DNA of 64,000 nt from Yuukianura sp. NJ FZ-2021 (GCA_046563655.1 CM102285.1:10912001-10976000), one strand, 5' to 3'. Shown: positions 1-64,000, counted from the stretch's first letter. Notes: generated by a model from the sequence alone, not told the origin. Made by a program: numbers and translations.

Positions 1-611
1 ATCCAGCGATGGGTTCACTTCACCCGTCAAAAACTTTCACCAACGTCAACAACAGTTTCTTGGTGCTAAAAACTGAGTTTCGAAAATGAAGTTTCCAGAA
101 AATGAAAAAAAAAACTTTACTCGTGAATTTTTCGGTGAAATTTTCTCCAATTTTTTTTAGCACGCTCCGGGTTATGTTTGAAATTTTCTGAAAACTTTCT
201 ACCTGAACTTAGCTGTAGAAAACTAACGACAGAAAGGACGTTGTCACCCAAAAATCGATGAATTTTTTTTTTCTGAAATCAAACACGTTAATTGTTCTGG
301 CTAACGACCGAGCACGGTGAGTAATAGGTTTTGCAGGGTAACGACTTTCTCTTCCAATGTAAACAGAATAGTAAGATGACAAGGGTGAATTTGTGAGGTA
401 ACAAAATGAACTGGAAGCGGAGGTAATTCTAAAAGAAATTAAAAAGATAAAGGTTTTTGACCACGGAGTCAATGATCCGTGACCTTTGAACTTTTTGAAG
501 TTGTAAAACTTTTCTTTGGCAACATGACTCAAAAGCACTTCCGTTTTTATGTACTTTTTTTTTAGAATGATGATGGATATTGTAGTAAAGCCACAGGAAA
601 TAATTACTTAC

Positions 612-3600
612 GGACATTTCTGAATGTGGATGATCTATGAAGACTAGCTCCGATTCCTTTTCATCCAACAGAACAGACAGTGTGCGTTCACCAAATTCAT
701 CATCTGTAACAACAAAGAAACAAGCAAAATGATGTGAAAACGAGAAAATAGTACTCAATGGTGAAAGTAGAACCTCTGCTTTCTTCTTTGTTAAGAAACA
801 CTTTGTAGTTTTGATTTATTACATTGGAGTAACAAATTGATGCTGATAGCGCTTTTGAGGATTCTAGAAATTCAATAGCGCATGCTCAAGTGAGTAACAT
901 GATAAAAATTCAGGAGAAAGTTTACTCGCTGTTCTCAAACTTCAAACTTTTTGAAAAACTTTGTTCTAATGAGGTAAAATGGAACATAATAGGATTTAAA
1001 GTTTCCAGAAATTAATCGTTCTAAAAAGTAATAGAAACTTGTAAAAGAGGTACAGGTCTCAAAATTTTAGTTTTTGCTAGAGGCCGACTAAAAGGCTATG
1101 TGTTGACAGACATATACTTTCACTTGCTTCACTTTTTAAGTCAAATTTCAGTGAAAAGTGAAAGCAAATGAAAAGCTCACTTTTATAATTCTTAAAAACT
1201 TTCCATAATTAAAGTTTAAAGCTCTTCCATCAATTTCAAAATGGTTGAACATTGAATTACTACGTTCAAAAAAGAAGTTTTCAAAATTTCACTAACTTTC
1301 GTCATAATGAAAACCTTTTTTGTGTGTGTTGAAAAGTTGGAGAAGGTTTTTCAAGCGTAAAATTTAGATCAACTTTCTCGTCAAAGAGTCTACGAGTTGT
1401 CATTTCTTGATTATAAATTCAAAACTTTTGATAGTCTTGTAGGCACTTTCTTTTAACAATTGCAAATTTCTGAAAGGAATTCTAAATTAAAGCGGAGCAT
1501 CCAGCCGTTACTTTGTGTTTTAGTTAGTAGTTACGACTTACCACGTCCAAACTTGCAAAATCAAAATTTAGTACGAGATGGTGAGAATTTTCATTGTAAG
1601 AAAAAAGAAAGGAATAGGCTTTTGGCAATTTTAACTTCAAAGTGTTGCATGTTGGTGCTCTTCTACGCAACACTTTGGTTGGTGTAAATCTTGTCGTCAC
1701 TAGGTAATGAAATTCGGTATTTCAAGAAGGAAATGTCTCGTTCTGAATTAAGGAATTCTAAATTTTTAGAAGAAAAAAAACGTAGCGAAGATGCTCTTTC
1801 CTTTTTTTTAATGAGTTCGGCATGTCTCACTATTTCTTTTCCGTTTTTTACTTTGTCGGAGTGTTTTTTACTCTCGACCTTTATTTTAATTTAAAACGCT
1901 TTGTAATTTGAGTAAGAGAAAGTTCGTATGGGCTGATAGAGGTAATTTATAGCACAAGCGGAAGGTATTAACAGCTTCCAAATTAAAATTTATGCCTTCA
2001 GATCTTGTTCCGTTTCAAATTTCTACTTAACGTTACGCGTCGCAGCACGGGCTTACATAATTTACGTGGACTTTGATTGTAATAATATCAACATCATGCC
2101 GTACTTCTGAAGATTGCAATATCCGAAACATAACACAGCTAACCCGAACCGGCAATTTTTTAATGGATTAAAATTGGATGTTAATCAAGGTCCGTTTTTA
2201 CTTTTACCTGTTTGCTTTCTGCAAATGTGATACTAAAGGTAGAGAGTATCAGTGTATGAAAGCAAAACTGTTTAAAGTTGTTGACTTCCAAACACAATGT
2301 AAGTTAATAATTAATTCATCGGCGTTGTTAGTCTAAAGTAACAATTTCCAGGTTTTAGGCTCTGGGAAAGCCTAGTTAGTTGGGCTTATGACCATTAAAT
2401 TAATTAAAAAGCATGGAAGTGAAATTTGAGTCCAGATTAACAAAACGGGCTTTGTCATTTTGTAATGTTTGTCATTTTGAGTCGGGTATGTTCTGTGTTT
2501 GTGATAATATAAAACTGAGATGAAAGGTAGAGGATCAACTTTTTTGATGCAGTTTCTAGTTTCAAAGTAGGCAATGTTGCTTTATCTTAGCTTTGTAAAG
2601 TTCTTGTTATCTCAAACTGAAATCCAAAATCAACTTTGTCAAAATTGCCATTTTAAAAGCAATTTTCGGTGAACGTCTTTGGTTTTTGTTATCTGAAGGA
2701 TTTTGAAGAGCAACAGGTTGTTTTTTCAACAAAAAAAAAACGTCTGCTGCTACGAGATTTCCTCGAAGTTTAGAAATGTGTAGGTATGATATCTTGGCTT
2801 TGCACTGTCCGTTTTCTACTTTCACTTTTATATTTTATTCCCCATCGAAAATTGAAAAATTTCATCAAAAGATTTTTTTTCGATTAGAATTTGGTTTTAG
2901 GTTCTCATAATTGAATAAGGGAAGAGCTTTCACTTTTTTCTCTTCATTCTTCATTTTCGACTTGGGGTTGATGAAAATTGTGGATTTGCTCGTGAAAGAG
3001 AGAGAGAGAAGGTTTCTCTTTTGTGAGAAAACGGATATGGTTTTGGAACATGAATTTGAATAAGGTAATCTCCCAAGAAATTCCGCTGTGCCCCACCCAA
3101 AAACCTAAGAGAAAATTCTATTTTCCAGGCAGCCTAAATTTCTGAATTTCCTTTTGGAGAAAATAAAAATTTCTTTTCTCCTCCACAAACTTCTGATTTT
3201 TTCACCCACTCCCTCGAAAATGGAATGAGCACAAGTTGGTTTTTCCTTTGACTTGAGAATGGATTTATACACTCCAAAGTCAACTTTCTCTCCACTTTCA
3301 CAACCCATTTCCGACTCGATTCTTTTTAGCCAATAATAATTTTCTGGAAGGAGACTCGCACACACACTAATGCCTCCTCTCGGCCTATATTCTTATTTCA
3401 TTTTTTATTGATCGTTTTTGTTTCAAATGTTTTCTGTACACTTCCCATTTTGTAAAAAATGAAAACTCCCGAACGAAAAGTGTTCCTTTTTAAGGCGTGA
3501 GTTAGGAACTTGCAGGAGCTGAAAAGTTACTAAAAGCGCAGTAAGCGCACGAGTTCCGTGAATTTTGTGAATCATCCTTAAAGGAGCTGAACAAAAAGGA

Positions 3601-6600
3601 CGAAAGAAGAATTTTTTGGGGAAGTAGACACTAGCTTATTAAAAAAGTGGAACATGAATATTGTTCACTTCACTACTTTTTCTTAAAAACATCAAGTAGT
3701 TAAACATCAGATCTTAGTTCAACCTGAAGCATCACGCTCGCTCAAAGTTGAACCATTAATTTGAATCTAATGGTTTCGTTTTCAATTTTTTTATTCCCGA
3801 GGAAAATGCTTACTTAAAAATTGTATGAAGTTGAAGCAGTTCTTCGATTTTTTATAAGAACGTAAAAAAAATCGAAGAATGCTTGGGTGGAGAAAGAAAA
3901 CATTTTGATTTCCTTGTTGTTTTGATTGTTCTTTTCGAAAAAAAATTTACTTTGAAATTCAATTTTTGTTTTCTACCTCCTAAGCCTTAAAGAAACTAAG
4001 CTTTCTCTTGTTCAAAACAGCACGGAGAATAAAGTGGCTTAAAATTTCTAGAATTGCCCACCAGTAAAACACAGGAAATAGAAAATTTTCAGTTGTTTTT
4101 CCACGTGCCCGGCATTCATCGCAAAATTTGATTTGGTTACAGCTCCAGGTAGAAGCGGAACTTCAAATCTTTACAGAGTAGTACTAGTTAAAATTCAGGA
4201 AGTGTTTCATTGGAGAAAGTCCACTGGCCACTAAAGTGGTTTTCTAGTATGTTGTGACTAGAATTTTGATTAGGGGGCTTCTTCTATCTTCCGAATAGTT
4301 AGACTGGACAGAGTAACTCTTCTTTGAACCAAGGAAGTGCTAACAGAAAATGATGCTAATGAACATAGCGCTGCGTCGCAGTACTAGGGAAGTGTGCCGA
4401 GGTTTAAGAAGAAAGTTATGGAGAGAAAATGGCATGTGAAAGTGAAAGTCTGCTCAGAAAGAAAAGTTAACATGGAGAGTAGAGGTTCATGCTAAAATCT
4501 TCGTTCGTGAAAACTTTCGGGACGGTTTTTATGGGTTCACGGTGGAACTGGGCTTCACCGTGGAGGTGGACTTCCTGTCCCGTTAACCTCATTCCCCGCT
4601 TACATGTTGAACTAGACCACAGACTATTAGTAGGTAGAAGTTCTTTGCTAGATTTTAGCCTCTCGTGGGACGTGTTGTGGCCTGGGCGTTCTGATGATTG
4701 GTGTACGTGTCGATCATTTCCAGAATACAAATTGGGAATTCGGAACGGGACAGTTCAGAAAAAAAGACTTTTGGTCTTGAGCTAATGGAGCATGGAGTTT
4801 GGCCCTTAATAGTTATGAATTATAACAACAATCATTTTATTGCAGCCACAACAGGGGACGTGAAAGTTTTTCTTATGGGGCCATTAGGCGTGAAAGCATT
4901 TCTGAATTGTGAAATATCGCGGGAAAATGGGCCTCGTAAAAACTAAGTTCCTCTCCGCAGAAATGCTGAGCCTATTTCAAAGAACTCAGTTATTTTTTGG
5001 TTTTTCGGATCAATCTCAGGCGGGATTTCATTTGTGAATTTTGACCTTGACCGTGGAAATCTTTGCATCTCATCACATAACGCTTTGAACTCATTTTAGT
5101 TAGGCTAGGTTAAGATTTGAAACTTTGAAATACGGTGGACCTTACCTAAGGACACATCATAGGTATTGATGTACTCTGAAGTCATAAATTGCGACACGAG
5201 TGCTGATTTGCCCACTCCAGCAGCTCCTAAAAGTACGACTCGATATTTGATTAACTTTGTGGCTTCAAGCTCGTCTTCGGCATCAGATGAAACGGCACTG
5301 CTTCCACAGCAGGACCCTTCAAAGGGAGATCTCTCACCACTGGCATTACTCTGTCTGTAAACATCAAAAATAAGTTATGCACCGAACCGCAGGAAAGCAC
5401 CAAATTGAAATTCAGGACTTTAGTTTTTCCGGGAATCACTTCTTATTCCTTAGCCGCCCTTTGAAGAAAGTTGGTTTAGTTATGGAGGGAAAGGAGAGAA
5501 AGTTATGAAAGGAGCTTATTTACTCGGTTTATTAAAATTCAGAAGAAGGCTTTATACTACCTGCTGTTGGTAGTAGTAGAGTTCATGCTCAGATTTGATC
5601 TTGATCTTCTAGGAATCAGTGAGTCACCACAGTTCACCACCCCTTTGCTCGTTATACTAAAAGTACGCAGTCTGTAGATGTCATCTCCACTGCCCGACCG
5701 AGGATTGTAGCCACCCTCAGGCAGGCTACAGACGCGAGGACGCACATAATCAGCAACTGAAAAAAATTATGTTTGTCATTTACTCACTTTCACTGCATTT
5801 AAGCCTTAGCTTAACTTATGGTTGTTAACCCTTCCAGAATTTCATCACTCTATTAGTACGTAGATGGATGTTAAGCTTGAGTGAAAGCACATTTAAAAAA
5901 ATCCTTTTCTTTTGTTAAAAAAAAGAGAGGGACAATACGTAAGAGTTGGAGAAAGTCTTCATCCGGAAAATTTATTTTTAACAAGATTTTGTCGTTAGCA
6001 ACAGAAATCCAATAATTTTGGACAAAAGACTATGACCTAGTTTTCCTCCTCGTTTTCCGCTTCTCTTTTCTTATTTTTCGTTTCAATTCTAAAATAGAAA
6101 GTCTATGACATCCGATAAGCTTGATCTCTTTTTTCGAGTTTAGGAAAAGTTTAGTAGTTGATAAAATTCTAAAAGACGCAAAATCACTGGGAAAACAGAA
6201 TCAGGAGGAGTTGTTTTGTTAACCTATTTTGTACTATCAGTCTGGAGAAAGTTACTTTGAGAGAACCTACTGCGTAGAATAATGTTTGAAGTGCTCAAGA
6301 AAGATGAAAATATTGAAGACATGTTTTCGTAAATATGGAAAAAGGGTATTTCCAAAGCCTCGGAGAAAGGCTTAAGTGACTTGGCTCACTTTCTCCACCT
6401 GCCCAACACTTTGCCTGTCACCCAAGGAATTTGTGAAGGAGAAAATTGGCAGAAGGGGAATAGTGGTTTTGTTTTAGAAAATGAGGAAAACCATGCAGGC
6501 GTAAGATACCATAGTACTTTGTAAAAACTCGGCTGTTCCCACTCCAGTGTATGGAAATCACTTAATTTCAATCTCGCATCTTCATATAAACAGGAAAGTC

Positions 6601-9600
6601 TATGCAGGAAAGTGGAATTGGGAATGAAATCCTGCTTTCACTTTTACGAGGCCCAAATTCTATTAGACCTCGTATATCTATAGGAACACAGAGTTTCCAG
6701 GGCCTAATAGTAGTAAAAATATGTAGTAAAAAAACAGGAACTGCTGAGCCCATAGAAACGTTTTAGCATATGAACTTGAAAAGGGAGGACAGCTTGTAGA
6801 TGTTTAATTTCTTTACAATACTGTTTCACAAATTGACAGAATTCAATTTGCAGTAAATTTTGCTGGAACTGTTCAACTGACTATAGTATACTTTCTCAAT
6901 TCTCAACTTCAATTGAAGTTGGCAGGTGAAGGTCATGTCATGGGGTTGCAAAATCTTTAAAGGATTTTCAAAAAATTCAAAAAAACAAAAGCAAGAGAAC
7001 AAAGTTAAATACGGGTGAAAGTATTTCAAAATTTGAAATTCCTTGTCGAGGTTCAATCCCTGCTATTTTCTTTTTTTTTCTCCTCTGTGGTCTGGCCAAA
7101 TGAAAAGAAAAAGAGTATGTTAATTTATTACTAGAATAAAGTGAAAGTGAAATAACTTTTTCTTTTTATGAATTTGACAAATGATATTTATTGTCAAAAA
7201 GCCCTTGGCCAAAACATAAACTGAACTTTCTCAAGCCTTATTTGTTGAAAAGATGAAAGGAAAATATACTTACGATTAGTTCTAGACAACAAAAGTTATT
7301 GTTTTGCTCTGGGTCACTTGTTTGAATTTACTTCAAATTCTAACCTCTTCAGATGAAAGCTCAAATAATTCATTTGAACTTTCTCATTAGAGTGGGTGGT
7401 GAGACGGAGTCTTTAGTCCTTCCTGTTATGCTTCCTGACTTACTTCGTCTATGTCACTTTCCCGTGAATTCGAAATGTCTAGCTTATCACTCAGCTCGTT
7501 GGATATTATTAATAAAAAGCAGGAACTTCTTATCTTTCAAAAATTAACGAGAAAGTAGCTTTCTCTTTTCCATGAAAGGCTTCTGCCGAAGTCCCTTTCA
7601 CAGCTGTAGGCAAAAGAAAACCTAATCTCAAAGGTCTTATGTATCTTTCACACAGACACTCGATGATGGGGAAAGCTGGAAGTAACGCTTTCCTCGTGCA
7701 AATGAACAAAAAAGAAAAGAATATAAAGGAAAAAGAGGTCAAGAAGAAGGAGGCTTTGTGATTGGAACCGAGGGGTTTTGTTATTTTGCTCAAGAGTGTA
7801 TAAGCGTAACTAAAAGTTCCCTCTGGACTTGACTTTGACTTTCACCACAGTTTGAGAAAATGGGAAAGTCTCTTATGGCCCTTCTAGTGCTTACTTTGTA
7901 TTGTTTGTGCAAGAAGGAACACAAGAAATAATGATATCATATCCTCGTACAACGTCTTCTATTAAACTCACAAAGCGTATATTTGTTCAAGTTAATCCAA
8001 ACTTAAATTAAACTACAATCTTAAGTTAACAGAACTTAATTTAACATTCTTCTGTCAACTCAAGTTGAGTAAAAAAATGTTAGGTTCAAATTGTACATTG
8101 AAACGGGGTTATTTAAGTTTCGAGTTAATTGAAACCGAATTCGGATAATCCGAATCTAACAATTTGCATTGTAAATTGCAAAGTATTGCCAACTTTCTAC
8201 ATTGAGAAACACTTTACATAGTCTAATCAACTCAACCTTAACTAAAATGCTAAATTTTGAATTCTAAAACCGAGCTGCAATGGATTTGATTCTTAGAGTT
8301 GATTTTTTAGTCAGTCATGGTCTAATTTTTTAGGCAGTCTAGTCTCATTTGTGCTTTGCTGAATTAGATTAGTGTTGTTGGAGAAAGTGAAATTTATCAT
8401 TAAATTAGGAAAGATGGAAAAGCAGACATCGGAAGTGGAAGACATTTGGCACTGAGGCGAGAAAATTTGTGAAAGAAGAGAAAGTGGCGGTGGTGTCGAA
8501 TGTTGTGCCCCCATACTGCTTAGCTGTGCTTTTTCTCACAGTTCAGTACTACGAAAGAAAACGATAAATCCATTGGCCATTGTGTGAAGGCTGACAGTGA
8601 CAGAGTCGATGGTAGGGTTATGGGATTGGAAATCCTTCCGCTTCCTCTTCTAAGGCCAAACTGTCTGCTAGGAAGCGTTGGTCCCATTTCCACTTTCCCG
8701 ATTCCAATTTTGCACCAAAAGGAACGACTGGAAGTCCATTAGAGTAAAAGCATCTTCATCCCGGGGATTCGGGTGATGCTTACTTTACTATGGTACTACG
8801 AAGGAATCGGGATGAACCAAACAAAAAAATTGAGATCTTGAAGGGACAATAGAAACTTAACGATGCTTTACAGCCATGACCTCAACTACTTTTTGGTCTG
8901 CTGACGTATCCTGCTCGTCACTTTCCTACAAGTCTTCATTTCATACCAATTTGCGTCTGAACAGTTCCGAATTTCGTTCAAAGTCATTCATTCTTCGTTT
9001 CGAAAACTTCGTTTTTTCACGCTCTTCAAATTGAATTGGAGTTTTCGTGATCAATTTAAAATGAAAATTTTCATGGGTTTATTCAAATTGAACAGTTTTA
9101 GTGAAAGCGTAGAGAAAGTTGTCGGGCCAATTTTTTCCTGAGAAAATGGTGCATTGTTTTTATAGTCAGGATTTTTCCATGTCCAAGCCATGTCATTAGG
9201 GATATGTCACAAAAATGATTTCGGGTTTAGGCGGGGTTTGGTTTGAAGCTATATTTTGGGAGCTAAGCTCGTATGATGGACTCGACACTTTGTATAGGAC
9301 TCTGTCACTGACATTTCAAAAAATGAAGGCAATAGCTGACATCCAGAAAAATGTGTGGGAGATGTCAAGTACATGTCAAACGGCATTAGCGAAACACGGC
9401 TTTTGTACTACTCGCAATTTCAAATCAGCGGGATAGTTCCTTCGTGTTGTCAATTACAGCTTTATGTAAGGTTTCGTTAGTGTTACTATGTTAGGTTGCT
9501 AAAAATCCAGACTGCAAATTTAGTCCAATTTCGGTACCGAGGGCGCTGAAGACGAGTTTGTTTTTGTTAAAATTACTTTGAGTTTTACAAAACATGTTGA

Positions 9601-12590
9601 AAATACTTTTCCTTTAGCAGTTCCAGTGAAAGTTAGGGGAGAAAAGCTTTGGCAATGAAAAAGCAACATACTTAAATCCTCGTTACGCCAAATAATTTTG
9701 TGAAAAAAAGGATTATTGGATTGAGATATTTTTTGGAGTGGTACTTTCACCATATCCTCCTGCATGGCTCTCTTCACTTGAAAGTGTTATTTTTTCGATA
9801 AACTTGAAATTGAATAAACCCTGCTTAAAAAGGGAGAGTTTTGTGATGATATGGAAGCATCTTGAAGTGGATTGGCTTGTCACTTGACATTTTTCAGCTA
9901 CAAAACTTGAAACCCACTGGTGTGACGTAACCTATGACGGTATGCAAATGTCATGTCAACCATATGAATCCATTTTCTCTTTTTTTGAAATTCTGTGAGT
10001 TTGAACAACGTTAGCCGGTTCCTAGTCATTTCGTTACGCCGCCTGTGTAGCTCGTACCAATTCTGAAATTCTCTAGAGACCTTGAACGCAAAAAGTTATT
10101 CCAATTTCTCAGCAGCAGACGGAACAAAAAGAAACTGTTTCTTTTCTTTTCAAGAAAACGTGCTGCAATGTCATTTGTCAATAGAGCTTTGTTCAGGATG
10201 ATTATTTGGAACACCTCGCTTTTGTTGTGTACAGAGCGATTCTTCTAGACGTTGAAAGTGATTTGGAAACGCAAAATACATTGACTGAAACCTGCTGTAA
10301 AGTGAAAAATTTCCTTCCTTGGTGATTCAAAAGAAAGGTTTCTCAATTTCAGGCGTTTACAGAATCTGTAGAAGAATCTCACTGTAGTTTTACTGCCTTT
10401 CGACTTTTTGGGGATTTTACTACTTGGAAAGTGAAAGTGCTTAGGTTTGGCAGGTACAGGAAAAGGCGGAGATGCAAATGCAAATAGAAAGTCAATGACT
10501 TGAAGAAGGCAGAACCTAAAAAGCCAAAAGTAACTGGGCACAGCTTTCTCTTTGGTTTTCTCTGCCTTTCATGTTGTTTTGTGAAGGTTCCAAATGCATA
10601 AAGACTTCCCGCCTAAAGCAAAACTTTCTAAATGCTGATTTCCTGAAAATTGAATACGTTTCCAAGTCCGAGTAGCTTCCTTTAGGTTATATCACTTTCC
10701 TCCTAGGAAACTATTGCAACCAACTTTCTCCAAGATCTCAACAAGTAAATGTCCTTTTTAATCAAGACATCTCCTTGATGGACTCTAACTTAAACAAACT
10801 GACTTTATCTCAAATAGAACAAAGTTAGCTGAATGTGAATCCACTTATCTTCGCAAACAGAATTCTCGTTAAAAAATCAAAAGTAATGGGACAGTTGACT
10901 TTTTCGACAAATCAAAGGAAGCATTGAGAAATCACGGGATGTTGGAAGGAGAAATTGGATCTTGGAAAAACTAAGGGCTTGACAGCGTTGGGTTAGGTTA
11001 TGTTTGCCTTGGACTGCTGCTAATATAACTAGACTCTGGAAAGTTGTGTCTATCTTTCCAATTCCAACTGCGATGTAGAAATGGTTTTGTTAGCAGTTTA
11101 CCCAGTAGGTGATGATTGCTAACAAGGTTTCCGACAGGAGCAGACAGGATTGTTAGGTCAGGACTTGTCACCTAACGTAATCCTAAAATGTAGAAACAGG
11201 AAGCAAACACATGTCAAAATCTTTTTTTTTTTCGTTTTGACACAAACTACCTTTCCAAATTGACTTTTCCCAAAGGAGGAGCGGCGTATATGATCAATTT
11301 GCGTTTGTTACTAAGCAACGTTTCGGGCTTAGTTATATTTCAGAAGTGCTTTAGAGACTTAAAACGTTCATACAACAAAATCACTTTGTATGTACTAATT
11401 CAACAGTTACATTTGTTCATAACTTTCTCTTTTCTTTGTCCAAAAATCTTATATTTTCTTTTCAAGTTATGGTCCGTAAGGAAAGCTTAGGGAGAAAGAC
11501 ATTACATTTTCCAGTTCCTTTGAGTACTTAACGAACCGCTCGGTGATTCCAGGTAAAAGTACGACAGAATGTTATTTCAGAAGAGTTTCATTTTCTCTTT
11601 TTCATGCCAAAGTAAATCCATTGCATGACGAAATGACTACTATGTAGAACTTATCTTTTCCAAGAATCCAAAGAAGTGAGACAAAGATTCGTTTTGTAAA
11701 TTAAGCTAAAGATTCGAGACACTTTGTGCTCTGCTCAGAAGTTCTCTAGGTATTCCCATGTCCAGCTGCAGCTCCTTGTTCTTATTAATATTTTAGCATT
11801 AAATTTTCTCTTGAAAAATTACTATTAAGTAACAGTGAGGAGGACTTTTATTTCAAAAGGAAATGCAGCACTTTCGAGCGCATTGAATTATGAGCTTCAA
11901 AGAGAACCACGGCAAAAAGGCGGTTTGGAGGTTCAGTAGGAAATGGAAAGTGGGAAAATAACAAGACGCTTTTCTTCCTTATCAAAACGAGTTGCACAAA
12001 TGAAAGAAAGTAAAGTATCCTGCTCCTCAGAAACTCCTTGAGTTCAATAGCCTCCAACTTTTTGGAAAAGTGAGTTTTGAATAAAACTCCCTTCCAATTA
12101 CTATTGAAATCTAAAGGTGAAAGCTGTTCTGAAGCCTTTTCTGAATCAAATCTTTGAAAAACTTTAATTGCGATATTTTTGACATATAATTCTTACCTGG
12201 TAGTTCCAAAAAATTTGACTGTCGACGATTTCGGTAGCGTTGAGAAGCTCTAGGGCTGGAGATTGGACTTGTATCTCTTTCAGTAGCTGGAGTTCCGCTT
12301 GTTCCTTGTGAATCGCGTGAACTTCTTCTCGAGGCGAGAAATGCCAATTTGCCACGCGGACTGATACAGGGTGACGTGGGCCTAGACGCAAGTGAGGCCG
12401 TAGGTGATGACTGTACAGGTGAATAAGCAGTGTTTGAATTTCCACAAACTGCTGTGGAAGCTGTGGTTCCGCTGGATCTGGTTACAACGGAACAAATGTC
12501 CGTGTCGGTGTTGCATTCGGAACTGCCAGAAGCTCCTGACGATGACCAATGCAGAGGGGCTGGACGTCGTCGTCTTCGTCTCGTGCTCAT
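612..12590 (-). CDS. Rgk: RGK-family (Rad/Rem/Gem/Kir) small GTPase, arthropod Rgk-like; 3' part continues beyond the left edge of the window
   Basis: In-frame GT-AG exons 12197-12590 (Ser-rich MSTRRRRRR...RQSNFLELP), 5561-5756 (VRPRVCSLPE...YRLRTFSITSKGVVNCGDS), 5146-5354 (YRVVLLGAAGVGKSALVSQFMTSEY, P-loop) and 612-703 (DDEFGERTLSVLLDEKESELVFIDHPHSEMS, with the RGK-type non-canonical G3). Confidence 0.88.
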
Positions 12591-15500
12591 TTTGAAAATT
12601 CAAAATGTTTCTTGAGGACTTAGAAATTGCTTGTTGTTTTGAGTATTTTAGTTGTTTGAAAACGCTTTGTGTTCCTGGAGAACGCTGGAAAGGAATTGAA
12701 GGAGCGAGTGAATGAGTAAGTCCACAAAAAGTGTGGCGTTGCTCATGGTCTTAAATCCCGGGCTTTCTCTCTGCTTTCTCTCCTTGGGCCTGGCAAATAC
12801 TGACTGCAGATACCGTAAACCTCTTCTTAGGTTGCTTTCTTTTTATCAATTCTTGTTTTAAGCAGGGAGTTTCAAATGCTTCATTGGTTCAATTTTTCAT
12901 AAGAATAGGCTGCTTGTTGGAAGTTTTACGGTACAGTTTCCTGTTCGGCCATCGAGTTTCTTTGTGTAGGAAGAACACGCAAGGAACAGAGAAAGTTATG
13001 GGCAAAAGAGAAAGTGCTGAGAAAAAAAATAGCTAAATTCACCTGTTGTATACACCTTGTCAGTTGAAATATTAGCGTGACTCATTGTCATTATCTTCTT
13101 ATGTCAGAAGAACATGACTGGACCAGCGCCTTCCAGCGTCTTATTCCTTCTAAGAATTGAAGTCATGTCTTATATCCTTAAAACTATTGATGCCAATTAT
13201 TGCGGAAAAGATGCAGTAGAATCAGCCTCAGTCAATGATGATGATGAGGCTTTTTACCTTACCGTAACGCTCCTCACGGCTAAAATTTTGGCGTTATTTG
13301 GTAACAGAAAACTGCATCTCTTTTAGTTATTTGAGACGGAAGAAGATTCATATTTCTTTACCTTATGCACTACTTCCGCAGTACATTTCATCCCGGCAGC
13401 CAAAAACTCAATTCCGGTGGCATTAGAAAGCAAAGGATCGATGGGACCCCCTCCTGTCTCTTTCAATTTACTTTCTTTTAAGGGAAAATGGAAATAACGT
13501 TACCTCCTAACAGCAGACTGTATAGTTACTCCCTTCCTTCCTTTGTGGGTTGAAAAGGATCCAGATTTTAAAACTTTAGAAGAAATAAGCTAACTTTCTC
13601 CTCGATACTATCCAATCTTTTACATACTGCTACCATGGATCCTAAACTTATTTCTGGTTCCAGCGAATACTCTAAGCTCTTAAGCTTTCTGGCAACTCCA
13701 AACGCGTCAAGTTCGTTATCTCCTTCATTAGCTTTTGTTTCACAGGATTTTCACCCAGCTTTATCAACTTTTTGGTTAGGCTATGGTTTTGCATCCAAAT
13801 TTACACAAAGGGATTTGGTGAAAGTTTTTTCGGTAGAAAAAAAATTAACTTTGGTTAATTGAAATTTGTTGAGGGCTCATTTTGTCGGAGTCTAATTTAT
13901 TTTCTAGTTAGGTTGAACTAACCTAGTCTGGATTTTCCGCGAAAAGACTAGACTTATTGAATAGAAGATTTGGCATAGGAAGGAAGCTTACAAGATATTA
14001 TACAATTTGGAGTCTTGATTGAAAAGACATGTAGGATGAACAGTCCCTTCTGAATGGTATCCTTCCAAGTACTAACTGTAGTCTAGTTACTAAGTTAACT
14101 AACGTAAGAACCGTATCACTCTATGTACAATGTCTGACTTTGGCTTCTGCGTTGTGCGTTGGCGTTGGGAAAGAAAAGGAGAAAGCTTAGATTTTGGATC
14201 CATTGAATTTTGCTGAATTAATACTACACGGGATTGTGATATCAGAAATCAGTTGCCAAAAATCAGCTTCATTAAACGAAGCATAAAAGAATTGTAATAG
14301 GATCAAAGGCGATGACATAACCAGTATAATGCCTGCATTGTGTAACCTAGCCTTTGAGTAATTAATCCGATACAATAGTTACCTTGGTTTTGTTCTTTTG
14401 TTGTTTATAGTTTGTCTCCTTTTAGGAGGCACTTTTTGTTTTTGTTGTTTTTTCTTTTCCATTTCGACGCGTGCTTTGGAAAAACTTTCCCCAAAAAAAA
14501 AGATCCCCAAAACACTTTCTTCACTAAAGTTTGTATACAAAATTTCAAAAAATTGACAATTTCTATGTTAACGGTCCATGAGGCGGCTGGAATTTTTACG
14601 AAAGGTGCCTCCTAGAAAGAAACTATAGTGGCAATATTTGTTGTTTTGAAAAAGAAAGTCTGAGTATCTTACGTAACTACTGTAAATAAGACATAGTTTG
14701 CAAAAGTCAAACATTGATTTTTTTTTTACGAAAACTGCAAAAGTTTTGTCTTTATATTGAGCAACTGAATAAGAAATAAAGTTGGATATTACTTCAAAGT
14801 TTTCCTTTCACAATTTGATGGACTACGTTTGGACAGAATTTGAACAAAATCTTCGCGGAATTGAAAGCAAATCGCAAGAAAAGGGTTTGAAGTTTGTTAA
14901 ACTTTGACTGTTCGAAAAGTTGACTCTTCTTTCTTCCGTTATTCATTTTTAACGGAGTTCACTTGGGCGGTGAAAGTTTGAAGAATAAGGTAAAGCTTGA
15001 TTCAAAACTTCCGCTTATCCAGAAATGAATCTGGGCCAGCGGTCAAGTCAAGGCCACGGAACCAAGACCTCCACTCTTTTTGAGAAAAAAACAAGGAGTT
15101 ATTGCTTTCATTTATTTCGTGGTAGTTCAAGTGTCAATTCTTAATTCTTTGGACAATCCGTATTGAGAAGCGTCGTTTTCAAGTGTGAAACTCTCCAGTG
15201 AGTCGTAAGGAAGACAAATGAAGTTGGGGAGTTGGATGGGATCCAATTTGAAACCAAAGGTTTAACCGCACTTTCACCTACTTTCTCCTTGTGCTCAGAC
15301 AATGGACGAAATTTCACAGAATTTGTCTTTACTTTCAACCGCTCAACTACTTAATCTGTATCTATCCTCAGCCATCCTTTTCGGCAATTTAATGTAAAGT
15401 GGTCTATAACAAATCAGCTACGGAGGCCATTGCAGAAAGGGTTTTAGTCATTTTCCGATTGCTTTTTTACGATAAAAAGAACACAAAGGAAATCAGTGCT

Positions 15501-15831
15501 TTCACTTTCTAACATAGGGATTCGCTGCCACTCAAAATTAAAGCCGGTTTTGAGACAAACGAAAATACAGTAGTAAATTGTAGATTTGTGAATTTGTTGT
15601 TGTACTAAGAATTTTCTGAGTTTTCAAACTTTAACGATGGGTTTGCATTTCATTAAGAGAAAAAAAAGTTCTACATTTTTTGAGAGACTGGAATTTAGGG
15701 TGTTAGAAAGTCCATTGAAATGAGAGTTGCAAAAGCGGTTTTTATTTATTTTTACTTATTTTTTTTTGTTAACTTAAATATTTTGTAGTAAATTGTGGAT
15801 GTTAGAAATGTTGCTGCTGCAGGGTATCGTC

Positions 15832-18800
15832 TTAGACTCGTTGAATTTCGAAAAGTTTTACCTCCGTGTCGTACCAAATTGGTGGGTCAGTGTTTCTGTA
15901 AATTCCAAAGCAAACAAAACAAAGGCTTCAGGTTATACAGTTATGATTAGTCTATGGTAAATTGCAATCGAGAACTTGATGGCCCCACGTAAATTTTAAA
16001 ACGAAAACCAATTATGGTTAAACGTTATTGTCCATTAAGAGAAGCACGTACGCAGTTTAGGGTTTTTGTGATTTATGAATTACGATTTTTACCAAATATT
16101 TAGCAAAGTGGTTGAGAGTTCTCACCTGAGGTAAATAACACCCCACATGTAGGTACGAAACCACATTGTAGTTCCACTATTTGCTTGGTACTTCCTGATT
16201 AAAATAGGATGTGGCACAGGCAAAAGGCCCACCAGGGTTCCATGTTGCAGAAATTTCAGAATTTCACTTTCGTCTGTCAACCCTCTATAAAGTACAAAAA
16301 ACGAAAAACCAACATTTTCCAACAAAATCGATTCTCCATTGTTGTAACTTGGTCTTTAGTCACAAAGGTGACACGCAAAGAGAAACTTTTTCGAAATTGA
16401 ACACACAAAAACATTTCTTTTTTTGAAATTGCAAACAATAGTTTTGTTTTTGTCACTTTTATGAACAGATAACGATTGTAATTTGTTACTTAAATGATGG
16501 ATGAGTGAGTTCATTTCTGTTTTTTGTCGATGACTTTTCAAAAAGTATAAACAAAAGTTTATGTTTTGAGTCTGTTAGATTCATATCATAATCGTGTCAT
16601 GCCTAAACAATTATTCTTTGCTAATTTTAGTATTTGTCGTCATTTTGACAAGGAACAATTGACATGAATTTTAAAACAATGAGTTGAATTCAAATTGACA
16701 TAAAATGAGAGAGAAAGTGTCTTACTTGTCAATACAAATTTTTTCCACTTGCGGAACAAGCACTTGCAAAAGTCTCATAACGGTTTGAAGAGGCAACTTT
16801 CCTTTCCAGCTTTGCACCCACTCTGGAGTTGGACTCCATTTGCCATCACCGTGCTAGAAACAAGTTCAAACATTTTCAAAAAAGTTGTAGATTTTCAACA
16901 TTTAAAAATAAAATCCTTGGCCTAAGCGTTTCTGCCACTTAGGCTGAAATGCTCAAAATTCTTTTTTTCAAAATGCAGGTCGACAAGTTTCGCTTTCAGT
17001 TTTTGACAGTTTTTACTTTCTCCCATGCCGTGATTTCTAAACGGCAAAAGATCAAAGGAAAACGATGACATTTTCAAAAAAAGTGTAAAGGAGCTTACCG
17101 TGGATGATGAAACTGAAAATGATCTTTGGAATTGGATTCCACTTAGAGATGATTTGGATTTTGAAGATTTTGTAGATTTGGGAGATTCTGATGACTCTTT
17201 GAAAGGCATACTCTGAGATTTCTTCATTTGCGAATTCGTAGATGATCTTGGTGGTGGTGCAGGGACAGATGAGTCGTCATGTCCATGATAAGCCTGAAAC
17301 GATTCGGTAGCACTCGGCGTAGGTGTAGATGTGCCTTCATCTTCATCATCCGAACTTTTGACTTTACTTTCACTGTCTACAGATTCCGACCGAGTTGTTC
17401 CAGAAGGTGAGTCTGGAATAGATGGAGATCGACGTTGTGGTATACTCGATGGTTCTTCGTGGCTCATAAGTGACAGGCCATTGACAATTGAAGAGGTGAG
17501 CTGAGAAAGTTGGTGGGGCGAGGGATGAGCTGATTCCTTTTCAGTCATTTTGTCAATCCGTGGAATAGTTGCTAGACTGACTTTAAGTGTTCCAGGTTCT
17601 GCTGGAAGTGCTGGATGTGAGCCTTCCATTGAAGGGGAGTCGAGAGTACTTGAAGTTGTAGAGGTCATGCTATCTGATGAGCGTTTCCGTTCTTTGGGTA
17701 CTTTCTCTTTGATCAGATCCAGTTTTCCCTTGGATGTTTTTTTAACCAATGGAGTTTTCCTCATGAGGGATCGATTGATGCTGCCAGAATCAGTGGCAAG
17801 ATTTGCCAAGCCGTGGAAAACATGCCGCTTTCGGATAATTGTGTAAACCAAGTTGGAATTACCTTCAAATTGAGCAAAAACCAGAATTTTAGGTTTAATG
17901 AATTTTGGAAACAAATCGAAAATTTTAACCTCCACGTCACACAAACTGAAATTGGTATCGGATCAGATCAGGAAGAAATCAGTAGATCGGTCCCCTCCCT
18001 CCCGTCGTTTTCTTTCATGTTTCAAGAAAAGTTATGCAAAGGAACTTGGACTTACCGTCGAATTGGTACTGAATAATGTTGTTGAAAATTTCCAGAAGAA
18101 AAAAGACGAGATGATGGTTGTTTGGAGATGATAGGAGGAACCAGGGTGTGCTGAATGCTTCCAGGAAATGAAGCAGTTTAGTGCTGGAGACCATAGAGAG
18201 TGTTTTCAAGTAGGGAGATACGTTGACCAGAATTGTAAGGAGACAGTCGAAGAGAGGTTGAAGGCGCTGGTGACCCGTGGTAATAATTTTATGAAAAACG
18301 ATGATGAGCAGGTCAGCATGAGTTCCGGAAAATACGGGAATGTCCATCGGTAGAGTCACGCTGTACGGCTTGTTCAAACGAACACCAAAGTTCCGTTCTC
18401 CACTTAACAGCAGGAGGATAAAGACACCAATGTGCATGAGGCCCACTCGTGCTGAAATTTCACAAATAAAATTCATTTCCGAAAAGTTTAGGTTTTGACG
18501 AAAAGTTTAGTTTTCACACACTTTCTCCGCGTCACTTCTATATTAAGTTATAAATTCCCAGTCTCTTGCTTTACTATGAATATTTTATAGTTTTTGTTAA
18601 CATTTGAAAGTAATTTCTTTATGAAAAAGCTTTAAATAATTTAACTCACATTGATCTGCTCTGGAATCGTTGAGATGATACAAAATCGGGACGAGAATGT
18701 CTAGTACATCCGATGTTTTCAGAACAAAATACAGGAATTTCTATTTCAAAAAAGTAAAAAGTTCACAATTTTTTAGGAAACCGAGTATTTGACGTAGAAC

Positions 18801-21018
18801 TGTCGATTTGGAGTCATGTTTTACGGAATACTTCAATTTTATCAATGTATTTCATACTTTGTTGTAGTCACACATCTTCCAAAAAAGCACGAGAAGTTCC
18901 TGATGAAATTGAATCTTCTTCGTAGAATGTGGCAGATACGTTTGGAGTAGCGGATTGTTAAGTAGCTTCGTAAATCCTTTCAAAATGAAAGTGAAATCCT
19001 CCTCTCTATGAATTCTTGAAATGTAGTTGATGAATAGGTTATCCATATTTGGTGTAGTCTAAAATAGTATTAAAACGCATCATCGAATATTATTGCCTAA
19101 AGATGTAATATTTTCGACAATGAAAGTAATGCCAATGGCCTTGGTTATTAACTCAAATTTAGTATGACCATGAAAGTGCAGATGAAATGCTTAAGCCTAT
19201 TCTGAGGATTTAATGGATTTGGAATTAACAAACAGGAAAAAGCCTTGCAAAAAAGAAAGAGTTTTAAAAGGGAAAAGCCGTTATTCGGGAGATTCTTTTG
19301 TCGTGTCATTATGCAAGTAAGCATGGACTTAAAGAGTGGTTTTAAGGAAGTATTAATAGAACCAAGGGAGTTTTGTAATCATCATCTTACGTCTTCTTCG
19401 CATGAATTGTTTGTGTCATGGTCCAAGACAACAATGAGGACCTGGAGAGCTGCCTCCACCAGTGGTTCTCTAGAGTCACTGAACAGTAGGTGGTTGTAAG
19501 GCATTCCAAAGCCAACGGGATCATAGGAACAGACGACATTTAGTAGAGACGTAAATAGCGGAAGTGTATGACGATTCTCCCCGGAAGAAAAGTACTCGAT
19601 CCATTTGTTTGGCACCAGCGTGTCGCCTGTTCAGACACATTTTTAATGTTTTGTGAAATTTTTAGGCAATTTGAGAATTTAATCGAAGCTTTACGGTAGT
19701 TTTGTGAAACCTTTAACACGAAAGTGAATTTTAGTGCTTACCCGCTGGGGTAATGTAAATAGTTTCACTGAAACATGCCAAAAGTAATTTCAGAATTTCT
19801 GTACGATTGCTGTCATGTTGCGGACTATGTGAAGGGGAATGGGCAAATCCAACACCAGCTTCCCAAATGTATTCGCAACTGTCAATAGACGCTAAGTCCT
19901 CAGCTTTATCCTGAGAGGTCAAAGGTCAATAGATTTTAGTAACTTTCAAATTGAAATCAATTTTCATTGAAAATGTTCTTACGGGTCCGGATTTTTTGTT
20001 TGCCGAAACAGTAAAGTCGGGACAGAAGAGCAAATCCTGAATGAAATGCAAATATTTGGAAATTATCATTAATGTGAACAATTTGGGTTAAATGTTTTGA
20101 AGTCCAAAAAGTTTTGGCCATGATCATTAGATTTATGGCCAACAGAATTGCATAACGTAACATATTGTTTTCTTACACAAAGTGAGCTAACAAGAGCCTT
20201 TGCAAGAGGCAAAGTGTCTTCATCTTCGTGTGGTTGACTGCTAGGCAGACTTGACCAAAAGAAAGTTCGCCAGTCAGGGTCTTCAAACATGTACGGAATA
20301 ATCCGGGTCAAAAGTCGAATGCAGTTGAGAGCTGATCAGCATATGAAAAAACAACAAAGAAATTTAGAGTCCCATTGTTTTGTGTTAAGAAATAATCCCG
20401 ACGAGTTGAAATTGGAGAAAAGGAAAGTGACATTTTTAAGGTGGGGCAGGTATGAATTAACGAAGTGTCTTTAGTATGCATGACCTCGTGTCAAAGTATT
20501 GTTGCTTGGTTTTTTAAGTTAATTAGTTTCTTACCAACTTGCTGGTCTTGATGAGTTCGACAACTTGTGTCGACAGCTTTGACCAATTTCTCAACAGACT
20601 TGTAGCAGAGAGTTGCCAAATTGTTGGGAGACTCATCCCGAAGTTGTCTAATTTCCGTTGCTGGAACTACAGTGAAAATGTCACTCGGGTTGGCCAAACT
20701 GTCTGCCCAGAATTGCTCCCAAAATTCGTCATCATTGGGATCTACGGGCTTGTGGAGAGAAAAAGAATTACAAAAATTCAAATTTTGAATTTTACTGGAA
20801 ATTTTTTTTTGATGTTTTCAATAAAGTTAACGCCAACGACAACTTTCTCCTCTGCCCGGACAAGAACTTACTATTAACTTCGAACAGTTTATTTTTATTT
20901 CCTGGGAAAGTAAATTTTAAAATGTTGGATTGAAATTTTGTAAAATTCTTACTCTAGTTTTAGTCGACAACTCCACAAAGGCCTTCCGAAAGTGAAGTTT
21001 TGTATCCGCATTGCCCAT
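15832..21018 (-). CDS. HID1: HID-1 (dymeclin-related Golgi/dense-core vesicle biogenesis protein), 13 coding exons, about 898 aa
   Basis: Exons 20953-21018, 20535-20748, 20177-20331, 19983-20036, 19742-19910, 19391-19626, 18858-19058, 18650-18740, 18056-18451, 17099-17862, 16726-16853, 16126-16284 and 15832-15895 join in frame. Myristoylation-type start MGNADTKLHFRKA; conserved blocks LLLLSGERNFGVRLNKPY and GTLVGLLPVPHPILIRKYQAN; canonical C-terminus DPPIWYDTEVKLFEIQRV. Confidence 0.96.
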
Positions 21019-22850
21019 ATTGCAGCAAATTGTTACTATTTTACACTTTAATTTGAATTTTTAACAGTTTTGGTTGCTTATGTTCAATTTTTTAGCAATA
21101 TGGTCCAAAACTTTAGACCTTATGGCTTTAGATTCGCCGTGGATGTTTGGTAGATTCTGGAGTTTTGGCTTAGATCTTGAAACTATGCTATTTCCTTTGG
21201 TAAGTGTCAAATAGGAGTTGCAGTAGAAAGGACTTTACGCAAGCGTTCCTCCTAAATTCTGCTATGGAAAATTATTGATTTCGGTTTTGGGAACCACAAG
21301 GCAGAAACAGATGCGGGGTCACGTGGTTTTAGTTTATTGTGGTTGTCTAACATCCTTACTGCCTTCCCCAATATAATTACTCCTATTTAAATGTAGTCTT
21401 AATCCCAATCGTACCCAATTTCTCCTATTCTTCTATCATCCTAGTCCTGTTTCAAAGCTATAAAGTATTTGAGCGTCTCACTAAAAAACTTGTTGTAAAA
21501 GTGGACTTCTTACTCTAAAGAGCTTTGAAAAAGCGGGAGGAGCAACTGAAATCAAACAAAAAAGAGTTCATAGTATTTGTCAATTTTTTTGAAAAAAAAA
21601 AATATTATAGATTATATTTCTCAGAGTTTACCCTCAAAATAGGAGAAAGTGAATATGCAGAATTTAAGATTGGATTTGGATGTTGAATTGTTGATCGGAG
21701 ATTAATTTTGCTAAAAGGCCTTTGCCGGATATTTTTGTCATATGAATAAACATCCCGGACGTCAAAAATTTGAACCGTGAAATTAACGAATTTATGTTTA
21801 GAAAAAGTCGTTTGTTTCTGAAATGTTGATATTTTACTCACTATTACTCCTTCATCTTACCGCATTGAACATGTTGTACCACTTTCAATTTTGAGTTAGA
21901 AGATTTGCAATTTATTGCGTTCGAAGTTCTGTTTTACTTGCGAAAACTTTCTTCCCTTTGTCCATTGTTCTGTTTTTTGAATTTAAATGAACATCCAATT
22001 TTTTAAAAGCCCTTGTTTAATATGGGACACTTCAAATTTAAATAACAAATAAAGTAGTCCACCGCCTTTACAATAAGTATTTCACACCTACAGGCATGTG
22101 GTTGCATCTTCTGTCAAAATCCACCCCTATGTGCAAATTATACAAACACTTGAAGGCACTAATTGTCCAATAGATTATCTTCATCTTGAAAGCCCAACAA
22201 GGAAGATGCACAGAGATCATAAGTTCCGAAAGATTTAGAAAGGATGTTATAAGCTTTAAGCAATTTATGTATTTTTTGGTCAACTGCATTAGCACAAATT
22301 GATTGATTGACAATTGACAAAAGATTGCAAATTCCGATAGGCAGGGATGGAAAAAGGTAAATATTTTGCCAATTTGCAAGTGAGCTCTGCACAATCCTTC
22401 AATTTTGCGCATCACCACGCCTTTTATTCGTTAATTTTTAATGAGAAAAATAATTTTAATGAGGAAAAACATGCTTCCTATTTTTTTCAATTTCACAAAA
22501 GATGAACCCCAAACCAGATTTCCTGAGCTTCAAAATTATTGAAATATTGAAATTAATATTGCAACTTGAGTTGTGTCAATTTGTAAGTTTATTTCCACAT
22601 TGACGTTTCAAAAAAGGCATAGAAGAACCAACAATGGAGCGCGTAAATTTTGGGGAAGGGATAGCACTTCTGCTATATTCTATTGTTAAGTTAGCCTTAA
22701 ACCAAACTTGTCTCTTTCCATTGTTGTTTCGTTTTCCTACTATGAAATCAACCCCCTTTGGATGTTAACGTTAGAGCAAAATTCATCATCCCTCTCACCA
22801 CCACGAGCAGAATTGCAGGAGCCATCACGACGTTCCTTTTGCTACTTCTG

Positions 22851-22856
22851 TCAGTT
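22851..22856 (+). promoter_or_regulatory. Candidate initiator (TCAGTT) for the GPCR transcript, divergent from HID-1
   Basis: Matches the arthropod Inr consensus TCAGTY. The first GPCR coding exon is preceded by a splice acceptor (tttcttag at about 29973), which implies an upstream non-coding exon. The link between the two is inference. Confidence 0.35.
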
Positions 22857-23546
22857 TTCGTATAGAGATTCTCGTAGTAGAACGAAAAATGCAAAAGTCT
22901 TTTGCTGTGCGAAGTGCGATTAGTCGTGAATGATTAGTCGAGGAAGACTGTCAAGCTAAGTGGAAAGAAGCGTAAAGTAACGTGACAATTTACAATAACA
23001 AATATTTTTTTTTAATTTTGAATTTTATAAAAGTGGAAAGTGAAATTTGCCAGGAAGTTTGAAGCTAATCGAAGATTAAAGATTGTAGTGATACAGTGAA
23101 AAAGATCATTAGGAACGTGTTAATTGGACACAAAGTGAAAGGCTTGTTTTAATTAATTTAAAGAGTTAAGTTGTACGTGTCCAAAGTATCAATCACTCTG
23201 TGTCACTACTACTGGTCTTTTTTGGCTCCTTCCTGGAAATCAAATCTCGGTGAGAACTTTGGTGATCAATCTTGTTTTCTCCGTTTTTTGTTTCGAAAAT
23301 TAAGATTTAGTAGATCGCTTATCGAGATGTCATTCCAGTTTTCACTGTCCGAAAAACTTGTCTGATTCTACCACTGTCACATTCATCATTTTATCAGTCG
23401 TCAAATCTTACTTAAAACTGTCAACAATTTTGTAAATTGCAAGAAAAATCATTAGAATTGTCAATATTCAATTAAGTTATCAATGGAATTTGAATTCAAG
23501 AAGGGAAAACCTGTTCAACTTTTGTGAGAAATTTTGGAAAGTCCAG

Positions 23547-25265
23547 AGGTCATCTTTCAGAGATGACCTAACTCTTGCACTGTGTATGACGCTGAGAGTG
23601 ACCTAGATGACCTAATTGTAATTGAAACTAAAAAGTCACATCATCAGTATCGTCTTGCGTCATAGGTTTTGTTTTAAGAGTTTCCGTTGAATCTGTCCAA
23701 CCTCCCATCATCATACCGTAGTCCATTGTATTCCGATTTAAAACATTTCCTGCCTTTGTCCTTGCACCTTTTCAATGAAAGTACTTAGTGCTTCAGTCTA
23801 AGGTCAAAAGGTCATTTCCAGGAAGAACGAAATTCCTGAATCCTAAAACCTAACGTTTTCCCTGAGGCAAGTAACGCTACTTGTCTCCTTTTACCTTACA
23901 TTTTTCCACTAAATTTTTGTCAGATTGAGTTTAAACGAGAGAGCTTACTTTTCCAAATGGAAAATTTTGAAAACGAAAACATTTTCTATTTTTATTTCAT
24001 TCTTAAGGTGTACTTTGTACTTTTAGAGCTTATTATGTGTATCACACGTAGATGTACGCTACGAAGGATGTTAAGACTAATAAGAGAGTTATGCATCGCT
24101 AAGTAACAAAAGTTTCACTTCTTTTCGTACTCCACTTAATTTTCTCTCAGATGTAAGATTTTGAGGCTCAAATTTTGGAAATTCGCAAATCCGTAATAAA
24201 TTTTGGTGGTAAAAGATAATCTCTTGCCACAAAATGAGATACTACTTTTCTTTTATTTTTTATTTTCGAAAAAATCAGAGTAATTGGCATGAATTTTTGT
24301 GTTTTGTCACAACTGACTGATTAGTAAGAGATGATGGTGACCTCAGGCAGAATTTTGACCTGTGAGAGGTCACCGAAGCCACTCAACCAAAATTTTCAGC
24401 TTAAAGTAAACATGCATCAGAAAACAAGGAGTTCATGTCTTTCCAAAAGAGCTCTGACAGGTTACTTACTAAAAACGTCCACTAAAACGTTGTAATGAGT
24501 TTTTTATTTGCTCAGATTAGACCAGGTTTTGCAAATGCGAAATTGTGCGAACCTGAACATGAGCTCTTAAACACTTGCTCACAATCAGAGAGATTAAAAT
24601 CTTTGCCGCTAGGCGAAAGAAATCCGTAAGTGCCAAAAATTAATACTTGAAAAATTATGAAACGTTTCTCTCTGTTTTTTTTTCTTGCTTTTGCAATTCA
24701 AATTTTTGCACGTTAATTTCCTTCTCTTTTCCTTTCTTTTCAAAAATTTGTTGACATTTGGCACCTTGTAAGACATTTACGAGTTTACCTCCCAAAAATA
24801 CAGGTTAGTCGATCCTTGATTCCTGAGAAGTTTTAATGCTCCCGAGAGGCTTTGAACCTGCTGCCACGGTTGCCGACGGCAGTCACCGATTGTCTTACTA
24901 ACGGTTTTCGCTGTCTGTCTGAGCCTCGTGTTCATAAACAAAGAATTTTATGTTCAAAACGTTTTTGAAGATGAAAAGAATCCCCTTTAGTTCACAAAAG
25001 CAGTTTGGTGGACTGCGATGACCTTTAAAGGTCAAGTGGTTTTGGAAATTGCGTTAGAATATTGTTTAGCCAAGCCTAGAGTTTCTCGAGAATCTAAATT
25101 AAAGTAATTCAAGTGTGCAGAAACCACTTAATCCTTTAACAGACAATGCAACTTGAAATTAACGCAGTCCACATGGTTCTAAAAATTCTATTATGCTGAG
25201 GCTTGACAGCATAAGTCAAGAGCACTTGCAAAATTCCACGTCTGAGTTGATGTGCCTTTTGACCT
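23547..25265. promoter_or_regulatory. Cluster of 12 nuclear-receptor half-sites (AGGTCA/TGACCT)
   Basis: Exact hexamers start at 23547, 23564, 23599, 23608, 23801, 23809, 24338, 24356, 24367, 25019, 25029 and 25260; ten of them are paired. Confidence 0.6.
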
Positions 25266-28200
25266 CTATTAGGTGCTCTGTGTAGCCTGGAAATGAAGAG
25301 TACCGTAACCGTAACATTGACTTGGTGGGCACGTTCGTCTACTATCGTAAAAAGGAATCAAAAAGGAGCCTTTGGCCGCATTTTGAAAAACTTGTTTCAA
25401 AAGAGGAGCAGCATAGTAGCAGTTATTGAAGATGCAAAGTGCATCTCTTGTATGAGTACGAGCCTTTTGAAATTTAAGGTGGGGCTGGGCACTTGAATTC
25501 TAATTGAATCCCATTGTTTGCCTCAATTAATTGTCACTTTTTAAAAATCAACTTGGCATCCGCTTGTGCAGATAGGAGACACATTGAAATTGTAAACAAG
25601 TTTGACACAAGCACTTGGCTGTAGGTTGATGTTAGATTTGGTTTAGGCTGCTGAGAACTTTAGGAAACTTTGAAGGAAACGACTTTCTTTTGGGTATCTC
25701 CGTTTGAATGACGCCCAGTTTGCACATCCTGAATCTTACAACTTAAAGTTAGGTAACGATGAATGAGTCACTTCAACAAGAAAATGTTTAAGAATCGTTT
25801 GGAAATAGAACGCGCAAGGCCGTTGACATTAACGTTTTGACAAAGTGATTTCGGACATTTAAAATTTTGCAGAAAACAAAGCGAAAGTAGGTTGCTGGAT
25901 TTGGACAGATTTGGTTTAGAGTGGTTCAATTTCGACGCCGGTTTCAGTTTTCATATTTTTTCTGATCTTTTCGGAAACTTCTCACAGGTGAAAAATCATT
26001 TTGGTCGAATTGTTAGCAACACGATAACACGCAATTCGATTGAAGCTAAATCTAATTAATTATAACATATATTTAATTAAATTTAATTCGTAAAAACTAT
26101 TACTGCTGTTTATTTTAACTGAAAGTTTTGAAGTTTCGAAACGAAATGTAAACTATCGGTGTTATGATGTAATTACCTATTTAAAATTCGTAAGTAATTG
26201 CGAATGGCGTTGAAGTTAAAACAAGACAGCGATTGTGTTTTACCATATTGCTGTTTTTCTGCTTACGACGCAGCACAAACGAAATTACGAATTTAATTTT
26301 ATATCAACTGTTAAAATAATTATAATTTAAAGTATAATGTAAATTTAGGGGTCTGTAATTGAGATTTACGAATGAACAGAGATCATGTTTTTGTTGCAAT
26401 TTCAATATTTACTTCTTGGTCATCTTTGCAGAACTCTTTAAATTGACGATGTTTAAATGTGTAATTTGTAATGGGCTTTTCCTTTGTTTTATTTATACTT
26501 TTGGAATATTGCAACATCCAAAACTTAGTCTTTAAAACGCAGAAAAAAATTGCTTTTGACGCGCATGAAATACTTTTGAGAAACGCAATTCAGCAATCCT
26601 TATTTCCCTTCTATTCTTAACAAAAACAATAATTCAAATTAAACCAAGAAGAGTCAGTTGTCTCTTGCTTGTCAAAGCTTAATTCTTTTCCAAGGTATAG
26701 GAAGTATGGTTTTTAATTTTGATAGTAATTCGATCCATTTCGTTATGAGAAACAAACTGATTGATTCTAGCGTAATTTGATTTCGTCTAAATTCTTTCGT
26801 TTGCTTTATTTCGTAGAATGTTGTTAAAGTGTTAAAAATTCGGCAGGTTAAATGAAATGGGACTTTCGTATTGCAACACACGAATAAAAAGTTTTCAAAA
26901 TTTTCACAAAATTTTGGTATCATCCTCTCACATCAATATTTCAGAACAAATTCCAATTTTGAGCAAGAAATTAAGGATAAAATGATGCCTTGCCCATTAC
27001 CAAAATTTTCTTCCTGTTTCCCTCGTACTGAATTCCTTAATTCGGAAGGGGTGGGAGAGAAGATGAGCCGTTTGAGGTGCGAATGAATGAATTTGCAATA
27101 AAATGAATTGGACTCAAAACGTAATTGTGGGCCATTGTGAGTCCATTGTTTTTTGAATTAATCATGCCTCTCCAATCCATCATTTAATTGAAAGGCTATT
27201 TCATAAGGCCCAGAGGCTTTGTTCAACCAATCAACCTTCTAAGTTTGACTCTTTTACTAAATAAGTTTAATTTATGAAGAATCTTCACTTTCACTTCTTA
27301 CTTTTGGCAGTCATAGAGGCGTTTAGGAACCATAATTCCCAACTTTTAGCAGCCGTGCCTCAAAGATTTACTTTTTTCAATGCGGATAATGTGGGCAGTT
27401 TAGTCGTAAATCTTCCATCGAGGGAATGAATGAAGGTAAAAATCTGCAGAGTGAAAATGGTAACTCGCATGATGGCACTCGTACTAAAAAAAGTACTTTT
27501 CAAGTGCATGAATATAACTAGAAAGACTTTGCAAATGTGTTTAGAAACTTTTTCCGAGAGCCAAAGTCACTGTACCAGCACAATTTTTATTTTTGAACAA
27601 ATAAAAAGTTGCAGAAGTTTCAGAAGGTTAGGTTGATTTCGAATAGGATAGGGGACGCCGTGTCGAAGGTCAAATCTGAGCACCGCGTGTAACTGTTGTT
27701 GAAGGTAATCAAAACTTGAAAAAGCATGAAAACAAGGAAACTCGTAAAAACCTAGGTCTCTTAAAACGATTTTCAAGGGTTCGGAGCCCTTCCAAGGGAC
27801 TGGGAAACCCGGACGCTAACGCTAAGATTTCCTCCAAACGTTGGAATGCTGATTGTATTTTAGCTAAGATGAAGAAGACATTAGGCAGAAGTGACCATTG
27901 TAGGTTCAGGGGATTACCAGAAGATGTTTAAAAAGCACAGCATCCGGGTTGTTTTGGAAGTTTCGAAAAAAAAGTGGGGCATCGGATGCCTCAGGTTTGT
28001 AGAGTGCCGAAGTACTTTCGTACTAACTTCAAACTTGACTTAAATTTTTTTGCCACAAGGCATCACATCTCTCTGTGAGAGATTCTCAATAAGTTACCAC
28101 TTCAATATGAAAACTTCGCATCTTTACGCTTTTACATTTAAGTTAAGCATCTTTTCCTACTTTGACATTCCTACTGTCTTCAGATACACTTTGAAAGGCA

Positions 28201-30024
28201 GGAAATCCTAATTCAACTTTGAAAAAATATAATGGATGGACTTGCATGTGAAAATGTTGTAAAAGAACAATCTTCTCCATCTCACCTCTGAATTGTTCCT
28301 TTGGGATGCAAATCCTCATGCGATATTCTTCATTTTCATCAATTCTTTCGGTCCATGATCACCTGAGACACTCTCAGCATAATTTCATATCCCTCAAGCA
28401 TCTTGTTTTCACTTTTTTTTACCTTGTGAAACTGAAGAAGGCTCATTATAAATTGTGAATTTGGAAAATAATCATCATGCGGCTTGGGTTCTTGCAAAAT
28501 TTGAACCTGTCAAATTCATCTTTCGCTTTTATTTAACAAAAAGCCAAAGGCAAGCTGCAATTTTCTGTGTATAAAAAATTCCAAGTGGGCACTTCAGAAC
28601 ATAAGCACTTCAAGGACCGTTGAAAATGTAAAAGACTGAAGGATTTGTTATTAGTTTTTTAGCAACTTGCATTTCATTTCCTAAGTTTTATGATAACGTA
28701 ATTGCCTTTGCTACCGATTTTTTTGAAGCCAGAGTTGTATAAATTTTGAAAATTTTATTTCCTTTTGTAATGAACTGAAAGTACTTCAGGAGTTGCATAA
28801 ACTTTGAATGAGGGGATATCACTCGTCATTATGTCAATTATGAACGGAATTAATCTTAAGTTCAAATTATTATACAATTGTACCGTGCAATCATAAGATG
28901 TTTTCATATAACTTGGTAATAAGAGAAACAAAAGAGGTTTTCTTTAAATTCCGCTTAAAATCATAAATTGGCGAATCATTTAGAAGACATTACAACTTGA
29001 AACCTCTTCATGAAAACCTGTAAAGGTTGTCTCGTTGTGGGGGTTTTTCAGGAATTGTGTGAAGGAGCAAATGGAATAGAACCACTTTGGTAATATATCA
29101 TTAAAAGTTGAAGTTGTTTAGATTTAAATCGTCTTCAATCTCGCCTGTCAATGAACCAAGGGAAACACTTCAGTCAAAACAGAATCAAAGGTTGAACGCG
29201 TCCAAGAGGTCTCGGTGCTTTGATCAATTCGATCTCTGGAACGAGAATTGATTGAAAGATGGATGTGATTAAAAAGTAATATTGAAAAGGAATGGCTCAA
29301 TTTAGAGGTCTTCTGATTCTTCAGGAGCGATAACTTCTTATAACATAATAGCTATTATAAGAGATGCTCTTGAACGTATCGTCTGGGATTCAAAATACTT
29401 CAGGGTGTTAACTCTTGAAAAGATTGGCACATTTCAAATAGTATCATATTTAATTTCAGTTTGCAAAAAATAGTCTAGGAGTTGCCTGTCTGTTATCGTT
29501 GGCACAGATATTAAGATTTTCAAAAATTTGACCAAGGCAAGGGTATGTTCAAAAATGTATTACAGAATCCATGTGAAGCTGAAGAAAAAATATTTCGCCA
29601 AAAAAGCTTCAAATTTGTTCTTATAACACTAAAAAAAACCTTTTTTTTTGCCTAGAACCTCAGTTTTAGAGGAAATAAAACAACTTTTGTTTTAACATAG
29701 CTTTCCTTTTTGTCAAAAACTTTCAGCAAATCAATAAAAGTTTAAAAAACTCACTGATTTTTTTTTTGCCCGAATTACACTTGAAAAGTTTATAGTTTAG
29801 TTTATAAGCCACTCATGAAAAGCTAGAAGAGAGACAGAAAGTTTAAGTTTAAGTTTTAGTTAGGAATAAATCATCAGGGGCATCAGACTTTTCTTTTTCA
29901 AATGTTTCATATCTTAGGACGGGTCGATTTGATGAAAATTTTTAAATGTTCTTTTCTTCTTTTAATTTCTTAGAGAGCTGAAGTGCCGTTGCGGGTCAAG
30001 GGGTCAAGTGACCCCAGAACAACA

Positions 30025-33000
30025 ATGTTGCAACCAAGTGGAAATTTGCGAAGACCAAGCCTAGGCAGATTCTCATCTTTAGGAATGTTGCCAAAATCCA
30101 TCCTCGTAGTCCTCCTGCTAATTGCCTCCGTGACCTGTCAATGGAAACCAAGCGGAAGGAGTGATCTGCCGAGGTCAGTGCGCTCTTCCCTCGTGCGTCC
30201 CACTCGCGTCAGTTACGGTGACATTGAGAAAACAAACAAAACATGTCTGCCCAAAGACACTTGTGCTCCGAGTAGAAATGATCGAAATGGAGCCATGATG
30301 AATGACCCCAAGCGCAGAAATTGTAACTGTGATCAACAATGTATAGTCTACGAGGACTGCTGCGTTGATTCTCCCTATCGTCGTGACCCCAATGTGACCT
30401 ACAGGAAAAACGATTTGTTTGAGTGTGTCACTCTGCGACAATTTGGATCTTTGTACATGAAAACCAACTGTCCTGCGACTTGGAAAGACAATATGGTAAG
30501 CATTTTTACTACGTTTCGGAAATGTTAATGTTCCTCTAGGGGCTTTTAGCAAAATGAGTAGAAAATTGTGCATATTTCACTTTCGTCATGCGTCGTGTAC
30601 TTTGAATGTCCGAAAAGTGTTACTCTATTAATTAGAATTTGACACCTGAGACGTGAAAATGAGCAGCGTGCGTGTAATTACTTCCTAATTCGGCACTAAC
30701 ACTCAAGATTAAGTGCCACTAAAAAGTGACTTTCAACAATTCTAACGCTTTCAAATTTCCTTCATTTCGAAAATTTTCTGCTTGGAAAGTCGTTAATCTG
30801 AAATCTTAAAATTACTTTTTTAAGTTGAAATTTTTTTTCTGTAGGTCCGAGAAGGCTGTGAAGACGAACGAATTTCAGCTTACGATCCAATTTCAGCACT
30901 TCCCATAACCAACATGAAATCAGGCTACACTTACAAAAACTACTTCTGCGCTCTGTGCAACAATCAAACTTTTACAGATCGAATGGAAGTTTGGAAACCA
31001 AGGCTCGAGTGTCCTTCACTTTTTTCTAAGGAAATGGAAAATGTCAGCCAGAGTACTTTACTAAATCAGTTGGAGTATCGTCCAGAAGAAGGGCGCTGGG
31101 GATTGACAGTCGAACGCGGAAGAAATAAGATCTGGAACGGTTGCGGAATTGATCCCGTGGTACCGCAGGACGTTGAGTACCTCGTCAGATTCTGCAAACC
31201 AGCCATCAAGGACTGTCCACAAGGCTACAACAACACGGACGTAAGTTTTGAACCTAAAACAACAAAAAGGTATCAAAATTCACGTGAACATGGGAAAACG
31301 CTTGGCCTACTTTAATTTTAAAGTTTCATGACTAGTTGGCATTAGTTTTTCTGAACAATTCCCATAGGCTAGGCCCCTGTTTTCGTAAAAATGAATGAAT
31401 ATTTCTGCACTAACTTCCTTCCATTTCCGTTTTAAACGTCACTCTCGTCACGACCCGTAAGACTTAAAAAAATCTACAAAACTAAATAGATTTTGAATTT
31501 AATCCAACGAAAATTTCGATTTTGGGATCGGGAGTTTTTAGATGTAAATTTGTTAGCACATCTAAACCGCTGTAATTTTTACTGTACATTTGTACTGTTG
31601 TAAGTTCTGATTGTTTGCGCAAAGTTCGCTTTCGATTTCACGCATTTCAGAATTCGAAAAGCGGAAATTGGATTTTGTTTAGTGCCAGTTTAAAACGAGT
31701 CTGTAAGAGCCCATGCAGTACGTAATGACTTGCCGTAAAAAATTGTGAGTTTCACAAGAATTAGGCCCAATTATTAACAGCTATGGGTTCTCATAGGCGA
31801 CGACAGTAATTCTAGAAGTTGAAATTACCAAAATGTCATTTTAGAATCAGTTTGACTGACAAAATAATGCTGCTTTCATGTCACACACGACAGACGAAGG
31901 CGAGCATCATATTATCATCTGCATCCCTAAAACCAAACCCTGAAGCTCTCACATTCCTTTTAGTACTTTGAAATGAAAACCAGAAAAATTCCACTTTACG
32001 ATGTAAAAGCAGCAAAAATCTCAAAAGCGTGAAATTTTTTTGTGCTTTTCCCTTTTTACAAAAATAATCCTTGCAAAATTCCAATTTTTCCAAAAATCAA
32101 TCTCAAGTTGAAAACAATGGAAAACCACACTTGAAACTTTAGGAATTGAGTTCAAGGTAAATTTATTGCAAGCTCTAGTCCATGGTAGAACAGCAGAAAA
32201 TTCGCAAGGAAATGATTTTTCCTGTCAATTTCCTTGAGTAATCTCAGCACAAATTCAAAAGTTGTGTAGTGTGTCGATAAGGTTTAAAAAGTTTTTGAAA
32301 TCAGCAGAACTCCATTAGAAATGTTTGAAGATGAAGAAGCCTAAGGTGAAGAGACTTCTTTGCTTTTCACAGTTAATTAGCAAATCTCAATTAAGATGAT
32401 GTGCGGAACATTAGGAAGAATCTGCCATACCAGAGTAATGCATGTGTTGGTCATTTTTTATAAATTTTTGTTAGCCAAGCATAAATTGGCTAAACAATAG
32501 GGTTGATTCATTATTAGAAAATAGGTAGACCAAGGTAGTCATTATGTTGCCTTCAGCTTGTCAAAGAATTAGTTACAGCAGCAAATAACAAGGCCCTGAT
32601 GCCTTTGTTTTTAAAAATTTAACACAATTAGAGTTGGGTGAAGGATGTAATGGAAGTCACAAACATAGCATAGTAAATGTTGGTAGTGAATTATATAATC
32701 AAGTTCCCGTGAGTTCATTCTACTTCTCATAAACTCAAGTAAAAGTAAAAATGAAAATAACGCAACAGAGTTACGGAGTTCTTAACATTTCCGTTCATTT
32801 TACGCAACTTTGACAAAGTTATCCAACCAAAAAGACGTTGTAAATCACTTGTAACTGCTGAGTCCACTTTTCAAAAATAGAAATGTAAACAGTTAAGTCT
32901 CAGCGTTTTTTAATTTGTAACTACGTTTTTTTAAGCTAAAGATGTAACTCCAAAATAATGAATAAGTTCAACGCCGTGTGAAATTATAAAAAATTCATAC

Positions 33001-36000
33001 AAAGTCAAGTTATAATAAAATCCCTATTTTACAAAACTTGAAATTTTAACCGGCGTTAAAACTGTGCAGCAATTTTTTTAAACCCAATTTGAATCTGCAG
33101 AACGGATGTGCCCGAAAGGTGATATCTATGCGTGGGAACTAAGAAAAACATGAAGGTTTTTTAAAAGTTTTAAAAAGTCCAGAATTGACCTTCAAGTTTT
33201 CAACCGATTTTTGAAAAAAAAAAAACTCTAGTGGCAAATTTTGAAAAAAAATGTGCTATTGTCGACGCAGGAATTATTCATTTCGAACCAGCTTTGGCAC
33301 CAATTATTGTTGTAATTACGATACGATATTAGTCCTGTAAATCTGTTATGCGTAAGGATACGTTTTTACGGTGTATTTATTTCAAATTTTGAAGCTGGAG
33401 TCAGAGATTTGGTCATTTTTATTTGCAAAAAAAAACTTAAACATTTGAAAGTGGCTAATTTCTGTCTTTCGATGTACTTTCTAGATTCACCGAAAATGTC
33501 TCAGCTACACCGCTACAGTGTACCATTTGCAGGTTAGTTTCACATTTCAACGTTTTCCAATCTTTTGTTTTTTTTTTTCGAATTTCGAAGTTTGATTTTT
33601 TTCAAAATTTCAGGAAGGTTACCGCAACGTCCATTGTGCCATGTGCAATGGGATTTTGCCCGAGAACCTCTTCTGTGCTCCGCATGGAACAAGTCGCTCT
33701 GCCTTCCATTTTGAATTCAACCAAGCCGCTTTCAGTCAATTGTTTGACCTTAACCCAGAATCTGGAAACGATGTTGGAAAAATCCGGAAGTGTCGCCCAA
33801 GTGAAATTTTCGATCCGTTTTTCCAAAAATGTCGAGCAATCCTCTGTCAACCTGGGCAGTACTACAACAATGGCCAGTGCATCAACGTGGTCACGACGAC
33901 AACCACAACGACTACGTCTCAGAAGCCGATTGACATTGTCACTGGAAATGATTTGGAGGAAACTACTACGGGATACTTTGGTCAAGGGTCAACTGAATCT
34001 AGGAACAGGTCAACAGAGGAAGAAGAAGCAGAATTGTTTGCATCTTGTCCCAAGGTCATTCTGGAACCCTCCGAATATGGAATCCTCCAAAACGGAAGTG
34101 TCTACATTCGAGAATATGATTTGGCAATATCCAAAACCGGCTATGCAATTCAGAGTAACGATCGTTTGGTCATCTGCTCACCCAAAGCCACTTACTACAT
34201 TGACAAGTTCGGAGCTGTTTGGGGTTACATCAGTTTCGTTGGCGTCCTCATCTCTGTCATTTGTCTCCTATTGCATCTCGGAGCTTCCGCAATTGTTCCT
34301 GAACTTAGGAATTTATCCGGAAAAAATCTTGCTTCTCTCTCCGTGGCTCTGCTGGTTGTTTATTCAATTTTCCTTGGAATGCCGCTTGTCCAGATTCCAG
34401 GGTCAGCTTGTACTGTGATGGCAGTCATTTTATACTACAGGTAAGACTGAAAACAAAGAAAAAATCGTAAACAAGTCAAAATCATCATTAAAATTTCATC
34501 TCATTTGCTAAATTACTCGTAACAAAAGGATTCATTGTCAATTGTAAAAAGAAATCAAAAACTATGTTCGATTTGAACAGTTCGACGACCTTGGGAGGAT
34601 CTTTTTCTGAGAAATGAGATTCATATTTTTTGTGCTATAAGTTTTGCGTGCCAATTTCATGAAATTGAACAAAAAGTTGAGAAGGTATTGTTGTTGGAAA
34701 AATCTGGTGTGACAAGTTCCAAAATCCATGACTACTCGAGTCATGTCTAATGCGATCCCTTGAAAACTGTGCCTTTTCATGTTAACAAGCCTTCTAACAC
34801 CTTAGATGAGGAGAATTATAAGAAAATGATGCATGTCTAACTATACATTAAAGTTCCGTTAGCATCCTTTTCTTCTTTGGCAACCGAATTTTTATATAAA
34901 ATGGGCGCATGCTTCAACGATAACTTAAAATCTTCACCAAAAAAAGAATTTTAGCTATTGTTCTGTCAAGCGCGTCTAAATGTGTCCTGTTTTGTGATTT
35001 TTTCGACGCCAAACTTTTACTGTTGTGTTCGTAATGGTGCGAAGCAAAATGAGATCCTACTGAACTCTAGTCATCTGAAAATTAACTGTAGTTTGGTTTG
35101 ATTTTTTTCATGTGCCCTGATTTTGTCACCTCCACAAATCCTTACTCAAAATATCACTTTACCCGTTAACAGTTTTTTTTTCATGATTTTCAGTTTCATG
35201 GCTGCCTTTTGTTGGATGCTGATCCTGGCGTGGGATGTGTCAACAACTCTGCGAAGAGCTACGCAAGAGCTAAGAATTTCTTCTGGAACGCAGTGGACAA
35301 GGTTCATTTGCTACTCAATGTTCGGATGGTTGTTTCCAGCCGTTCTGGTCACAATTGCTGTCATCGCTGAACTTCTCCCGAGCGATATCATGTCTTGGTC
35401 GTACAGTCCAAATTTTGGGCATCAGACGTGTTGGTTTGGTCATAAACCGGCGCTGCTAATTTATTTCGTTGGACCCGTTGGATTCATTCTTCTTCTAAAC
35501 ATCATCCTGTTCATTGATTCAGCACGAATGATTGCTTCCACGACGCATGGTACAGCAAAAGCCAAAGCCTGCGGCCCTTCACATAAAAATTTCAAGTAAG
35601 GCACAAACTACTGTAACTAAACTTGAATTGAAGGTATACATAAGACAAAAGTTAATTAAGAAGAGGAGGAGTAGGAATGGATCTGACCTGAATTGTTGAT
35701 TCTTGGTAATTTCCGCATTCGCATCGATTCTTGCTGTTTTTTTTCTCAAGTCCATTGTTACTTTACAATAATGCTCAAACGCAAAACCTAAACCACGAGA
35801 ACAAGAGAACTTTAAAATTATGTCATCCTGCGTAATCACTTCCGTCCGTCTTCTTTGTGTGTAATATCATAGCTGACTAACTTACTTTGGTTGGATAATA
35901 CGAAAAGTGAAATTATTCCATTGTTGTCTTCTTGGTTTCAGATTGTACATGCGGTTGGCTCTTCTGATGGGAATCAGTTGGATCATGGGAATTGTTGCTG

Positions 36001-36374
36001 GGTTTGTTGACGTCTCCATCCTCTGGATCATTTTCATTCTTCTCAACACCCTTCAAGGACTCTTCATCTTCTTAGCCTTCACTTGCACAGCTAAAGTACG
36101 AAGAGTTCTCAAAACAAAACTCTGCTCGTCATCTCCTCCAACAAATGCTTCCTGGACATGGTCTGGAATTGGAGTAAACGGAAATAAAAATATGATACGA
36201 ACTACCTCATCTTCATCAGCAAATACCAAAAGATCAGAATTAGAATCCAGAGATTCAAATGACTCACATCACAGTGTCAGAAGTATTCATTCCCAGCGTT
36301 CAGCCCTTCACTCTCTGGGACGCAGTGGTCATCACTTGTACGGAACTTCTGCAAATTCAGCTTACATGGCCTAG
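30025..36374 (+). CDS. Family-B/Methuselah-like 7TM GPCR with N-terminal somatomedin-B-like and Cys-rich ectodomain, about 858 aa
   Basis: Exons 30025-30495, 30845-31240, 33485-33532, 33614-34440, 35194-35595 and 35942-36374 join in frame. Signal-like segment ILVVLLLIASVTC; SMB-like CNCDQQCIVYEDCCVD; two YxNxxCAxCN repeats; Thr-rich stalk; 7TM_2 hallmarks LRNLSGKNL, FMAAFCWM, YSMFGW, CWF, LMGISW and LNTLQGLFIF. Confidence 0.88.
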
Positions 36375-36984
36375 ATAAATGCGAAAGTTAGCAAAAATAG
36401 TCGACAAATATGAACAAAAATAGATTAAGTTTTAGTGACATAGACATACCTTAGCAAATCCTTCATTTACTTTAGAAGCTTCGGAAACTTCTTCTACTCC
36501 TGTTTTTCTTATGTCTAACTGTAACGTTACCAATCATGCAAGGAGTAATAGAGTCCGTATCAGGGAAATTAAACTTTGTCAAAACTATTGTACAAATGTT
36601 AGAAAGTTCGGGTAAGTTAAAATACTTTGAGATCAGTTACGACTAATACGATTAAGTACTTAAAAAAATTATGTAAGACTCATGTATATTTTTGTTGAAA
36701 ACATTTCAAGTTCTTCAACATCTCTCATGCAAAATGGATTTCTCGAATGATAATTGAATGTTAAAGTTAAGAATTAAATGTTTAACGTTGTAGAAAGTAT
36801 TAAATGAGTATATGATATTCCCTCTGAGAGTGCCGATACAAAGATCTTTTAATTTTAAGTTCTTGAAAAATTCAAGAGTAATGCTTAGATGGAATTGGGT
36901 AGTCTATAGAAAATTGTTTAGGGTAAGCTGACCTTATACAAGAAGAATAAATGTTTTAGTAGAAGATCGGAGAGTCCTAATTTT

Positions 36985-38162
36985 CTATTTCTTCTTTTTC
37001 TTCTCGGCTTCTTCTTCCTTCTCTTTCTCCACTTGTTGAACATATTTGTCGATTCGTTCAATATCCATCATCTAGTAAAACCAAATTCAATTTTCAAAGT
37101 TAATTTTTGCAGTGCTACGCTTGAGTGAGTGTGAGTTTGAGTTTTAGTTTTGCCTGTAAGGGTTCCCCGGGTCGCATGATGGCCAATTCCAAGTTTTTGC
37201 CTCCCGACTGGACAACTTCTAGTAAAGCACGGATTGCCAGCTTGACGGTTTTCTCTTCCGTATCAGTTTCTTCTGGGGAGTAATACTTCTCCAAAAATTC
37301 GCGAACCTGGAATAAGGTACGGCATTGTTAGGTAAAATTATTCCGATTCAGTCAGTAAACGAGTCAACAAAAACAGTAGGGTGTAAGCTATTACCGTTTT
37401 AGCATTACGTCCAGTAGCATTTGCTTTCCATTCATGGAAAGTTCCGGACGGTTCCGTTTGATAAAGACGAGGAGTTCCGTCATAATCAAAGCCACCGATA
37501 AGACATGAAATTCCGAAAGGTCGCCGACCGTTACTTTGAGTATAGCGCTGCTTCAATTCTGGAAATCGAAATAATTAAGTTTCACTACATTTTGCTTCAC
37601 ATCAGGGGCCTCTTGCCCATTGTTGGATCTATGCATTATGTTTAATCGAGGTTTACCGGCAATATAACGGGTGATGTATTCCAGTGTCACAGGGTCTTCC
37701 ACTGTCAGTTTGTGAGACTGGCATTCTACTCTGGCTCGGTTTATAAGTATCCGGGCATCCGCCGTCAGACCTAGGAAAAACATAACACCGACGTTTTCAT
37801 GTTTTATTGTATTACCTCGTTTAAACGATAATTGTCATTTCACAACTTCAGCAGCATTTACCAGCAAACGCCATCACTACATGATTATCCAGGAGACAAA
37901 TTTTCCGGACTGTCCGCTCTTCCTGAAGCTTGGCAACCGACTTCTTTTCAACTCCTAGAACAACACACGTCTTTCCTCTAACTCCGACCTGAAAATAAAC
38001 CAAATTCAAATCATGTCAGTTGCATAAGGTCAAGATCATGTCATGTTCAGTACTCACCGCAGTTGACCCCTTCTTGACAGCTTCTTGGGCATACTCAACT
38101 TGGAACAAGTGACCATCAGGCGAGAAGACGGTAATTGCTCGATCATACTTGGCACTTCCCAT
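36985..38162 (-). CDS. PSMA7: 20S proteasome subunit alpha-4 (alpha type-7), 249 aa
   Basis: Exons 38058-38162, 37862-37988, 37657-37770, 37395-37558, 37154-37306 and 36985-37071. Motifs [50 protein letters not shown] and [14 protein letters not shown], plus the charged tail [14 protein letters not shown]. Confidence 0.97.
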
Positions 38163-39578
38163 GTTCGATTAATTCAGAACGTTGATTATGATCAAATCCA
38201 GAAGAAACCAAATCCTCTTTCGATATCAACAATTAATCAAACTAAAAACACAAAACGAAAGGCAGAATGAATTTGCAAATTTTCAAAATTTAGTTGTTTT
38301 GATTCAAATTTAATTTTGAGTTTTCAATTTCATTCAATTCAAGTTCAACTTCAACACAAACACAACTTTTATCATACATTACATACACAACCTACTGCAT
38401 CTGTGGGCAAACTAACGCCAAAATTCAATCACAATTTACCAAATACCCGTCCTATCATCAATTTACAACTCGCCACAGTTTTGTTCATTACAATTCAATA
38501 TACTTATGTAAGGCTGTAATTAAAGTGACAAAAGTTTATACAGAAAACAATGATGACTTTAAAATAACTTCAAAGTAAAATCAACGTTTGTCCACATGTA
38601 AGGACGAATAGAGTAGAGCTCGAATAGCTCTTTGTGTCATCAAAATTTCAAAATTTTACCGGTGACAGTTCAAATTTTAAATGTTCAAATTGCCCAGACT
38701 CACATTAAAAAATTTCACAACTCTCACTAGATGTCTGGGCCATGTCAAAGTTGCAAGCAAAATTTAATGCAAATTTACCTTTGATAACGAGATGAAGGGT
38801 CGATTTGATGAATGAAAAGGCGACATGCTGTCTGTCAAAGGCAATTAAATTATGCTAATCAAGTACACTTGTACTTTACAGAATGAATGGACGTAAAAAC
38901 AAAATACAACCGGGTTTAACTTATGAATGAACGTAAAATGGAAAAGTCCATGCCACTTTTCATTCATGAATCAGGGTGTGTCAGGGGAGGCAGGGTCAAA
39001 GCGTCGGGCATGCTTATAAACAAATTCCTTGTTCAAAATTAAGTCGTACAAGTTTAGAAAAGTAATTCTGTATATATTTTAATTAAAACATGTCTAACAA
39101 CGTTAACAGAATCTGTTCTAATTTAACTCGAATTGATATTTGCTAAGTGTAAGCGTGAGTTACTACTTTCTTTTATGGCCTTTTATATGCGAGAAACTGA
39201 GAACGATTTGATCAGAACACTTTTAAACAAATTTTTTGAACAATTTTTTAAAATTTTTATTTTTTAAATTCTTAAAAGCATTGGTAGTCTTCATAAAATT
39301 GACCTTTTTAATTCGAAGCAGTATCTTGCATTCACGAGCGATTACGAATAAGACGTTTTCATACTTGACGAAATATTTCAAAAGTAGAGGGCCCTGAACT
39401 CCCCTAAGAAGATCCAAATCACCTAGGTAACTAATGCCAATTTGTGTACGTGTAAAAATGACGATAGACTGATAAAACGCTTTGTCTGTCACAGGGTACT
39501 GAGCGTGACCTCTCTGCTCGTTTCTTAACCGCTACAACTTAAGTTCTTCGTATTTTGTGTCCTTCATCTTGCTGAGTC

Positions 39579-40710
39579 ATGGGTTGTGTGACATCGCTCT
39601 TTCGGAGACTCTCGAGAAGCTACACCTACTGCTTCGATGCAGATGAACTGACGTTCCACTCTGCTGGGACTATCAATTGCATCGGTAAGGAGAAACTTAA
39701 CCTTAACTTTCCTTTCCTTTTGACGTTAATTAACATGGGAGTTTCAAGAACATTGTCCTAATGATATTTTAATCTCAATTCTTTGGTTCCTTGCACCCAT
39801 TTAAACTATGGTAGGGGAAGAGCGTAAATCTGCTGGGCAGATATGGGAGGATACGCTCAAGTCTACTGCTCTCTGCGACATTCGTACAAGGTACCTTCTG
39901 CTGTCCGTGTTGGATGCAAGGGTCCGTCTCCTGCAAATTAGTCAAAAGTACAAAGATCAAGTTCTGAAATTGGATGATCTCAAGGACAAGTTTCCGGATT
40001 GGACAGAAGAACACATCTTGGACTTGGTTGACCTCTTCAACACTTTTGACACCGAAGACATGGGACTCATATCTCCTTTGGTTCTGTAAGGCTAAGGATC
40101 CTCCCACAATGAGAACTTTAAGCAATGTTCAAGGACTGCTTTTGTTTCGAAATGACATTGGATGCTTAGTAAATAGTCCTTTGTTTTCAGTGCAAGATGG
40201 TTGGACCATTTGGGAGATACTACTGACTACGTGACTCGAGCCTCATTACTTCTTGCGCTTAAAGGCGACACGAACTACATCCATGAGGAAAAATTTCTGG
40301 ATGTAAGGATTCATAAAGCATTGAACTAAATTAACTTGACCCCGAGCTCTTGGAAATTGCAAAACTACCCTAACTTTCTGAGAATCCTTAGTTAAATTTC
40401 GATGATAGTAAACTTTAGTCACAGTAAATTGTAGTTTTACTTTTAGCATGAAGTGATACTTTCTTTTCAAAAATTACGTAAATCCTGCGAAAAAAAATCA
40501 CGCATTACAGCAAATTTCATAACTTTTACCTTCGTTTGACAAGATTTAATTTTTCCGTGTTTCATTTTCTTTTTATAGTTGGTGTATTTCATCGAATCGA
40601 GCGTGGGAACTGATCATTCGATTATCATTTCCTTATTACGCGGATCAGTACTGATCAGACAGCTTCGTGCTCTCAATGCTACTCAACAAGTCTACGTCGG
40701 CCTGTCTTAA
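39579..40710 (+). CDS. Small uncharacterised protein with degenerate EF-hand-like region and MGC N-terminus, about 206 aa
   Basis: Four GT-AG exons 39579-39684, 39815-40085, 40191-40302 and 40579-40710 join in frame. EF-hand-like segments LVDLFNTFDTEDMGLISPLVLARWLDHLG and YIHEEKFLDLV. Confidence 0.72.
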
Positions 40711-42638
40711 CCTTTGACCTGAACAGGAACTCAAGGGAAGCATGTCAATTCAGAAACAATCATTACACAAAAGGTTTAACTACGGAATAAACTATTTAAG
40801 TTTGGAATTTTTGCAGAAAGTTTACAAAATTTTGGTTACTTTGAATTGTTAAACTTAAAGTTTACTCTTTGTGACCTCTAACCTATCATTATCCCAGTAA
40901 CTTTGCGAGCATAAGGTTTCATAATTTGCAAAAGAAAGTGTTTTTGAGTTTGATTTCTAATTTTTAATTCCATTGTTAAACCCTATTATTATGTTGAAAC
41001 ATGCAGAGTCAGGTTATTTTTGTTATTCAAAACTAATATTAGCTTACTCAACTTAAACGTGTGGCTAAATTTTGCAAAGGAGCAGAAAGTGAAACCACTG
41101 CGCAGTTGGTTAAGTTCTTGTCTCCGGCTTATGTCGCTGTTAAATTGTTTGGACTAAAAACTAGGTCTGTTTTTGTCTATCAAAATTTTATTGTTTCCTA
41201 CTTTAAACAAACAAGGCTTAACTAGGCCAAAAGCTATTTATTCCTATTTGCTACACTGAAGGCCTGATTTCTTTTCTAATTTTTTGTGATTCACTGGACC
41301 ACTTGAGAACCACTTCGTTAAGCTAACAATAGAAAATGTAGTGAAAATATTTTAGAGAAAGATGAGGATTGAACGCACGAGTGACGGCGACCGTAAAAGC
41401 ATGGATTAAAACATAATGAAACAGAAATAACACTTTTCAGTCAACACAGCAAGTAGAAGAAAATCAGTTTTTGCTGACAGGAGAGGCATTTTGTTAAAAT
41501 AGGAGTACTTTAGATTAAAAACACAATTGAAGTAATGTGTTTTTGTAAAGTAAGAGGGGAGGAAATTTTATATACTAGGCAATAATGCTACAAATTCTAG
41601 AGGGATGCGGTAGGGATTATGGAGCGTCTCGTCATCCACTACTACACCACATCATCATCATCCCTACGCTATAAAATTTCTGTTTCATGTTCAGTTTAGC
41701 ACGGCAACCTTCCTACGTCTCCGTGAATTGACTATAAGAGATTTGGTGGGATGAGGGTAGGGTTAATTCAGAGTCAGTTTTCAGAAGCTTAAGTGACATC
41801 AGGTTAACCAGACGAAAGGTAAATTTTTGGCAACAAAGTAACAAGTGATAAAAAATTTACCATAAGTACTACAAGTAATTCACACTTTATTACTGAAGTG
41901 GCATGAGTATTATCAAGTGGTTTCATGTAAATAGGATCAAAGGTTTCAGTTCCTGGTTCTCAATTGAAAAGTTTTGTGCCCCGTAGAGTTGTTAGTTTAA
42001 ACCACAAAAGTACATAATAGTAGTGTTACTTGTCATGGACCAACAGACTACTGGGTTACCCTGTGGGAGGATCTAAAACTACTTTAACTAACTAAATACA
42101 TTGTCATTAATAAATGTTTTAGCACCACGTTTTGGGGGAAACCCTGTTAAATTTTCAGTAGAAAAAATTCAAAGCCAAAAAAGGAATTTAGTACAACAAA
42201 AGGCTTGGGGCTTGCAAGTGTACATTTTCAGTTTCCACGACCAATTGTTAATTGTTTATCACCAACAATTGCTCTGTTCAAGTATACTTCGAGTGGCCAA
42301 GTGTGGGAATTTTTAGTTGGAGTTGTTGAAAAGAGTCAAGGACTTGGTGATTGATTGGAGTTAGTAACCATTTCTTAACCAATTCTGAAAGCGTCAGCAT
42401 CACTTTGAAACTTAAGCAGAGGTTTAAGCTGCAGCGTTTCTCAAGACATTTGACTTGAAGTCAGAAACAGAGGTGACTCAGTTGTTGTTTGGATTTGTCA
42501 TCTACAGGACTTGCTCAAAGGCAGCTTCTCCTCGCCTTGGAAAGTGCATTTTTCATAACAAGAGTAAAATCGAAATTTTGAAAAAGTCGAATTTGGAAGA
42601 AACGAATTTTGTCAATTTGTGACTACGGCTAAGGGACC

Positions 42639-43470
42639 ATGGAAGACGGACTTCGAGTGAAGAGCAGACGGAAGATTCAGATGAGCAGAGATGAAAGTGA
42701 GGATGGAATTACAGAAATTCGCGGTGAGAAATTATTCATTACTTAAGTGGAATCATTCAATTGACTCTGCAAAATTTAATCTCTTCACAGAAATTTCGTA
42801 CAAATTTTGATAGCTTGTACTAACATCCTATTAGCACTTAAATAACTTAAGTGATTATTGTTCATAATTTAATAGGACACACGCTCATCACACCCAAACC
42901 ACTTCCAAATCCTGTTTTGGAATCCAAAGAACGGAAGGAGCTCCACCGTGAACTGTTGTGGAATCAGAGGATGTGAGTTAACTAAATTAGTTAACAATAA
43001 AAATTTACTTAATTTTGGGTTAATTACCCCAATTGAGCAACAGTTCAGGAAATAGTTTGAGAATTAGGATGATTGTGCAAGGGGCCTTAACTGCACCGCA
43101 CCCTTGCGAAATTTGTTGCTCCGTGGTACTTAAACTTAAGAAGAAAGATGAGGAAAGAGGATAATGTTAATTTTTAGCACTTTGTACCCAAGTTGCTAAA
43201 GGTGCTAATGAGCTTAACGTTTGGTCCTCATTGAATGTACTGTTAGGCATGCAGGGGAAGCTATTAATCTATTCAGAATACAAGCTAATGATTCGGATTT
43301 GTGTTTCTTTTAGTGGTCATCAAGTGCTAAATACCAAGTCAGAACTGCAGCGAGCCCTGGAAGAAAGACGGTTTCAGCAAATCCGTAAAAATCAGGCGTC
43401 TGAAGATGCTCCGCTACCTGAATTTATGCAAGTCCACAAGCGGATTACAAGTGGAAATCAAAGTAGTTAA
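42639..43470 (+). CDS. FAM107: FAM107-family protein (DUF1151), about 112 aa
   Basis: Exons 42639-42723, 42876-42972 and 43314-43470. LITPKPLPNPVLESKERKELHRELLWNQR and KSELQRALEERR match the FAM107 signature (LIxPKxLxNP...LHRELL...ELQRxLExR). Confidence 0.88.
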
Positions 43471-44180
43471 TGGCTATGGAAAAACGGAAACTAGAAATAT
43501 CCACAAGTTAATTTGTATACTGGTTTAACTAAAAGTTCAAACTAGAAAAAGCTAAGGAAGAATTACAAGTATTTACATTTCCGCTTCGAATCTTTAGAAT
43601 ATTTTGCAATTAAGTAGATCAATCCCATTCCCAACCCAACTTTGACATAATTTCACACTTTGTAAGAATCAATTCAGATCATTGCTAAATAGTTAGTATT
43701 AAATACATTCTTACACACTTGGATAGATAGATTATTGATTGTTGGTTTAAGAACCAACGTTTCGGTTTTAAATTTTAAATAACCAGAAAATCTGAGTCGA
43801 AAGTCCTAGTTTTCTGGGCTTATGCCCTTTTATTTATACTAATAAAAGGGTGAACAGAACGGTAGTGTGAACGGAGCAATTAATTGCTGATTAATTAAGT
43901 AATTGAGAGAGAGGTATATCCAAGTGACTTCAACTTAACTATGAGAAGAAGTGGGAGAGGAGCTGCGAGGCTGAGGAACATGTTGCAACATGTTCTGACG
44001 CCTGCTCGGTTCCAATTAGAAAAAGAAATGAAACAACTTTGAATGGTGTTCAAAATGAAATTAAAGAAGGGGTGAGGGGGCTTAATTTTAAGAGAACGGA
44101 CACGGACGCTAGTCAGTTCTCTAAACATAAATAAGAGTTGAAAAGAAGATGACGATGGTTGGTGGAGTATTCGTTGAATA

Positions 44181-44962
44181 TTACTCCGATTCGGTGGTGC
44201 TCATTTGATCTTCCTCTTCACTCGATAATCTAAAAAACCGAGCATACATTCATAGTAATAATTACGTTACATACATACATTAATATTGCAATTGCACAAA
44301 ATTCGTGATTACAAAAAATACAACTACTTTAACTCACGATTTATCACGAGCTTCTTGAATCTTCTCCCGAATTAGCTCACAGAATTCCGTGCAATCATCA
44401 CCGTAGAAATCTAGTGACATTTCCACACAATTTGGGTTTTTCTTCTCCGATGTGTTTACTAAACGAATCTTCCGAGCATGTACAGGTTTTATCCGTCCAT
44501 CAGAATCTTCGACATTGAGGTCGGACTCCGACTCCTTGACTTCCACATAACGCGTTAAGAAGAATGCCATGTTAAGTCTGAAATGCCGAAATCAGAAATA
44601 AGCAATTAATTCCAAACCAAACCCAAAGTAAAGAGAAGCGATTACCCTTCCCTAAGCCACCACTCAGTATTACGCGGCAGGTTCTTAGACCGGTCTAATT
44701 TGGCTTTGTAGAAGTTCAAAACTGTTTGTCCGGTTCCTCTATCTACTAGAACTGCTACCTCAATTTTTTTATAGGGTTTTTCCAGAAGTACTTTGTTCAC
44801 ACCGTTAACCAACTCGACTAATTTGTAGAACTTTGGTGGATCATCGTTTAGTCCAGCCATCTTCTTTTCCTTAATGTTCCGTCTTCTATCACTGCACAGT
44901 TTCTTGAAACTTTCGAGAAGTTCTACGGGTAGGCCGTAGGTATGAGGAGAGCTAGTTCCCAT
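44181..44962 (-). CDS. Hypothetical protein, about 201 aa (or shorter if it starts at MAGLNDD, 44860)
   Basis: Three exons 44646-44962, 44338-44577 and 44181-44229 join in frame with GT-AG boundaries. Composition is protein-like; no family recognised. Confidence 0.65.
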
Positions 44963-45962
44963 CTTGAGAATGGAAAAACACCCCGTCGTCAACGTTGTCA
45001 GTGAGGTAATTTGCTGTTAATGCTAAAATTCAAAGTTGGTACAGATTAGCATTGCATTATTTTCAATATGTATTCGTGTGCTAGATAGAATCTCCTCATT
45101 GGTAAACTTCCACTGTGTTTTGTTTATCTAAAAAGTGAATCAAGGAATCAACACCAACATCGAAACTGCAAAACTTAAGCAGGGAGAAAAAAGTTCAAGG
45201 TCTTGTTGAAATCGTAAAATGCAGTTAACCTATTTGCAAAAATTCTTCTGACATCATTTCGTTGTTTAATGTTGTGGTAAAATTCTTTTTACTCCGGTTA
45301 CAATTTTGTCTTAACTTCTACCGATTCGTCTCCTTGTGTCGTTTTTTTTGGATTTCTACTCCACTGAAAAATTAAAACTGAACTCTACTTACAACTGAAA
45401 CTCGTCCTTCCCTTCGTCCACTTCTGTGATCGTGTGATTCTGTGATTTCTATTTTGACGAGAACAACTTCAAAGTCGGATTCAATTCATTCAATTTCATA
45501 ATGCCTGCCTAAAAGCCTACCCATCTAAATTTAAAAATTCTAACCGGAAACACTGGAACGTGTGAAGTGACAGCAAGAACTTTGTAGGAAATTCACAATT
45601 TACGATTGAGATAACCTACATAACAAGTACTGTGCAAATGAAAGCGAACTCGATGTAAACGGTGCGGTGGGAGGTTAAACACGAAGACTTACTTTATAAA
45701 GGATAAACGGATTGTTTCATTTTAAACAGCTGATTGATGTGTTTATCACTCCCGTCCCGTGCCAGTAGTATTCTGTTTACCTTGGTCCCGTGCCAGATCT
45801 ACTTCACGTAACGTTATTAGGGTGTTTACTACAGTACCTCCCTTTTTTTAGTTTTGTTCGACTGTCATCGGCTCTCGTATATCTTGTTTATCATTCGTTC
45901 TCAAGATTTGTGACTTTTTAATCTTGTGTGACTGAAAATCGCACTAATATTTTGTAAAACGC

Positions 45963-48900
45963 ATGGAGGAGGTGACGTCTAAACAAAATGGTGCAATTGG
46001 GAGTGACATAGTTGTACTTGCAATCAGCAAGTCAGAAATCGAGCCTCCCGAAGTACAACTGGAGAGCAATTGTGGTGACGAAGATCACGACGACGACAGA
46101 TTTAATCCTTTCCTAAATGTGACAGACCCGTATTCAATTTCCAGTGAACACTTCCTGGAACCAGAGTCTGACAAAGACAACTGTAGCCAAGCTGACAGCT
46201 TACTCAGTACCCCTGTACACAAACGTTCAGAGGAGGTGAGCAGTACGCTGATAATCAACGAGGAATCGGTATGGGTCAAATTTTCAGAACAACAATATCT
46301 TCATTGACGAATCTCAACGAATCTCATTTACTGTTCTTTTTGTTTGTTGTATTTCAGCCAATTGATGACTCTGAGTTTAACATTCCGGAAGTCGATTACG
46401 AGCCGACACTTGAAAGCGTATTGAATGACTTAGATCGAGAATCATTGTACGATGAAGAGGACGTTACTTCTATACTGCCTGGATTTGGATTTCATCAACC
46501 GGACGATACCGCACAAATACCGAAGCTGGTACTATGAGTTTTTAGAAAGTAAAGCGTTAAAAGGGGTTAACCTTTACATTCGTTTTTGTTATATTGTAGG
46601 GTAACTTCCCGGATGGTAGCGACACAATCTCAATCATTTCCAAAGAAAGTTCGGGTAATCAAAGTAGAAGTTCTAATAAGAACTGCAAGCCGAAATCAAG
46701 TGTAAACAACGTGAAAAGACCGAACTCGATACTTCGCCATGTTGTTCTCAAAAGTATATCATCTCAGATAAACTCTGCCTCTGTAAGTTTTGCGTAAATC
46801 CTGAACCCTGAATCGTTTATTAGTGGTACTCACGCATGTTTGCAGTAACTTGTTGTTCATAGTGAATTGATAAAATGTTGATTTAGGAAAAACTTAATGC
46901 TGGCAGTCCAACGGCAATCTGCCTCGGATCATTGGTTGCGATCGGGACGTCCCATGGATTCGTTTTAGTTTTTGACGTTCTACAAGTGCTAAAGTGGTGC
47001 CTAGGGGAACAGAGTCTTCGTGAGGCTGGAGGTTCTGTGAGCAGTTTGACAATAAATCCGAATGGGAGCCGATTGTTGGTAGGATACGCAAAAGGTCTAA
47101 TCCTTATGTACGACCTCGGAAAAGGCAAATTAATTCGGTAAGTAAATCCTTCGTCAACTACTATTACTAATCATTGTTTATAAAGTCTGACACAGTCACT
47201 GCTTTCTTCCAGAACTATCTCCGATGCCCATGCAGTGGCAACAGCAGTGCTGACACTCAGGGTAAGACAAATCACTAGGACTTGAATAATGTAATCCCTC
47301 ATTGTCATTATGTTTGCAAGCCGTATGTCCGTTTCCTATTTCAGTTCACCGATTTGCCAGATCTCGCACTTTGTGGTGACAGTGGTGGCTCCGTGTTTGA
47401 GCTCAATTTTAAACGCACAATTGGAATTCGGTCTTGTGATCCTCGATGTATCTTCTCTGGCAGCAGGGGCGAAGTATGCACGTTCGAGCCTTTACTTTTA
47501 GCATCTTTTCCAGAAAACCCACTCAGCAAATTCGTTTTAATCGGGTTCGCTACTCTGTCAAAGGTATGATTTCTGTATATTATTGCTGATCGTTTCTATT
47601 TCTATTTGGCCTCCTTATAAATTCAAATTGAATTTCGTTTCAGATTATCGTAGTTATGATTCGACCAAAGCTAAAAGTCTTATTCACGCACCCGCTACCC
47701 TGTGATCCAACTACACTTCCTCTAGTCTCCTGGCAAATGGTCATCATTCAAACAACATTGAATGAGAAGATTGTTGATCCAGTGCTAAGTTTTGCTCGTC
47801 AAAACGTTATTACATTTTACCAAGTAAGATTTCTCTTAATCACACCTTTATTGAGTAATTGCTGTGCAAGGGTTTAAGATAAAACTCAATTGCAGGTGAC
47901 TTTAGATACCCAAAATACAATTCGATTTCTTCCATTACGAACCATGACGTTGGGCTACAGCTTGCTGAATATGCATTGGCTAAATGCTCGGACGTTGGCC
48001 TTGGTCGACATAAAGGAGAAGCTAAGGATCCTCGATGTTCGGTCACAAGAAGAGCTGGAAAGCATAGACTTGTCAGGAACGAGATTAGTTTACGCCAGCA
48101 GTCATTACAAAGGACTCGCCACTGGAGGAAACGTCAGCAAAGCTTTTGTAAGAACAATGAACTAGAACTAACTCTTATTTTACTAATAATGACTGCTCTC
48201 AATTCGAAGTTTATTGATTATTCGTCTCTTTTTTCGTAGGCTCTAGCTGGGGAGCGTGCTTGCTACAACTCGATCTTGTGCCACAGCAATTTCCAAATCG
48301 TTGTGTTGGGTACAAAATCAGTCCACGCCTTAACAATGAGGTTATGGCATGAGAGATTGGATTACTTGGTTCGACAACACTATTATATTGATGCAATTCA
48401 GCTTGGGTATGAGTTGTATCTTGCAAAAGCAAAAGCCGTTGTTGGACTGGAAGGAAACAAAAATTCCAAACGACTGATCGTCAGGGACAAGGTATTTCAA
48501 AACAACGCAATAAAAATTATTCTAAAGTGCAGTAGAATTGGTTTAATCGTTTTGTTGCTTTGCTTTTTAGATTTTAAATATTCTGGACCGATTCGTAGAC
48601 CGAATTCCACTACAGAACTTCATGGATGACCTTACCCAAGCTTATCAGAAGTATCACGAAGTCATTTATACTTGTATAAATTACTACGTCATTCTGGAGA
48701 ACATGTGAGTGAGTTTAAGTTGTAATTTAGGACTTGATTATAGTTGTGTCTGAAATTCTTTTTTCTTGTAATACAGAGATCCAATATTTGGCAAGCTGTA
48801 TGAATTCTGTATTGAGAATCCTTTCTCCAAGTCAGCCTACCTTGAATCTTTGGAACCATTCATTTTAAATGATCAGCTGAGACAAATGCCGCCTGTGATT

Positions 48901-51900
48901 GTCAAGGATTTCGTTACACATTATGATGAAATCGGGAACTACAAGGTAAGCGGATGTATACTTTTTACTTTAAGACTTAGGGAGTTATATGCATTCATTG
49001 TTTAATTGAAGGCGCTGGAAGCGTGCATAGTTCATGTGGATGTTGCTGCTCTCGATATTCACCAAACGATGAAGTTGTGCTGGGCTCACGGACTGTACGA
49101 CGCAATCATTTATATTTACAATCAAGCAATGAATGACTATGTTACACCGCTGGAAGAGCTTATGACTGAACTGAATAGTGCTATTTCTGCAGGTAGGCGT
49201 ATGACAACTTTCACTGATTTAACTTTTATTTGGTTTGCCTTAACTAATAATTGCATACACATTATTTTTTTCTTGTAGAGGCACAACTGACAGATTCTCA
49301 AGTTATTCTTGGGAACAAACTTTTGGTTTACGTATCGTGTTGTCTTGCTGGAAGAGCTTACCCATATGGCAATATTTCTCCTAACTTGGTGGAAAAAGTA
49401 CAAACGAATGTGTTCCAGTTGATCACGTCGCTCCACTCCCGAAATTCCATAGAAAGCGAAAAGGGTTTCCCGTATTTACGGTAAGTCCTGAAAAAGTAAC
49501 TCAATTACTGAATAACTGAATGAGTATTACTTGTGTAGTATTACTATGTTAAAAATGAATTTTGTTGCCTTCCAGAACGTTTCTTCATTTTGACACGAGA
49601 GAATTCCTGAATGTACTTTCCCTTAGTTTTGAAGAACCAATTTTTAAATCGGAGCTGGGAAAACGCCAAAAGCAGAGAATCGTTGACATTCTACTTCAAG
49701 TGATGGTGGAGCAAGGGAATTTTACGGTAAGTGATATGCTCATTATAAGTTTTAATTCACACTATTCAATTTCCTTCATTGTTTTGCAACTAATCTCTTC
49801 TAGCCGACACAAGTTGGAATCCTGTTCACCTTTCTGGCGCGACAAATGGCCAAACCGGAAAGTAATTTATTTGTCAGCAAACTACTTTTTGAGCAGGTAA
49901 CTTTAAATATTGTAAATCCTTTATTATTGTGTTACTTTATTATTGTGTTTTGTTGTTGTTCTTTTTTGAATACTAGGTTTTGGAACATTTGACAAGCGCA
50001 AATGAGATTTCACGAATTGATGAACGGCAGCAGGCGTTAATGGAACTTCTTCTAGCCGGCGGCTTGCAGCATTTTGATTCTGAAAAGCTGCTGCAAAAGT
50101 GTCTCAAAGCAAAATTGTGAGTTACTACAAGAATCATGAAATTCATGCTGTATAGCATTCTGTATGTATTCCGTGTTTTAGCTACCGTGTCTGTGAAATG
50201 CTGTATGAACGGAAAAACGACTACTCACAAATTATTGACTGTTATCTTCTGGATGAAGCTCGGAAACATCAAGTATTTTCTTTCTTGCACAAAATATTCT
50301 GTCTGATGCCTCAGAAGAAGGAGGTGTTTCAAGCGAGAGTGATGGAGCACCTAGAGGTTTGTCTGACGCTTTAGTCGAAGTAATTACCTATATATGTATT
50401 ATTTCATACTTTTTTTCTCATTTTGGACAGGAATTGATTGAGATCGACAATAAGAAGTGCGCCCAAGTGGTCTACCTTCATCTGGGGAATCTGATACCTG
50501 ACCTAGTTAGATCTCTAGATTCTAAACCTAGCAAGCAATATTCGTTTCTCCAAGGCGTCTTTTTCACCAGGTAAGCAGTCATTTCTGTTTGGAAGTATTC
50601 TGTGTGCGATTCGAATGAAAGGTTGAGTAACTGGAATTGTCCATTGTTGTTTTCATTATCCGCAGGGAAGAGAATCAAAATAATATTCAAGTCGATATTT
50701 CAACCACGGAGAAGTACATTGGATTGATGTGTCAATTCAATCCACAACTTGTCTACCCCTTTCTTCAGTCCATAGAATCGTATAGATACGAGCAAACGCT
50801 GGAGGTCAGTGTTAAAAACCAATTGATTTCATTTCATGTCCAACCAATTAATGACGAAATCTGTGTGTGATAGATTTGCAAAAAACACAAACTAATAGAT
50901 GCCATGGGATATTTACTTGAGAAAGAAGGATACATCAACGAAGCATTCGATCTGATGTTGGACCAATTTAAGTCGAAGTTAACTCAAGTGAGTAACTAAA
51001 TCGATTTATGCGCTACAAAAAATTATTTATCTAAACACTGTACTGTACCGTTTGGTTACTCTTGCTTTAGGTTTATTCTGAAATTGAACATTCTGGTGCC
51101 ACAATTGTTCTGTCAAGTATTTCCTGGAATCAACTCCAAGCCATCTTCCTAGTCATGATACAATTTTCTCAAAGAAATTCACCAAAACTTCTTCCGAATG
51201 ATAAGGAAACGCTTTGGTTGCCACTTCTGCAGCTCCTGATTTCCGCCCACAACAAATTCCAGGATAGAAGCGATGTTAGCGCTGCCTTCAACGATATGAA
51301 CAAACATTTACTTGGAAGCATGATGGGCCATGTCTCTCTTCCAACAATTGTCGAAGTTGTTCTGAACAATCCTTCGTATCGGACTGCTACGTTTGGTGAA
51401 ATTCGTGAACTGGTGACAGGTATGTTCCGAATTGCATAAACAAAAGTCGAGATTTGTTGCTCTCTCTATTTTGTCAATTTTTGCTTTTATTTCTATTGAA
51501 GGGATGCTGGAAACATGTACCTACGAAGAAATTATGGTAGACTTGGTCAAAAAGATTACGCAGTCCGATGTGCATAAGAAGATGACTGAGAAATTGAAAC
51601 ATACGAGAAAAGGCGTGCCATGCAAAAATTCAATTTGTACAGTTTGTGATTCTGGTATTGTGGACTATTCGTCGGATGAGTCTGAAATCGTCGTCTTTCA
51701 GTAAGTTAGCTTAGTAATTCCCAGTTTAGTTTTAATAAGGAATGGCTTATCTAAGTTTTGATTTCGTTTTGTAGATGCGGACATTCGTATCATTTGAATT
51801 GCTGCCAAAGAAGGGAAATGAAATCATGTCCCCAATGTACACCGCCGAGTGTCGTTCCAAAAGTCACTTCCGTAGTAGAATTGGATGCTGGATTTCACCA

Positions 51901-52423
51901 TCCAAGACAGCACACTGCCTCATTGTAAGTTTCCATTTTTCTTTGTTTTTGCTTGGGATTTGCAAAACCTGAACGCTTTGTGTTTTGAAATACGGGGCTT
52001 TTTATAGCTTTGAAACACGAAGGGTGTTCTGTGACCACAATCGAATATGGCAAACGGGATAAAGTTGTCTCTAATGGTTATGGTAGCGTGATGAAAGTGA
52101 AAATGTTTCTAAAACTGAAACGTTTGCCAAAATTGTCTTTAAGTCACATACAGTCTTTCGTGACGCATTACCTTACCGGTGATTTACAAATTGTGAATCA
52201 CAATGTTCTTATGAAACCTTTCCCTCCTTCCGTGCTTAGAGTGAACTAACATTAGCAAAATATAGTGAGCAGTGAGTAGAAACATTGGAATTGAATGTTA
52301 CCACTGATTTTCAGCACTGTGAACGAGGGAAATGATGTCCAGAACACTGGCGCTTTCATCAGTCATGCAGAGTTTGGGCTGAAGCTCGAAGTTCCTTTCA
52401 AAGTCAATCTCAAAGAGTTCTAG
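45963..52423 (+). CDS. VPS8: Vacuolar protein sorting-associated protein 8 (CORVET subunit), more than 20 exons
   Basis: Acidic N-terminus; beta-propeller region (VAIGTSHGFVLVFD, DSGGSVFELNFKR); VYASSHYKGLATGGNVSKA; LGNKLLVYVSCCLAGRAYP; FDTREFLNVLSLSF; clathrin-repeat-like solenoid; C-terminal RING-H2 (CTVC...CGHSYHLNC...CPQC). The terminal exon 52315-52423 is inferred from frame. Confidence 0.93.
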
Positions 52424-52466
52424 ACCGGATTATTAGGGAATTTTAGGTAACTCCACTCTGCCTAGC

Positions 52467-52508
52467 CATATTTAATACTGTCCAGTACATATTTAATACT
52501 TTCCAGTA
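52467..52508. repeat. Two-copy 21-bp tandem repeat
   Basis: catatttaatactgtccagta followed directly by catatttaatactttccagta (1 mismatch). Confidence 0.85.
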
Positions 52509-52653
52509 ATAATTGATGTTTCCTTTTGTTTTTGCTCATTTTATTTTGAATTATTGACTTGTGCCAGTTAGCATTGTAGCTCTTGTAAACTTCAACAGAA
52601 ATACAAACAGAACAATCCATAAGTTTAAGATTCTAGTAATTATCAATGCAGAG

Positions 52654-54260
52654 TTAGACTGTGTCCAAATTAAATATCTTTTCCAGCTCTGCTTCTATAA
52701 ATTCAGTCATTTCTCTTAAATTGTCAACCCCCCTTATAACATGAGACTCCGCTGCTATTCCAATTTTGACATATTCATTGTAACTTAGGATAGAGAAAGC
52801 TAATCCATTAGAACCAATTACGGGATCCCAAAACATGACATCGGACATGAAATTTCCAGGCCAGAGATGTCCAGCCGCTGTAGGTCCAGGCATATTAGAG
52901 TAAAGGAATCCAGTACTTCTACGGGAAAGGAAGCATTTGGCTATCGACAGTGGCAGGATTCCAACGACCTTGAGAAAATAGTAATTGGCAATAGGGTAGG
53001 GCGAGGACACGGTGTTCTTGAATTGGGCGTTGGCAATTTCAAGTCGTGTATCAAGACTGTCACCCTTGAGAGGTATCTTCATATCGGCAATTCCGCTGTC
53101 AAATTTCAAAAATCATCGTGTTTTTTTAGATTCAACAGGAAAGTTACGTTTTTGTAAGCAAAAGAGGATTGTTTATGTTATGGTTTTTCTATTTGCTAAG
53201 AAAATTTTTCGTACCACCAATTGATGATAGCGTCATTTGGATGTTTTGGCAGCGGGACAAATGCAACACCATTTAAAGTGTCTGCCAATCCACTCAAATC
53301 CTTATTGGCTCTTTCACTTTCCACTTTCTGTAGGAAATTTCTCAAGGCAGCGGAAATGGAAGCATTGAGAATTGCCGTAAAGGGAACTCCAAGGCGTAAC
53401 TTTGCTCGTTTAAATTTGTGTAACGGTATTTTGCCAGTACTTGACATGAGCACTTTCCCACTAAAACTGGAAGAATGCGGATTCTGGAAGGGCGTTTTCC
53501 GTTTTAGTTCCAAATTTTCACGAATGAATTTTCCAGGCAAACCGAAAGTTCTCCTGTAAATTTTCTTGAGTTTGTGATAGCAGGCTTCTTGCTTGTAAAC
53601 CGATTTAGTTGGAAATATGAATTCGTTTGGATTAATTTTCATTCCGCGTGTCATGATAGTTTTCAAAATTGAAAATCCGTCACAAACGACATGGTGAATT
53701 CGCAGGTTAACAAACGTTTTGTTTGTACTTGGAGCAAGCGTGACGTCCCACAGGGCTCCATCGGCTGGAAATGGCTGTCGAATTTGGGTGGACATGAATT
53801 GGTGCTTGTCTTCGGTTAGGATTTGGTCAGCCATTTTAACATGGTCACTAACACTGAAATTTTGAATCCACTGGAAGAAAGGGAATCCAAGCCATGTTGT
53901 TAGAGATTGTTGAAGACGCGTGTAAATCAAATCACCATTTTCATGACGTGCATTGACAATGTCATTGCTGATGTTTTCTCTAAATTCAGCAAAATTTACT
54001 TCTCCTTCGATTGTAACTAAAATTGAAATGACAAATTCTGGCCTAGTGGCCCACCTAGGATCGTTCACTAGAAAAAACACGTCTAATTCAGATAGGATTG
54101 TGTGTAGGCGTGTAGAAAATTTTGCTAAAAGTTTAACAATTAATCGCCAAAGGTAAAATGGACTCAAAATGATTAATGTGAAAGGAAAGATAACAATGAA
54201 AACCAGAAGTGCTAAGAGATCAAAGATCGCTTCAGCAATTGAATTTGGAACTCGCCCCAT
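52654..54260 (-). CDS. Wax ester synthase/diacylglycerol O-acyltransferase (WS/DGAT, WSD-like), 495 aa
   Basis: Exons 53215-54260 and 52654-53095 join in frame. N-terminal hydrophobic helix; catalytic HHxxxDG motif (RIHHVVCDGFS); C-terminal SNMPGP and FSILSYNEYVKIGI typical of the WS/DGAT C-domain. Confidence 0.85.
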
Positions 54261-55902
54261 TTTAAAATGAAAAGAATCTAAAATTAAGTTAATTTGGGCT
54301 TAACTTTTAGTAACACTTTAACTTTAATTGAACAACAATGTTTTCTCTCCTATTGTCGGAGAGAGACTAAAATGAGAGAAGTAGTCCACACTTTACACTT
54401 TGTGTTGAGGACTTCGTTTGATTATACAATGAGGAATTGTTCAAAGAAATGTAAATTAAAGAAGAAATGGCAATTGACTTTAAGATTCAAGCGCAAGAAG
54501 TAAAATGAAGACGAAAAAATAAGCAGGACGGAGTAAACAATTAGAAGAAAAAAAAAACATGAGTTGTCGTACTACACAGTTAGCATAACGAGTTACTAAC
54601 TAACTTTGATACTTTAAAGTTTGAAGAAGATGAAAATCTTGACTAACCACGGCATGAGATTTTCCTTCTCTTTCAATTGAAAACATGCTTTTCCATTTTT
54701 TTTCTCACGTGAAATTTTGTAGTGAAAAGTGGGAGAGTGCTAAAATCTGATGAGTAACTTAAATGAGGGATGAAGCTGGTTTTTGAGTCAACTTTTGTAA
54801 ATTTTTACAACCTTAAACGACTGCTGCGCCTTGTGATGAGCAAGCGGTGGCATTTCGTGTGAAACTGCCTAATTCCTTGTGTTTTTTTACAGTAGGGAAG
54901 TTACATGTATTGTCTAAGTAAGTGTATTGGAAATTTATTGATGAATTTGCATTGCGAAAACTTGATATTGGAAATTTGGACAGTGCAGTGGGTCTGATAC
55001 TTTGAAGAGATATTAAAATTTTGATACCTCCTTTGTCTCATGCTCAGTTTTTGAAACTGACTAAACTTGTTTGTCAAGAACTCTCAATTATCAGACAAAC
55101 TCGTTCTAACCTACCTAATTTGACATTTCAAAGTCTCAGCATACAAAAACAAAAGAAATGAGGTAATCCAATTTGCAAATGTATACAAAAAAAGCTGGAA
55201 TAATATAGTGGCTACTTGGTGTGAATACGGTTTAGGTTAGTGGACCTAAGTGGTTTAAGTGTTTCAGTAAGTCAGTGATTAATTAAGTAATAGTCATCCA
55301 GTTTTACTTTTACTAAACCCTTTCCGTGAATTTTGATGAGAAATAGGCCGAAGCGGAAGCTGGTTTCGTATGTATCTTCATTACTTGCTTTTTTTTTTCA
55401 TTTATCCTAAAAACTGCGTAGCGTTTTTGAAAATTTTGAAAAACAAATTGTCGTCATTAAAATTCATTGACGTGGGTTTGGAGAGTGTAAAAAATTTTGA
55501 CGTGGTTCCAACAAAAACATGAAATCATATCAATTTAATTCTAGGTACTCAACGCTTACGCATGAGTTATGCATGTTTACAAAAATTTCTACAAAATAAT
55601 TAAGGTGTTTTTAAAATTTCCTACGAAGGTATAATTAATTGCTATGTTTTTTACAACTAAAATCATTGGATTCCAAAAAAAAAAAGTTTGCAAATTTCAA
55701 AATTTGCAAGTAATACTTTTTCGTTATTTTGATGCATGTCAGGTAAAAGTACATGTGTAATTACAGCTTTGGCAGTATAAGGACACGACCCTTAATAACT
55801 GTTGTGGCTTTGTTGGAAAATAGTTTAAGGGTACATATTTTTGATATTCCGGTTTAATTTAGTTAGTTGTTTAAAAAAAAAGTTGAGATTTTGTGAAACC
55901 TT

Positions 55903-58900
55903 TTAAGGAATCTTGTCCGAAGCGTCATTTAGTTTAGACTTTTCATGTTTTTCTTTGCCCTTGAGGTATTCCAGCATCCTTGGAGCCAGAATTCTAGTTC
56001 GTAGAAAGTACATTGTAGTTCCCATCAAAATACAAAATCCAACAATGAGCCAAAATGGAATTATGGACGACGACGCAAGTCCGGTTTGAAAGGGTACGGT
56101 ACAATTCATTCCAAAGAAGCCACTAATGGCTTGAATTGGCAAAAATACTAGAGCAAATTCACTAATTCGTTTCATCACTAGACTCATGTCGTTGGCCTCT
56201 CGAGACTGATCTGCACTTACAATTGCAAGAAAAGTGTCCTGTGACCGCTCCAAGATGTGGTTGAAGTGGGTTAGATCTTGAGTTTGTTCTCGAAATTCAT
56301 CATTGATGTCATTAAGCAAGTTCATTACAATGCGATTGATTCGTTTGTTGCACTTGACTTTGAGGTGTCGAAGAACCCGTGCTTTGGGTTTAACGAACCT
56401 TCCAATAGAGTAGACTTGCAGTTCAAGTTCAAAGATCCGTCTCATAATATCCGACATTTCCATGCCCTTGGTATCACGAATTTGGTTTATAGCGGGTTCT
56501 ATAAGTTGAATTGCAAATTTGGCATCTTGGTTCATTTCAACAAATACAGAGAACATGACCCAATCCGGACTGAGTGACATACGACAATGACTGATGAGGA
56601 GATTCAAAAAGCCCAAAATGTCTGCGTTTCCAATCCAAACTCGATCGTGCATCGTGATGATAAAGTCCTTGAAGAGCAGAATGTTAAAGTCAATGTCTTC
56701 ATTCTCCTTGCGATCTTTGATGTTTTCAGTCATGAGACGTAGGGAGAAGAAAGTATAGTGTTTGAACACCTCGACTTTATCTTCGGTGTTGCCCTCTCGG
56801 ATGTCATTAAGTGTGAGGTCATGAACTCCGTAGGAATTGAATAGTGTATTGAAGTCAGTTTCATTGGGGTCAAAGATATTGAGCCAAAAGTTGGTTCCGC
56901 TGAGAAGTTGTGAGTAGTTTGGAGCCAAGCCTTCCAGGAGATCGGATTGCAAAAGTTTCGTTTTGTCAGAAAAGTAAAAGTATTTGGTTTGCTTCAAATT
57001 TTGATACTTGTTAAAATCCAGTAGAGTCTTGGTATTGATTTCTTTGGGTAGATTGAAAATTGGGACGATAGGTATAGTTTCATCGGCTTCGAAATTGTAG
57101 TCAATGTCCAATCGAACCTAAATTAGAAATTTTGAAGGATTTTTAAATTAATTTTTTACCATTTCGTTTTTGGAAAAGTTTATGTTTATTGGTTCTCACT
57201 GTAGCATCGAATCGTGAGTTTCGAAAAACACGATTTTCACGTCCCTTTTTCAATTTTTCGTAGATTGTAAGTACTTCAGTCAATTCGGTATTTTCAAGTG
57301 AGGTGAGTCGGTTGCGACGACGAGTCGTGATTGGAAATCCGCCAACATTTGTTGGTGACATATGCGGTTCGCGAATCTGTAAAATTCCCACAAAAAACAA
57401 AAGAGAAAGTTAAAATACTTTGCAAAATTGCAACCAAACATGTTTCTAAAACTAGTACTACTCATATCCCCCATGCAGTTACGAATTGGCACGCGACATA
57501 AATTAGTCATTTGACGCTGCTTCTACTGCTCCACTCGTTCTCAAAACTCGAAATTTTTATGAAAATGTCAAGAACATTAAATTCGTCCCTAAATTTTCCT
57601 CGTTTGGTTTTTGATGTTGAGTCCAATGAAATGGCAGATTTACAATTCCTACAGACTCGTTTTAGTTCATCGAAGGTTTGTAAGGTTAAATTCTTGCATT
57701 TACTTTAGTATTGCAGGGATTTAGTTCTAATAATTCAAAAATAAGTTTACCACATCAGAATGTGCTAGCCGTTGTAGTTTCTTTAATTTTTTGGCCTGAT
57801 TTTTTGAAGGACTAGTTTGAGTAGGAGTTTTTGCGGTTTCGACTTTGACTTCGTCAATGTCCGTCTTTTCTTCGTCAGCTTCGATTATTCTAGTCAACTG
57901 ACTACTTTCGTCTGCTGAATCAGGAGATTCCGGACTTGCTAATAACTTTTCTTTGAGATCATCATTGTCGTCGTCGTTTGATCGAAACCGACCACGACCA
58001 GGAGACGACGATGATGACGCTCCTGGAGATCTTCCTGGAAACATTATTCACTCCTACGTAATAAACTATGCTGAGTCTCTTCTAGATTTCACTGAGCACA
58101 CTCAACTCTTTTGTCCGTCTAGACTGAATAGGAACTGAATACTGAAAGTTTGACAAGAGTTTCGTTTCGTTTTCGGAGTTTCGTTTTCCCCTTTATGACG
58201 TTTCGTTTTTTTGATCTTGTGATTTTTTTGAACTATATGTTCTAATTTAATTGGCGAATCAGCACTTGGAAACGAGTAGGGCTTTGAATTCAATCCCTCT
58301 GCGGGATTACCAAGTTGCTTTGTTCGTAATACTAAAATTGAAAGCTTGCGAAAAGCCTCTACTTTCCTGGTTTTGGTTGATAACGACAGTCTGTCAAGAC
58401 CACAAAGAGAACATTTGCCATGTGCAAAAGCCTAGACGATGATGATGTGACTCGGCTTCCCTTTCCCCTACTTCGTTTCTATTGAATTTTTTGCAACGAA
58501 TTCGGAGCTGTGGAGTCGGTTTAAAAAGCTCTTTGACTGGGGAAATGAAACTTTTAGGTGAGGAATATGAACGGAAACTTCCAGTTGCACAAAGGAATCT
58601 CCCCTCTAAAAATTTTTTGGCAGATGAGATGTTGATGCTCGTGAAATTCAAGGGCAAGGTTTGAGCGTGACGGAGCCAAGAAGGTTTTTGGAATAGTCTG
58701 TTATTACTCATTCCATTTTGGATTGTGTTAGGATAGACTATTGTTGTTACAGAAGGACAAAAAATAGCATTATGATCTGAATTTGCAAGGCACATTGCAC
58801 TTTTGAGGATGGATTTGGCAGTAGACTTAGGCATATCAACTGCAATTTTGTTTGGATTGACGTCAAAAACTTTTGCGCAACTATTTTCGAGTATTTAGGA

Positions 58901-59292
58901 GCATTTTCAACTTGGATTTCAAAAATCCGATTAGGTTAGTTTAAAAAAATTGTTAAATTGACTAATTGACAAACTTTCGACAAATTTTGAAGCAGAATTT
59001 GACTTTTGAACTTTTTCCTTCGTCTTTTTTGCAATCAAGGGTAAACGCCACTTGGAAAATTATTTGTGGAATTGTTAAGAAAATACGAGGGTTATTTATA
59101 AAAAGTTGTTAGAGGCATTAAGGAATTGCGAGTTAATATTTTTTTAAAATTCTGGATTGTATAAGTTGAGTTTTCGAAATTTGTGCTTACTTTTGTTCCA
59201 TTTGATTTTGGTTGAGGAGGACTTTCTTCCGAAGTGTCTGATTTGAAGCTGTCTTCTTCCGGAACCACGGGCAAATCGCTAACGCGAACCAT
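55903..59292 (-). CDS. CorA-family Mg2+/divalent metal transporter, paralog A (ALR1/MNR2-like), with two candidate first exons
   Basis: Exons 57200-57376 and 55903-57117, preceded by a phase-0 first exon at 57751-58044 (561 aa) or 59191-59292 (497 aa). Motifs WLNIFDP and YGVHDLTLNDIREGNTEDKVEVFKHYTF; long stalk helix; two C-terminal TM segments with FLP...FFGMN. Confidence 0.88.
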
Positions 59293-61144
59293 TTTAGTTC
59301 TGCGCTCCAGTTTCTGTTCACTATTTAAAGTTTTTTGGCAAATGAAAAGATTGACGATGAACTTAACTTCCTGTGAGTGTTTCTTCCTGGAACTCTGATG
59401 TGAAACAAAAACTGAATCCTAAAAGAAGCTTGGCCCAGCGACAAATGCAGTGTAGACAGGAGGACAGTGTCGATAGCCGGAATTAACAAATTTCCAAAAC
59501 TGGCGACGTAATGAGTTTAGTTTTAGAGTGACTCTTGTGAATAGGAAATAGGATCTCGTCGATTCTAGATTCTACAAATATTGATAACAGACCATTGACA
59601 CCATTTTGAACCGAAGCAAATCAATCCTGTGACCTGTCACTTGACCTTCAGCAACGAGTAACAATAGGACTCAAATGAGGCGTAGTGACTAAACTAGTAC
59701 AGAGACAAAGGTCAACCACGAGGCGTTTTGTGGAGCCGAAAGTGCTTGGTTTGTATATTGTTAGGATTTAATGCACTTTTTAATTACTTTACACTCGTCG
59801 AACTTACTAATAATTTTCGAACACGTTAGCTAAATCCAGAACTATACGATGCAGCAGATTAATATTTCAAGTGTGCATAGTTAGCAGGAATTTGGATTCA
59901 ACAGGGTAACCGCTAGATTTGAAAATTTTAGCACGAATTGCCTGCAGTGAAAGCTTAAATTTCAGTTTTTCTGGGATTCCAATCTTGAATACTAAGAAAA
60001 TTTCGTAGCTAATTTCACGTTTGTCTTAATTGCTTCCCCTCGTGTGGGTCATAATGAGTAGGATGCGATGTTGCATAATTCTTCATTTTACTCTCGGGTT
60101 GTTGAGTAAAAATTATGGTAGATATGATTTGGAAATTATGAGTTCCGCGACCGCATTGTCACTCATGTTATTTGGGTTTTTGATTAGATTGATTAGAAAG
60201 GATTAGCAATGTTTAAGTGTATTTCATCGCGTATAATACGCGCGTTATTTGTGCAATTTTGCATATCTTTGGAGTAAACAAAAATTCTTTTTCTGCAAAC
60301 TAGATTTTTGTTTAAAATACGTAGAAAAATGTCTGAAAATTGCTAAACTCTACTCGAAACTGTTTCGATCTAATGTTAATTTATAAAATCCTTCATTATC
60401 GCTGTGGTTAGGGAAATGAAATTGGTACGGAACGTCCTCTGTACTGAGCAGATTTTCTGGGTGCGTTTTATAGAGTACAAATTATAGACGAGGAAATACG
60501 TTAATTTCTGAATTCTTGGCCATGGTTGAATTAGAAGAGGAAAATCATTTTTAATCCTTCCTTACTAAAAACTGGAATTTTTTAGTTTCTAAAATTCGAA
60601 GTTTTAAATGTTTGAAAAATATTTGACATGTGCGTCGTACACAGAAAATTTAATTTTGTCTTGCTTTTACTGTCAAGTCGAGAAGTTTTTAGTTAATTCT
60701 GTTCGGCGGGTTACTTACGATTGATCTAATTAATTGTGTTTAAATACATCTACTATATCTACCTCTCCTTTCACCTTCATAATAAAAGCATATTTAGAAC
60801 TACTAGGGAGACCCGGCACACGTTTGATACTTTGCGGTTTCTAAGAAAGGGCATACAGATTTTAAAGGAATATTTTTTAACGAACAAAGTTAAAAACAGT
60901 CACAAATTGAAATTAATTTGTAGTTTTGCGATTTAGATATGCTGGTATTGTTGTTTTCGGATTTGCTACAACTGTACTGCTGCAGCCAAATAATTTTACT
61001 GTAACCAAATTATTTACTAGAACACGTGAAGTACCATTAGAATCTGTAGAAAATCTGTTGCTAGTCCTGTCAAAAAATATTTTGAGGCTAATTGGCTACC
61101 TACCTAGTTAGCTTAATTACTTTGAGGCTAATTCCATAGTATAG

Positions 61145-63826
61145 TTACTTAAATGCGAGGATTTTGTTTCTAAGAAGGTACATCGTGAGGCCAATGCACG
61201 CAGAGATGCCCACAATGATCCAAAAGTACATTTGAGATTCGTACGCATTATTTTGCCAAGGAACAGTCACATTCATTCCGAAGAAACTTCCGATGGCCTG
61301 AATTGGCAAAAAGACCAAAGCTATTTCACTGATTCGTTTCATGACCAAACTCATTTCGTTGGCCTCTCTGGACTGATCTGAAGTGACAATAGCTAGGAAA
61401 GTGTCCTGTGACCTCTCTAGGATATGATTAAAGTGGTGTAAATCGTGCGTTTGTTCTCGAAACTCCTCCAATATGTCCCCGAGTAACCTCATCACAATTT
61501 TGTCAATTCGTTTGGAGCACTTGACCTTTAGTTGTCGAAGGATTCGCATTTTGGGTTTGATGAACCTTGAGATGGTGTAAACACGCAGTTCCATGTCGAA
61601 ATTCCGCCTCATAATTCCACTCATTTCCATTGATTTACTTCCCACTCGAATTCGATTGATTTCTGTAGGCGGAATTCGCACAGAAGTAATTGGATTAGCA
61701 ATTAGGTTATGACCTTTGGCAAATAGGAAAAACAACTTTTGCATTTGCTTTCACTTGAGTTTGAGGAACATACCGGGTTCAATGAGATCCATGACATATT
61801 TGGCGTCTTGGTTCAGTTCGATGAAGCAGGAAAACAATACCCAGTCTGGAGTAAGGCCAGTGGAGTGTGTTGACAAAAGATTCAGAAAACCCAAAATATC
61901 CGGAATACTGGGCCAATTTCTGCAAAGTTTTCAAAATATGCCAGTTTCAGAAAAATTGTTTCGTGATGGTTCATAATCAGAACTAAAAAAACTACATAAA
62001 ATGTGCCAATCCTTGCAATTGTTTTTGATGTTAACATAATCTCTAGGCCAAACCTTGAATTTCATTAATATTATTAACCTAATAGGTTAGGTTAGGTTAG
62101 TTTTTTGCCTTACTTGTCATGGACGGTAATAATGAAGTCTTTGAAAAGTAAAATGTTAAAATCCACATCTTCGTTTTCTTTTCGATCTTTTACAGAATCT
62201 GGAATTAGTCTCAAGGAAAAGAAAGTGTAATGCTTGTAGGCTTCAATTTTCTCTTCAGTATTTCCCTCTCGAATGTCATTAATTGTTAAATCATGCACTC
62301 CGTAACTGTTGAAGAGAATTGCAAAGTCTTGTTCATTTGGATCATAGATATTTAGCCAGTAGTTTTTGGCTTTGAGGAGTCCAGCAAAGTCTGGTGAAAG
62401 TTTTTCAATCATATCCGATTGGAGGAGATTAGTTTTCTCTGAGAAGTACAAGTATTTAGTAGGACGGAAATGTTTGAACTTGTTGAAATCTAGCGTATTG
62501 TTGGCATTGTTATCAAAGGGGACAGTCACAAAGGACGGTATAATTGGAACCTGGAAGAAAAGTAAACAAAAGTTAATTAAAGTTTCATTAAAAGTTGAAA
62601 TTATAAACAAAACTGCTCAAATCCATGCTATCAAGCAGGCCAATTCCAAGTACGGGAAAATTTCAAAAGCTTTACCGTTTCTTCGGCTTCGGTAAATTCA
62701 ATGTCCAGTCGAGTCGAAGCATCAGTAAAATTTGATTGTCGGTAGACGTTCTGTTCGTCCCGTCCTTTCTTAAGTTTTTCGTAAATTGTAATGACCTCAG
62801 TCAAGGCCGTATTTTCAATAGACATTAGCCGAGTCCTTCTGCGTACTCGATTGTGATGAGTTTCCTCTTTCTCAGCAGTTTCCATTTCCTCCGACTAGGA
62901 TTTCAAACAAAGAAGCACTTTTAGTATAGTCATTTCCAGCTAGGTTTTTAAAATTTTTTAATGCTGTACTTAAATTGTAGGCGTTAGCTGAAATTACAGC
63001 CAAATTTGTTGGGTAATGCAAACCTTGACGAAAATTAATGGCGATTTCGTAATGGCCATTAGAAATTGAACGATTTTGGCCAATGTTAGCAAACTATGGA
63101 GAAACTTGAGCAATCGGAAGAACTAAAATTTGTCCTTGGAATCTTAGTGCTGTCGCTGGAACACTTTTTTCTGGAAGCATTCACTTTTGAATACTAAACG
63201 CTGCTCTGGAAAATGTTCTAGAAATCCTACAATTCTGGAACGAAAACATTGACGTATCGATAGAAATTAGGAAAGTATCATGTAGTTTCATTCCTTTTTT
63301 TAGAAAAACACTGGATTACGTGACAAATTCGAAATGGATTATAGAGTTTCGTTCGTGATGAGAACGATAGGCATAGAAAATAATGAAGGATACACGTATT
63401 ATCGATGGTACACTCATTAGCAAAACAGAATGGAGTGCTTTTTCCGATGGTTTACCATTACGTAAATCCCTTAGCATGTCAATAATATTTCGCACGTTTT
63501 TTGTTGTTTCTTGCAAACAAAATTTAGTCACTTTTAAAAGTCCTTCAACCTCCTGAATCTGCTCTGAAGGTTTGTTAACCCACATTTTACAACGGAAACT
63601 ATTTTTGCGAAAACTTTGGGAATTTTACCAAAACCGGAGAAGAGGAATAGGCTGCGTTGTCGATTCCGTCTTCTTCAGTTGTTGACATTGCCGAACCACG
63701 GCGGTACCTCGTGTAGTTCCGGATCAAACTGGGGTCAATGTAGTTGTAACTGAAGTGTGGCCTACGAACCATTGTCGGTGACGATAATTGATTAGGCGGT
63801 GATCCATCAGTTATTGAAATTCGCAT
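61145..63826 (-). CDS. CorA-family Mg2+/divalent metal transporter, paralog B, about 505 aa
   Basis: Exons 63629-63826, 62676-62894, 62114-62550, 61774-61919 and 61145-61662 join in frame. Motifs YGVHDLTINDIREGNTEEKIEAYKHYTF and FLPIQAIGSFFGMNVTVP; clearly homologous to paralog A. Confidence 0.88.
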
Positions 63827-64000
63827 TGATTTTAAATTTTTGTTAATGAATTATCTCCTGGATGACTAATCTTGTACTTGTAATTAATTTTGTCCAGAAA
63901 TAACTGAGTCATTGGAAGCACGCGAGCGTGGGCCTAATATAAGGTTGATTTAAGATTAACTATCTAGTAAAGTGCAGAAAATACTGGAGTTTGGAGTGTG

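Follow-up and report, generated by a model that had tools for sequence, protein, structure and literature searches.

This locus raises the question of how two genes for CorA-type metal-ion transporters came to lie among arthropod genes. The window (the whole stretch of DNA that was analysed, 64,000 nucleotides) had been interpreted, from its sequence alone, as holding an intact pair of fungal Alr1/Mnr2-type genes acquired by an animal from a fungus or a microsporidian. We examined the structure and setting of the two genes, the proteins that they encode, their relatives and the histories that could have placed them there.

Structure and genomic setting of the gene pair

The two CorA (PF01544) genes, A and B, lie head-to-tail on the minus strand with 3.1 kb between them. 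The pair occupies 55903..63826, which extends from the first base of the gene A stop codon to the A of the first gene B ATG. Both genes proved to be intact and intron-bearing, as had been claimed: the spliced models comprise 3 exons and 561 aa for gene A and 5 exons and 505 aa for gene B, with GT..AG introns only (seven, 82-734 nt) and no internal stops. The features of the locus are listed below.

46346..51934, plus strand: VPS8 (Beta-prop_VPS8 up to 6.8e-29, TPR_Vps8 3.5e-9)
52654..54299, minus strand: WS/DGAT acyltransferase family gene, adjoining gene A downstream (PF06974, 9.8e-14)
55903..57117, minus strand: gene A last exon, of 404 codons and a stop, with the entire CorA domain; acceptor TTTCTAATTTAG
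56104..56112, minus strand: gene A GMN signature, where the first membrane helix ends, from the sequence
57200..57376, minus strand: gene A middle exon with the RRRNRL...VLTIYEKLKKGR block, its frame continuous with the last exon over an 82-nt GT..AG intron
57239..57274, minus strand: gene A N-terminal motif VLTIYEKLKKGR, by pattern match
57751..58044, minus strand: gene A putative 5' exon of 98 codons, rich in Ser and acidic residues, predicted from an open frame, an ATG and an in-phase GTAAAC donor
61145..61662, minus strand: gene B last exon, including the stop, the membrane helices and GMN (PF01544 5.3e-17, splice sites)
61271..61279, minus strand: gene B GMN signature, from the sequence
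61774..61919, minus strand: gene B exon 4, with splice sites, an unbroken frame and a gapless alignment to gene A
62114..62550, minus strand: gene B exon 3 (PF01544 3.4e-10), its 3' intron in the HDK codon, phase 2
62676..62894, minus strand: gene B exon 2, containing VITIYEKLKKGR at 62760-62795
63629..63826, minus strand: gene B putative 5' exon of 66 codons, predicted from an open frame, an ATG and an in-phase GTAAAA donor

The long N-terminal extensions ascribed to both proteins were recovered in part. Open-frame 5' exons do exist, but neither that of A (57751-58044) nor that of B (63629-63826) had a match in any related locus compared, and no Pfam match was returned for the 5' exon of A or for the part of B exon 1 that was scanned (inside 62631-62894). 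We regard these extensions as tentative exons, predicted from the genomic sequence rather than from homology or transcripts. The gene A exon at 57200..57376 is homologous to the N-termini of relatives P0001-P0006, and the N-termini of relatives start about 5-25 residues upstream of the conserved ITIY motif. Alternative in-frame starts were present in gene A (ATG 57359-57361, giving 458 aa) and in gene B (ATG 62883-62885, giving 436 aa).

The CorA genes are physically embedded among host genes and are not contaminant DNA. The neighbours in the window are arthropod: HID1, VPS8, a proteasome subunit, a secretin-type GPCR (7tm_2) and the WS/DGAT gene. HID1 (PF12722, 7.5e-57; compared over 11 exons) was closest to the protein of the springtail Allacma fusca (1395 bits, 73.7% identity; the runner-up of 120 proteins scored 1255 bits), the proteasome subunit exons matched Pfam at 1.1e-17, and the nearest Atlas cluster of the WS/DGAT gene is arthropod. 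The metazoan neighbours named in the sequence-only reading were recovered as HID1, VPS8 and the proteasome subunit, whereas FAM107 appeared only as a weak, sub-threshold match to DUF1151 (9.4e-5; 22.9 bits, cut-off 25), which we take to be the FAM107 family.

Furthermore, L007, a metagenome contig of a related species, is colinear with the window over 46.3-56.9 kb, including VPS8, and keeps the order CorA-A / WS-DGAT / VPS8. Read depth was even across 47-62 kb in three runs from two organisms, except for one high-depth stretch in X4, and a contig from a sequencing run covers 54225-56211, across the WS/DGAT-CorA junction. No sign of a chimera or contaminant was seen in depth, contig or L007. 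GC3 is 0.41 and 0.45 in the CorA genes and 0.37-0.43 in their neighbours, and codon use matches that of the surrounding genes.

Fold and predicted function

The gene A large exon (55906-57117) matched the Pfam CorA family with an E value of 1.8e-31 (110 bits; cut-off 27), and two of the three gene B exons scanned matched at 5.3e-17 and 3.4e-10 (62.5 and 40.2 bits; cut-off 27); there was no match in the B exon region 61751-61930 or in two N-terminal pieces. All of the CorA motifs quoted beforehand were found in the translated models: the WLN motif as FWLNIFDP in A and YWLNIYDP in B, the second motif as GVHDLTLNDIREGNTEDKVEVFKHYTF in A and GVHDLTINDIREGNTEEKIEAYKHYTF in B, and two terminal helices, the first of which ends in GMN (FFGMNCTVPF in A, FFGMNVTVPW in B). 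This signature (G336 M337 N338 in A3) is nearly invariant.

The predicted structure of the gene A large exon, a confident model (pLDDT 88.6, pTM 0.76), has the CorA fold: an N-terminal alpha/beta/alpha domain, a long stalk helix and a helical hairpin for the membrane, with helices 262-336 and 353-376 on either side of the GMN loop. The best PDB matches in Foldseek were the CorA proteins of T. maritima and M. jannaschii (8.2e-15 to 1.5e-11), the top one being T. maritima CorA at 8.2e-15 (TM 0.53/0.63, 19% identity over 341 columns). A PDB sequence search at E<=1 retrieved nine bacterial CorA-type chains and two unrelated weak matches; eight of the nine are named CorA or 'divalent cation transport-related protein', and T. 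maritima CorA was found at 1.5e-12. Thermotoga maritima CorA is a solved pentameric Mg2+/Co2+ channel that resembles gene A in fold and in the position of GMN; unlike A and B, it is bacterial, about 350 aa long, and devoid of the N-terminal motif.

Solved Mrs2 structures are present in the PDB. No chain named Mrs2 was returned by the sequence search at E<=1 or stood among the 22 Foldseek matches listed (ranks 1 to 49, each entry's additional chains being omitted), in agreement with the earlier view that A and B are not Mrs2-like. Mrs2/Lpe10 is the usual animal member of the CorA superfamily and has the superfamily and GMN in common with A and B; PMC13022745 places it in the mitochondrial inner membrane.

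Taken as a whole, A and B most likely encode CorA-type divalent-cation channels, with Mg2+ as the predicted ion. By analogy with the solved bacterial CorA, the products would be expected to form pentamers. The alpha/beta/alpha domain would lie in the cytosol, connected through the stalk helix to the pair of membrane helices, with the GMN loop as the selectivity filter. A part in soil metal homeostasis, as first suggested, would be conjectural.

Relationship to microsporidian CorA proteins

A first search returned 19 matches, six of them with an organism name: three microsporidia, two Folsomia candida and one Pseudolycoriella hygida. An exhaustive search of 1.84 billion representatives gave 1824 matches, of which 31 reached 1e-30. 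In a careful tree of 46 rows, the animal sequences (14 rows) formed a clade supported at 100/98, the microsporidia (18 rows) one at 92/85, and both together (32 rows) one at 100/100; a FastTree of 156 rows likewise recovered the animal plus microsporidian clade with a support of 100. The gene tree thus conflicts with the species tree, and grouping with Mrs2 or with a vertical metazoan clade was not observed. In the careful tree, the animals branch beside the sampled microsporidia, as their sister group and not from within, and comprise at least three sub-lineages, with Folsomia candida and the sciarid fly also inside.

The named microsporidian members belong to four genera (Nematocida, Astathelohania contejeani, Spraguea lophii and Dictyocoela roeselum), to which a Nematocida-like contig is added. 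Databases call them 'magnesium transporter' or 'putative metal ion transporter C17A12.14'. They share 36-44% identity (three named proteins) or 39-41% (two further named proteins) with the gene A large exon, the identical domain order, the N-terminal ITIYxKxKKGR motif (VLTIYEKLKKGR in A, VITIYEKLKKGR in B) and GMNV..VP.Q past the first membrane helix. Of 171 CorA-type proteins, 18 carried the strict ITIYxKxKKGR pattern; every one of these belongs to the close family, and none of 124 more distant rows had it. In contrast to the microsporidian genes, which are uninterrupted and lie in compact DNA (contig L006), A and B are intron-bearing, are surrounded by arthropod genes and fall in the separate animal sub-clade. 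Judging from these comparisons, the nearest relatives of A and B are the microsporidian CorA proteins, and the pair belongs to a distinctive subfamily otherwise found in Microsporidia.

In animals, this subfamily extends beyond the present genome. Two Folsomia candida proteins ('Magnesium transporter ALR1' and 'Manganese resistance protein MNR2') and one from the sciarid Pseudolycoriella hygida ('putative metal ion transporter C27B12.12c') fall in the animal clade with A and B, at 40-46% identity to gene A and in a different sub-lineage from the A/B type; these are the only animal holders named, names being attached to 6 of 19 matches and to 5 of 30 looked up. All three genes lie on chromosome-scale records (7-193 Mb), and the 601-aa Folsomia protein has a large acidic insert. 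Their database names were transferred automatically from yeast and are at odds with the tree.

Long N-terminal extensions define Alr1/Mnr2. The next-nearest group to A and B after the microsporidian one is this fungal Alr1/Mnr2-type group, represented here by Schizosaccharomyces octosporus CorA, Rozella allomycis and Pigoraptor; like A and B, it consists of non-Mrs2 eukaryotic CorA proteins with GMN. Membership of the group proper, as first proposed, was not upheld: within this set, which does not include S. cerevisiae Alr1/Mnr2, identity to A/B is 24-32%, the ITIYxKxKKGR motif is absent, and animals and Microsporidia are parted from Rozella, Schizosaccharomyces and Pigoraptor by a branch that is supported at 100/100 and measures about 2.1 changes per column. 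Moreover, many Alr1/Mnr2-type proteins measure 600-1500 aa, whereas the conserved N-terminus of A and B is short, and their relatives begin 5-25 residues before the ITIY motif rather than with an Alr1-style extension. Alr1, Alr2 and Mnr2 are described in PMC13022745 as fungal plasma-membrane and vacuolar CorA proteins. Our literature search found no published description of the present genes, no name for the subfamily and no transport assay of any animal or microsporidian member of the clade.

Retention and origin of the pair

Comparison of gene A with L007 gave a pN of 0.10 and a pS of 0.93, and that of gene B with L002 a pN of 0.10 and a pS of 0.91, synonymous sites being saturated in both; amino acid conservation against L007 was 86% for gene A and 66% for WS/DGAT. 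With pN near 0.10, both genes are under constraint, and their retention by purifying selection is part of the best-supported history. The intron in the HDK codon of gene B (phase 2) lies at the same place and in the same phase in the A-type gene of L007. Since this intron is common to A-type and B-type genes, residence in animals is old. Intron number and place otherwise vary between animal copies.

These observations suggest that the pair most likely records a gene exchanged long ago by a parasite and its host. We consider it somewhat more probable than an even chance that the donor was microsporidian or stem-microsporidian. An ancestor of this springtail-like hexapod lineage would have acquired the gene from such a parasite; the gene would then have settled beside WS/DGAT and VPS8, picked up introns and host codon use, and given rise by duplication to the A and B types at least, both kept by purifying selection. 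An old date would fit this course, and its direction is favored by gene distribution and intron pattern, not by the tree. Indeed, nesting the animals within the microsporidia changed lnL by 1.38 (p 0.43), holding the joint clade with Rozella cost 13.0 lnL (p 0.12) and holding it with the Pigoraptor pair cost 3.2 lnL (p 0.29), and none of these alternatives was rejected. Because the Pigoraptor attachment costs so little, a holozoan origin of the whole joint clade stays conceivable; and since both groups sit on long branches, some attraction between animals and microsporidia may be at play. Of the two sources first proposed, the microsporidian one agrees with the nearest relatives, whereas an ordinary fungus is an unlikely donor.

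A third, unsampled eukaryote that supplied both groups independently, or a donor indistinguishable from stem Microsporidia, would also fit the sister topology, the many environmental relatives and the long stem, which runs unbroken over about 2.1 changes per column. We hold this to be unlikely, though deserving of consideration, as no such lineage was seen among the 1824 matches in 1.84 billion representatives and two transfers are required where one is otherwise enough.

Transfer from an arthropod or other animal to the ancestor of canonical Microsporidia, with the hexapod copies as the source lineage, is likewise compatible with reciprocally monophyletic sisters and with a joint clade that is cheaper to place with the holozoan Pigoraptor pair (3.2 lnL) than with Rozella (13.0). 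Host-to-parasite transfer in Microsporidia is reported in PMC4313915 and PMC3337132. However, this direction requires loss in nearly all animals, the named holders being one springtail and one sciarid fly, and removal of the introns; the family spans four named microsporidian genera, and only 31 of the 1824 matches reached 1e-30. We therefore judge it improbable.

Alr1-type CorA in the unicellular holozoan Pigoraptor indicates that the wider family predates animals, and A and B could accordingly descend from an old opisthokont paralogue surviving only in Microsporidia and a few hexapods. Such vertical descent is very improbable: joining the animal clade alone to the Pigoraptor pair, without microsporidia, was rejected (lnL difference 142.9, p-AU 5.7e-43), the derived N-terminal motif is common only to animals and Microsporidia, and very many independent losses would be required. 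Finally, although the closest named relatives are parasites of arthropods, an assembly artefact that joined host sequence to contaminating DNA of a microsporidian or fungus has a negligible chance of being the explanation given the introns, the host-like GC3, the even depth in runs of two organisms, the contig over the WS/DGAT-CorA junction, the matching gene order of another species, seen in an independent metagenome contig, and a true microsporidian contig, L006, that is unlike this locus in being compact and intronless, with a GC of 0.48.

Gene models and predicted fold of the CorA pair

The minus strand of the window carries two CorA-family genes between positions 55903 and 63826, hereafter gene A and gene B. 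Splice sites were taken from the sequence, and the joined frames were then checked by script, which gave the following models:

58044-57751, 57376-57200 and 57117-55903, minus strand: exons of gene A, 561 aa
63826-63629, 62894-62676, 62550-62114, 61919-61774 and 61662-61145, minus strand: exons of gene B, 505 aa

Both joined frames are free of internal stops, and each of the six introns, 82 to 734 nt in length, is bounded by GT..AG. The two genes are arranged head-to-tail with a spacing of 3100 bases, B lying upstream, and share 68% identity across 416 aligned codons. The last exon of gene A (55906-57117) matched PF01544 in Pfam at 1.8e-31, as did two of the three exons of gene B that were scanned (5.3e-17 and 3.4e-10), and all of the motifs listed in the sequence-only reading were found in the joined frames. 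An Rfam scan of the window returned no match. The long N-terminal extensions proposed in that reading are unproven, because the first exons (57751-58044 in A, 63629-63826 in B) offer only an open frame and a fitting donor, without a Pfam match or a counterpart across the related loci, because related proteins start shortly upstream of the conserved block, and because alternative in-frame ATGs at 57361 (A) and 62885 (B) would yield proteins of 458 and 436 aa.

A structural model of gene A computed from a 98-row alignment reached a mean pLDDT of 88.6 and a pTM of 0.76, and superseded a poor earlier model from a 10-row alignment (pLDDT 51.9). In the model, an N-terminal domain of strands and helices is followed by a helix some 75 residues long (262-336), whose end lies at GMN, and then by a loop and a second hydrophobic helix (353-376). 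Foldseek ranked Thermotoga maritima CorA first in the PDB (8.2e-15, TM 0.53/0.63) and also retrieved Methanocaldococcus CorA (1.5e-11). T. maritima CorA was likewise the best solved relative in a PDB sequence search (1.5e-12), which returned no chain named Mrs2 at E<=1. Thus, the two proteins are GMN-type CorA channels outside the Mrs2 branch, which bears out the initial view that they are not Mrs2-like. By homology with the mechanism established for bacterial CorA, five subunits would build a cytosolic funnel, their first membrane helices would line the pore, the GMN loop would select hydrated Mg2+ and also Co2+ and Ni2+, and cytosolic Mg2+ bound between subunits would shut the pore. Different members of the family may go to different membranes, because the CorA of a sciarid fly has a long, basic and nearly acid-free N-terminus.

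Relatives and phylogenetic position

A word-indexed search yielded 19 matches, six of them with an organism name: three from microsporidians (Astathelohania contejeani, Nematocida homosporus and Spraguea lophii) and three from animals (two from the springtail Folsomia candida, one from the sciarid fly Pseudolycoriella hygida). When 1.84 billion representatives were searched exhaustively, 1824 matches were obtained at E<=0.001, just 31 of them at <=1e-30, and identity among the full-length matches dropped from about 34-66% to about 24-32%. In a profile search based on alignment A1, word-sharing candidates crowded out the rest; four of its six matches were useful, and the result was not used for taxonomy. 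Cluster look-ups provided an organism name for five of 30 proteins: Nematocida sp. AWRm77 and Dictyocoela roeselum fell inside a clade of animal and microsporidian proteins that we call the close set, and Rozella allomycis, Pigoraptor chileana and Schizosaccharomyces octosporus fell outside it. In the Atlas, the closest cluster consists of CorA proteins and has Microsporidia as its commonest phylum. Furthermore, the strict N-terminal pattern ITIYxKxKKGR, a character independent of branch lengths, occurred in 18 of 171 proteins, all of which belong to the close set.

One related locus (L006) lies on a 196-kb metagenome contig that, over positions 1-20933, is compact and apparently intronless with a GC content of 0.48. 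Its CorA shares 72% identity with the Nematocida sp. AWRm77 protein, and it also encodes two DEAD-box helicases, an amino-acid transporter and an Spt20-domain protein. This contig looks like part of an environmental Nematocida-like microsporidian genome.

In a FastTree of 156 rows (15 of 171 were dropped for covering fewer than 260 profile positions), the 31 rows of the close set sat on a branch of length 1.0 with a support of 100. A more careful tree (LG+C20+F+G4, 403 columns) combined these 31 rows with a partial Folsomia protein and 14 outgroup rows picked from the FastTree, with fragments and two long-branched rows, P0154 and P0024, excluded. It recovered the close set (100/100), an animal clade of 14 rows (100/98) and a microsporidian clade of 18 rows (92/85). 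Gene A paired with one related protein (P0001, 100/100) and gene B with another (P0004, 100/97); therefore, the A/B duplication predates the split from the species that carry them. A second animal sub-lineage includes P0005 and P0006, and Folsomia belongs to a third. The animal CorA group is thus sister to microsporidian CorA and far from Schizosaccharomyces-type proteins. Of the acquisition from a fungus or microsporidian suggested at first, the kinship with microsporidia stands, and a place inside the fungal Alr1/Mnr2-type group is not supported. The database names 'ALR1' and 'MNR2' of the Folsomia proteins are automatic and misleading.

Within the third sub-lineage, in an otherwise springtail-like clade, the P. 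hygida CorA and the partial Folsomia protein (P0016 and P0018) are joined at 100/100. This pairing could result from a second transfer between soil arthropods and could also result from springtail DNA in the fly assembly. One study reports terpene synthase genes of mite origin in sciarid flies and such genes in springtails as well, a precedent for the fly-springtail pairing of CorA (PMC11665903).

Direction of transfer and intron history

Nesting the animals with the non-Nematocida microsporidia (T1) came at an lnL cost of 1.38 (p-AU 0.43), and the tree cannot tell a nested from a sister position. An additional AU test (T4, lnL difference 361.8) was ill-posed, as it tore Schizosaccharomyces from its close kin, and nothing was drawn from it. 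Because the tree tests leave the direction undecided, it rests on distribution and introns. The subfamily is found in four named microsporidian genera and in the intronless Nematocida-like contig, and the animals with organism names are one springtail and one fly. Among the animal copies, intron number and position vary widely, in line with a gene that was intronless on entry. On these grounds, we consider transfer from a microsporidian lineage to hexapods to be modestly probable.

A third-party donor is unlikely. Joining the whole close set to Rozella (T5a, lnL cost 13.0, p-AU 0.12) or to the Pigoraptor pair (T5b, lnL cost 3.2, p-AU 0.29) does not say whether the joint clade had a fungal-side or a holozoan-side source. 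The reverse route, from a hexapod lineage to microsporidia, agrees with two printed reports in which microsporidia are the recipients (PMC4313915, PMC3337132), and we regard it as rather less likely still given the distribution and introns of the family. Vertical descent is highly improbable: uniting the animal clade with the only named holozoan pair (T3) cost 142.9 lnL units (p-AU 5.7e-43), which rejects simple vertical inheritance of the animal genes separately from those of microsporidia.

Intron positions also order events within the animal clade. A phase-2 intron at the HDK codons is common to gene B (intron 3, 62114-62120) and to the A-type gene of L007, a metagenome contig from another species (L007:230-420), and gene A is uninterrupted at this site (56640-56660). 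Therefore, introns predate the A/B duplication, and gene A of this genome lost one. L007 has a further phase-0 intron, between MSL and VMKR, that is absent from both window genes. Among animal-clade copies of one metagenome, L002, L005 and L007-L010 have one to five introns, and L001, L003 and L004 have a wholly uninterrupted conserved core and low-GC, ORF-free flanks; the latter may be retrocopies, come from species with few introns, or be transcripts that entered the data set.

A more detailed scenario, which we put forward tentatively and hold to be doubtful as a whole, is that a microsporidian Mg channel gene was captured near the springtail base, gave rise to several paralogue lineages kept under selection, and later, in one lineage, reached sciarid fungus gnats by way of a springtail-like arthropod. 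Animals carry Mg2+ over non-mitochondrial membranes by unrelated proteins. As stated in a study of the superfamily, animals retain only its mitochondrial Mrs2 branch, their CorA proteins clustering with Mrs2/Lpe10, and Alr1/Alr2/Mnr2 form a distinct fungal group (PMC13022745). A non-Mrs2 CorA family in hexapods, with several copies kept under purifying selection, would open an additional, unexpected path for Mg2+ or for other divalent cations. Springtails are known to carry many foreign genes (PMC5490193). Neither CorA channels nor foreign genes in springtail-like genomes are new in kind, and no new type of molecule is involved; the partner (Microsporidia) and the cargo (an ion channel) are unusual, and the locus is clean and testable. 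The relatedness of this family to microsporidian genes suggests that genes have moved between these parasites and the arthropods they infect, and for a working membrane channel to pass to the host would, if true, be unusual. Capture near the springtail base would represent a functional transfer from parasite to host, out of Microsporidia and into animals, and would provide a shared datable marker by which the ages of canonical Microsporidia and of Collembola are tied together. Searches of one full-text literature collection returned no paper on springtail CorA genes or on their transfer from microsporidia to arthropods, and two supplement files of the Folsomia genome paper made no mention of these genes.

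Residence in the host genome and constraint

Besides HID1 (PF12722 at 7.5e-57) and VPS8, the window contains the following features:

5108-5374, minus strand: exon of a Ras-type GTPase
33459-36374, plus strand: secretin-family 7TM receptor
37341-38015, minus strand: proteasome subunit, at least three exons
43171-43467, plus strand: weak, sub-threshold match to DUF1151
52654-54299, minus strand: WS/DGAT-family acyltransferase adjoining gene A, with a Pfam match to its C-terminal domain

Over the 11 exons of HID1, the springtail Allacma fusca gave the highest score among 120 proteins (1395 bits, 73.7% identity), followed by a cockroach protein (1255 bits). The host is an arthropod, and we call it springtail-like from this comparison. 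A Ditylenchus dipsaci HID1 entry (P0172) scored 386 bits, far above other matches, at only 76% identity, which suggests that it has a repeated or duplicated region.

G+C content is flat across the window (0.33-0.41). GC3 of genes A and B (0.41 and 0.45) falls within or close to the values of HID1, WS/DGAT and VPS8 (0.37-0.43), and their codon use correlates with that of host genes at 0.62 and 0.45, a level like that seen among the host genes themselves (0.50-0.62). Contigs from four public runs of two coded organisms (X1-X4) cover the region, and one of them, from 54225 to 56211, bridges the WS/DGAT-CorA junction. Depth between 47 and 62 kb is even, at about 170-290 (X1), about 24-82 (X3) and 3-8 (X4), except in X4 within the A-B spacer, where contig depth rises several-fold, from 4-8 elsewhere to about 14 between 58.0 and 58.7 kb and to about 50 from there to 60.0 kb; the other runs show no such rise. 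Moreover, L007, 10.6 kb in length, is colinear with 46.3-56.9 kb of the window and shares with it the order and orientation of an A-type CorA, WS/DGAT and VPS8. Given the host neighbours, host-like composition, even depth, spanning contig and L007 gene order, we regard contamination or chimerism as a very remote possibility, and the CorA pair is embedded among metazoan genes, as had been proposed. The conserved insertion site beside VPS8 and WS/DGAT makes a clean test case, as hexapod genomes can be scored there for carrying or lacking the insertion.

The A-B spacer (58000-60000) has no Pfam match and is probably a repeat that is multi-copy in the X4 organism. One X2 contig joins 57958, in the region of the first exon of A, to 62182, in exon 3 of B, omitting 4223 bases; many loose ends in this run start with GATC, and the join is taken for a proximity-ligation library product and not a deletion allele. 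The WS/DGAT gene, which neighbours CorA in L007 as well, has an HHVVCDG motif, and its nearest Atlas cluster is arthropod, followed by bacterial clusters; no Pfam match to its N-terminal catalytic part reached E 0.01.

Gene A and its L007 counterpart share 86% amino acid identity over 314 codons (pN 0.10, pS 0.93), and gene B and L002 share 82% over 382 codons (pN 0.10, pS 0.91). Synonymous sites are saturated, so no numeric dN/dS is given for either gene; the contrast of pN with pS shows that both are under strong purifying selection. Gene A is also more conserved than the adjoining WS/DGAT exon (66%).
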